From positions 24,986,001 to 25,050,000 of the forward strand of contig NC_073398.1 in NCBI RefSeq assembly GCF_028641065.1: a stretch of DNA of 64,000 nt, in the 5' to 3' direction. Below are positions 1-64,000 of this stretch, piece by piece. The notes under the pieces are model-generated. The model was not told where the DNA came from. It did not search any database and saw nothing but the letters and a program-made list of their open reading frames with translations. The position numbers and the translations under genes were made by a program. Source of the DNA: Leucoraja erinacea. Taxonomy: Eukaryota. The first letter of the stretch is position 1; the number at the start of each line of letters is the position of its first letter.

Positions 1-218
1 AATTGGTGGTGGAAAATGAAGGCGATACTGTGGCTGCCAATTGTCAGGTACAATGGGATGGACCTGGACTATCCATATGGTAATGTATTTGTGGAAAACA
101 GAAGATATAGGAGAAAGATGAATCTTGGAAACAGGATGCAATTCCTGACCAAACCCTGGAAGAGCACAAGAACCTGGGACAGCACAGGGATCCTGGGACC
201 AACACTTACAGGGAGATC

Positions 219-219
<1 letters not shown>

Positions 220-270
<51 letters not shown>
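220..270. repeat. poly-C homopolymer (~51 nt)
   Basis: Uninterrupted C run; source of the poly-Pro/poly-Gly ORFs. Confidence 0.95.
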
Positions 271-961
271 ACACCGAATCTGGGACTCAAAGAAGAATGG
301 GGATTCATGTCCGAACAAGGCAGATCACATAATTCATTGCACACTGCATTATACTGTGAGTGCTTGCAATTAGTTCCTATAAAGCCAAATTAATCTTCAA
401 GTAACTGTCCCATTCTCTCCTCTTTCTTTTTCGTTTCCATAATCTACAGCTATGCTGTGCCTCCACTTATTACATCAGCCACCATCTCCTCCATTCCCCC
501 TCACTTTATACAGGCCATCTCCCCTCTACTCTATCATTCCAGGTGAAGGGCCTCAACACAAACGTTGAATGTTTATTTCCTTTCACAGATGCTGCTTGAC
601 CGACTGAGTTCCGGCAGTAATTTGTTTCAGCATCTGCAGCCTCGTGTCTCCAAGTGTATTTTTCATTATTGCCAGTTGGGCAAATCTAAAAAAAGGTGAA
701 TTGGGCTTAACACCTAGGGTCCCAGTTGCCTATTTTCCAGTTCATTCCCCTACATGCTAGTATATTTAGAACGAGCTCCCACTGGTTCCAAGGTTGAAAT
801 TCCACACACCAATAACAATACACCAACACCCTCAGCAAATATTCAGTAACCTCGACAAAGGGCATTACTGATTTTTCATTCCTGATCGTGGCACAAACAC
901 ATGGGATGGTGTGCCCCACACACACACACACGTGCTCAGCCACACATGTACACACACTAAC

Positions 962-1215
962 CTGATACACGGACAGGTACAGGAACCAGAGACAGGCAAA
1001 GACCAAGCTATCACGGAGAGGTTCTGCCAATATCACGGTGAATGACAGGACTATACCCAGCAGGCAGATGAGCTCTATGCCCTGCTCAGTGTCCAGCCCG
1101 AGCGAAGGACACAACCATAGCAATGTTGGGGCGTCCTTTAGTTGATCCAGCAGCGTCTTTCCAGTGAATCTCAGCATCTTGCGAGCTGGAAGAACTCCAT
1201 CCCTCCCATAGAGTC
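962..1215 (-). CDS. LMF2: Lipase maturation factor 2, coding exon 2 (254 nt)
   Basis: GLYGRDGVLPARKMLR...PTLLWL...LYLSVYQ resembles LMF2 (GLYGPEGILPARR...PTLLW...YLSACQ); ccag| acceptor, CAG|gttagt donor; phase fits exon 1. Further exons lie left of the window. Confidence 0.93.
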
Positions 1216-1737
1216 CTGGTTGAAAGAGGAAAATCAAATTACCCAAGTTTAATGATGCATTAAAATGTGTGGAGAGAGAGAGAGAGACAAGGAGGAAATG
1301 GGGAGAGAGAGTGAAAGGGGTGGTGGGAGCAAGGGAAGGGGCCTGGGGAAGGAGAGAAAGGGGCATGGTGGAATGAGAAAGGGGGGGGGCGCGAAACGGG
1401 TAGGGGAAGAGGGAAACAGGTGGGGGAGAATAGTAACAGTCATGGAGTCATTTAACATGGAAGCAGGCCCTTTGTCCACCATGTTCATGCTGACCAGTGA
1501 GCTCCAACTAATCCCATCTTCCAGCTCTTGGCCCGTGGCCTTCAATGCTTGGGAGAATCAAGTGCTCGCTCTTTCATGAACCTGTCAGGAATCAGTCTTG
1601 CGTGATTCCAAATTTCTATCCATTTAAAAAGACCTCTCCTTTCCCCCCCCCCCCAGCTCATATTCTCTATCTGCCATGTTACTCCCACACCATAGTTTGT
1701 CTCTTTGCAACCTTGTCGCTACTCACATTCTCACTAA

Positions 1738-2121
1738 AGGACCTGTCCCACTTAGGCGATTTTTTATGCGACTGCCATAGTCGTTTCAGGTCGGCGAAAA
1801 ACCGGCGCCTGTACGCCACATGTGCATACAAAAATATTATAATAACATTAAAATTTAAATTATCTATAACTTTAATGGAATTCACCGACGTATTCACCGA
1901 CAACTACCTACGTCATCCTGGCGACAGCACCTACATCATGCTACCCCCAATGACGTCAAGACAACGGTCACCAAAAGGTTTTGAACATTTCAAAATTGTG
2001 TGGCGACCAGAAAGACGCTACGACTCTTTGGGCGACTGAGGAGATCACACAGGCGACACCCCGGCGACAGCCCAGTCGCCTGTAGTCTCCTAAAAAAAAT
2101 CCCCTATGTGGAACAGGCCCT
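1738..2121. mobile_element. Non-autonomous DNA transposon (PIF/Harbinger-like MITE)
   Basis: Terminal inverted repeats aggacctgtcccacttaggcgattttt / aaaaatcccctatgtggaacaggccct, flanked by TAA/TTA. Confidence 0.65.
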
Positions 2122-2539
2122 TTAGTTTCATGTTTTCAGTGAACTTGGGAAATGAAATACTGTCCCTCAAAAGCTTACATTGGGCTTCACTGGAGCAGTG
2201 TGATAAGTCATAGAATGTGAGTGGATGGAGAGATTTTAGTTGTCGGTCACCTAAATTCAATAGTAAATCTCTTCTGCATCCTCTGCAAAGCCTTCCGCAG
2301 ATTTTACTCAAGTATGTTGGCCAGATTTAGACTTTGGTTGTGGGCAATCCAGTTTTCTAAATTCATCACAATTACACCATGCCATTATATGCCAGGTGAC
2401 ATAACAAACCAGAGGACTTTGGTATCTGATTTTCACATTTGAAGCAGGTTAAAGCACTATCCCATGTGCACAAACTCCTTACACAATTCCACATTCACAT
2501 CAACTTGCATTTAATCATATAATTACAGTTGTGCAATTT

Positions 2540-2925
2540 GACAGCATTGGGCCTCTACTTGCTGTTTAGAAGAATGAGCGGGATCCTCATTGAAACTTAC
2601 AGAATAGTGAAAGGCTGGGATAAAATGGACGTGGAGAGGATATTTCCACTAGAGGGAGAGTCTCGGACCAGAGATCATAGCTTCAGATTAAAAAGAAACG
2701 AGATGGAGGAATTTATTTCGTCAGAGGGGGGCAAATCTGCAGAATTCATTGCCACAGGAGGCTATGGAGGCAGTCAATGGACATTTTTAAGGCGGAAATT
2801 GATAGCTTCTTAATTAGTATGGGCATCATGGGATATGGGGAGAATGGGGTTGAGAGTGAAAAATAGATCAGCCATGATTGAATGGCGGCGTAGACATGGG
2901 CTGAATGGTCTAATTCTGCTCCTAG
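2540..2925 (+). mobile_element. CR1-type LINE 3' fragment
   Basis: Translates to LIETYRIVKGWDKMDVERIFPL..SRTRDHS; typical 3' tail gatcagccatgattgaatggcgg. Confidence 0.8.
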
Positions 2926-2927
2926 TA

Positions 2928-3175
2928 GAATGGTAGAGTTGTTACCTTACTGCACCAGATACCTGGGCTGGATCACGGCTAAGGGTGCTGTCTGTACGGA
3001 GTTTGTGCATTCTTCCTGTGACCGCGTAGGTTTTCTCCAGGCATTCCGGTTTGTAGCCTAATTGGCTTTGGTAAATTGTAAAATTGTCCCTAGCGTGTGG
3101 TTAATGTATGGGGCGATCGCTGGTTGGTATGAACACAGTGGGCCGAAGGGCCTGTTTTTGCAATGTATCTCTAAA
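2928..3175 (+). mobile_element. tRNA-derived V-SINE (HE1-like)
   Basis: V-domain ctgtacggagtttg..gtgaccgcgt and CR1-like tail gggccgaagggcctgt. Confidence 0.7.
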
Positions 3176-4399
3176 GTGCCCTGCATTATTTTAATTCCAC
3201 ACATACAATGCACAGTCCTCTTGTGGCCCTAACCCTTTGTACTATCCCATTGTCAGGCCAGTCCATTAAACTCTGCCACTGTCACATTACTATGTACACT
3301 TTTCCTCCTCATACTGATCCATGCCAATTCTTGCATTATCCCCTATCATATTTTAAACTATCCAGCACATCAACCCCTTTGCATATCCCAGATTCAGAGG
3401 TCTCCTCCAATTCCACAACAGGCCCTTGCACCATCCATTTATCACACCAACCACTTGCACTATCTGATGTACTTGCATTATCTTTCTGACACACAAGTCC
3501 ATACTCTTCATGCTGCACGTCTCACTGTTAGACCTGCTCCTTGTAGTATCTTACTGTCATATGTTCTTACATGATCATGTTGCCATACCAGTATACAGCA
3601 CTGTTTCCACTGTAGACCAGCTCTCACACAACCCTTCCATCATATCAGTCATTGCATCCTTCCAATATCACAATGGTCGCTTGTACTATCAAGCTGGTGC
3701 ACACTAGCTACTTGCACTATCATGCTGCATAAGTCAATTGCATGATCTCATATTGGTCTATATATATTGTCACATTAGCAATTTGCAACCTCACACTCCT
3801 TGTATTATGCCCTTTATTGGCTCACCATTATGTTATTCCCTTCCACAATCCCTCTGCCACCCCAGGCCCTTCCAATTTTCGGTTCGGATAAACAAGCCCT
3901 CATATTCTCACAAACCTCCTCCTCAACCATTGCCACAACAATCAGTCACACTATTCTGAAATTACACGAGTCCTGATAGGACCTTGTTGTCATATCATCT
4001 TTGGGGTTCTCCTGCAGTTACACCAGCCCTCGCACCACCTTGGTATCACAGCAGCCTCTGATAATGAACCACTCTCACGCCAGCTCTTGTTCCAACAGGC
4101 TGTCACATCGACCTCTCTCGTTAACTTGCCGCCACTCCAACTCTTGCACAAACCTACTCAAAAGTTCTACAAAAATGTTTCCTTTATCCCTCGTCCACGC
4201 CTGACCTTTCACTTCCCCAATGGCATGCCAGATCTTGCAATTCCCCATTTACTGTTAGACGCTTGTTGCCCCAGCCCCACCTCTATTTTTCAGCTTTCCC
4301 CCCCATTATACCATTAGTTTGATGGGTGCTTAACCGCCTGCCCATCTCCCTCCCCAGATGCTGCCTGACCCGCTTTATGTTTTAAAGAGGTTTTATGTT

Positions 4400-4533
4400 T
4401 AGGAAGGAACTGCAGGTACTGGTTTTCACCAACGATGGACACAAAATGCTGGAGTAACTCCGCGGGACAGGCAAAGGCAGCATCTCTGGAGAGAAGGAAT
4501 GTGTGACGTTTCGGGTCGAGACCCTTCTTCTGA
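4400..4533 (-). mobile_element. Penelope-like terminal repeat (hammerhead-like core mutated to CAGAAGA)
   Basis: Same sequence family as the 3' ends of the GIY-YIG elements at 38.5 and 56 kb. Confidence 0.7.
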
Positions 4534-4814
4534 CCTTGCACTTGTTCCTTACACTTCCCTAAAGTCACGGGAGGGCTCCGCACTGCCCTCTTGTCGCTGC
4601 AGCCCATTAAATATTAGTTTACACCGTATTTCGACCCTCCCGTGGTTAGAACAACTCCCCCCCCCTCCTCTCCCCTCCCTCCTATCACTCCAACTGCATG
4701 CAATACCACCGACACGTCTCCCTGCACGATGAGATTTGTTTCAGCCCGTTACTGCTGGCACCACTACCCGAGCGGAGTCCCTCCACGGTCAGCCCGTCCC
4801 TTGGCTGCAGTTAC

Positions 4815-4908
4815 CTGGGATCTGCACGTACAGCGAGGTGAATGCACACAGGTAGGCGGCGGCGATGCCACAGAGGAAGGCGACACGCGGCAGCCTGACC
4901 GTCGCCAT
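4815..4908 (-). CDS. LMF2: Lipase maturation factor 2, coding exon 1 (94 nt)
   Basis: ATG at 4908: MATVRLPRVAFLCGIAAAYLCAFTSLYVQIPG resembles the LMF2 N-terminus; CAG|gtaact donor. Confidence 0.93.
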
Positions 4909-5520
4909 TGATGCCGAGGGCCGAGCCCGCTCCTGCACAGGACGGGGCGGGGCAGAGGACCGCAACACCGTAAGCACAACCCTCTCCGCACGGTGAACAC
5001 TCCGCTGCAAGGTTACACCTCTCTGTACAAACACCAATGATGCTTAATAAAGAACAACACCAGGAAGCAACTTTACTGCCTTTTTAACTAATTCTCTGGG
5101 GGGGTTTCTCCCCCTCTCCCCACATTGAGCTGCCCCGAAGCCTTAGTCCCGCCCCTACCCACGGAATCTACCACCAGAGCGCCGGGGTGGGGGAGGCGTA
5201 TTCCGACAGATTTTTGATTGCTGGTCTCCCTGACATGAATCATTTCCCCATCCAAATATTCTCCATACTGACAAGTTGTCCACTGTACAAGTTTTCATTT
5301 CCTGGCGAATAATGTCCACCCGCTCCTTATTTCATTTGGCGGTTGGGTCTGGGCGCGCGCATGCGCTTTCTGGAGATAGTTGCGCGGGAAAGACAAAAAC
5401 ATGGCAATGGGCGCGAACCGGAGACACTAACGGCCCCGGCGCGGAAACGGCAACGGAGCCGGTGCGGCTGGGACAGGGGACCGTCTTCTGCGGTGCGTGT
5501 GCATCTGGGGTCATATTTTC
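4909..5520. promoter_or_regulatory. CpG-rich bidirectional promoter LMF2/NCAPH2
   Basis: CpG-dense; GC box CCCGCCCC 5148-5155, NRF1-type GCGCATGCGC 5357-5366, E2F-type TTTGGCGG 5335-5342 and GCGGGAAA 5384-5391. Confidence 0.75.
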
Positions 5521-5805
5521 CGCCCCCCCCTCTGTCCTGTATATACTTGTTTACAATTTACTATTGTTCCTACTTCCTTGGGTCTGAAATTCTATTCCTC
5601 TTTACGTTTGTTTAAATGAACATCTAACTTTTACTATGTATCTGTCTCGATCTGACTCCTTCCGTGTTTTCGATTTTCTTTGAGTCTTTTATTCTATCTG
5701 TGTGCATTTCTGCCTTGTGGTCCGCTGTCTGCATCCATTTGTTTGGCTGGCTCTATTCCCTTTTCATGCCCTTTTATTTCAAGTTTGTTTACTTGATTGT
5801 TAAAA

Positions 5806-6022
5806 AAGGAACTGCAGATGCTGGAAATTCAAAGAGACACAAAATGCTGGAGAAACTCGGCGGGTGCAGCAGCATCTATGGAGCGAAGGAGATAGGCAAT
5901 GTTTCGGGCCGAAACCCTTCTTCAGACGGTCTGAAGAAGGGTTTCGGCCTGAAACGTTGCCCATCTCCTTCGCTCCATAGATGCTGCTGCACCCACAGAG
6001 TTTCTCCAGCTTTTTTGTGTCT
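5806..6022. mobile_element. Head-to-head inverted pair of Penelope-like terminal repeats (palindrome centred at 5928)
   Basis: ...cccttcttcagac-g-gtctgaagaaggg...; arms of ~90 bp. Confidence 0.85.
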
Positions 6023-6390
6023 CTTTGTTTACGTGATTATTTGGCAACATATTGCCTTTAATTCTGTGGGTGATATCACCCTGAAAATATCAACTTTTAA
6101 CCTATACAGCCTGACTATACACCTCCAGTTTAAATTCCATTTGGAATATTTTTGGAGGACCAGGAAACCAAGACGCCATCCTTTATTCTGTTGGTTGTTT
6201 TAAGTTTATAGCTTTTGCAATGAGTTTATTCACGTATTAAAATATTTATATACCATACTGTTTCTCATGGTTAATACGTACGTTTAGAATTCTGTTGGTG
6301 TACAATTTAAATATTGTTTATATTTGTTGACATGAATGCCAAGGATTTTCACATCTATATGCTCTTCATATTTTTGTCGGAAATATTTAA

Positions 6391-7392
6391 CAATGTTACG
6401 ATATTTGGAGATTTTAAAAGTCAAGTCTGCAATCCAGATAAAGCATAACAAGAAGTTTAATTTGACACCTAATTCACTTTCATATCTTCAGTATTAAAAA
6501 AGTTATGGCCATTTTCATACTCGGAAATTAGCACCTATTGCTTTTCCATTGACTTAAAAGCTATGATCGAGGACAGTCAAAAGCCCATAACTTTCTTAAA
6601 AATTAAGAGAACTGAAATAAATTTTCAGTTATTATAGATTGAAGCATTCTGAAACAAATATGAAACAATCTTACTTGGATGACCAGAAATTAAAGCATAT
6701 AATTAGTTAGTTACCTAATTGTAACTAATTACAAAATTCAATTACTAGATCTAAACATCTATCCATTTCTTAAGAAAAGGTTAACATTTTTAAATAGCCT
6801 AAGTGTCCGAATAACATTCACACAAGAATTCACAATATAACATGATTTTTAAATCTCATTGTCATGAATTTATAGGCCAAATGGAAGGAATTTAATGTTT
6901 AATTCCCGTAAATTAAGGGGCTTTTAAATCATCTTGCAAGTGGGTTTTTGTGGAACGCGATCGACTGGAACGTTGCGGTTGCCGTGAATTTGAACCCCAT
7001 ATCGGCAGGAAAAACACTGCCGGTTCGTATGGGGCCAAAATCACGTTTTTGCCAAGGAAATTTTGATTAAAGGCATCCTAAGAAGCAAGTTTATATGTAA
7101 AATAAACGACTTGCCCCGTGTTTTGTCCCCTACGCGAGATCTGTCCCGTTGAGGGCTAGAAGTCGCTTTTTTATTTTACTCCAGCGATTAAATTGTCCTG
7201 CAATTTTTTTTTTATTTTAAACTTCCGAGAACGAAAGTCGGAACGATTTTTCTGCATCAGTAGGCTGAGGAAATCCATCTCGGACAGGCAGGAGAAAACG
7301 GCATTTCAATCCCCCCCCCCAAAGGCGCTAAAGTCGCGCACACGGCCAGTGGCAGAACTGCATCGCCGATGAAGGAAAGTTTTGTAACATTG
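6391..7392. mobile_element. ~1-kb interspersed repeat with short terminal inverted repeats (unclassified DNA element)
   Basis: caatgttac ... gtaacattg termini; composition distinct from flanks. Confidence 0.45.
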
Positions 7393-7590
7393 CTAAAATA
7401 TTAATTTCTTTTCAATAAACACTTTTCATCTAAACTCGTGTGAAAAATGTCAAATCTCTGCTGCAAATGTAAATCCACCCCTCCTGCTGATGTTGTCCCC
7501 TTTTGTTGGATTCACTTAATCACAAATGCTCTGACCTACAGATTATTTGTTTTAATTCCTCATCCATGGGATTTTGTGTTTGAGTGGAAG

Positions 7591-7698
7591 ATGGAGGATG
7601 TTGAGTCACGATTTGCACATCTTCTTCAGCCAATTAGAGAACTCACAAAGAACTGGGAAATTGATGTGGCATCTCAACTGGAGGAGTATTTAGAAGAG
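7591..7698 (+). CDS. NCAPH2: Condensin-2 complex subunit H2 (kleisin beta), coding exon 1
   Basis: [36 protein letters not shown]; GAG|gtgaat donor; 108 nt. Confidence 0.96.
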
Positions 7699-8789
7699 GT
7701 GAATTCTTTACTGCTGAACGTTTATTATGCTTCAACAAGATATAGCAGCCATTTGTTAATCTCCAACACTGCACTTCCTTTTTTTCTATTTGTGTTTTTT
7801 AGTTAGCATAAAATTATTAACATTGCATTCCAAAACAATCTGGTGTTTAATTGATTACTTTCTGAGTGGAGATGAGCTAATTCTGCATGAGGGAAGACTT
7901 ATTTGAATTACTGCATATGTGATTAATATATAAAGAGTTGAACATATCCATTAGACTACTGAAAAGAGAAAACTGCATTTGTGTCAACTTTACTTCAGAC
8001 ATCAATTTTGTGACTTGTAGTCACTCCTATGATATCGGAAATAAAGCAACTGCTGACAGAAAGCAAGCTCCTATATACAGCAGTACGGTAGAGGCCAGAT
8101 AATCTGCTTCAAAATGGCAAAGCTGAAAAAAAATATTATCCCCAAACCCTCTGTATCAGCTGTGTCTCTTATTATATGGTGTTTAGTTACCCATTGTGAA
8201 AAGCTACAGTTCTGGCAAAGGTACTCCAAAGGTGCTGTTGGAATTTTGTGCGTACATTTCTGCACTGGGACTTGAGCTCAGAACCAAAATTGGCAAAGGG
8301 TGATACTGAGTGAGCCAGAGATGATACAGCTATTAAGAGCGAGGAACAAAAATATTGCACACAAGATTAAACTAATTGTCACCTTTTCAAGTAGCTGTAG
8401 GTAAAAGTATCAGGAATTTAAAAAGGCACTTCCGCAGAAAAATAATGAAGTCATAATTACAATTTTGTATCCTTTGTTGGGATTTGTGTGGTTGACAAAG
8501 CAAGGTCATAATTTTGTAGCAAATCTCAATTTGAATCGTGGTAATTTGATTTAATGCTCATCTCCATTTTTATCCAACCTGCATGGTTTTGCTGCATATG
8601 GCTCATGCCATATTAATACATTTATTTTCCATAAAATGGACAGCTAATGTCCTCCCATTCAGTGCGCTGTGGAGCAGGGCCTTTATGGATATCCTTCTTG
8701 CAAATTCCTGATTTTTGTTCATGTGAGCTGTATTATTTAAATTTCTGGCCAATATCATTATAATAATCCTTGTCTCTTTCTCCTGTTAG

Positions 8790-8891
8790 TTGGACCAAAT
8801 CTGCATTTCCTTTGATGATGGAAAAACAACAATGAACTTTGCAGAGGCTGCAATGTTGATCCAGGGATCAGCATGTATTTACAGCAGGAAG
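8790..8891 (+). CDS. NCAPH2: NCAPH2 coding exon 2
   Basis: [34 protein letters not shown]; ag/gt borders. Confidence 0.96.
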
Positions 8892-9449
8892 GTGTGTTCA
8901 GCTGAATCATGTGCAGTCAAAGAGGCAGTGCTGGGGCTCGGAAGTGAGGGTTATTTCTTAATCGAAGAAATATACATGAAAATGAAGAAATCAGCTAACC
9001 TTCTTTGGAGCTTTAGATAATTATGCGTATGAATTAGGAGAGTGTGCAAAATACTTGGAGGATCTGGCAAGATGTGAGGGGTGGGATTGGTGATGAAGTG
9101 TCACTGATGTGCTGGTTTGGGCAGCTGAACTGCAGGATGGGTGCTTATTTATCACATTGTTTGACCTGATTGGTCTGAAGAAGGGTCTCGACCCAAAATG
9201 TCACCCATTCCTTCTCTCCAGAGATGCTGAGATAAGTTATTCAAGCATTTTGTGTCTACCTCTGCTCTGATAGAGGGATATTTGGGGTTTATTTTTTGTT
9301 TGTTCTTGGTCCAAGCCAACCTGGTGGGGAAATATGCTAAATGAAAGGGAAAACTCAAGTGTTAAGAGTGTTTTATTGTCAAATGTCCTAGATAGAACAA
9401 TGAAATTCTTACTTGCTGCAGCACAACAGAACATGCAAACATAGTATGA

Positions 9450-10259
9450 TATGATATTAGGTTATCCATTTTGGTGGCAAAAACGGGAAAGCAGAGTATT
9501 ATCTAAATGGTGGCCGATTGGGAAAGGGGGAGATACAGCGAGACCTGGGTGTCATGGTACACCAGTCATTGAAGGTAGGCATGCAGGTGCAGCAGGCAGT
9601 AAAGAAAGCAAATGGTATGTTGGCTTTCATAGCAAGAGGATTTGAGTATAGGAGCAGGGAGGTTCTACTGCAGTTGTACAGGGTCTTGGTGAGACCACAC
9701 CTGGAGTATTGCGTGCAGTTTTGGTCTCCAAATCTGAGGAAGGACATTATTGCCATAGAGGGAGTGCAGAGAAGGTTCACCAGACTGATTCCTGGGATGT
9801 CAGGACTGTCTTATGAAGAAGACTGGATAGACTTGGTTTATACTCTCTAGAATTTAGGAGATTGAGAGGGGATCTTATAGAAACTTACAAAATTCTTAAG
9901 GGGTTGGACAGGCTAGATGCAGGAAGATTGTTCCCGATGTTGGGGAAGTCCAGGACAAGGGGGCACAGCTTAAGAATAAGGGGGAAATCCTTTAGAACCG
10001 AGATGAGGAGAACTTTTTTTCACACAGAGAGTGGTGAATCTCTGGAACTCTCTGCCACAGAGGGTAGTTGAGGCCAGTTCATTGGCTATATTTAAGAGGG
10101 AGTTAGATGTGGCCCTTGTGGCCAAGGGGATCAGAGGGTATGGAGAGAAGGCAGGTACGGGATACTGAGTTGGATGATCAGCCATGATCATATTGAATGG
10201 CGGTGCAGGCTCGAAGGGCCGAATGGCCTACTCCTGCACCTAATTTCTATGTTTCTATG
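9450..10259 (+). mobile_element. CR1-type LINE 3' portion (RT C-terminus plus tail)
   Basis: LYRVLVRPHLEYCVQFWSP, RGDLIETYKILKG; ends in (tttctatg)n. Confidence 0.9.
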
Positions 10260-10289
10260 ACAAACGAGAGAGAGAAAAGAAAAGCTCAG

Positions 10290-12560
10290 TGTGTGTATAT
10301 ACACGTACTCACAACATACCATACAGTTTTCAGGCTCCTGTACCTTCTTCCCCGGTGGCAGTGATGAAATGAGTGTGAGGCCAGGATGGTGTAGGTCTCT
10401 GATGATGTTTGCTGCCTTTTATCATCGACTGATAAATCCCTTCGACGGTGGGGAGGTCAGAGCCGGTGATGGACTGGGCAATGTTCACAACTTCTTGCAG
10501 TCTTTTCCGCTCCCAGACATTCAAGTTGCTGAACCAGACAATGATGCAACCAGTCAATATGCTCTCTACTGTGCACCTGTAGAAGTTCAAGAGAACTTCA
10601 AGACATACCAAATCTCTGTAATCTTCTCAGGAAGTAGAGGCACTGATGTGCTTTCCTTATAATTGCATCAGTGTGCTGGGTCCAGGAAAGACCTTCGTAA
10701 ATATGCACGCCCAGGAATTTGCAGTTTTTGATTCTCCACCATCGTCCCATTGATATAAACAGGATTGTGGGTCCTCATCCTTCCTCTTCCAAAGTCCACA
10801 ATCAGTTCTTTGGTTTTACTGATATTGAGAGTTAGGCTGGTGTGATGGCACCAGTTGGTCAATCGGTCGAACTCGCTTCTATGACTCATTGCCATCTGTA
10901 ATTCGTCCCACAACGGAGGTGTCTTCTGCAAATTTGACGATGGAGTTCGCATTATGTGCGGTTATACAGTCATGAGTATAGAGTGAGTAGAGCAGGGGGC
11001 TGAGTGTGCAGCCTTGAGGTGCTCCCGTATTGATTGTTAATGAGGGTGAAGTATTTCTGTCAATTCGAACAGACTGGTCTGTGAATGAGGAAGTAGAGGA
11101 TCCAATTGCAGAGGGATATGCAGAGACCCAGTTCCGTGAGCTTGGAGGGGATGATGGTATTGAACGCCGAGCTGTAGTCGATAAACAACAGCCTGACGTA
11201 TGTGTTTTTATTGTCCAAGTGGTCCAGTGCGGAGAACCAGTGAGATTGCATCCTCCGTTGACCTGTTGTGGTAAGCGAACTGTAGTGGGCCGAGGTTCTT
11301 CTTGAGGCTGGAGTTGATATGCGCCATAACCAACCTCTCAAAGCACTTCATCACCATGGATGTTAATGCCACTTGGCGATAGTCATTGAGGCACGTCACC
11401 TTACTCTTCTTGGGCACCTGTATTATTGATGCCCTTTTAAAGCGGAAGTGCCTTTTGGCCTTTTTGATGGCCTTGTCAAGGTCGTATCTGGACTTCTTAT
11501 AGACCTCTGCGTCACCAGACCTGAATGCCCGGGATCTGGTCTTCAGAAGAATGCGGATCTCCTGGTTCATCCAAGGCTTCTGGTTAGGAAACACTGAGAA
11601 GGTTTTTGTAGGAACACGGTCCTCCACACATTTCTTTATGAAGTCTGTAATGATTGTGGCTAATTCATTCAGGTCTGTTGCCGAGTCCTTGAACATTGCC
11701 CAGTCTACTGACTCCAAGCAGTCCTGTAGTTGTACCTCTGCATCCCCAGACCAGCTCTGTGCAGTCCTCACCTCCGGGGATGCATTCTTCAGTTGCTGCC
11801 TGTATGCAGGAAGAAGCAGCACCGCTGAATGGTCGAATTTCCCGACGTGTGGGCGAGGGATAGAGAAATGGGCATCCTTGATGGTCGTATAGCAGTGGTC
11901 AAGGGTGTTTTGTCCTCTGATGCTGCAGGCGACATGTTGGTGATAGTTTGGGAGCGATTGGCTTTGTTGAAGTTCCCGGCTATGGTGGTAAACGCATCGG
12001 GGTAAGCTGCCTGGTGCTTGTTGACCACGGCGTGCAGCTCCAATGCTAGACGGACGTCTGCCTGGGGTGGGATGTAGACCGCAGTCAGGATGATGGAGAT
12101 GAATTCCTTTGGGAGGTAGAAGGGGCAGTACTTCACTGCCGGATGTTCCAGGTGCGGAGAGCAGGAGTTAGACAGAACTGCCACGTCTGAGCACCACGAA
12201 CAGATGACCATGAGGCACACACCCTCTCCTCTCCCTTTCCCAGATGCCTGCATACGGTCCATATGATGGATGGAGAAACCTTGAGGCTGGGCAGCTGAGT
12301 CTGGGAAGCTGGGGGTGAGCCATGTGTTTGTGAAACAGAACACGGAGCATTCCCTCAGCTCCCTTTGGTAAAGCAGCCTCGACCTTAAATCTGCCAGTGA
12401 TTGTACATTGGCTAGTAGGATGGTAGGGAGAGGGGGTCGAGACCCCTGCGCTTCAGTCTGACGTCCTGCCAGCCGGCCAAGTTTCCGGATGCCATGGAGG
12501 CCTCCCTGGTGTTTCCAGGTGTAGTACATACTGTTCCTGCAATCCTCCACGAGATCGGGG
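10290..12560 (-). mobile_element. Rex1/Babar-type LINE remnant (AP endonuclease + RT, frameshifted)
   Basis: [68 protein letters not shown]. Confidence 0.88.
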
Positions 12561-12599
12561 ATGCCTCTGCGATCGGGAATTCCCTTCTCCTCCCTCCAA

Positions 12600-12822
12600 A
12601 CTTCGATTTTTCCAGTATCTGCAGTTCTTTCTTAAACAATTTGTCTACTCCACTGCGAAATCTCCTCAAGGTATGTCTACTTTGAAGAAGTTCTCCTCCT
12701 CTCTCTGAACCCCCCCACCCCCACATCAGTCTGAAGAAGGGTCTCGACCCGAAACATCACCTATTCCTTCGCTCCATAGATGCTGCCTCACCCACTGAGT
12801 TTCTCCAGCATTTTTGTCTACC
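12600..12822 (+). mobile_element. Penelope-like terminal repeat with hammerhead-like core (12731)
   Basis: ctgaagaagggtctcgacccgaaacatc... Confidence 0.7.
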
Positions 12823-13160
12823 TGGAAATTCCCTTACAGTCGACAGCTTCATTGCTGCCGGTAGATCGCAATAGCGCTAATGCGTTTAAATGCATTAGCA
12901 GCTTGTCAGTTGCATCGCTGCTTTCTGCTGTTATACAGGTAAACTGAGAACTACTATATGTGATGATTTTCTGTTATGTTGCTGGCAAAACGTCGCCACA
13001 GACGGGTGCCTTTTTTTCTCTTCTTTCCTATCTTCAAAGGCAGAAAGTGGAAAATTATCTGATATCGGATGTGGAATTCTTTGCGTTGCTATCAATTGGC
13101 CTGTTTGAATTCACAATGTTGCATAGAATGTGAGCTTTTTTTTTCCTTCTTTCTCCACAG

Positions 13161-13216
13161 GTAGAATATCTGTATTCTTTGGTGTACCAAGCATTGGACC
13201 TCATCTCCAATAAAAA
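13161..13216 (+). CDS. NCAPH2: NCAPH2 coding exon 3
   Basis: VEYLYSLVYQALDLISNK; strong polypyrimidine acceptor; 56 nt. Confidence 0.95.
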
Positions 13217-14473
13217 GTAAAGAATCCTTTTAATAACTAATCAAAGTTGTCCAGGGATTCATGTATGAAGGGAAGTTATAACAGCCTATAATATGGTATT
13301 ATTCTGTTCTGGGTATTGGAGAATATGTTGTGGATTAATATCAACTTTATACAATATAACATATTACATTCAGCACCACAGCAACACAAACATTATCTGT
13401 ACACAAACATTATCCGGACACAATTGCCATAACCAGGACTGCAGAGTCCTTGTTTTGTTTCTTATTTCATGAAAGCTAACCATTTAGCCTGTTGGCTCAG
13501 CAGGCTAAATTCCCCTACATAATCCTGTTGCCTATATCTTTTCCATGTCCATCAACTTCACCTCAATTCTCCTACCGAACATCTACACTAATTTACAATA
13601 GCCAATTCACCTTGCAACCATCGCATCTTTAGAATATGGGAGGAAACCAGAGAGGTAAAGGGAGAAAATACAAACTCGACACATATTGAGCGTTGATTGC
13701 TGGACCTGTGAAGCAGTAGCATTAGTGACAGTTACTGTGCAGCATTCCACTATAGAATTGTACAAATAATAATAGTTTGTACTGGAGCTTTAAAACCAAT
13801 AGAGTATTATATTATAGAAATACTATATCAAATGATGTCTTAAAGAAGGATTACACATGGTAATGGATTGTAGTATTTTTGGACGATTGCATCCAGTAAT
13901 ACAAATGATGTCCTTATGAGAATGATATGCCTTGTACGATACAATAGAACTTTATTCATCCCAGGAGGGAAATTGATCTTCCAACAGTCATGAAACACAA
14001 AATACATGAAACATGAAATTAAAGTGACGAGTGGGGGGGCAGCATTTTACTGCAGACATTGAAGGAGTGGAGCCTTCTCAAATAGTACAGCCTGCTCTGT
14101 CCCTTGTACAGAACCTCAGCGTTCCTGGACCAGTCCAGTTTACTGTCCAGGTACACTTCAAAGTATTTGTACTTCCTGGTAAACTGCACATCCACACCAT
14201 TGAGGGAGATGGGGGCATGGGTGTTCCTCTCCTCCTAAAGTCCAAACTCCTTAGTATTGTCGGCGTTGAGCTGCAGGTGATTCAACCCACATCACTCAAC
14301 AAAATGGCCTTTGTCCTGAGACTCTTGCATGCATTAATATACTTATCAATGGTTGTGGAGGAATGTAAAATGGAGGCAATTCTGCTCTGATATTTTCTGT
14401 AAACATTGCTATTATGCTGACATTCTGGCAGTGGAATCTTACTTAAAACGTCGTTTTGCCTTTATCCTTTCAG

Positions 14474-14555
14474 GCGGAATCAAAAGGCAACATCTATTGG
14501 GGTGGATGGTGCAGATAACGACCTGTCCTTGGATAATCAGAAGGCCGAATGGGAA
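14474..14555 (+). CDS. NCAPH2: NCAPH2 coding exon 4
   Basis: (K)RNQKATSIGVDGADNDLSLDNQKAEWE; tttcag|...|gtaagc; phase-consistent. Confidence 0.85.
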
Positions 14556-14979
14556 GTAAGCAATTTTAAATCAGGATGCACTGTTCACCGTTAAAATTTA
14601 CTGCTTAAGAACGTCTGAATAAAAAATTATAAACAAATCCCTACACCTACATACTTTCACTTGGGAATGTTGAAGAGATGTGTTTGTTCTATTAAGAGAT
14701 TTTCCATGGGATTGAAGTGACGATTCCCGTTCTGAACACTGGGAATACTATAATTATATAAGAAATGTATAAACTCAGCCTGAAATAGTGGGATTAAGTA
14801 TTTTGTGGTTGGAATGTGCAATTAATGTTCTTGGGGATTTGGTTAAATCTGGGTGTGTAAATTTAACTGCTCTGCCGGACTGCTGGATTTCCCTGATGTG
14901 ATGTGGTGCTACACTGGATATTAAAGTGCTGGGTATTTGTGATTTTATGTCATTAACTGCTGAAATCCTTCTTTTCCAG

Positions 14980-15051
14980 TTTTTGTCTCTTGATGACATA
15001 GAGTGTCCAACAAAAAACAGCATTAATTTGCAGAAGGATGCCTGTTCTACT
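14980..15051 (+). CDS. NCAPH2: NCAPH2 coding exon 5
   Basis: FLSLDDIECPTKNSINLQKDACST (conserved FLSLDD). Confidence 0.9.
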
Positions 15052-15447
15052 GTACGTAAACCTGTTTAAATTATCTAATTTCTTAATGCAGTGATCATTC
15101 ATCATTCCATCTGTGAACACCCTTGTTTTTCCCCAACCAGATTCCCCAGCCCAGCATACTCGCTTCACCCTTTAAAGATGTGAGTGTGGGCTCGAAGTCA
15201 GACCAGGCTCACTAAAGGAAGACTTTGGGCTTAGCACAGTTTAAATCACGAGTGTATGGGAATTATATATGAAATGGTATAGCGTATAGAGGGATCTGCA
15301 GCAGGAATAACAAGTTGCCTCTGCTTGGGAGATGGAATGGTGGATTATGCCTCTGTAATTGAAGAGAAACAGAACATTGATTTATAAAGCACCTACTGGG
15401 GAGCAATGCAGGTCATCATATTACACTGGGTTTCTATCTGAGATGGT

Positions 15448-15475
15448 GGGGGGGGGGGGGGGGGGGGGGGGGGGG
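15448..15475. repeat. poly-G run (~28 nt)
   Basis: Direct observation. Confidence 0.9.
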
Positions 15476-15805
15476 TGTTAAAACACATGTAAAGCAAGAG
15501 TGCTTTTGCATGGGCTGTCATGGGCGACCTTATGACAGGACACCTATTATAAAACAAGTAATGTAAAAGAAAATGAATAGGCTGACCTAAGAAACACTTG
15601 TCAACCAAAAAATGCATTTTAATAGTCTGGTGTTTATATAGGAATACCCATAGTAAAATAATTTCACTGTAAATAGTAACATTTGTACAGGGTCTTACAA
15701 TTTTTCATGCATCAATGTTTAGAAAGAATTTCACAGCAGTTGGTGAGCTGCTGCACCCGAGCTTTGGCTCTGACTGCCCTTTGCTTTCTTGTCTGGGCAC
15801 TGCAG

Positions 15806-15885
15806 GTTGTGAACATTATTCCACTAACGCCAATGGCACTGATACCATCAGAAGAATTGGAAAAAAAGAACAATCCGCTGCTTAG
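15806..15885 (+). CDS. NCAPH2: NCAPH2 coding exon 6
   Basis: [27 protein letters not shown]. Confidence 0.92.
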
Positions 15886-16699
15886 GTATGAGGTGTATTG
15901 TCACAGACATATTTGCACTGTCCATCCTTTTAGTTTATCTTTCCCCTTTTTGCAAGTTCACCCATTCTTTGAAACTTTGGTCATTCCCTCCTTCGTTTGT
16001 TTGCTTCCTTTCTTCTCTTGCTCCCTTCTCTCCCAACTAAGAGATTTCTGACAGTTTTTATTGATTCATCACCCAGGTAATTTGTTCCTTTATTGTAAAT
16101 TGGCTGTTGAAGAAGAGGAGCCAAGTTTGTTCTGTGCAGATATGCTTACAAGACCATTCTATGTGTAGGGCATTGCTCAGGAGTTTCATTTCACAACTAA
16201 TTCCTACTGTAAATGGTGAAATATTTTGTATTGGGTCCCTGGTTGAAATTAACGTAATTTACCAGCGTTTATATGATGAATATGGAGTTTCCTAAATTCA
16301 GAAAATTTTTGCATTGAAATATTCAGAAGAGGTGTTTTATCAGGGAGCTCAGAATTACATCCATGGAAAATAGTGCCACCTGCTGACTGATACTTAGCTG
16401 GATGGATTAGATGTTAAATGTTATCTCCTAACACAATCTCAGCCCAGGTTTTCAGCAAGTCCACAAGAAGGAGCAAGGACAAATCTCCCAGTTGGTGAAC
16501 TATGTTGGGTGAGGTGAGGATTAGGCCTTAGCTTGAGAGTTGTATTAGGTTATCACACTTGTCACTGTCTCACCATGTCAGACTTGTTGAATTGGGCTCC
16601 AGCAGAGAATGCAGCAAGGGAATTGAAGATGGTGAGAAGGAATTAAAACATGTTTGAACTTTAGTACCTAAAACTTCTGGTATTTCTTTCTAACTATAG

Positions 16700-16851
16700 C
16701 CGACGAGGAGAAATCTTGGGCAGCCGCAAGGATTTCCGAATGAACACTTGCACTCCTCATGCCAGTGGTGCTTTTATGTTGGAGTTGAACAACGCATCAC
16801 CAATGAACTATTTGAATAGGCAAGAGAACATTGCAGAGCACAATAAGAATG
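16700..16851 (+). CDS. NCAPH2: NCAPH2 coding exon 7
   Basis: [29 protein letters not shown] (conserved [10 protein letters not shown]). Confidence 0.92.
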
Positions 16852-16966
16852 GTAATTAAATGTATGCCTGAAAGTTGTCAATGCATTATGTTGCATTTTC
16901 TCCGGTCACTGTTTTTCAATCCTATGTACCTCCCATCTTTATTACAGTCTGAGTAACAATTTCTAT

Positions 16967-17100
16967 NNNNNNNNNNNNNNNNNNNNNNNNNNNNNNNNNN
17001 NNNNNNNNNNNNNNNNNNNNNNNNNNNNNNNNNNNNNNNNNNNNNNNNNNNNNNNNNNNNNNNNNNNNNNNNNNNNNNNNNNNNNNNNNNNNNNNNNNNN
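16967..17100. other. Assembly gap (N run)
   Basis: 134 N. Confidence 1.
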
Positions 17101-17999
17101 TGGTATTAATTGTTCTCAGAAACTTTCTGAACACAAGTTATTTCATTTTCAATAGCTGATTGCCTATTATGTGAAATGATTTGCTAAAGGAAGTGTCTAA
17201 ATCTTAGACCATTGCATTTTCAAAAGGAAAAGTGGATGAATGTTTGAAGCAGGAGAAAATACAAAGCTAAATGAAGTGGATTACAGCAGTGAATCTTTAG
17301 TTTGTTTGAAATAAAGCACTTTGGATATTTGTTTAGGAGTTTTGTTGGGCAAGGAGGATAGTGGAATAGCGAGATTTGTTTTGGATTGATATGGCAAAGA
17401 TCCAAAAAAGAGACTGGATCTCTTGACGTCAACATGTCCACAATTCCATGGTAATTAAAAAAAAAATTCATTTGGATCAAAGTTCCATGAAAACCAGCTG
17501 ATTTCCTCACTACTAAAGTTCCTTACATCCGGAGCAATCTGTCCTTCCTCTACAAAGGCAACATTTCCTTCCTGCAGTGGGACCCTGACCTATACATTTG
17601 AGATCAAATCTAGCATCAATAAAAGACTGCACAAAATTGCAGGGAGTTGAGGATGCAGCCCATTCCATAACACAAGCAAATGCATCCCCCACCGCTCCCT
17701 ATTGACTCCATGTACACTTCACGCAATTGTTGGAGAGTAGCACAAATATAATCAAGGACAATTTGCACACTGGTCAGTCCCTCATCTCTCGTCTGTCGGG
17801 CAGAAGGTCCAAAAGCTTGAAACAATGTACCACCAGATTAAGAAAGGGCTTCTTCATCACTGTTATTAGATTACAGACTGAGCCTCTTATAAGGGTGTAT
17901 GGGCGTAAGCCCCAACTGATGAAAGGAAGCAAACCATACACCTTGTTTGCCACTCTATTTGTCTTACCACTTTCAGAGGGCTAGTGACTTGGACCTCGA

Positions 18000-19230
18000 T
18001 CCTTTTATGCATTGGTGCTGTCTTGCCATGAACTGAAAATGTGCTTCATTCAACCTCCCAAAATGCAACACCACAGATTACTTGGATTAAACTACACCTG
18101 CCATTTATCCGCCCATATATGTAACTGATCTAATTCCTACTGTACGCCTGGACAGCCTTCCTCACTGCCCACTAACCAACCCATTTACATCCATGGTCAT
18201 TTATATATGTACTTTGTCTTCTGTAGATAAACCAGTTCTGAATCAAAACTACCCTACAATTTAACCTTCTGGATTGGCCTAATATGAGGGACGTTATCAA
18301 ATGCCTTACTAAAATACATGAAGACAACATCCACTATTCTAACCCCATCAATTGCCTTTGTCACCTTTTTAAAAAACTAAAAAAAAACTCAGACTAGTTA
18401 AGACTTGATCTGCCTAGGCAAAGTCAAGCTGGCTCTCACTAATTTCCTTCCATTTCCTTCCAAAAGCAGGTAAATCCTATAATGAAGAATCCTCTCCAGT
18501 TGCTTTCCTGCCACTGATGTGAGGCTCACTTGCCTGTTTTTCCCCCTGGATTATCTCTGCTTCCCTTAAGCAAAGGAACAACACAGGCAACTTTCAAGTC
18601 CTCTTTGACCTCCCTTGTGGGCTAGACCTTTGTCAAGTCCCCTGTAATCTCTCCTCATGCCTCTCAGTAACCTGGATAGATTCCATCAGGGATTCCCCCT
18701 TCTTGATCTCAAACTGCCCTAGTGGATTAATATTATCCACACTGATCTTGCTTTCAGCATTTTTGTCCTTCATGAATACAGATGCAAAGAACTTTAGTAT
18801 CTTGCCTAAATCCTCTGACTCCAACTATAAATGTCCTCCTTTATCTTTGAGAAGACTTACCTTCTCACCAGTCACCCTTTTTTAATTTGTGTAGCCTTGG
18901 AATTCTCTTTAAACGGACTTAGAATTTTCTTTATTCTGTGACATTTCATGGTCCCTTTTGACGCTCCTAATTTCCTGCTTTTTTAAAATATTCCTCAAAG
19001 GCCCTTGTGTATGTTACGTTTTCTTTTTGACTAAATTTACAACCTCTCTGGTCATCCAACGTTTCCTTACTTACTATACTTATCCCTCCTTAATGGAACA
19101 TGCTGGTCCTGAACCCTGATCTGGTAGCGTTTAGACCACTCTCACACGTTAGGTGTGGATTTGCCCAATAACATCTGCTGTCATTTTACTCTCCCTAGCG
19201 CCAGCTTAATAATGTAATCTGCTTTACCCT
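18000..19230 (-). mobile_element. Degraded CR1-like LINE remnant
   Basis: Decayed RT motifs (tcaaatgccttactaaaa, aggctcacttgcctgt). Confidence 0.55.
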
Positions 19231-20874
19231 AATTTAGTACCTTATCCCCAAGGAGCAACTTCTTCCCAACAACCATCAGGCTATTGAACACTATGAATGG
19301 CAACTAAACTGAACTACAAACTGCCTTGATTGCACTTGGGATGTAGGCCACTTTTTGCCTTTGCTTTATATTGTTTGTTTTTATATTTTGAACTCATTTT
19401 TTGTTTATTATGGTGCCTACTGTTTACATATCTGTTGTGCTGCTGCAAATAAGAATAATTTGTTCTGTGTCGGGACATAGAGACATAAAGCACTCTTGTT
19501 TCGTAAGGACCAGACTTATCCTTATTTATAAACTATCTTAAAATTTGTGGAATCTCAAATTAGTTAAACATGGGATATATTTCCTTAAAGTACATCTGTC
19601 TGTCATGATATGACATTCTGTGAATTGTTTTTAAATGGTATTGAAATAAAACCTCTTTTAATTGTATTCTGGAAAACTTTGCTGTCCTGCACCATCAACT
19701 TTGGAGTTACTAATGACCAGTTCTTGCTGGATTCTTATTTCTTATTTACACCCTGCCTTTGGCAACATCTCTGAAACGTTAGGTCGGATTCCATGTGTAC
19801 TCTGACGCATATTCTGCTATCATCTCTGTTTACCCTTCTACGTGGGTCTCTGAATTGACAGCAGGGGTTGAGCCAAACTATTTCCCTCTAATTATTAAAA
19901 AAAAAAAAAAAAAAAAAAGACCTAAGCTATTGTTTCTTATTCCCATACAAATTCTTCCTGTTTGAGTGTGGGAGATCTTTCCCACCCTTGATGTGGTGAC
20001 TTCAAAATTACCGTCTCATCATATGTTCCATGTAAACTTGTGCTGCTCCAGAACACTTTCTATAACCTAATTCCCAATCACCCAGTGTCTCTGTTATTGC
20101 TCTGTTGCACTGCCTTGTTTTGATATATTTGTCCTTGTTTACAAATCTTCTGTCCTTGTTTACAAATAGCCGTGCTCTTCCTATGCCACTTTTCAGCCCT
20201 ACAACTAAGATTCTAACCCTTCTAATTCCTATAATTATATTGCTCTTCCATTGACAATGTGTCTTTAGATTTTAAGGCTATAAGTTCTGGAATTTCCTTT
20301 CTCAACTAATCTGATTCTTTATCTTCATCTCACCTTTTGCAATATTCTTAAACATCTTGTTGGTATCTTCCTCTCAATTAATGTTGTATATCAATTGTAA
20401 ACTGGTTTGGGCAGTTTTGCCCTGCTAAATAAAAGTAGGTTGAAGTATGTAAAAACCATGAATGTTGAGGCAATTTATCGGAATGGTGCCTGGAATGAAG
20501 AGCATGAGTAATGGAGGGGGATTGGTAAAGCTGGTGTACTCTTGAACCAGTGAAGATTATGTGGAAATCTAATAAGTAACTGCGACCACTGATAGGAAAA
20601 TAACAAGAAAATGTGGATTTGAAGTAATTGGCAAAAAGACCAGAGCTGGTTTAGTTGTTCGGGACTAAAAGCCAGTACAGCTACAATAAACATGTCTTCC
20701 TGTGCTGTATGCTTTTTATTTGAAATTGGAAACTTAAAAGGAGGACAGATGTCTTGTGAGATTGATGCTAGCACTTGCTGAGAGCGCAGACGGCTGTGTG
20801 AATTGTGTGGTGTGAGCACAGGCAGAAGCACAGTTGGATTCTGCTCATTAGTTTATACCATTCCTTGTTTTCAG

Positions 20875-20958
20875 GCCTGCAGGATGTTGCACAAGACATG
20901 GTGATAGAGAATAGCGACTGTGGCGCTCCTGTTCCTGTACTGCACTTTTCAGATGCGG
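20875..20958 (+). CDS. NCAPH2: NCAPH2 coding exon 8
   Basis: ttttcag|GC CTG CAG...GCG G|gtaagc; open and phase-consistent (low-conservation linker). Confidence 0.75.
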
Positions 20959-22127
20959 GTAAGCATTTTGGTCTTGAAAATTTGGTGCAACTGCTCATTA
21001 GCTTAAAGAGAAGGGTCTGGGGAATTAGAAGAGCAACAATTTCAGTGCAAGTGTTGTTCCTGCTTTGCCTGTGTTTTTTTTTTTTTAATTTATTCAACCC
21101 TAGGATAAAGGCATTACTGATAAAATTAGAATTTAATGTCTATGTGTAATGGTCCTTGAAATTAGGAACTCAAATTAAGAGACAATTGCATTGCTGAGGG
21201 TGTGGAAGCAAATGTAGGCCAGGTAGTGTAACACTGCATATTTCCTTCCCTGTAGAGCCCTCTAGGGTGTAGAATTACTACTCCCTGGGTGAAGAATTTT
21301 ATCCTCTCAATCTTCAATAACCAACCACTTAATTTGAAACTATCTCTGATTCTAGATCCTGTCATGGGAAACATGCCTCGTATTGACCCTATAAAACCTG
21401 TGACATACATGATTTTCTTTTGAACTTGGGTAAATGCCTAATTTGTTTAAACTCTGCTCCCCCCCCAACCCCCATCCCAGGAACCCCATACTTTGGTTCT
21501 CATTAGTATACACTGGTTAAAGATCTTTACTGTTGTTTATTAACATGCAGTTAACATAAAACAAAATGCTTGGTATAGGAAGCACAACAGTTAATAGCAG
21601 AAAACTGCCTATGTATCTGATTTTCAAGTGCCATCTCTCCCCAACTCAATTTGACAGTTGAATGCTTTGTTCTTCTGAGATGCTAATTATAAGTAGTCTC
21701 CATTGGAGTCCACATTGAGACATGAACGATCACTCTGGTTGAGAGGTAAGAGTAGGATTTCCCAGGGTGCAGTTGTAGGCTTTTTAAAATTGCTGCGTAA
21801 ATGCAAGTTATCAATACCTACAAATTAACCTCTCACTGGAAACCAAATGGATCCTAATGATCCATGAAGGTCTATATTTTTATATCCAACTTTTCCTATT
21901 TCCTGAAGGTGTTCATCGAGTCTGGTTTATGGGAATTGATAGCATCCAAAGACTTACCAAGCACCATTTTTGAGTGTTGGATACCATTTGCTTGAGAATT
22001 GTACAATCCAAAACTTGCATTGATACGAGTACTACAACACGAGTCACTTGCAGGGAGAGGAGCAGGATCCCAAATTTGATTGGAAATTGCTGTGGCAGTC
22101 TAATTATTACCAGCTTTCCCTGTACTA

Positions 22128-22204
22128 ACTGGAAATCCTAGGTGGCCACTTGCGCTCAGTGCCTGAGTGCCACTGAGCGCAAGTGGCCACTTAGGATTTC
22201 CAGT
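22128..22204. repeat. 34-bp near-perfect inverted repeat (hairpin)
   Basis: actggaaatcctaggtggccacttgcgctcagtg / cactgagcgcaagtggccacttaggatttccagt, 9-nt spacer. Confidence 0.9.
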
Positions 22205-22454
22205 CCCCGTACTTTGCTGAGAGTTCCTGTGGCTTGATTCAGCGTACATGAACATATGGTAAACTGACAAGTGGCAGGCCAACCAAGATGAAGCTATCCC
22301 TACTTCTGTAGAGTCTTGGTTTTGGAATAATTACAATCTCTGATCACTGCCACACCAACCCTTTCATTTGCCATTAAGTTGCTGTACCTAACAGCTTTTT
22401 CAAATTTTCTGGACTGAACCCAATTGTTGAATCCTCTTACCTCGGGTCCCACAG

Positions 22455-22543
22455 GAAGTGATGATGGTGGTGATGTTGATGATTGCTTTCTTCCACCGTT
22501 GCCAGAGCAAAACATGGATCAGGAACATGTGGCACATCTGAAG
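22455..22543 (+). CDS. NCAPH2: NCAPH2 coding exon 9
   Basis: SDDGGDVDDCFLPPLPEQNMDQEHVAHLK; acag|...AAG|gtagga; phase-consistent. Confidence 0.75.
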
Positions 22544-22691
22544 GTAGGAGCTGTAGTGGGGGAAGATGATTTGGGCCAGGTTATTGTTGGGGGCTGAGCT
22601 ATGAGGACATGTACAGTGAGCTAATTATTGCTCTCTTGGGGTGTGATTGCTCTCAATGTAAGTTTAAAGTTAACACTTCATGTCCCTGCAG

Positions 22692-22763
22692 GGTGTACCT
22701 GAAGCACGCAGGTACATGCTCCGTGAGAAACAGGTGATGGAGATCGACCCAACAAACAGGAAG
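22692..22763 (+). CDS. NCAPH2: NCAPH2 coding exon 10
   Basis: GVPEARRYMLREKQVMEIDPTNRK (conserved YMLRE). Confidence 0.85.
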
Positions 22764-24180
22764 GTAATGCTAACACAATCCTGGAAATAATATTCCATGA
22801 GCAAAAGGCAAGGTGCTGGGTGAGCTCAGAGCTTCAATGTTTCAATCGTGCTTTCATTGTCACATGTGAAAGGCAAATAAACAGTGACATTATTTTCTTA
22901 AACAATCCAAAGTATTGTCATACCCAAGCATATTCCCCAATTAGCAAATTCTATAGAAATAGTGTACTGATATGCAAGAGGCACCATTTTATAAGTCCAG
23001 TCCATGCTCCATATAATACGAGTGGTGCGTGTTCCAGGCAAGCCGCAGGCTGCTGCGGGCCTCCATCCGTCACCTGTCGTTGAACGTGTGGGTAACCCAG
23101 TGAACCGATGTCCCTCTCCTCACTCGTCCACCTTTGTTCCCCGGGGGTGCATCTCGCAGTTGACTTTGAAGGCGCAATAGGTCAGATTCTGGTTCCCTTT
23201 CTTCTACCGGCCTTTCTCCTTCCCGGTCGCATCCGTCTTCACCCGCTCCATCCTCCCAGCCTCTGGTCTTCAGGGGACAAACAGGGCTCAGCAGGCTCCT
23301 TTCAGGCTGCGTTCGGCCGTGGGGCACTGGTGTGATGGTCATCTGCCCACTCCCCAGTAGGCCATGGCCCGCCGGGTCTCGTGTTCGGCTGCAAGGGTTC
23401 GGCTCGGCGGCAGAGGTGAGGCAACATCTATGATGAGAAATGTACAGGTGACATTTTGGCTTGAGACTCTTCTTCAGACTTAGTAGGTTGGAGATAATGC
23501 TGGAAAAGAGAGGGGTTGGAGTAGGCCAAATTCTGGCAATGGGTTGGTGAATACAGGTAAGGGGTGATTGGAAGATGGGTCAGATAGTGGCAACGGTGAA
23601 ATTGATTCATAAAGGTGTCACTTAAGGAATGAAGAGAAGTGTCGCGTCAGAGGGAGGGATATGGGTTGAAAGGGAAGGAAGGAAAATCTAAGATGGAGAA
23701 TAAAAAGTGAAAGGGGGGGCATGGAAGGAGGAGATGGCAAAAGGAACAGAAATGGGTATATACATTGGATGTATATAGGTGATTGGCACTGATATCTCTT
23801 GTATGTTGCCATGGATTTGTACTGCAGAACTAACTTTAAAAAAATATAAAAACATTTAATCAGAATTATTGGGCATGCTCATGTACCTTTTGATAAGGTG
23901 ATATATACCATTTCTTAAATGTTGCTGTTGATGGATTCTGGGTGTTCTTAATGGTGCTAGAACAAATTCCAAGACCTTAACTAAACAAATGGGAAGCATC
24001 CGTGATACAACTCGGGATGATGGTGGCAAGGAGGGGAATCTTAAAGATGTTCCCATGCATCTGCTGTTCTTCTGAATGAACCTGTCAGCTTGTGTTACAG
24101 GATTGCTATGACACTCACATCTATTCAATAAAGGCGTACTGTTGCAGTACAACTTGTTCAATCACTTTTTATTTGTTCAG

Positions 24181-24250
24181 CAGGAAGTGCTTGATCCCTG
24201 GAGGAGCTTGGACCCTTTTGAAGCAACACAGGACAAGCCGTTCAAGAAAG
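24181..24250 (+). CDS. NCAPH2: NCAPH2 coding exon 11 (NAGNAG acceptor)
   Basis: (Q)EVLDPWRSLDPFEATQDKPFKKG. Confidence 0.92.
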
Positions 24251-24893
24251 GTACCCTATTTACCTTGTTCAGTTTCTGCGTATTGCATTGTTTCAGGAAC
24301 TCGGCCTGGCAAGTAGAGCATCTGGCAAACAGAAATATTTATTCTATTTTGATAATTATCGATTCCTTTTCAATAATCTAACTGGGGGAGCCTGGTATCA
24401 GCAGTATAATTGTGCAGGATACTTATTGTGAATTTCCCGTGCTAATATGGCCCAACACCAAGTCTCAACTAGTTGACTACTACAAGGAACTATTTAAAAT
24501 TTTCATTTTACAGTTTCTGACAAGGCCAGCATTTATTACCCTTGCCCAATTGCCTTTTGAGAAGCTACTGGTGAACGACTGCTTATTATTTATCTGCTCT
24601 TCTATTCAAAGTATTCCCATTGTGCTGTTGGGTTTAGACCATTGGCAGTGAGTCTGAATGCCTCATGGAAAGGAACCGGTAGATGCTGTTCTTCCCATGA
24701 GCCTGCGAGCCCTGTTGCTGCGTGTTGGTAGAAGTTATGGGTTTGGAAGGTGTCTGAGAGGCCTGGGTGAGGAACTGAAATGCAGTTTTTAGATGGTATA
24801 AACTGCATCCGTTATGCTTGGATATGAATGTTTGGGATATTTGATGAGTTCTGTTCTCAGGATGCTGATGGGTAACTTTTTGTCTTTTTTTAG

Positions 24894-24998
24894 GAAGGCA
24901 TTTTTTCATTCCATCATGTATCAATGTCATAGGAAGCAAACGGAAACGGAAAAACTTCGGAAAATTGAAAGAGTTTGGGAAATGGTTTTGTGCAACAT
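24894..24998 (+). CDS. NCAPH2: NCAPH2 coding exon 12
   Basis: RHFFIPSCINVIGSKRKRKNFGKLKEFGKWFCAT (KRKRK NLS-like); |gtgagt. Confidence 0.9.
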
Positions 24999-25174
24999 GT
25001 GAGTACTCATTGACTGGGTTATCCCATTGAAAACTGTAACTGACATTGGGCTGTTGTTCCTATAGTCTACAACTGAGCAAGGTTATTTTACGTGTGAATC
25101 GGTTATTATGAATATCTTCTGTTACAACAAAGTTATCCATAGTATAAAACAAAGTATGTTTTGAAATGGCATGC

Positions 25175-25660
25175 TTAGTTTAGTTTAGCGATATTGCATG
25201 GAAACGGGTCCTTTGGTTTACTGATTTCACACTGACCATTGATCCACAATAGTTCGATGTTATCCTACTTTTGCATCCACCCCCTATACACTAACGGCAA
25301 TTTTACAGAGGCCAATTAGCCCACAAAACCACCCGATTTGGGAAGACAGCGGAAGTACAGGGAGAATTTGCAAACTCCATGCAGATATAACCTGAGGTGG
25401 GCAACACAGTGGCACAATGGTAGAGCTGCTGCCTTACAGCTCCAGAGACCCAGGTTTGATCCTGACTATGGGTGCTGCACATACAAAGCTTGTACTTTCT
25501 TCCTGTGACTGCGTGGGTTTTCTCTGGGTGCTCCGGTTTCCTCCTACTCAAAAGACGTACAGTTTCCGCACTGTATCTCTAAAAGTCTAAAATCAGGATT
25601 GAATGCAGGTCCCTGGCACTGCGAGGCAGTAGCTGTACTGACTGCACCGCAGTGCCATCG
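25175..25660. mobile_element. Nested V-SINEs (a + strand copy ~25399-25590 inside a - strand copy)
   Basis: tRNA head gtggcacaatggtagagc..; flanking pieces match the reverse-strand SINE. Confidence 0.7.
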
Positions 25661-25821
25661 TGTTTCCATTAGTGTATTCTGTACAGTGACATTCATTACT
25701 GTTAAAATTAATAACCATATAACCATATAAAATTGATTTCTCTCTATTTCTCTTTTTACAGTGCTTCAATATGTTTATCTGTCAATACTATGGTTTTCTT
25801 ATTTTGTTTTTAATTTCTCAG

Positions 25822-25875
25822 ATTATGGTGGTCAGAGTGATGTGAAGAGCAAAAGGAAAGGACCAATGTTCGCAG
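25822..25875 (+). CDS. NCAPH2: NCAPH2 coding exon 13
   Basis: YYGGQSDVKSKRKGPMFA(D). Confidence 0.9.
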
Positions 25876-26424
25876 GTGGGAAGCAGTCCCGATAAAGTGG
25901 GACCGAACTTCGTTCTTATCTAGTGATTCATTGAGGAGATCATGTCCGACTTTATTGAATGTAACAATTGGAGTGAGTAGGCTATGAGGAATATCACCCA
26001 AATCCTGACAGAATCTAATTCCTTTGCTGAGGACTATTGCCTGCCATGGGTTGCCCATTTCCCATAGCTTTCATTCCCTATTTGGTCTGAGTAGTTCTCT
26101 GGCCACATGGCATATTTGTTGTGGAGGTTGAGGAAAGCCAGTGGCACAGAAGAGTTCGATGTTGGCACTTTAAAGAGAAATCAAGTACGTTTTCTAGTGA
26201 TGTTTCTGTGGACTGCAGTACAGGCACCCCCAGTACAGGCACCCCCACATTAGAGAGTTGTGTTTGTTTAAAAAAACTGTTCGTATTGAGATTCATTCTG
26301 TTACACAAAGCTGTTGTGTAAGATTTTCTCGATATTTGCAAAGATTGTTCAGACATGGAATGGAAGTGTAGATGGGTTAGGAAGTTAAATAGCAGTTGAA
26401 ATTAGTCACTAATTTTATGGAATA

Positions 26425-26476
26425 CAAGACCGTCGGGTCCCATCAATGCGAGGGGAGGGGGCGGCGGCCTGCGGTG

Positions 26477-26510
<34 letters not shown>

Positions 26511-27292
26511 ACCAATTGATAGTATATCAATATTATTAATTCACTCCTTTTACCCCATGCCCCGCCCTATCCACACGCATAGCCCCCCAACACGCAGGCA
26601 CGGCTAGAGAGGGAGGGTGACACAGAGAGAGGCACAGAGGGGGCGTGAGGCACAGAGGGGGGTGGCCCTGACACTGCAAGCGGGCGGACGGCCAAAAACA
26701 GTGGAGGGCCAGCCAACAGTGTCTTCCCCGAGGGGAAGCCCACCCACCTGCGTGACAGATGATCGGACGGCGGTGACAGAGAGGAGGTCGGCCAGGTGGG
26801 ATCGGGATCACCAGCAAGGAAAAGGCGTCATGATTCCCCGAGCCCAGCAGCGGCACGGCGATAACGACCGCCGCCATGTTCTATAACTTCAAAGAGCCCA
26901 GCAGAGCACGCAGCACGACTTGAGCAGTAGTTTAAAAACGCTAAGTGACAAATTTAAAGAAGTGAAAGTTAAGAAGCCAAAAAGTACAGAAGACAAAACA
27001 GGGGTGATGTCACTTGCAGTGGCAGGCAGTCAGATCCATTGTGACTTCATCAGCGAGACCATTTTGTTTATTTTCTAAGTTATTTGACATTTTTGGCCAT
27101 TGTCATAAATAACTCGAGAAATAAGGCATGAAAATTTCAGATAAGGCGATTTTTGACATCACGGCGCAAATCTCTATCGGAATATGTAAAAATTTCACCA
27201 TTAGCGCATCGTGTTTTAGAGGAGATGTGAAATGCACAAGAACATCGTACAATACACACACATCCAAGATCAGAGTTTTATAAGTATAAAGA
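26425..27292 (-). mobile_element. Non-autonomous Helitron-like element
   Basis: Minus-strand 5' end A|TCTTTATACTTATAAAACTCTGATCTTG resembles the 52375 element; degenerate 3' gggaccc..cttg end. Confidence 0.5.
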
Positions 27293-27803
27293 TGTTTCTT
27301 CGAGGGCTAACCTATGGGATGGATTAGACACACTGTCTGAGCGATTAAAATAGAAATGTGGAAATAGAGGTGTGTATTTGATGGGAGAAAGCTTAGAAAT
27401 ACATTATATGATTTAATGGTGGTTTATAAGGGTCAAGTGGTCATTGTTTTTTTTTTAAAGAGAATATGATGATATAATTGGAGAAGACCACAACTACATC
27501 AGCTAAAATAGAGCTAAAATAAAAGGCACCGTTGCCTTTTTCCTTTGAGAAGAAGGGTTTAGGCCTGAAACGTTGCCTTTTTCCTTCACTCCATAGATGC
27601 TGCTGCACCCACTGAGTATCTCCAGCTTTTTCGTGTACCTTCGATTTTCCAGCATCTGCAGTTCCTTCTTAAACAGATAAAGGGCCTGTTTGCTTTGCAC
27701 GTTTCTATGTACGGAGCAGGCTTGGCAAAGTAGGGATCAATTTGTATTAAGAGTAGAAGTTTGAGTAAGTAATAAACATTTTATTAAAATGTTTGTGTTG
27801 CAG

Positions 27804-27874
27804 ATATGGAAGTTCTGTACTGGAAACACATGAAGGAAAGACTTGGTGCACAAAGGAAGTATCAGCAGAGGATG
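27804..27874 (+). CDS. NCAPH2: NCAPH2 coding exon 14
   Basis: DMEVLYWKHMKERLGAQRKYQQRM. Confidence 0.95.
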
Positions 27875-28826
27875 GTGAGTGAGTGCAAGTTATATCAGCA
27901 GAGAATAATCACTAGATGCTGTCAAATTCAGCAATATTTATTATTCTGGTTCCTCGTCTGGATCGGGGTGGTGGAGGATCATTTAACCAGAAACCTTGCG
28001 ATAATTCTCCGTCTCTGCTGTATAATCTGTTCACAGCTGTAATTGGAGGTACGACAATCTCTTTTGGTAATCCTTCCAGATATGGGCACATGGTTCAATT
28101 CAGACTCAAAAGCGGGATGTGTGATTTGGCTTATCAACAAAATTGCACATTTGCATATAATGGCTGTTGTCTCGAGGAGGTGATGCGGATATATGATCAG
28201 ATATGGCTTGGTTGGGGAGAAGGTAAATAAGACATGGCAGAGAGAAATGGTGATAGGATTAACAAAATAATCTTTTTGAATGATGCAGCAAGCAACGATG
28301 GGATGAATGACTTTTTTTCTGAGAAGGGAGGGGCAAGTCTTAAAGTGAGGCAGAGACCATCGTGAAAGTAGGTAAATGTTTTGGGGGAAGAGTGTGTTTC
28401 AAGGTGGGGGGGGGGGGGCGCAAGGGAAATACTTGGCCCGCTCTATCCTTGATGTTGGATGCATTATTAGGAGGGTGTCAGAGTTGTGCATGGTTCAAGG
28501 TGTCGCATGTGGCTCGGGGCCTTTCGTGTGCATGGACTGATCTTTCACAGGCAGGTGAAATTTGTTCCATGTTCAGAGATCTATGAATTAATTTTCTGGA
28601 ATTGTGTCGACCATTAGATGGATGAAATGACGAGTAAGTTCTGTTCGGTTTATGGGTTGCTAATGAGTAATTTAGGTGGTTTGTATGCGGGGGAGTCTGA
28701 GACGGAATTGGAAAATATAGATTCTGATTCTATGGTCCCTAATGCATTTGCAGATGCATTCCGGTTTGTGTCAGTGCTCCTGCTGTTGGTGTTTATCATT
28801 ATGTTAATGAAGTCTTTCCTCTGCAG

Positions 28827-28944
28827 ATTGCTCTACGTGGGCGGGTAATAGAAGAGTTAGAAATTGAAGCAGGGGATGTGGAAGAAGAATTAAATGACTT
28901 GCAGGATCAAGCCGAAGACCATCTGGATTACGAGGGAATAGAAG
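28827..28944 (+). CDS. NCAPH2: NCAPH2 coding exon 15
   Basis: Acidic IALRGRVIEELEIEAGDVEEELNDLQDQAEDHLDYEGIE; ctgcag|...G|gtaatt. Confidence 0.8.
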
Positions 28945-29432
28945 GTAATTGAAGAGAAGGGGTTTCACACTATTCTTGATACTTGGTGCTGAGTAAGCGC
29001 TGTAAGATAATTTTCTTTCATTCAAACAAATACAAAAACTCATGAGAATTGACCATGGGCATCCTTCTCTAGCCCTTTGCCATTAGACTTGGGTTTATTG
29101 TTAGGTGTACTGAGATACAGTGAAATGCTTTGTTTTGCATGTTATCCAAACAGACCATGTGTATGATGCATTAATACCATCAAGTCAAACTCATGAACAA
29201 TTGGCACAGGAAAGGGTGCAGAGTGCTGAATCTAGTTCTTAGTATTGTGACGCAATAGTCCCATCGACAAAAGTCCAATGTCCGCAAGCGGGTAGAGGTG
29301 AATCTGTCAGTACCCCAGCTTACGCAAGAACAGTTCAGAAGCCAAAGAAAACAGGAAGAAGTTGTGGCTGAATATGGTGGTGTGCACGATCAATCGTCTG
29401 TACGTTCTGCCAGATAGGAGCTGGGAAGTGCA

Positions 29433-31111
29433 CAGTGCCCTCCATAATGTTTGGGACAAAGACCCATCATTTATTTATTTGCCTCTGCACTCCACAATCT
29501 AAGGTTTGTAATAGAAAAAAAATCACATGTGGTTAAAGTGCACGTTGTCAGATTTTAATAAAGGCCATTTTTATATATTTTGGTTTCACCATGTAGAAAT
29601 TACAGCAGTGTTTATACATAGTCCCCCTATTTCAGGGCACCATAATGTTTGGGACACGTGGCTTCACAGGCGTCTGTAACTGCTCAGGTGTGTTTAATTG
29701 CTTCAATACAGGTAAAGAGGTATTGCAGGTATTGTTGAATATCCTTTGTATGTAATGACTGCTTGAAGTCTGCGATTCATGGACATCACCAGTTACTGGG
29801 TGTCTTCTCAGTGATGCTCTGTCAGGTCTGTATTGCAGCCATCGTTAGCTTATGCTTGTTTTGGGGCCTAGTCCCCTTCAGTTTTCTCTTCGGCATATAA
29901 ATGGCATGCTCAATTGGGTTCAGATCGGGCGATTAACCTGACCACTCAAGAATTGACCAATTTTTTAGCTTTGAAAAACTCCTTTGTTGCTTTGGCAGTA
30001 TGTTTTGAATCATTGTCTTGCTGTAGAATGAACCACCGGCCAATGAGTTTTGAGGCGTTTGTTTGAACTTGAGCTGATAGGATATGTCTATACACTTCAG
30101 AATTCATTATGCTACTACCATCAGCAGTTGTGTCATCAATGAAGATAAGTGAGCCAGTACCTTCAGCAGCCATACATGCCCAGGCCATAACACTCCCACC
30201 ACAGTGTTTCACAGATGAGGTGGTATGCTTTGTATCTTGGGCAGTTCTTTCTCGTCTCCATACTTTGCTCTTGCCATCACTCTGATTGATATAAGTTAAT
30301 CTTTGTCTCATCTGTCCACAAGACCTTTTTCCAGAACTGTGGTTGCTCTTTTCAGTACATCTTGGCAAACTGTAACTGTTTTGCGGCTAACCAGTGGTTT
30401 GCATCTTGTTGTGTATTTCTGTTCATGAAATCTTCTGCGGACAGTGGTCATTGACAAATCCACACCCGACTCTGGAAGAGTGTTTCTGATCTGTCGGATA
30501 GGTGTTTGGGGATTTTTTCTTTATTATAGAGAGAATTCTTCTGTCATCAGCTGTGGAGGTCTTCCTTGGCCAGCCAGTCCCTTTGCGATTAATAAGCTCA
30601 CCAGTGCTCTCTTTCTTCTTAATGATGTTCCAAACAGTTGATTTTGGTAAGGCTAAGGTTTGGATGATGTCTCTGACAATGCCATTCCTGTTTCTCAGTT
30701 TCATAATGGCTTCTTTGACTTTCATTGGCACAACTTTGATCCTCATGTTGATAAACAGCAATAACAGTTTCCAAAGGTGATGGAAAGACTGGAGGAAAGA
30801 CTAGGTGCTGAGAGCTTACTTATACTTGCATTAAGAAGGCATTAAAACACATCTGAGCAATTACAAACACCTGTGAAGCCATGTGTCCCAAACATTATGG
30901 TGCCCTGAAATACGGGGACTGTATAAACACAGCTGTAATTTCTACATGGTGAAACCAAAATGTATAAAAATACCCTTTAATAAAATCTGACAATGTGCAC
31001 TTTAACCACATGTGATTTTTTTTTTTTTTCCATTACAAATCCCAAATTGTGGAGTACAGAGACAAATAAATAAATGATGGGTCTTTGTCCCAAACATTAT
31101 GGAGGACACTG
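29433..31111 (-). mobile_element. Tc1/mariner IR/DR-type transposon, full length (~1.68 kb), transposase frameshifted
   Basis: Long TIRs CAGTGCCCTCCATAATGTTTGGGACA...; TA on the right, CA on the left; KSTVWNIIKK, VMAWACM, ILQQDNDSKHTAK motifs. Confidence 0.93.
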
Positions 31112-33074
31112 TAAGGTATAACTGGGATGGGACAGACTTTTGATTATGTTGACTCCTGACCACAGCCATAGCTTTCCCTTTCTCTCTGCCTCGTGACTTT
31201 GGCACTCCACTGCAGGTACCAGTTGGTTTGAATGAAATTCCAGAGTGGGACTGCCAGGGGCAGAATCTATCCTTGTATTTGTGATGTAATTGAACATTGA
31301 CTGTATCCTTGGCCCAATCAGCCAGTATGTGGGTTTCAGTTACTTTATAGAATGTGTGTAATCCACTGACATGAGTATGATGTTTATATCTCCTGTACCC
31401 TGATGAGGCTCTGACACAAACATCTCAAGATTAGGATGGCTTCTGATCTTTCCCAGTACTTGGTGCGTGGCTGCTATGATTCCATTAATGTAGAACAGAA
31501 AAATTAAAGCACAAGAACAGGCCCTATGACCCACAATGTTTGTGCAAAACATAATGCCAAGACATGATCTATATCCCTCCATTCCCAGCACGTGCCTATC
31601 TAGAAACCTCTTGAACGCCAATACCCTTGTTTGAACTAGGGAAAATTACTGTACAGTCTTGGTACCGTATTAAAATAGCACAAAATCTCTTCTCTTAGGA
31701 ACTTGTTACGGGCAATCACCACTCTCTGATTGTTAAAAAAAAAAAAAAAAACGCCCCACACATCTCCTTCAAACATGCTGGGGGGGGGGGGGGGGAATGT
31801 TCTGACTGTCCAACCTATCCTATACCTCTCATTTTGTATACTTCTATCAGATCTCCCCTTACCTTCCAGTGTTAAAAAAAACAACCAAAGTTTGCATAGC
31901 TATTACCCCCTAATTCAGGCAACATTCTGTTAACGGTTCCACTTTTTGACCAAAGTATTTTGCCTGTGCCTTGATGACCAGAATATTGCATTATGAGATA
32001 TGTCAGACAAGCAACGGGAAATTTAAGTTGGTGATCAATAAGCATAGACAAGATTCCAGCATCCGTAGTTCCTTTTGTCGTCTTGTAATGTTTTGACAAG
32101 ATAGAATTTCAATGTTCAGGCTGTAATCGAGCCATTAGTATGGTTAAAACCATACTGCCAATATCGTGCATGAACAATCGTTTCATATTTTGTATTCTGC
32201 TTTTTCAAACAACTTCATTCCTTGCATTTATGGTCGTGAAATTTCACATGTAAAGCGGAGTCTGTGAAGCTACTTCCCTTACCTTGAATTTGCATCTTCT
32301 TGCAGAGCAGAGGGAACCCACATTTTGACAACATTACACAATATATTGAGCAGCAGCAGGCAGTTTGGCCTTTTTGACCACCTCTATAATTTATTACAAT
32401 CATAACTAATCCTCTTAAAACCATGCTCCTGCTCTTACTACACTGCTTGGTGTCGTTTGTGAATGCAAATCTATCTGCCTGCTCCAATATATTCAGTGAC
32501 TGAGTAGGTGTTAGAAGCAGGTACTCTTTAAATATATATAAATAAATAAAATTAACAAGTATTTAATTGGGTACTTGAAACATCATGGCACAGACGGCTA
32601 CAGGTAGAGTGCTAGAAAGTATTAGAACAGATGGGTACTTGATGGCTGGCACAGGTGTGAGGGGCCAAAGGGCCTATTTCTAGGTTGCTTGACTTGTACA
32701 TGCTTCCTCCCACCCTCTGCTCCCTAACCGATGCCTGTCTCAGACTACTCGTACACACACTCAACGTTATTTTTCAAAAGCGATCTATTGAATTCGATTT
32801 GAATTGATCAACACTGTCCTAGGGAGCCTGTACCTTGGATTGACCATTTGCTCACTGAAGCGTTGCACTAGACAGTTTAATTTTGAATTTTCCCTCCCCA
32901 CTTTCATGTGCAGGCCGTATCAATGGTCTTCTGCTTAGACAAAGTGAAAGATTTTGAGGTCAATGCAGCAAACATGGAATTTTACTAAGAGTAAAGGGCT
33001 AATATTACAGTGTGAAAGAATATTATCAAGAATAACAAAATAGGTTATAGAATATTATCAAGAATAACAATGAC

Positions 33075-33585
33075 TAGGCCATTTCGCCCTTCGAGCCAGC
33101 ACCGCCATTCAACTCTCCCCATATCCCTTGATTCTGCTAGCTCTAAGAGCTCTAACTCTCTTTTGAAAGCATCCAGTGAATTGGCCTCCACTGCCTTCTG
33201 AGGCAGAAAATTCCTCAAATTCACAACTGAGAAAAAGTTTTTTCCTCATCTCAGTTTTAAATGGCCTAACCCTTATTCTTAAACTGTGGCCCCTGGTTCT
33301 GTACTCCCCCAACATCGGGAACATGTTTCCTGCATCTAGCGTGTCCAATCCCTTAATAATTTTATGTTTCCATAAGATCCCCTCACATCCTTCTAAATTC
33401 CAAAGCCAATTAACTTATAAACCTGTACATCTTTGGAAAATGGCAGTTAACCGGAGCACCTGGAGAAACCCCACATGGTCACAGGGAGAAGGTACAACCT
33501 ACGTTCAGACTGCACCCGTAGTCAGGATTGAACCCCGGTCTCTGGCGCTGTAAGGCAACAACTCTATCGCTGTGCCACCGTGCTG
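33075..33585 (-). mobile_element. CR1 3' end fused to a V-SINE 5' part
   Basis: LDAGNMFPMLGEYRTRGHSLRIR; then a V-SINE V-domain and tRNA head. Confidence 0.75.
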
Positions 33586-33666
33586 GTTCTTTATCGCGAT
33601 GATGGCTGAGTAAAATATACAGCTAGAAATCCCTCATGTTTCTGGCATGTGTTCCTTTTACTTTAG

Positions 33667-33729
33667 ATGACATTGATTTGGATCATGAAGCGATTGGACC
33701 TCAGGATAACCACAGCCCTATGAATCTGG
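33667..33729 (+). CDS. NCAPH2: NCAPH2 coding exon 16
   Basis: DDIDLDHEAIGPQDNHSPMNL; tttag|...G|gtaagc. Confidence 0.8.
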
Positions 33730-33931
33730 GTAAGCAGTAAAACTTGTGATCCAACTATATTGCAACCTTCTGTTCCTTCTCCCTGTAAATGGATAAATCT
33801 TCCTACACTCTGAAAACCATTTTTATTTCTGCCCTTCCCTCTATTTTCTGTGTAAACTTCCCACTGTAATTTAAAATGAACCTTTCTCCTTATAACTTCA
33901 GTTAGACATTAACAATTATAGCGGAGTGTGA

Positions 33932-33957
33932 AGATAGATAGATAGATAGATAGATAG
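33932..33957. repeat. (GATA)n microsatellite
   Basis: Direct observation. Confidence 0.9.
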
Positions 33958-34395
33958 AGAGAGACCCAGAGTTACAGGATAGAGGAGATTGTCAAAGTTC
34001 ATATCCACCTCACTGCCTGTCATTCTTGAATAAACTATTCCCCCATAGCCCAACTCCCTCATAACTAGGTGAACAATGTCTTTCACGGTAAACTTCTCTG
34101 CATCTATCCCTTATTCTGGGTAAACTTCTCCTTTTCCATAACTTAGGGTGAATCCTCTTTCCCACCGCTTTCCCTGTAACTTAAGTAAACTTTTTATACT
34201 CTCCCCTTTTTCCATCCCTATCACATCCTCCATCCCTATCACATCTTCAGGCACCAGCATATCTTCTCTGTAACTGAATGAACCTTCCCTGTGTAATTCT
34301 GGGTATGATTTATTTATCTTTTGATTAAGAGTTAATCTCTCATTCCTCTGAAGCCCTCTTTTGTCCATGATTAAATTTTCTATCTATCATTACAG

Positions 34396-34451
34396 ATCTT
34401 CTTGGAGAATCTGGAGGCGTGAGTTATGAAGAGCTTGTCAGAAGGAACGTG
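34396..34451 (+). CDS. NCAPH2: NCAPH2 coding exon 17
   Basis: DLLGESGGVSYEELVRRNV. Confidence 0.95.
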
Positions 34452-34929
34452 GTATGCAAACTTGCTGAAAATATTTACTTTGATATTTCTTTTAAATTTA
34501 ATATTCAGCGGGTTTATTTAAAATGCAGCTACCAGAAGTCAGCAGAAGATTTTTGAGGATGTTCATGTTTGGGTTCTGAATCGGTATATACTGTCAATAT
34601 TGATAAGAATTCAAATGCAGTATTTTCAGACAGATATTTGAGCTGTTCTAAGACCCAGAATTTTCAACATATGGTCTACAGCAGTAAATTGCAATAAGAT
34701 TCAATAGTTAAACATATGTTCATTTTTGGGAAGTTGGTATTGCTAGAAAGTTTTATTGCTTTATTGTTCATCCTTGACTGCCTGAGTGGCTGATAATGTA
34801 CTTTGTTCCCTGAAATGATATTAATATTGCACAACCACTTCTAGTCCAAATTCTACTCTATACCAGTGAAACATTTTTGTTTGAGGCAAAGGAGCAATAT
34901 ATCCCATGTCTTGTATTGCTGCAATTTTC

Positions 34930-35153
34930 ATATTTCACTTTGAACTTTTTTTGTATATCTTTCATTCATTGTTCTTTAATTCTCCACATCACCGTCTATA
35001 TCTCTCGTTTCCCTTATCCCTAACCAGTCTGAAGAAGGGTCTCGACCCGAAACGTTACCCATTCCTTCTCTCCAGAGACGCTGCCTGTCCCGCAGAGTTA
35101 CTTCAGCTTTTTGTGTTTTTGGTTTAAAGCAGCATCTATAGTTCATTCTTACA
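34930..35153 (+). mobile_element. Penelope-like terminal repeat with intact hammerhead-like core (35029-35056)
   Basis: CTGAAGA-A-GGGT CTCG ACCC-GAAA-CGTT. Confidence 0.75.
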
Positions 35154-36075
35154 CAGTGCTATTCTCTTGCTCTTCAACCAGGTGCTGCCTGTGGCAGAGT
35201 TCCTCCTGCGGGTTTTTGTTGTTCTCTTTTGCTGATTGGATGACTTCCTTATGAAATATCTGTGTATTGTCCTCAAGCACGACTTTGAGCTTCTAGGTGC
35301 CTGCCGATTTTGAACTCTATCTCACTCCCACTCAAAAGCCCTCTGCCTCCTACACTGTTCCATCGAAGCTTGAGGATCAACACCTCCCTTCCAGCCAATT
35401 CTAGATTTGAAATTGTATTCAGTAATTTCATATTTCTACCGGTATCTCGTAAGTCGTTTAGACAATTTCGGGTAATTATTCTGCCTTCCCTATTTACAAC
35501 TCGTACGAGCTTTTGTTTCCTTATTTGATCAGCTATCACTATTTCATGTTGCACTCGGCTTCCTTTTTTAATTTAATCTCTCCACATTTCTGTCCACTGT
35601 ATACATTCCTTTTTTAAATGTTCTTGATTCCCCTCTGTCCTGACGTTTCTCTGCAGCTTAGCTCTTGTTCTATCCTTCAAAAAATTAAATGAATCTAATA
35701 TTAGCTGTCTTTGTATTCAAAGATCCTGCCTTTTATGCAGGGAATTTCCATTCGTAGAGGAACAAAATCCTTCAGCCCACTGAGTTCACACTGACTATTA
35801 AGATCACATCTCTTTACACCAATAGAATTCAAACTCGTTTTATTTTCCCCAGTAATTTTTGGTGTTGATTCTTGCTGTAATGTTCTAGGCCAATGTTATC
35901 ACTACACTAGTAAATGCCCCTTGTAGTTCTCACAGAGTCGAATAGTTTACACTACTGTTTTAGTTGTTTCCATTTTGTATCCAAGGTCCTTATTTTCGCA
36001 AACCTTAATTTGTTCTGAAATTCCACTCAGAATGCTGGCTATTGGATTAAGCACTGATCTGTTCTTCTATTCCAG

Positions 36076-36177
36076 GAACTGTTTATTGCTAACTCCCAGC
36101 AGTATGCTCAAGAAACAGCTCTGTCCCTCCGTGTAAAGGACTGGGAGGATAAGATTGGTCCACGATTAGTGAAAGAA
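36076..36177 (+). CDS. NCAPH2: NCAPH2 coding exon 18
   Basis: [34 protein letters not shown]. Confidence 0.95.
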
Positions 36178-38094
36178 GTGAGTGTACCTTAAATTGGTTT
36201 AATGTAATGAGCAAATTTAAGGGGTTGATTGTATTGCTGAAAGTCTAGACCGGAGGCATGAACCCATTTCTAGTTAGCAGCATAATTTTCTGTTGGGTTT
36301 TCACTCCCTGCCCCCTCATATTTCTACATTACCATTGTGTAGTTCTACATAGGTTGCCAGTTCAGTAACTGGTAAAATGGGGAGAGGAGTCGGCAGGAAA
36401 TGAAGTATGTCTAAAAAGTAAAAATAATGGCGTGCGTTTGACTAACGTTTGAAATTATGGTTACAAATTAAGTGCAAGGATCTGCTGTGAAAATATCACC
36501 AGGTTAAATTAAAACAATTTTTGTAGATGGACATATATTGTCCACGAGTTTTTGTTTTGTTATTTGCGATGAAGGTTCTGATAAACTGTTGCCTGTAAAA
36601 ATATCTCTCAGGCTTGCTCAGATAAGTAGACCAATGTTGCATTTCTCCCAAGTGAACACAACAAGCTGCCAAATCTGTTTTCTAATGACACGATTAAGGG
36701 TCATTTTGTTTATTGGCCAAACTCCCAAGTTGGAGAAATAAGTATTTTCTGAGTTTGTTTGTGCACAAGGGTTTAAAATGTAAAACTTAAGCTGATTAAT
36801 TACGATGAATGACTAATTAAATCATAAATTTATTCTGGCAATTTTGAGGGTAGTGGTGGTGGGTGTTACGGAAAGAGTAAGACCTTGGCAGAATTGGAAA
36901 AAAATATTAATAAACCTTCAGAATGAGCATGTAATTGGGATATTAATTTGTATGCAGAAAAATGTGAAGAACCACATTTTGATTAGCAGCATAATAAGTT
37001 AAATAGTAACAAAAGGATAAGATTGACAAGAACAAATAAATAAGATAATGGAACACGATAAACTAACATTTGAAAATAAACAAGGTTTTATTTATGGGCT
37101 AGAACTGAAAAATAAATATATGCTAAACCTGTGTTAAGGATTGGTCATATTTGAAGAAATGGTCAGTCTTAAAAACTGGAGACACTAGAGGAGATGTGCC
37201 TTTAAAAAATAATGTACATGGCGAATTATAAAAATTCAGAAACTCAATGGAATAAAGATGAACAGGATGGGTGTCTCTTGAAAAGATGAGTCTTATTGGA
37301 GAAATTATGAATAGTTTTAATCAAAGACTTCAGAGAATTCCACACAGAACTAAAAGGCTTCAGTGTAAGGAAATCAAATAGAAAACATTAAACTTTTCCC
37401 TCGTGTTAAGAAAACAGAACTTTGGTCGGTTAGTTTAACATCTGTCATAGGGAAAATCATAGAAGCTTTATTAAATATGTTCTGGAGAGCACTCAGAAAA
37501 AATAATCAGGGTTAGTTGGCAAAGTTACTGAGATTTTGTGCAAGGGAAATAATGCCTCAATCTGAGTTCTTTGTGAAGAACTAATATATTGTTGGTAAAG
37601 GGGAACCACTGGATCTGTTAAAGTAAAATGCCATTTTTCTGGCAGTCAAAACTTTGGTGTCAGACAAGCGGATTCCTATATACGCTAAGCATTTTTAAAT
37701 TCACTTTTTAAAGATGTTACACAGTAGGAAAAAAATTCCAGTTAACCGTTTAAAAAAAAAAAAAAAAAAGTTGAGTAACAGACAGAGGTAAGTTTCAAGA
37801 CGGCACAGGAAATGGAACTGGGTGAGTTTATAAGGAGCCCAGGAAATGGAGCTCAGCTGTGTTAAAGGCATCCTGTGTGCCAGATGATGAACCTTCGGGA
37901 TTCCTAAATATTTAAAACAAATGAAAGGAATTTTATGGTATTTAGACATCCAGAAGATATTTAATAAAGTATCACATGAGAGGTTATTGCAGAAAATAAA
38001 AGCTCATGGTGTAGAAGGTAACAAAGGCTTGGATCGAAGATTGGCTGCCGAGCACAAACCAATGTAGACACGAGTCATTTTCCGGTTGTTAAAT

Positions 38095-38410
38095 TAGTTT
38101 AGTTTAGAGTTACAGCGCGGAAACAGGCCCTTTGGCCCACCAGATCCGTGCCGACCAGCGATCCCCGCACATTAACACGATCCTACACCCACTAGTGACA
38201 ATTTTTACATTCACCAAGCTAATTAACCTACAAACCTGTACGTCTTTGGAGTTTGGGAGGAAACCGAAGATCTCGGAGAAAACCCACGCAGGTCATGGGG
38301 AGAACGTACAAACTCCGTACAGACAGCGCCTGTGGTCGGGATTGAACTTGGGTCTCCGATGCTGCATTTGCTATGGCAACAACTATACCACTGCGCCACT
38401 GTGACCGCCC
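38095..38410 (-). mobile_element. V-SINE
   Basis: (tagtt)n tail, V-domain, tRNA head on the minus strand. Confidence 0.8.
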
Positions 38411-38462
38411 AATGTAATAAGTAGTGTACGTGTATACTGAAATAGGAGATGTGATCTCTACT

Positions 38463-39362
38463 GTTACACAGAAAAGCTGGAGAAACTCAGCGGGTGCAGC
38501 AGCATCTATGGAGCGAAGGAAATAGGCAACGTTTCGGGCCGAAACCCTTCTTCAGACTGATCAGGGGTGGGGGTGGGTGGGGACAAGAAAGGGAAAAGGA
38601 GGAGTAGCCGGAAGGCTGGAGGGTGGGAGGAGACAGCAGGGGAGCTGAGGAAGGGGAGGAGACAGCAAGGACTAACAGAGTTGGGAGAAGTCGATGTTCA
38701 TGCCCCCGGGATGCAGACTCCCCAAACGGAATATGAGGTGCTGTTCCTCCAATTTCCGGTGCTGCTCGCTGTGGCCATGAAGGAGACCCAGGACAGAGAG
38801 GTCGGAGATGGAGTGGGAGGGGGAGTTGAAGTGCTGAGCCACCGGGAGGTCAGCTTGGTTATTGCGGACCGAGCGGAGGTGTTCGGCGAAACGATCGCCC
38901 AACCTCCGCTTGGTCTCACCGATATAGATCTGCTGACATCTAGAGCAGCGGACGCAATAGATGAGGTTGGAAGAGATGCAGGTAAACCTCTGTCGCACCT
39001 GGAACGATTGCTTGGGTCCCTGAAAGGAGTTGAGGGGGGAGGTAAAGGGACAAGTGTTGCATCTGCTGCGGCCGCAAGGGAAAGTGCCCGGGGAGGGGGT
39101 GGACCGAGAGGGAAGGGAAGAATTGACAAGGGAGTTATGGAGGGAGCGGTCTTTGCGGAAGGCAGATATGGGGGGAGATGGGAAGATGTGGCCAGTAGTG
39201 GGGTCACGTTGGAGGTGGCGAAACTGACGGAGGATTATTTTTTGTATGTGATGGCTGGTGGGGTGAAAGGTGAGGACTAGGGGGACTCGGCCCTTGTTGC
39301 GAGTGCGGGGATGGGGAGAGAGAGCAGTGTTGCGGGGTATGGAAGAGACCCTGTGTTAACAC
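38463..39362 (-). mobile_element. 5'-truncated Penelope-like retroelement (GIY-YIG endonuclease + 3' terminal repeat)
   Basis: NLIYCVRCSRCQQIYIGETKRRLGDRFAEH...PGGMNIDF; 13-bp flanking duplication tgtgatctctact (38450, 39363). Confidence 0.9.
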
Positions 39363-40039
39363 TGTGATCTCTACTTATTGTTTTGGATAAAGGAATTGAA
39401 GATGTGAATGTTTAATTTGTTGATGACGCAAAGATGGGTAGGAAAGTAAGTTGAAGAGGATGTATGGAGGATGCAAACAAATGTAGATAGTTAATCGTGG
39501 GCAGATATTGCATAATGTGGAAACATTTTGGCAGGAAAAATAAGAAAGCAATCTTTTATCTAATTAGTGCGAATAAAGAGTTGCTGTTTAAGAAAAGGTT
39601 AAATTTCTGAAGGTAACAAAAGTTTGGAACTTTCCACAAAACGTCAAAGAAGAGGTTTTGAATATTTTTTATGGCAGTTTGATTATTGATAAGGGAAGAA
39701 AAAATTACGGGGTAAGTGGGAATGCGTTTGAAATTACAATCAGAGTATCTGTGATTTTATTAAATGGCATGGTAAGTCTGAGCCAGGCAGTCTATTCCCA
39801 ATTTCTATGTAACTCACTCCCATTGGGATTGGATTGGCTGAATAGTACAGATGCATTTAAAAGTCAAGTGTTTCGTGGTCATATGTGCCTTTAACTGAAT
39901 GATCAAATTCCTTTTTGCTGCAGCTTAATAGGCCTGTAAACACAAATATGTAATCAGTAATACAATACATTAATAACTAATACTAGGTAACTAAATAATG
40001 CAAAACTGAAATCCATTGTGCAATCAATGAGACCGTTCA

Positions 40040-40540
40040 TAGAATATCATGGTTGCTGATGTTTGTTCAAGATCCTGATCGTTGCTGGGAAGAACCTGTT
40101 CTAAACCTGATGATTATGGTGTTCAAGGTCCTGTGCCGCCTTCCCAAATAGTGAAATGAGAGCATGGCCAGGGTTGTGTGTGTCTTTGATATTGGTTGCC
40201 GTTTTCTGGCAGCACCTTCTGACGGATCCCTTTTGATAGCTGGGAGGTCAGTACCTGTGATGAACTGATCAGTGTCTATGGTCACCTTTGTTCCTGGGCA
40301 TAAAAATTGTCGAACCAGGCTGTTATGTAACCAGTAAGCATGTTGTCTACCGTACATCTGGAGAAGTTCAATAAAATATTAGTTGACATCGATGTGCTGG
40401 GCCCAGGACAGATCTTCAGTGATATGCACATTCAGGAACTTTAAGCTGATGACTCCACCGCCATCCTGGCGATGAACATGGGTTCATCGATCCTTCGCTT
40501 TACCCTACTTAAGGTAACAATCAGCTCCTTAGTCTTGAGC
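40040..40540 (-). mobile_element. Rex1-like LINE 3' fragment
   Basis: Similar to the 10.3-10.8 kb segment. Confidence 0.6.
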
Positions 40541-40911
40541 AAGCCACAAAAACATTAGTGCGGAGCGAATAGAGGGTGATGCTGAAGAGGAAAAATGGGG
40601 AGAGGAGTGCACCATGTACATTAAGTGGTAAATGACTTGTTTCGGTGCTAAATGTGCTATGTAATTTTATATCAACAGATTACATTTTTACTATATTTGT
40701 GCATGGAGTGGAAAATGAAAATTACATTCACATTCCTAAAAGGTGAATTTGGTAAACATTTGATGGAGAAAAACTGCAGGATATGGAACTAATTTACTAT
40801 CTCTTTCAAAGAGCGTAATGGGCCAAATGTTGCTTTATGCTTATTCAATTTTTGTGACAACTTTTCTGCATCCTGATCAACTGTGACTTTTTGTTTTTTC
40901 TGACACACTAG

Positions 40912-41061
40912 GAGGAGAGAGCTGGATTTGCTATCCATGATTATGGGGATAGAATTGTGGATGCATTTGATTACATTAAACAAAGACTTTCGTTTGCAAA
41001 TATAGTGGCTGGGAAGGAGTCGTTTGAGGTGTGTCGATACATGCTGGCATCGCTACAGTTG
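40912..41061 (+). CDS. NCAPH2: NCAPH2 coding exon 19
   Basis: EERAGFAIHDYGDRIV...FEVCRYMLASLQL (C-terminal kleisin domain). Confidence 0.96.
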
Positions 41062-41826
41062 GTGAGTATGCTTTTCAAGTAAGAATAAAATCTGACAAGT
41101 AGGATATTCAAACATTCACTGAAAAGGGAATATCCCGAGTTAATGTAGGTCATGGAAGGGAATCTTGGTTTGGGGAGATGGGGGAACATCTTGTAAACTA
41201 GGCAGATGCGAAGCAAAGTTTGAATTGAAGTAAATTGGCTGAAGCATTCTGGCTAATGGCTGAGAAACTTCATAATTTGCAAATGTTTGAGGTAGTGAGA
41301 TTTTCCTTTTGAGTGTCACAATTTTATTGGCAAGACGACTCTTGAGCAGGCCTCGATATCAAAAAGTTGGGACTTTTCACTAGACAGCCAGTACTTCAGC
41401 ATTCAACACAGATTATATTTTAGCAGTCCAAAGGACAGTGCTGGGGTTAGCTATGCTGGCAGGAAGAACAATCCTGACTCAGCATATTTAGAGCTGGTAC
41501 AGGTCAATCTTATCTTGCAGATTAAAGGTAATTGAGAATTTCACTGATAGCATCTCATTGTGCATTTGGATTGATATGTGCTCCTTGGGTTTGCCTGGTA
41601 TTGTATGGGCTAAGTTTTGCTTCATTGTTGTCGTCGTCGTCGTCCCCCCCCCCCCCTCTGGTACAAGAATTGAATGTTATGAGATGCTTGAAAAATTATT
41701 CATTTTCTGCTGTTGAAATGACTCGGATATGTACTTGTACAGTCTGCACCGGATTTGGCTGTGCTATTGAGCTGGGATAATTTGTAATTATTTACCTATT
41801 GACGAAATCTTGTTCCTTCTGCACAG

Positions 41827-41967
41827 GCTAATGATTACACAGTGGAAATATGGGAAAGAGATGGATTGTATGAGTCAGTTGACACAATGGAACTCACCTT
41901 GCTGAGCAAAGAAAGAGCTCATGATCGATTCCGCACCTACATGGCTCCATCCCTTTCCAACAAATGA
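41827..41967 (+). CDS. NCAPH2: NCAPH2 coding exon 20 (terminal, TGA at 41965-41967)
   Basis: ANDYTVEI...VDTMELTLLSKERAHDRFRTYMAPSLSNK*; total spliced CDS 1827 nt. Confidence 0.96.
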   Translation, partial: ANDYTVEIWERDGLYESVDTMELTLLSKERAHDRFRTYMAPSLSNK

Positions 41968-43186
41968 GAAAGCACGCAGACCTGCCTGTATCATTTGCAT
42001 CCTTAAAGCTAGAAACTCATCTTCTTATTGCTGATAGCCATACATGGAGAAGGCTGTGCTGTTTCTATTTGATTTATACAACTAATGTTAATCGCTAATG
42101 AACAAGTTGTCAGGGTCTTTATTTTGATGGAAACCTCCCTTTACAACTCGCTAAACTCCCAACAAAACAATTTGTACATTGTGACTTTGAAAAGATAATT
42201 GTGTAATTTATGTTGATATTTTGCTATGTAATCCCAGACTGTTTTAAATGGGCTGTGTATGGGACATGTACATTATCAATGCATCAAGTATCTGCATCAT
42301 GTATAGTACTTTTTTTTTAAAGAAACCACTTACAGTATCTGTTTGCTCGTAAATTTTGTCTTGAACTGAAGACTTCTAGCTTGCTCATTAAATTATTTCC
42401 AATGCCATAACTAAGGCTGAATTTTGGATTTATGCCAGAAAAGTTGTCTGGGCTCATCTCCATGCCTCACTGCAATATCGGTAAATGTCACTTTTGCAGA
42501 TTGTTCTTAAATCTATCTTCTGATTTAACTAGAGTTGCTCCTCAGTGAGCAACATTTTTGGTCTGCTTTTTGAGAAGTTCACCAGATTTTGAAATCTCTT
42601 CAAATACTGTAACCTGATGTTGGTTGTAACTTTGTAAGATGCAACGCCTGTCCTGTTTTGGGGTTATAGAGTTGGGATCAAAGTTATAGAATATTTCCCT
42701 ATTGCCCATCCACTGCAATCATTTTCAGAAGCATTGAAATGGGGATCATGAGTGGGATGGTGTGGAACAAGGAATGATGTTGATTGGTATGTTTAGGGAT
42801 GATGTGTATTGGGGTTCATTGATATAACTGGTGATCCTGATAGATTTTGGGGTACACATTAAATGTACTTTTATAAAGTGCAGAATTTTTAATGAAATTT
42901 TGTCTCAGGACATGTAAACTTGCATACTTTCTGTATTTGGATTTTAATAACCAATTTGGGATTGGAAAATCTGCAGAAATAAGCCATTCTCGAGGAAATT
43001 TGTGCTACATCCTGTTTCCAGTAAGAGAATATTCTATTGACCGTTAGATACTTTGAGGATATATCAAAAAAGATGACAAACAGGAAAACAAATAGGTGAG
43101 ACTTGACATTATTTAGATGGTTTTGGGGGCGAGTGGGAGTGGTGGCGAGGGGCAGTAAGTGTTCTCATTGTTAAAATAATTTGCAC

Positions 43187-43192
43187 AATAAA
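43187..43192 (+). terminator. Candidate NCAPH2 poly(A) signal
   Basis: AATAAA 1.2 kb after the stop (ATTAAA at 42387 is an alternative). Confidence 0.35.
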
Positions 43193-44839
43193 ATTAACTG
43201 GCAACAAATGGTGGAAATGTCAGTGTTTGAGAACTTTGTTAATAGGGCAGCAAACAAAGCATTATTTTTACTATCTAGCTGAGCTGTATATTGTCAAATT
43301 TATTTTAATGTTCTAAGAATTATTTTTTTAAATGATTATTGGAAAGGCAGTTTGAGGATGGGTAACAAACAGTTCACTGTTGTACAGTGAAGAAATGCAT
43401 AGGGGACAAGTTGTTCACGGATACATATTGACCACTAACTATTTATGCATTGAATGTGTTACTAGTGTGGTTAGAAGGCAGTTCTTTGGCCCAACTTGTC
43501 CATAAGTTGCCTGCACTTGGTCTATATCCCTCTAAACTCTTCCTAACTGTTATGTCCAAATGTATTTTGAAAGTTTTCATTGCATTTACTACTATAGCTT
43601 CCTTTGGAACCAAATAATTATCCTGCTTCATCCTGATTTTATGAATGTTGAATTATCCATGTTCAAAATGCAGATCACTGATCATCACGAACTTGACTAT
43701 TTGGCCCGAAGCGTTGCCTATTTCCTTCGCTCTGTAGATGCTGCAGCACCCGCTGAGTTTCTCCAGCATTTTTGTGTACCTTACATAAATACTAAGGTAG
43801 TCAGAAGCTGGATATTCTCACCAGGTAGTCAGAAGCTGGATATTCTGCAACAAATAAGTTAAAATCTTCTGAATATTCCTTCCATAAGCAATGGTACTGA
43901 TTCACCTCTACCCCCTTGATGATATTGGAAGTTGTTTAAACAACTGATGCACTACAATGCAGAGAGCTATATTCTGCACTCTTATCTGTGGTCTATCGTA
44001 AGTTTGTACTGATTGATTCTATGTAACTCATCTATTTGGATAGCATGCAAAAACAAAGCTTTTCATTGTACTTTGGTACATGTGACAATAATGATAAACC
44101 TAAAAAAAGTTACTCAAGCCTTACTCCTACTTATGAAGTGCGAGTTAGTAGGAATAAATAGTTTCTGCCTGGTCCTGTTCCAATACCACTCATGGTTTTC
44201 AACCAGACACCAGCCTGCTTGCCAAGCATGCGTTCAATCATGTGTTGGTAATTCATCTCACCATGAGAACAGCTCTGCAGGTGGGACACTGGACAGTGGC
44301 CTTGGCCTAATTTTCTTGGCCGAATGACCTAAGGTGTTCACTGATGACTGCAATGTTTGATTCCATTTGCAACTCCAGGAAAGGAAGCAGCCTATGCCTG
44401 TATATGAAAACCATACTTCATAGAAGAAAGCCTTTTGGTCCACCACCCATGGCTAAACTTGTAACCATCTGGACTAAACCTGTGTAGCAGCACTTGGTCT
44501 GTAGCCTTCCATGCATTAGCAATTTGTATAGATTTCTGCCACTACCAGTATATAGTCCTAGATTTCAGCTACCCTGAGTGAATGGATTCCTCCTCAGATC
44601 TTTGTCTTACTCTAAACATGCCTTCCCATGTTAGGCATCTCTGCCATGAGGAAGGTTTTGTATATTTCTAAACAGACTGCCCATCCAACCTCAAATGAAA
44701 TTCCCAATTTCCCATATAATGTCCTTGTGAATCTTTTTTGCACCTTCTCCAGTGTAATCATCCTTCCTACAGTGTAGCCGAGTTATTCACAATATTACAG
44801 CTGTGGACCGACTTGATTTTTATAAAGTTGGACCACAAC

Positions 44840-45135
44840 CAGGACAAGGGGTCACAGCTTAAGGATAAAGGGGAAATCCTTTAAAACCGAGATGAGAAGA
44901 ACTTTTTTCACGCAGAGAGTGGTGAGTCTCTGGAACTCTCTGCCACAGAGGGTAGTTGAGGCCAGTTCATTGGCTATATTTAAGAGGGAGTTAGATGAGG
45001 CCCTTGTGGCTAAGGGGATCAGGGGGTATGGAGAGAAGGCAGGTACAGGATACTGAGTTGGATGATCAGCCATGATCATATTGAATGGCGGTGCAGGCTC
45101 GAAGGGCCGAATGGCCTACTCCTGCACCTAATTTC
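44840..45135 (+). mobile_element. CR1 3' tail, close match to the 9950-10250 copy
   Basis: Direct sequence similarity. Confidence 0.85.
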
Positions 45136-45764
45136 CTAACCCTTATATTCAATGCCCCCAGCTAATGAAGACTAATATCTCCTTCGCCACCTTATCTACA
45201 TGTGCTGCCACTTTTGGGGATCTGCATACATATACACTAAGATCTCTCTTCCTTAATATTCCAGAGCCTTATTTGTTATGTGATACTCCAATGTGACCTA
45301 TCACTCACTTGCAAGGTAGCTAGTCCTAAATGATATTTGCACCACCAAAAATGCCCAATTGGAGAAAATCGTCCAATTAATTATTAAATAGGTACCAAAG
45401 GTGCAGAAAAATCGAGAGTAGGGTGAAAAGTTGGACACTGGGTCACTCTGTGATGTCACATTGATGATTTGAAAAATTCAATAGAAAAATGCTGCTCTAC
45501 AGTCAGCTCAGAGGTACAGGAAGACAGGATCAAAATAATCTAGCAAATAATGAGGATTAATTCAACTTGCCTTGCTTTGATACACAACCACCTCAAAATG
45601 AAGCAAGTGATGAGTATACTTCTGAAAATAGCAACAACATCTTAAATTGACATACAGATTCTTATTTAAGGCTATTTGATGTATGAGCTTAGTTTACTAG
45701 ATGCAGACATTGAATGAAAACATATTTTATGGAAATGCAGTATCACAAAATCTGAAAAAATCAC

Positions 45765-45896
45765 CAGTCTGAAGAAGGGTTTCGGCCGAAACGTTAAATA
45801 TTTCCTTCGCTCCATAGATGTTGCCGCACCCGCTGAGTTTCTCCAGCACTTTTGTCTACCTTCGATTTTCCAGCATCTTCAGTTCCTTCTTAAACA
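45765..45896 (+). mobile_element. Penelope-like terminal repeat with hammerhead-like core
   Basis: ctgaagaagggtttcggccgaaacgtt... Confidence 0.7.
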
Positions 45897-46977
45897 TCAC
45901 AATATACTGACCATGTTTGCATCAATAATATGAATTTATTAAGTTCAGGATTGTCTTAATTTATTGAAACAATATCTTAAACAATGCAATATTTGGATTG
46001 TGTTAAGGCAGGAGTATATTCCATTCTTGAGGAAGCATGCCCAAATCTATATAAACAGTTTATCACATTATGCATTTTTGATTTTCCTGGTTCAAATCCA
46101 AAGCTCCATATGGTAGACGGAGCCTGAATTTAACATGTGTGACTCCTGTGCTAGGTTTCACAGGTGTGTCATGCTCCTGTATCTCTATTTTCACTTTTCA
46201 GTACTTTCAAGTTACAAAGTAGCTGTCATCCTGCATGAAATGGGTGTATACAGGCAGTAAGTGTAATCGGTTCTTTCTGTACTGGATGTTTGATATGCTA
46301 AATTTAAAATATCTAGTTTCTGACACAATAAAAACAGACAGTTTATTGTATGTTCTGATTAGGAATTCTGATCTATTGTTTCAACTCTTCTGGTATTCAG
46401 ACTGGTTTCCATTAAAAAATAAAGGAAATAATGACCCATTTTCAAAATAAAGTACAAGAATTAAGTAGTTCTAAACACTGGGAATTAAACATGTCCAATT
46501 ATGCCAGCAATGATTAAAATTATTAAATAATTGTTTTGACAATATAATTGGTAAGTGAATGTATTAATCATTTGGTGTCTACATTATAACAATAATTTGA
46601 AAAACTAATATTCTGCTTCAGTACAAAGTTAATTGAAGCAATTATAAGTTATGTGATTGCTCACATCTACTCACTAACATTCTGTGGGCAGCAGTGACTG
46701 TCACTTGTGTTCCTGGTTGCTAAACAAATCTTGGAATTCATTTTAAATCAATATCCAGATTATGTGCATTACATGAACAATTGTTATTCACTGTCGTGAT
46801 ATGTCAACTCATTTGGAAAAATTGCCAAATCTTCCCACTTGATCAGATGTAGGTAGAATTGGAAAAGTGTTTGAGTAAAATATTACAAATCCTGATCGAT
46901 TTGTGACACGGGTAGACTTATAGCAAATTCTCACCAATAATTGGTGCAAACTTTTGCTAATAATCTTACATTTATCT

Positions 46978-48162
46978 TCAACTGAACAGTTGAACATGGG
47001 TTTTCATGTGGCCTCGGATACTCTCAGCGATTTCCTGATCAGTTTTGCTCCTATTGTAGTAATCGATGAAAAGTCCATCAGGGTTGAGAAGATAAATGAT
47101 AATGGTGTGATCCACAATGTAGTCATTATCTTCATCCTTTGGACCAGCACTGTAATACACCCGATATGCCTTTCCCAGTTCCTTGATCTGTTCTGGGGTC
47201 CCAGTTAGCCCAATCATACGAGTGTGAAAATCCTTGATGTATTTTGCCATCTCTTTCACTCCATCTCTTTCTGGATCCACTGTGATGAAAATAGGTTGGA
47301 CAGATGGAAGTGCTCTGTCCATGTCCAAAATGAGTATTGCATTAGACATCTTCTCCATCTCATCAGGGCAGATGTCAGGGCAATGAGTGAATCCAAAGTA
47401 CAACAGCACCCACTGGCCAAAGAAATCACTCTTGGTTCTGGGTCTTCCAGTGTGATCTAGCAAGTTGAAATCACCTTGACCAAGTACCAATTTCTTCAGC
47501 TGCTCATGGCGTTTCAACTTCTCCTGTTTCTTTTTTTCCAAGTGAACATAGAAACAAAATCCCATCACAGCAGCTCCAAAGAGGCAAGTCACTAGAATTT
47601 TTTTCTGCAGTGTTATCTGTTGGCTTTTGGCAGATTTCCCCGAATTTTTGTCTGAAGACAACTTTGAGAATGATCTGTGGGTCAATAGGATTAAGTTGCC
47701 TGGTGTTACTGACATAACTCCACGAGCAAGATGGCAGGTATTTAATATACTGCTGGTTCTCAAAAACTGTACAGCTGTAAATTGAAGCTTCTCTTTCAAA
47801 CAACGGTGTGAGGCTTTGTGAATTGTTAATAGTGGGACACTTTTCCCTGAATAGTTCACTAGAGTTTCAGTGTTCTGAGGTGGCAGTATAGATGATTTCT
47901 TAGTTGGCTGGGTTCTCTTAGTACAGGAATAGGAAAGCAGGTTTGTACCAAAGTGTTTCAAAACTGTATGGTTACAGTTGATAACAATAGATTTAGCCTG
48001 TAAAGGCCATTCTGTTTCCATGCTGACATTATGCGTTTTTGTTCCTAAGTGTCCATTACTCAAACGTTTTGCATTACTCAAAATCGCTTTGCCATCTCTG
48101 CCTGCAACCTCGATACGAAAAGCTGCTAACTTCAGGAATTGGCCAATGTCCAAAAGTTGACC
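46978..48162 (-). CDS. SCO2: Protein SCO2 homolog, mitochondrial (cytochrome c oxidase copper chaperone), main coding exon; true start uncertain
   Basis: TM segment, GQWVLLYFGFTHCPDICPDE (CxxxC), VDPERD, DYIVDH; intronless core and position next to NCAPH2 favour SCO2 over SCO1; acceptor ttttacag| at 48163. Confidence 0.93.
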   Translation of the reverse strand, partial: GQLLDIGQFLKLAAFRIEVAGRDGKAILSNAKRLSNGHLGTKTHNVSMETEWPLQAKSIVINCNHTVLKHFGTNLLSYSCTKRTQPTKKSSILPPQNTETLVNYSGKSVPLLTIHKASHRCLKEKLQFTAVQFLRTSSILNTCHLARGVMSVTPGNLILLTHRSFSKLSSDKNSGKSAKSQQITLQKKILVTCLFGAAVMGFCFYVHLEKKKQEKLKRHEQLKKLVLGQGDFNLLDHTGRPRTKSDFFGQWVLLYFGFTHCPDICPDEMEKMSNAILILDMDRALPSVQPIFITVDPERDGVKEMAKYIKDFHTRMIGLTGTPEQIKELGKAYRVYYSAGPKDEDNDYIVDHTIIIYLLNPDGLFIDYYNRSKTDQEIAESIRGHMKTHVQLFS

Positions 48163-48369
48163 CTGTAAAATGCAGGTGCCCAATCTTGCATACATCTTCA
48201 CATCTTCAAAAGTAAAACAAACACATGCCAAATTAAATACATTGGAGAAATATCCCTATGACACACAAGAACAAAAAGGAACACAATCCTCTAATCAAGG
48301 AAATTCTGTTGAAACTCACTTCACAAACAGGCGACATGCACAGACCAACGCGTCTAGTTGCCCACTTGT

Positions 48370-49270
48370 AAAGATTTACTGTCCCACTAGTAACCCGCTT
48401 GCAAAGACCCACTGGTCCACCCGGTGGCCCGCTTCCCCACCATAGTCGCACTTGCAGAGATCCAGTGGCCCGCTTGCAGAGACCCACTGGTCCACCAGTA
48501 GCCCACCTGCAGACTCACTGACCGCCGGTGGCACACTTGCAGAGATCCACTGGCCCAGCAGTAGCCCATCTGCAGAGACCCAGTGGCCCACCTGCAGGGA
48601 TCCACTGGCCCATTTGCAGAGACTCACTTGCCCAACAGTAGCCCACCTGCAGAGACACACTGCCACAGTAGTAGCCCACCTGCACAGACCCAGTGGCCCA
48701 GCAGTAGCCCACCTGCAGAGACCCAGTGGCCCACGTGCAGGGATCCACTGGCCGAGCAGTAGCCCACCTGCAGAGATCCAGTGGCCCACCTGCAGGGATC
48801 CACTGGCCCATTTATAGAGACTCCCTTGCCCAACAGTAGCCCACCCGCAGAGACGCACTGCCACAGCATTAGCCCACCTGCAGAGATCCAGTGGCCCACC
48901 TGCAGAGACCCAGTAGCCCACCTGCAGGGATCCACTGGTCCACCAGTAGCCCACCTGCAGAGATCCAGTGGCCCACCTGCAGAGATCCAGTGGCCCACCT
49001 GCAGAGACCCAGTGGCCCACCTGCAGAGACCCAGTGGCCCACCTGCAGAGACCCAGTGGCCCACCTGCAGAGATCCACTGGTCCACCAGTAGCCCACCTG
49101 CAGAGACCCAGTGGCCCACCTGCAGAGATCCAGTGGCCCACCTGCAGAGACCCAGTGGCCCACCTGCAGAGACCCAGTGGCCCACCTGCAGAGATCCAGT
49201 GGCCCACCTGCAGAGACCCAGTGGCCCACCTGCAGGGATCTACTGGCCCACCAGTAGCCCACCTGCAGAG
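48370..49270. repeat. GC-rich minisatellite, ~22-bp unit CCCACCTGCAGAGA(C/T)CCAGTGG with longer variants
   Basis: Direct tandem periodicity; fills the SCO2 intron. Confidence 0.95.
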
Positions 49271-49302
49271 AGCCCAAGGGCCACTCCGATCCTACAATTC
49301 AC

Positions 49303-49362
49303 CTGCTCCACGCCTCGATCTTTACGAATTCCGCCTGTTCCTCTCCCCACGACTTCACTCAT
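49303..49362 (-). CDS. SCO2: Candidate SCO2 first exon, coding part (MSEVVGRGTGGIRKDRGVEQ)
   Basis: ATG at 49362, CAG|gtgaat donor, splices in frame to 48162; could instead be 5'UTR. Confidence 0.4.
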
Positions 49363-49379
49363 CTGGCTGCTATCACCCT

Positions 49380-49560
49380 GCGGCCTCGGTCCCCAGTCCC
49401 GCCACTCTCGTCCTTGCGGCCCGCGAGCCGGGTTTCCGCTATCGGCGGACTACAATTCCCAGCAGGCTCCGCGGCCACGCACGCGTGGTGTCGTCAGCGA
49501 CAAAGACCCGGCTGGAGGAGCAGGTAGGAGGGAGGGAGGCCTGCGCCATCACCTGGACTG
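49380..49560 (-). promoter_or_regulatory. SCO2 CpG promoter with ZNF143/THAP11-type motif
   Basis: ACTACAATTCCCAGCAGGC at 49449-49467; CpG-rich context. Confidence 0.75.
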
Positions 49561-50215
49561 GAGAGAAGCAGAGAGAGACAAACCTAGCACCAACAACCCT
49601 TCAACCACCGTGCAACCTCACACCTAAACACTCAAACACCATGTACCCTCAAAACTAAACACTCAAGCATCTTCAAAACTAAACACTCAAGCACCCTGTG
49701 CCCTCAAAGCTAAACAGTCTACATCTTATTCCCTGGAAACTAAACACTCAGAACACCTTTTGGCCTCAAACTAAACACAGACACCCTAGACCCTCAAAAC
49801 TCAACACAAACACCCTCAAAACTCAACACACTACCAGCCTACATCCTCAGAAGTACACTCTCAACCATTGTACACTTTCAACACTCCTGGTCCAGTGATA
49901 AATACATAAATAATGCATGTTCTACAAGACGGTGAAAAGAAAAAGACTGCAAAAAACGTTAGTGCAAACCATAATTTAAAAAAAAACATGTCCACAATAG
50001 TGCAAGAAGTGGTCCGTAGTGCTCCATTGTTTGAAATAAATTTAGGATTGTGCAAGTCGGGTCAAGAACCTGATGATTAATGGTTACAGTCAGCACATTT
50101 TGGTCCCATGTGATCAAAACTTGGATATGTTAGGATTCAGTTGAAGTAATTAATGTGATGGAGTGAGGTCAGGATCTTGGACTCCTCACACCATAATGGT
50201 TTCATGGTTTTATTA

Positions 50216-50653
50216 CAGTTTTTGCCCGTTGCTTGAACACGTTTTGCAAAACTTTGCTCATTGTGTCAAAACTCTACACACAAGCAAATAAGACACAACA
50301 CTGGGAAATAAAAGTAAGTATTTTCAGGTGTGTATCTTAGTGTTTTCAATTACCCGATGTGTTTTGTATTTTGAATAGCTGTGTCTTCCCAATGGTACCC
50401 TGAGATTTCATTTTTGAACGAAGTGTCTTATGTGTGAAATAGTGTGTAGTGTGCAGGAGCAAGTGTGTTGCAGAAAGGAGCAAGTGTGTTGCAGAAAGGA
50501 GCAAGTGTGTTGCAGAATTGCAACTAAAGTGCAAAGCAGCGCTATTGTTTAAGGTATGGTTACATGTGGTTAAGGTATAGTAACAAAAACTTCAAGTTGT
50601 GTTACTTTGGTCTAAGCATGGGTCTATAGTGTTCAAGCAATGGGCAAAAACTG
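50216..50653. mobile_element. TA-flanked MITE (Tc1/mariner-like) with internal 20-bp tandem repeat x3
   Basis: TIRs cagtttttgcccgttgcttgaacac / gtgttcaagcaatgggcaaaaactg. Confidence 0.8.
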
Positions 50654-50974
50654 TAATATTGCCCAGAATTGATCATTAGAGAATAAGGATTAACATCAGT
50701 GTCTGTTTGTATTTGAATTTATTTTGGAGCTGTAGGATCTTCAGGAGCTTTTTTATTCCAATGTAAATTCCACTCACGCCCACATATCAGAGTAGGTGGA
50801 AACAATTAAATAACCAAAACCTTACTGAATAACTCACCATTACGAATCATCACTGAGAATTGCAAGCCAACGGAGGGCCAATGCTGGTATTTGAATGTAG
50901 AATCATAATTGGTGCGTGAAATGGCGCCAGTCCCAGAATTGGTCTTTGCATAGGTACAATCGTTAAGTTCGTTT

Positions 50975-51570
50975 TAGTTTAGAGATGCAGCATGGAAACA
51001 GGCCCTTCGGCCCGCCGAGTCTGCACCAACCAGCGATCCCTGCACATCAGCTTTATCCTACATACTCTAGGGACAATTTACATTTATACCAAAGCTAACT
51101 AACCTATAAATCTGTATGTCTTTGGAGTGTGGGAGGAAATCGAAGATCTTGGGGTCATGGGGCAAACGTACAGACTCCATACAGACAGCACCCGTAGTCG
51201 GGATCGATCCCGGGTCTGTGCCACTCTGCTGCCCCTTGATGTTGTATGAGGTTTGTACTTTGCCACTGACCACATGGTTATCTAAGTCTTCTTGCAGGGA
51301 TTTAGCTTAGTTTAGTTTCGAGATGCAGCGTGGAAATAGGTCTGCGACGACCAGCAATCCCCACATAGTAACACTATTATTAACACTGTCCTACACACAC
51401 TAGGGACAATTTTTACATTTACCAAGCTAATTAATCTACATACCTGTACGTCTGTGGAGTGTTGGCGGAAACCGAAGATCTCGGAGAAAACCCACGCAGG
51501 TCACGGGGAGAACATAAAACTCCATACAGACAGCACCCGTAGTCGGGATCGAACCCAGGTCTCCGGCGCT
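50975..51570 (-). mobile_element. Two tandem V-SINEs
   Basis: Two copies of (tagtt)n-gagatgcagc..ggaaa..V-domain. Confidence 0.8.
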
Positions 51571-52374
51571 TAGCCTTTACAAGTTATATTTTTCACAGAC
51601 AGTGAGTTCACAGACTGGTTTATGAGATGGAATTCAGTCATCAAGACTACCGTGAATGAAAAGAGACAGAATGTGGATGAGTGATGAGTAAATCCAACTA
51701 GATGTCATCTTTAAGGACCAGTTGTTTAAATATCTACCACTGTTCATTCACTGACCTGTCTCTTAGCTTGTTAACCCAGAACACCTTTGACTACTCCTCG
51801 CTGATACCATGATGATTGTCCTTCTTCAAACTGAAGACATTTGATGTTTAATTTGGTTTAGTTTATTATTATTATTGTTGTGTGTACCAAAGTACAGTGA
51901 AAAGCATTTGTTGCATGCTATCCAGTCAAAGAGAAGATTATGGATGATTACAATCAAGTTGTCTACAGTGTACAGATAAAGGATAAAGTTTGATTTGTCC
52001 AGTCAATTATATAGACTAGCCAGTTAGGCCTTCTGCATTCAGCTGCAGCATGGTGATGCCATCCGGTTCGACATCCGTGGATGCCCGCCCTAAAAAGGGC
52101 GCATGCTCCGGTTTGGCACCAAGCTGCGGCGACTGAGGTTGCATTATTTCTGCTGCTGTCTCTGTTTGTTGTCGTTCGCCTGACTGAAGTAAGTTGACAT
52201 GGGGAGGTCGACAACATGAGCCCCACCCCCACCCCCCAGCCACCATCAGGCTCTTGAACACTATACAACACTAACCTCAGCAACTACGATCTTCTAAGAA
52301 CTGATCTCGGCTTTTACACTATTATAGTTACCTTATGTTATGGTTATTATTTTATTGTATTTTTGACCATATTA

Positions 52375-53510
52375 TCTATATTACTAAAAGTCTCATCTTG
52401 AACACTTCCTGTTGCACTGTATATTGATTTTAGAAAAAACCCTGCCACCTACGACTGTGATTTTTGGCCATCTTACTCAGAGTCCTCCACCGCTGGTCAG
52501 GACATGAGGATTTTTCCCATCGATGAAAAATAAAAGACCAGGAAGTGTGGAGGTGCCTCAGTTCTCTGCAAGATGGGGGAGCGAGAGGTTGCAATTCTCA
52601 GTCTGAGCTGTGAATAACACTGAACACATGTCTACTAAACTGTGAGTGGTTTGACTGACCTGTCAGGATCTTTAGCATTCTCAAACCAAATGCTTTTTTG
52701 GTTTGAGAATGCAAAAGTTGCCTTGCCTAATTGAAAAATTGGTTTGAGAATGTTAAAGTTGCCTTGCCTAATTGAAAAGTTGGTTTGAGAATGCTAAAGT
52801 TGCCTTGCCTAATTGAAAAGTTGGTTTGAGAATGCTAAAGTTGCCTTGCCGTCTATATAATTAAAAGTGTAATCTTGACCACTTCCTGTTTGCGCTGTAT
52901 ATTGATTTTAGGAAAAACACTACCACGTACGGCTGTGATTTTTGGCCATATTACTCAGTCCCCCTCTGCTCATCAGGTGCCAAGGATTTTCCCATTGATG
53001 AAAAATAAAAGATTTATTAGTGTTTAAAAAATGGTGAGATTCTCCCTCCTGTCAATCATGCCATGAAGGCCATGCCCCTTCTGGTGGGAGGGACTATAAA
53101 ACCTGGATGTGTGGGTGTGGCAGTCTCTGCAAGAAGGGGAAGGGAGAGGTCACGACTCTGTCTTTAGTGGCCTTGTACCCTGCTTGAAATGGTATGAAAC
53201 TGCATTTGAATTTGGTGGCCTTGCACCCTGCTTGAAATGGTATGAAACAGCACTTGAATTTGGTGGCCTTGCACCCTGCTTGAAGTGGCATTTCAAGGAA
53301 TAGCCGTGAGTCAACTGCCAGCCCACCAGCCTTGAGTGAGTGAGCTGCCAGCACACCAGGCTGGAGTGACTGAGCTGCCAGCCCAAGAATCCATTCGGCC
53401 CACAATGTCCATACTAGCCCTCTGGAACCCAGTCCCTTCAGCCCACAACACCCATACTTGCGCTCCAGAAAGCCCCCCCGCCACCCCCCAACGGGTCCCA
53501 CTTAGTCTAG
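52375..53510 (+). mobile_element. Non-autonomous Helitron-like element with duplicated 5' end and internal minisatellites
   Basis: A|TC...CTAG|T termini; second TC-end at 52852; ~41-bp repeat x4 and ~48-bp repeat x2.5. Confidence 0.7.
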
Positions 53511-53724
53511 TAATATCGATAAGTGTTATTGCATTTATGGGCCTGTTAAGTTACAAAGTAATAATTTCATTGTTCCATTGTTGATACATATAACAATTAA
53601 ACACTCTTGACTCTTGCATTATCAAGTTGACACATTTAGGGAGTCTATAGATACTCCCACCAATATCTTCCTTTTCATGCTGCTCATGATTTCAACCCAA
53701 ACCAATTTTGCATTGCAGTTCAGA

Positions 53725-54185
53725 TCAGTCTGAAGAAGGGTCTTGATCCGAAATGTCACCCATTCCTTCTCTCCAGAGATGCTGCCTGTCCCGCTGAGTT
53801 ACGCCAGCATTTTGTGTCTATCTTCGTTTAGTCTGAAGGCAGATCGGTCAGAGGCACTGCATCTGCAGTTCTGTCCTGCACACACAGTCCACTGCTTCTA
53901 TATCAGAACGGAACAGTGAATGATACCTTCCTTGATTAACAATGTTACTCTGTCTCCTTTTCCTTTTGGCCTATTTCTTGCAACATTGTATAACCTGGAA
54001 TATTGAAATCCCAGTCCTAGTCACTCTGCAACTGTATCTCCATAACAGAGACCAGTATCATTATGTGTGAGAAAGAACTGCAGATGCTGGTTTAAATCGA
54101 AGGTAGACACAAAATGCTGGAGTAACTCAGCGGGACAGGCAGCATCTCTGGAGAGAAGGAATGGGTGACGTTTTGGGTCGAGACA
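53725..54185. mobile_element. Tail-to-tail pair of Penelope-like terminal repeats
   Basis: + copy 53725-53885, - copy 54065-54185. Confidence 0.7.
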
Positions 54186-54297
54186 TCGATCGGTCAGAGG
54201 CACTGCATCTCTCACTGTGGATCCCCCTCTAATTGTGGAAGTGTCTCCACCCCGTGACATTATAAGCTCCACTGCCTAGCCTCACTTCGCACATTTA

Positions 54298-55280
54298 GTA
54301 ATAATAATAATAATAATAAATTTTATTTAATGGGCGCCTTTCAGACATCTCAAGGACACCTTGTATAGATTAATCGGAATAAAAACATATAATCGGAATA
54401 AATTAAGTAATAAAGACATCACAGAGACACAAATTAAAAACAGAATCCAATCCAAAAACAGAAAATCAAAAACACAATGTGAAGAGAGAGCAGCGGCAGC
54501 CAAAGCGCGCCAGCGTCCACTCTCTCTTCACGGCAGCCATCTAGGACACAGACTTACAGGATTACAATTAGACAAAAAAAATCATCCCCCCACAGTGGTT
54601 AGCACTGTGGGGGAAGGCACAATGTCCAGTCCCCACCCCAAGTTCACCCCAAAGTCAGGCCTATTGAGGCCACCGCAATTGCCTCTACGGAGGCCCGATG
54701 TCCCTGGCCGTTCTCACCGGGTGGTCTTGTCCCGGCGTCAGGAGAGTCTTTTGGGCGGCTGTGCCACCTGGAACCGCCGCTTCCTGGTTGGAGACAGCGG
54801 CAGCTGAAGCCGACAAGGCCGCGCCGGTTTGTAGCTCCCAGGCTCCCGATGATAAAGTCCGCGCCGTCTCTCCGCACTGCTGCCTCACCGCACTGCCGCC
54901 TCTCCTCACTGCCACCTCTCCGCACGCCGCCTCTCCGCTCCGCAGACCCGCAGCCCGGAGATGTTGCTCTCGGCGGTCCAGCTCACCAGAGCTCCAGCGC
55001 GGCGACCCACCGAGGCCGAGGTGCTGGGCGGTCCCCGCCAAGAAACGGCGCTCCAAGCCCACTGGTAGGCCACGAGGACGGGTCGACGGGCAGCCCGGAG
55101 AAAAGGCTGCCACACCGACCAGGTAGGGACCTAGAAATAAAGTTTACACCTACCCCCCACATTAAAAAGTCCATATCCCCTACAAACAGAAAACAAGACT
55201 CACTAAAAACTATTAAAAAAACGAATTAAAACGGATGGCTGCTGGCTAGCAGCCGTTCACCAAGATGGCTCCTCCTCCTC
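54298..55280 (-). mobile_element. GC-rich interspersed repeat with (TAA)n tail (unclassified retroposon)
   Basis: (taa)n end, L2-like gggcgcctttcag..ctcaagg tail; internal part bounded by gccatct/agatggc. Confidence 0.45.
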
Positions 55281-55517
55281 AGATGCTTAGTAGCTGAATT
55301 AGATCTAACAAATAAATATTCAATGTGAAAAAATACAAACCATTTATAAAGATCAAAAGATGGAGGTGTTTCATTATCAAGTTTGGTCTGTCCATGTGTT
55401 GAATCTCAGGCTCTTTTGCAGTATGGCTTGTTCACCACATTTCAGTCCCAATCCTAAAAACCACAAGCACAATTTATCATGTATTAATTTAAGTCGCATG
55501 CACTTTGCAAGTGAGTA

Positions 55518-55799
55518 TTAATGAAGATACGAGAGTGCATTTAGATCTGCATTAACAGCTTCAGCAAGCTGGAAGCATTTGTCCAATCCTTCCAGCGGGC
55601 CAGAACATGGGTTCCAAAGATTTAAGCAGATTTCGGAGAACGTGTGTAGAACAGGTGGGTGATGTGAATTGGAGGAGGATGTGAGGTCAGATCTAAGGCT
55701 AGATACCATGAATGAGACATCGGATGAGGAGGAGGTAGTTAGATTTGTAATCAGGTGGGGGCTTAATACTTGCCTTCTCGTGAGTGGGTGACTAAGCTG
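55518..55799 (-). CDS. Candidate terminal exon of an unidentified gene
   Basis: Pyrimidine-rich acceptor ttccag|cag followed by 93 open codons to TAA; no recognised homology. Confidence 0.25.
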   Translation of the reverse strand, partial: QLSHPLTRRQVLSPHLITNLTTSSSSDVSFMVSSLRSDLTSSSNSHHPPVLHTFSEICLNLWNPCSGPLEGLDKCFQLAEAVNADLNALSYLH

Positions 55800-56029
55800 C
55801 TGGAAATGGTGTGTAAATGACAGGAGAAAAATATAGAAATAATTTATGCATTTTCATGAAACATTTGAAAAAAATGGTAACAAATTGATTTTTTCTGACA
55901 TTTTAAGCATGGATTTTTACAGATACTTAGTTGTTGAATCAGATTCCACTGTATTAACTGCCTGTCTATGGGGAAAGTCGTGCTTTGGGACATAAAATGG
56001 ATGGATGCACAACTCATTTATTGTATTCA

Positions 56030-57150
56030 AGAAGGAACTGCAGATGCTGGAAGATCGAAGGTACACAAAAATGCTGGAGAAACTCAGCGGGTGCAGCAGC
56101 ATCTATGGAACGAAGGAAATAGGCGACGTTTCGGGCCGAAACCCTTCTTCAGACTGATGGGGGGTGGGGGGGGAGAAGGAAGGAAAAAGGGAGGAGGAGG
56201 AGCCATGGGCGGGGAAATGGGAGGAGACAGCTCGAGGGTTAAGGAAGAGGAGGAGACTGCAAGGGCTAGCAAAACTGGGGGAATTCAACGTTCATGCCAC
56301 CCGGATGCAAGCAACCCAGGCGGAATATGAGGTGCTGTTCCTCCAATTTCCGGTGTTGCTCACTCTGGCAATGGAGGAGACCCAGGACAGAGAGGTCGGA
56401 TTGGGAATGGGAGGGGGAGTTGAAGTGCTGAGCCGCCGGGAGTTCAGGTAGGTTATTGCGGACTGAGCGGAGGTGTTCGGCGAAAATGATCGCCCAACCT
56501 CCGCTTAGTCTCCCCGATGTAAATCAGCTGACATCTAGAGCAGCGGATGCAGTAGATGAGGTTGGAGGAGATACAGGTGAACCTTTGTCGCATCTGGAAT
56601 GACTGCTTGGGTCCTTGAATGGAGTCGAGGGGGGGAGGTGAAGGGACAGGTGTTGCATTTCTTGCGGTTGCAACGGAAAGTGCCCGGGAAGGGGGTGGTA
56701 CGGGAGGGAAGGGAAGAATTGACAAGGGAGTTGCGGAGGGAGCAGTCTTTGCGGAAGGCAGACATAGGGGGAGATGAGAAGATGTGGCGAGTGGTGGGGT
56801 CACGTTGGAGGTGGCGGAAATGGCGAAGAATTATTTGTTGTATTTGCTGGCTGGTGGGGTGAAAGGTGAGGACTAGGGGAACTCTGCCCTTGTTGCGAGT
56901 GCGGGGATGGGGAGAGAGAGCAGAGTTGCGGGGTATGGATGAGACCCTGGTGCGAGCCTCATCTATGGTGGCAGAGGGGAATCCCCGTTCCCTGAAGAAC
57001 GAGGACATTTCCGATGCCCTGATGTGGAACGTCTCATCCAGGGAACAGATGCGGCGTAGGCGGAGGAATTGGGAGTAGGGGATGGAATCTTTACAGGGGG
57101 CAGGGTGGGAAGACGTGTAGTCCAGATAGCCATGTGAGTCAGTTGGTTTG
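56030..57150 (-). mobile_element. 5'-truncated Penelope-like retroelement (RT C-terminus, Cys linker, GIY-YIG, terminal repeat)
   Basis: FRERGFP..VPLVLTFHP..CNRKKCNTC..NLIYCIRCSRCQLIYIGETKRRL; hammerhead-like core 56125-56152. Confidence 0.9.
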
Positions 57151-58349
57151 TATCAATTGTACAATCTCATAATGGAAACCATTATTTACAGTCACTCTTG
57201 GGGTGCTCTTGTTGCTAGTAAGGCCGACATGTATTGTTGAATCCATGTTGCTGTAGTTGCATGGAGCCACTTCACATGAAAGTACAAATAACTGTGGGAC
57301 TGGAAGGAGAAATTGGTTAAACTGGTGAAGATGGTGAATGTCCTATCTTGAAGGAATTTAAAAACCAGAACAAACTTTCATGATAGTCTAACAGATTCAT
57401 GGTCAGTTTTACCAATGCAAAATTTTCATTTTGGTGCCCATCCACCCAGTCTCCTTATTCACCCATCAAAACCCATCTCCCATGTCTGTTATCAAAGTCC
57501 ATAATCCAGCAACCAGCTCTCCCTCAATATCCATTTATTATTTCTCAGCCATTGAAACCCAACCATTCAGCTTCTAATTTTCCCATCAAAGACCACCCCT
57601 CAATCCTCTTGTTCTCCCCCATTAAAGCCAACCTTTCGGCTCATCAATACCCAACCCTCTTGCTCTCTAATTTTGCATGAAAGCCATCCTCCAATGCCAC
57701 CATTCTTTAGTTGGTCACCCTTCCAGTCCCCTAATTTTCTCTAGTTAATTATTTATTTTTATGTGATTTAAAGTTTGCCAAATATTTCATGGATTGTAAG
57801 AGGCTGATTGTGAACTAGCATGGAGAGCTTTCTTCATTCATTTATACCTGGGATAGTTAATTTAAATTTTAATTTGTCCATCTGGTATCTCCTCCAAAGC
57901 TATGTTATTCCTATCATTTCATTCAAAGGGTCTTCTCGGATAATGTTTTTCGATCACTGTCTAAACATGTCCTCCTTTTCCTTCTTTACACTGCTTTCTG
58001 AGTTCAACCATGGAAAAACTCATCTAATTAATTCACATACAAGATTCAACTGTTCAGCATTCGCCCTCCATCTGCACTGATATTTCTGCAGCTATAAATT
58101 ATCTCCCTCACACTCCTGCTTCCACCTTTGATCTTTCAAATCCATTAACACTTTTAATCCCTCACCCTAATTGTTGTTCATTACAGCTCTCATATCCACT
58201 CGCCTAAACTGAAGGGATTTTATGGACTGTAAAAACAAGGAACTACACATTATAGTAAACAAATATAGACACAAATTGCTGGAGTAATCAGGCAGATCAG
58301 GCAGCATCTCTGGAGCATACGGATAGGTGATGCTTTGGTCGGGATCCTT

Positions 58350-60400
58350 CTAAACTACTAGTTTGGCCAACCTTCATTCTTCTAAACACCAAGAAATACG
58401 GGTGGAAACAATGTGATTCCCTTGGTAGGCCAACCATCTCTTCCCAAGAGTTAGTCTGGTTTTTCTCTGTAATGATATTATACCTTTTTTGGGGGTAAGA
58501 GAACAAAACCAGTTTTCCAGATGTGGCCTTACGATTGCAACAAAACCATATTTATTTTCAAATTTAATCTCCACCACCTTTACAATAAAGGCCATAAAGC
58601 GATTTGTCTTCTTAACTATTTGTTGGACATGCATACTAAGTTTTTGTGATGCATACATTGAACCCTCTGAACCTCACTCACTGGCAGTCTTTTTCCAAAG
58701 AGCTTGACCATGCACTTCCCCACTTCAAAATGCATTTGTCAATCTTTTGCCTACTCATTCAATCTATCTATATCCCATTGCAGAAACACAGTGTCCTTAT
58801 CATACTATGCTTTTCACTAATTTTCATACCATCGGCAAATTTGGGAACCTTATATTGCCGTTCCTTCCTCCAAGTAAATAAGGAACAATTGCCGGCCAAT
58901 AACTGATTCGTGCACTGAATCAACTGATTAGACCTCCATGCAGTCTGAAAAGGACCCATTTGTTGCAATTCATTTTTTTTCTGATTCATGAACTAGCCTC
59001 TAAGTGGCCACTTTTCATATGCCTTTTGGAGATCTAAGTGTGCCATATTCACAGGTACCCCTCTATCGACTCCCACCATTACATTCTCAAGATATCAAAC
59101 AAAGTTTTGAAGCATCATTTACATTTCTTAAAAAATATGTTAACTAGGCTTTAATTACCTTTTCTAAATGATTATCAATTTCCTCTTTGTTTATTAACTT
59201 TGACATCTTGCCCAATAGTGGCTGTTAAAAGAACTAACCCGTAATTCCCCTGCCATCTGCCTTTCCCCCTCATTTGAACATGGGCGTCTAATTGGCTGTT
59301 TTCCAAACCCTGCTACCCTCCCAAACTGTGAGTTACCATAAATTTCAACCAATGGGTTCATTATCTGAGAGTCACAAGAAACTGTGGATGCTGGAATCGT
59401 GAGTAAATCACAAAGTGCTGGAGTAACTCAGTGGGTCAGGCAGTATCTTTGGGAGGAATGGTTCAGCCAACATGTTGGGTCTGAACCCTTCTTCTTTTCT
59501 TTCTTTTAAAATCTTTTTATTGGATTTTTTTCCAAAAAACGGAGACAAAACATAAAAACAGAGCAAAAAGAAAATGAATAATGATATTGATACATAGGGA
59601 TCAGGATTACATTAATAACAGGTATAACCTAATATGAGACCAGTGTCAAAATACACATTGAATATAGACCTCCCGGTCTCTATGTAAATATAGTTAAGTC
59701 TTTAAAAGAAAACTTGTAAATGTAGGGAAAAAAACACCAAGATAAAAAGACAGAAAGAAAAGGAAAAAAGGAAAAAACCCTTCTTCAAATGGTCATTATC
59801 TCTACACCCACCAAGCATCCAGTCCATTGGATCCTGGCAACTTGTCTGCCTTTAATCCCCTGCATTCCTCTAATACATTATCGCTTGTAATTGGGATTCT
59901 TGTAAGTTCTACCATGTTATCTGAAATTAGCCCATATGGAATCTTAGGAATATTAGCATTGTGTTTCATGGTGAAGACTGATACAAAATATGTATTCGCC
60001 ATATATGCCGGTTCTTTGTTTGCTGTTAGTAATTCTCTAGTTATTTTCTCCAAAGGCACCATATTTACCTTTGTTGCCCCATTCCTATCGATATGCATCC
60101 ACAAAATATTTACAGTTGTTTTTGTACTACATACAAGCTTTCTCTAAAAATGTATTTATTTGTTCTTAATAGCTTTTTAGCCTTTTGCTACTGTATCTTT
60201 AAAATCTTCCCAGTCCTCTGGTGTACCACTAGTCCTTGCCACTTTGATACCCTGCTTTTCAATTTAATATTATCCTTTGCCTCCTTTATTATTGCCCCAA
60301 ACTCCTTGTAACCCTGCAACAGAAACTCCTTCTTCGTCCTAGCTATGTCATCAGTCCCTACATGGAACACGACCACTGATTCCTCCCACCCATTCCAAGT
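58350..60400 (-). mobile_element. Old CR1 LINE remnant with nested insertions
   Basis: VRPHLE, KFADG, GLKADKLPG, VVFHVGTDDI (ORF1 esterase-like) fragments. Confidence 0.7.
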
Positions 60401-61997
60401 TCTTCTCTAGTCCAGAAGCGATGTCCATAAATAACCACAGCACTAGGCTGGCAACAGCCTGGAGAATGATCAGTCTGGTGCACATTGTTAAGCTTTTCAT
60501 CACATTAATATTACGCAATGACTTTCTCATCAAAATAATTATTTCCTCTTGACATTCAGTGATACTGTTGTCACCGAGTGCCCTATGATTGACATCTTGG
60601 GGACCACCATTGATCATCAGAAGCTTAAATGGTGCAGCCACATAAACATGGTGACTACGAGTGGAGGGTATTATGTGGCATGTAACTTGCCTTGCTGTGC
60701 AAAAGCTTAGCCCAACCTATAATACTAAGTCGGGAATATGATGGAGTACTCTCCACCTATCTGAATAAATTTAGTTCCATTGGTGCTTATGAAGCTGTGT
60801 GCAAACCAGAGTGAAACGGCTTGCTTGGGATGCCATTCACTTTGCTTGAACAAGGATTTCTTCCATGCTGTGACTGGAGAATATTTTATCTGCAAGATGC
60901 ATTCCAGCAGTTCATCGAAACTCAATTAACACCATTTCCGAAAGCCATGATCTCTATCACATGAAGGAAACAAGGGTGGTAAACACATAAAAACAGCCTG
61001 CAGAAGCTAAATTTCCCTCCAAGTCACCACCTACAAATTTCCCTCTCATGTAATACATCATCCTGACTTTTAAATATTTTGTCTTTTTTTAAATATTAAT
61101 TGAATCCTAGAACTCCTTACCTAGCAAATACTGTGGAAGTACGTGCATTGCACAAACTGCAGCAACTCAGGAAGATGGATCACCATTACCTCAAACATGT
61201 GCAGGGATGGGCAATAAATAAATGTAGCATATTCTATGCTAAATAAAAAAATTGTTAAGATGAGTAAAAGGAGTTAATATATAGAGATCTTCTATGAGCG
61301 AATTGAATGGTAAACAGATTTGGGAAGTGAAGGGCCTCTTCTTATTCTTAATACGTAGGGCTTACCTGTCATCTCACCCACACATAGTAGTCAATAATTT
61401 CTGTCAGTCCGTCGGCAGTCAAATCACAAGTAGAATTTAGGATCAATAGATTTAACTTTTTGTTATTTTTTATGCTCTTTATATGTAGGAGTTATATGCT
61501 CAAGGAGTTAAATTATATGGATTCGTGAAATTATTTGTATTATAATTGTCAGTATTTATAAGCATCAGCTCCTTGTAACCATGGAAACAATATGTTCAAT
61601 GTTATCAACGCAGTGCTCAATTGGAGCTTGGAATCTGTAACCATGCGAGATAAAATAGACACAAAGTTAGCCTCTGCTTTCGGCAAAGGCATTGAAAATG
61701 ACGTAATTCAGCCTCTTTCATCTACAATATATATAAATATATCTGATATCCATACAAATACATTGATTCATACATCTGGTATCTCCGAAGAATGCATCTA
61801 TATATTTATGCAGAGAACATGCATCCATTACATCTTTCAAATGTTGTACAGTGCACACGTATGTTACAATTGCTGCCACATTTACTCAGGACTACTGAGG
61901 TGGATCTGATACTATAATAATATGATAGTAAATAAAACAAGGAATTCAACAGTTCAGACAGTATCTGTGCAGGGAATTGACAGAGTAGTAAATCTAC

Positions 61998-62067
61998 CAG
62001 TGTACAATAGGTTTTATTTGATGTCATTAGAGAACTTCCTGCACTTCTGGGAAAGTTGTATAGATCC
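61998..62067 (-). CDS. Candidate internal exon of an unidentified gene
   Basis: tgtag|G GAT CTA...ACA CTG|gtagat; open, phase 2->0. Confidence 0.2.
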
Positions 62068-63198
62068 CTACATATTAGATTTAAGATGTGAGGCTTAAAT
62101 TTGCTGCACTTGTAGTGTACTAATAATTCATGCTCGAGATGCATCCCCAGTGGAGGCGTCATTTTACAGCATCAAGCCCTCCATGTTCTGACCCGAAACG
62201 TGGTCTGTCCATTCCCTTCACTATCTGACTTGCTGAGCACCTCCAGCAGTTTGTTTTTTGATGAGCAAGACAATATCTTTTCATTGTTCATTTTTATTCT
62301 GCATCATGCATCCATCCCCATATTAGTACTAATATTTGTGATCAAAGTATAGGAGTAGGAGTTATTGACTGATCCTAATGGTGTTGACAGAATTAAATGC
62401 TACTGGTGACATTGGTTGGGAATTTTGGGCAGATTTAGACTCGGCTACCTGTGCTTTTATTAGGTCTGGTAAAGTTGGGAAAGGTGTGAACATCAGCATT
62501 CACTTTGTTGCACAACACTGTCCAGGGTTAAACGGGTTGCTGATAATAATCATCTAAAAATGGTATGCTTGGGCCTTGGACTGCATCCTGCTGAGACAGA
62601 GGCTACATCAGTTGATAAAAAGCTGCGTTTTAATTCCCGTCAGAAATTATGTACTGTTGGAAACAGATGAGTTGTAATAAAAATAAACTAATAGATCAAA
62701 TCCCCATATACACCCACAAGAAATAACCTCCTGCCATTCACTCCTGTTGTGCAGAACCCTAATGTACCAAGCCTACTGCTTAATTCAGCTTTGGGTATGA
62801 TTGGTACATTAAAGTTGTGTTATAGAAGGCATTGTTTAGTTACAAAGGATACAAAGGATATTTATTATCACATACACCAAATGGTGTAGTGAAATTTGAC
62901 TTGCCAATGCAGCACACGAATAAAGATAAGACACAACATTAAAGAATTTAACAATAAACATAAAAACATTTAGTTTTGTTAAATGTGGGTGATGGTCTGT
63001 AATGAGTAGCTGATTAAATAGAACTTGGAATGCGGGCTGTTGTGTGAATGTTTCAGGCAGTCTATAAATGTCCGCGTTCAGGAATATTAAGTCCTGAGTA
63101 ACCACTTCAGCTTGTCACGATTCAGCCTAAAGGCCATCACCTTTTTTGTTAAAAGCAGTGAATCATGCCTGCTGTGACTAACAAACACACATTCTTAC

Positions 63199-63305
63199 TT
63201 TGTACCTCTGTACACTTCAGGATAATTAAGCTGCATTGTCAGACTCTCCAAGATGCTCACACTGTCAGTCCTATTATTATGCAGTGTTAACTTCCTCTTG
63301 GCTTC
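63199..63305 (-). CDS. Candidate internal exon of an unidentified gene
   Basis: ctgcag|EAKRKLTLHNNRTDSVSILESLTMQLNYPEVYRGT AA|gtaaga; open, phase 0->2. Confidence 0.3.
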
Positions 63306-63459
63306 CTGCAGTCATGGCTAATGTGTGTGTTTTAAAACTTGAGCACTTTGGAGGTCAGGATGACTGATGTCATGGGTCTACTACCTCTTATGATTTTACT
63401 CATTTGGGGCACTTTTCTGTAAATTTCAAATTTTTCCTATAAAATAGAAACACATATTA

Positions 63460-63750
63460 CTGTATAGAATAAAACTGGGAAGGTGGCACAACCATGGCTG
63501 ACGAGGGAAGTCAAGGATAGTGTTAATTCCAAGGAAGAGGCATATAAATTGGCCAGAAGAATGTAGAACAGTGGAGGACAAAGGGGTTAATTAAGAAGGG
63601 GAAAAAAGAGCATGAAAGAAAGCTTGCGGGAAATATGAAAACTGACTGTAAAAGTTTAGGTATGTAAAAAGGAAAAGACTAGAGCAGACAAACAAACGTA
63701 CAGTCAGAGACAGGTGAATTTATAATGAGAAACAAGACAATAGCAGAACA
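63460..63750 (+). mobile_element. CR1 LINE fragment
   Basis: QPWLTREVKD-like segment. Confidence 0.55.
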
Positions 63751-63754
63751 GTTA

Positions 63755-64000
63755 AGGGCCTATCCCACTTACGCGACCTTGGCTCGCAAATTACGCTACC
63801 TCGTGGTCGCTTGAGGCGTACAGGCACCGTATGACTGAGCGGGGCCGGTCCCACTTAGAAGCGCGGAGTTGTGCAGGGCTGGTCCCGACATCGTGCGGGG
63901 CTCCGAAATTCTGGCAGTGGCCAAAATCTTTGCTCGCCAACGGCCTGTCGGTTTGCAGGCGCATTGCAGTCGTACGCAGCGTCTTGACGTTGTACGCAGC
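63755..64000. mobile_element. Harbinger-like MITE (runs off the window)
   Basis: TTA|agggcctatcccactta terminus resembles the 1738 element. Confidence 0.55.

Follow-up and report, generated by a model that had tools for sequence, protein, structure and literature searches.

Gene and repeat content of the window

The window, that is, the whole stretch of 64 kb of Leucoraja erinacea DNA analysed here, is occupied in large part by NCAPH2, of which the exons were recognised by matches to the Pfam domains CNDH2_N, _M and _C (Table 1). An exon at 707-1447 (-), which we take to be LMF2-like, had no Pfam match, and a single-frame SCO1/SenC gene, probably SCO2, lies at 46978-48255 (-); the gene order LMF2, NCAPH2, SCO2 is known from human. 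Beside the SCO gene, an array of 11/22/33-nt units (48332-49298) has long stop-free frames on both strands. As for other repeats, long terminal inverted repeats at 29432-31112 enclose broken frames (no Pfam match at 1e-3) that presumably resemble Tc1/mariner transposase, and RT-like frames of other LINE-type elements, which we assume to be CR1/L2-like, were found at 9459-10259 (a fragment very common among the sampled loci, see below) and 10879-12631. A second dispersed repeat of about 300 nt, SINE-like, occurs at 38094-38401, 33404-33549, 50968-51570 and 2929-3175, with one copy adjoining the element at 38463-39362, and a tandem repeat with a 41-nt unit (about four copies) lies at 52698-52891. 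A near-perfect hairpin of 75 nt at 22129-22203 is likely a mere inverted repeat; its Rfam match to mir-624 is far under the gathering score.

Table 1. Positions of the repeat unit, the elements carrying it and the host gene in the 64-kb window
Feature	Position	Strand	Remarks
NCAPH2 coding span (host context)	about 7606-41931	+	Pfam CNDH2_N, _M, _C exon matches
NCAPH2 exon matches	about 7606-7716, 16698-16826, 36076-36177, 40900-41064, 41827-41931	+	
Minimal type I hammerhead, intact core	38526-38557	-	C3 is 38555; GUU site ends at 38528; stem I of 2 bp
5'-truncated Penelope-like element	38463-39362	-	zinc-finger-like linker and GIY-YIG frame 38672-39355, 3' UTR, hammerhead, short 3' end; flanked by a 13-bp target duplication (38450-38462, 39363-39375)
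Second 5'-truncated element	56022-57153	-	RT C-terminus to GIY-YIG, frameshifted; long "tail" end; hammerhead 56152-56125 intact, with GUC site
3' UTR of another subfamily with unit	34927-35155 (5' limit approximate)	+	intact GUU hammerhead 35029-35056
Partial tandem	12601-12825	+	tail, 5' UTR and ORF start, then short 3' UTR piece and unit with broken stem III
Head-to-head inverted unit pair	5798-6029	.	joined 2-3 nt before CUGA; both cores damaged
Solo unit with tail	4396-4534	-	U4 changed
Solo unit	9165-9265	+	G12 and stem III CpGs decayed; NCAPH2 intron, sense
Old decayed unit	23403-23482	-	NCAPH2 intron, antisense
Unit with tail, truncated within CUGA	27549-27675	+	NCAPH2 intron, sense
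Unit truncated inside stem II	43700-43782	+	
Solo unit with tail	45765-45896	+	one-base deletion in stem II
Tail-to-tail pair	53723-54184	.	damaged unit 53723-53829 (+); 5'-truncated unit 54070-54184 (-)
Two old decayed units	58258-58351 and 59376-59494	-	
Old decayed unit	544-624	+	
Further weak unit fragments	4347-4374 and 62186-62254	+	

Hammerhead core

On the minus strand, positions 38555-38528 read CTGAAGA-A-GGGT-TTCG-GCCC-GAAA-CG-TT, 117 nt 3' of a GIY-YIG frame (227 aa, ending at 38672). A sequence-only reading of the window had described this as one of about 15 copies of a hammerhead motif on Penelope-derived repeats. With a profile made from six window copies and searched against the 64-kb window, 19 copies of a unit of ~100-135 nt were found, and the full motif (the strict pattern had 0 matches in 200 shuffles) was kept in only three of them (35029+, 38555- and 56152-). 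These three were among the ten examples given by that reading, and the other seven (4532-, 5925-, 5931+, 9175+, 12731+, 45769+ and 53730+) are damaged: U4 is altered in 4532-, C11.1 is altered in 5931+, G12 is gone in 9175+, a deletion lies within stem II of 45769+, and the stem III palindrome is lost at 5925-, 9175+, 12731+ and 53730+. Two copies are ends of GIY-YIG elements, as had been stated; the rest are not all solo, since 12731+ belongs to a partial tandem and 35029+ bears the 3' UTR of another family.

The core CUGANGA, stem II with G10.1-C11.1, GAAA and UH are present in three of the 19 window copies and in all six large cluster consensuses (see below), and an unpaired A at 9.1 (between 9 and 10.1) and an ACGU palindromic stem III in every UTR-family consensus. 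The earlier assignment to a minimal hammerhead of type I, derived from Penelope and with a palindromic stem III, is supported, and by sequence the hammerhead belongs to the minimal class of Penelope-like elements (PLEs). An Rfam scan of the 64-kb window gave no hammerhead family at E up to 1, which is expected for a form lacking stem III and weakens Rfam membership only.

Both reported variants of stem II (TTCG loop with U.G, CTCG loop with U-A) proved real, and a third loop variant, CCCG, was found among older copies; presumably all three loops fit the YNMG tetraloop class. Pairing in stem II is kept, but "covarying" was too strong a term, since there is only one one-sided change and no compensatory pair: the variable pair is U-A in 140 and U.G in 28 of 204 sampled copies, and the remaining three pairs are G-C in 6/6 large subfamily clusters. 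Stem I is very short, as had been cautioned, with 2 bp (U-A or U.G, then G-C) and, at the third position, an A/C mismatch in 87/204 copies and unaligned bases in most others.

Parent element and abundance

The unit forms the terminal repeat of a Penelope-like retrotransposon that is abundant and has RT and GIY-YIG; it is present both 3' of the GIY-YIG frame and 5' of the ORF start, where the order is unit, tail, 5' UTR and ATG at +163. A parent-protein search with a window fragment gave 28,186 candidates in the genome, of which 150 were scored; locus L121 has an open frame of 1,052 aa containing RVT_1, and locus L122 has RVT_1 (4.5e-7, above the cut-off) and GIY-YIG (7e-4, just below the cut-off) in the same frame. 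Repeats at both ends, partial tandems, an inverted 5' copy, an optional tail and target duplication, all traits of EN+ PLEs, are present. GIY-YIG-region sequence lies upstream in members of five of the seven 3' UTR families (37/48, 12/16, 3/14, 1/4 and 3/4 members), and in no member of the other two (4 and 3 members). The window frames have a zinc-finger-like CX4CxxC linker before GIY-YIG; a CX2-5CxxC linker between RT and GIY-YIG is described as a feature of the Neptune type, in kind also in Nematis (PMC8557442), and judged by this linker the element would be of Neptune type.

In the 2.19-Gb genome, the two variants have 22,457 and 16,624 matches as exact 27-mers, and the pattern for a fully intact core (core, stem II, palindrome and 2-bp stem I) has 33,631; the reversed controls gave 0 in each case. 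For the total, we sampled 84 stretches of 10 kb at round coordinates on large contigs (839,900 bp; hand-picked, not strictly random), which contained 295 unit matches, with none in the reversed sequence, and extrapolation gave ~770,000 copies in the genome (bootstrap 660,000-876,000), most of them decayed. About 4% of copies are fully intact (12/307 with a looser threshold). The very high copy number proposed earlier is borne out, and so is the warning that many copies are likely inactive.

Fixed ends of the short copies

Most of the short copies have their 5' end 1-5 nt ahead of CUGA, at a TCAGT that resembles an initiator, and stop at two fixed sites. Their earlier description as "ribozyme-tailed" is inverted for the short units: the hammerhead stands at their 5' edge. 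Of 159 sampled copies with the core start, 96 are solo, 31 have an inverted partner, 27 a 3' UTR and 5 are in tandem, where the solo class takes in some partial tandems and old copies with unrecognised UTR. Agreement with TCAGT in 188 solos (the sample plus pattern-selected loci) is 77, 72, 62, 44 and 46% at -1 to -5 and reaches background by -7; in 106 UTR-bearing copies it is 87-93%, and a TCAGT-like sequence is kept across all seven UTR families despite their differing UTRs. The 3' ends form two peaks, at about +91-98 and +126-130, which match the PLE tail, the interval set by two internal RT start sites in the account of Frangieh et al. (2024, PMC11167929). Target duplications of 8-15 nt were found in 25 of the 85 young solos with both ends (out of the 188), against 1.5% of shuffled pairings; 60 of the 85 have no duplication of 8 nt or more.

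For the 5' edge, we used copies joined to a 5' UTR (145 exact tail-to-5'-UTR junctions; 91 copies in 90 loci examined). Starts inside the unit, evenly spread, were seen in 60 of the 91; another 25 start at -10 to +6, and 6 farther upstream. Only 6/31 pass the edge, where a constant truncation rate predicts 83% (p = 8e-15). L202 and L222, two copies with no upstream UTR, have their start 2-3 nt ahead of CUGA and continue via tail and 5' UTR into the ORF. Among young sampled copies, 63/129 are truncated within the unit, and ordinary truncation therefore contributes much; of the 66 reaching the edge, 20 extend beyond it and carry UTR. Inverted partners likewise start in the first 10 nt in 33/63 cases.

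Downstream, 74 of the 91 copies break off, mostly at +180 to +290, and go on with a second unit or a 3' end, and the junctions of two-unit copies (e.g. L188, L234, L236, L268 and window 12601-12825) vary by locus. The break-off zone and the locus-specific junctions suggest re-priming of RT at a preferred zone. Two loci (L236 and L268) keep two intact cores, 200-213 nt apart.

Three other sources of the 5' edge were considered and rejected. Cleavage by the hammerhead was rejected since there is no excess of 5' ends at the cleavage site, +28 (5 in 5 nt vs 1.5 per nt nearby, in a set that includes pattern-selected loci). A 3' splice site (pyrimidine tract and CAG) was rejected since target duplications abut or lie near the edge and no upstream exon is shared. 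A permuted hammerhead, for which the cut would follow the upstream UC at -4, was rejected since position -6 is A or C; it is never G in the 106 UTR-bearing copies, so that there is no pairing with C15.2.

Origin of the short copies

We consider it probable that the unit is a PLE terminal repeat with the known minimal hammerhead and that most short copies are run-off cDNAs, inert after insertion. The element RNA would have its 5' end at TCAGT, the initiator-like motif lying about 3 nt ahead of CUGA. The protein would nick the target, and RT would set off from either of two internal sites, near +95 or near +130. From the 3' repeat it would make ordinary 5'-truncated elements; from the 5' repeat it would run off the RNA end and leave a solo unit, the first 100-135 nt of the uncut RNA; where both strands are primed, head-to-head pairs would arise. 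For cleavage, the hammerhead would need to be a dimer, probably assisted by the protein, and it would not be used before copying. Against this reading, reads of related species showed no site at which many molecules start. Loose read ends do pile up 2-3 nt before CUGA, and we do not count these as evidence of a start site, since the reads come mostly from passively transcribed insertions and the first reference differs from most copies at -4.

An alternative is that reverse transcription begins on the 3' repeat and breaks off shortly beyond the hammerhead, owing to RNA structure, bound protein or microhomology joining rather than to the RNA end. The rates of passing the edge are alike in the two copy sets (20/66 young, 6/31 5'-UTR-joined), which such a stop accounts for just as well as run-off does, and the edge is smeared over about 5 nt; against it, predicted folding of the edge region is no more stable than that of shuffled sequence (z 0.42, -0.81 and -0.03), the TCAGT-like sequence accompanies seven different UTRs, PLE start sites with initiator-like motifs are described in the terminal repeat (PMC3846280, PMC2377424), and the ORF-length copies L202 and L222 start exactly at the edge. 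We regard an intrinsic stop as unlikely.

The short units might also propagate themselves as a non-autonomous (SINE- or retrozyme-like) family, with transcription of solos and mobilisation in trans, as the sequence-only reading had proposed. Units with fixed ends and their own target duplications, the share of solos (~60%, 96/159, of core-bearing sampled copies), the short two-unit arrays among 74/91 5'-UTR-joined copies, including the two loci with two intact cores, and the report of retrozymes as non-autonomous PLE derivatives (bioRxiv 10.64898/2026.07.22.740005) would all suit such a family. Solo and UTR-bearing copies are, however, found together in 5/6 clusters (sample of 429 copies; the oldest cluster has no UTR-bearing member), and GIY-YIG lies upstream in 5/7 UTR families, so that a separate family is not sustained. 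Furthermore, array junctions are locus-specific and thus not derived from one amplified master, the TC of the initiator-like motif is usually missing from solos, and only one same-strand pair of intact cores less than 1 kb apart was found, among 18 intact cores in 840 kb. A family of its own seems to us improbable.

Returning to run-off from the RNA end, the stronger statement, that solos in their hundreds of thousands are strong-stop-like run-off cDNAs which record the RNA start, the uncut state of the template in vivo and one priming rule, is in our judgement evenly poised. If true, the genome marks the RNA start of a vertebrate Penelope element at base resolution, 3 nt before the core, one rule (internal priming, on either repeat copy and either strand) accounts for solo, inverted and partial-tandem repeats, and the rare 200-nt arrays with two intact cores are retrozymes caught at birth. 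The question bears on how Penelope elements rebuild their end repeats and on the purpose of the hammerhead (PMC8557442, PMC11167929), and ~770,000 insertions with fixed ends (about 120 bp each, ~4% of the genome) offer a large natural data set.

Selection and activity of the ribozyme

Six clusters were built from downstream sequence only (429/629 copies). Among their consensuses, 0/13 core positions are variable vs 18/63 downstream (p = 0.03); with nine clusters, the contrast is weaker (4/13 vs 37/63, p = 0.08). In individual copies, the C11.1/G12 CpG is changed in 28%, near the rate at downstream CpG (24%, p = 0.29), and the catalytic CpGs thus decay like neutral CpG; the stem III CpG is also changed in 28%. 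Non-CpG core positions are less substituted (6.3% vs 9.0% downstream, p = 1e-4), and in base-matched comparison the reduction is seen for A, weakly for C, and is absent for G or T. It may be caused by A runs and unresolved subfamilies, and some selection on copies is possible from the same figures. Source elements have thus preserved the core, and in the copies it mostly decays.

In folding, no copy beats its shuffles, and the predicted minimum differs from the hammerhead fold. In reads of related species (two runs, then four records, with 1-6% of each raw run covered), ends did not pile up. The unit is covered hundreds of times more deeply than the ORF start, as passive transcription would predict. 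In a run of a related species that looks stranded (X21), the unit is read almost equally in both orientations (about 1.1-fold), and reads of the GIY-YIG body (38672-39355) are 2-3-fold skewed toward one strand; the skew hints that long sense insertions are scarcer in transcripts than short ones. A 4-7-fold strand skew in two single-cell runs was set aside, since the direction of the reads is ambiguous and the skew would also follow if oligo-dT primed internally on the purine-rich antisense UTR.

Copies within NCAPH2

Many copies had been placed in NCAPH2 introns, with possible cleavage of the pre-mRNA. Six of the 19 lie within the coding span, four sense (+) and two antisense. The effect on the pre-mRNA finds no footing here: the copy at 38555-38528 is antisense to NCAPH2, and the only intact sense copy, 35029+ (GUU site, 2-bp stem I), has no intact same-strand partner anywhere in the 64-kb window.

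More generally, sense intronic copies might cut host pre-mRNA (e.g. of NCAPH2) often enough to matter, given 33,631 fully intact cores across the genome, the abundance of units in poly(A) RNA of related species and the one intact sense copy inside NCAPH2. On the other side, single minimal hammerheads are described as inactive and dimers as of low activity (Cervera and De la Pena 2014, PMC4209133), the anole hammerhead required its protein (PMC11167929), and 8/9 Xenopus dimers were reported without cleavage and 1/9 as cleaved (bioRxiv 10.64898/2026.07.22.740005). Here, stem I has 2 bp, and folding predicts a minimum other than the active fold; in related species, read ends do not pile up, and unit orientations in X21 are near equal, against a skewed GIY-YIG body. 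We consider frequent host cleavage very improbable, and an effect on host genes unlikely.

Comparison with known systems

The ribozyme is already known and ordinary for the PLE class. Our literature search, in which subscription papers were thinly covered, found no report of the family in sharks or skates (the supplements of PMC4209133 and bioRxiv 10.64898/2026.07.22.740005 may list one; one searched supplement of PMC4209133 had no shark or skate terms) and none of run-off solo repeats.

The minimal hammerheads of PLEs described by Cervera and De la Pena (PMC4209133) are alike in CUGANGA, the extra nucleotide between 9 and 10.1, G10.1-C11.1, the palindromic 15.2-16.2, the location in the terminal repeat, and the occurrence mainly as single dispersed motifs of truncated elements and as opposite-strand pairs; among fishes, Xena, Poseidon and Neptune elements carry them. 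Stem II has 4 bp and stem I 2 bp here, vs 7-8 and 4-5 bp in the Schistosoma families, and a 2-bp stem I is reported for D. virilis (PMC4209133). Intact copies number 33,631 here vs about 4,000 in coelacanth and 9,000 in Xenopus, although by a different search, and we found no description there of a fixed 5' edge such as that seen here (PMC4209133).

Non-LTR retrozymes (bioRxiv 10.64898/2026.07.22.740005), reported from one chondrichthyan, are alike in carrying a type I hammerhead in short PLE-derived repeats and in occurring as dispersed monomers. They are defined there as tandem arrays with at least two complete hammerheads, whereas such arrays are rare here and have locus-specific junctions: none was found in the window, one pair among 18 intact cores in 840 kb, and two in 90 selected loci.

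The Poseidon element of Anolis carolinensis (Frangieh et al., PMC11167929) is alike in the order of the hammerhead and then two internal RT start sites, which set an optional tail. In that system, both strands are cut and extended, the template is uncut RNA, RNA-seq ends are absent at the cleavage site, the product length is fixed by the template's 5' end, and the ribozyme is dispensable for insertion (PMC11167929). The ORF starts at stem II in anole Poseidon vs at the ATG at +163, past the tail, here; the zinc-finger-like linker (Neptune-type) also sets the present element apart, and we found no mention of a mass of solo units with a fixed 5' edge in the account of the anole element (PMC11167929).

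EN+ PLEs of Neptune type (PMC8557442, PMC3846280) are alike in RT, the CX4CxxC linker, the C-terminal GIY-YIG, 5' truncation, partial tandems, the inverted 5' copy, a tail of 30-40 bp, target duplications of 8-10 bp and an initiator-like motif in the repeat. Their solo pLTRs are partly ascribed to recombination or deletion (PMC8557442, PMC3846280); the solos described here, unlike those, have in many cases their own target duplications and fixed ends, and they outnumber the ORF-bearing ends.
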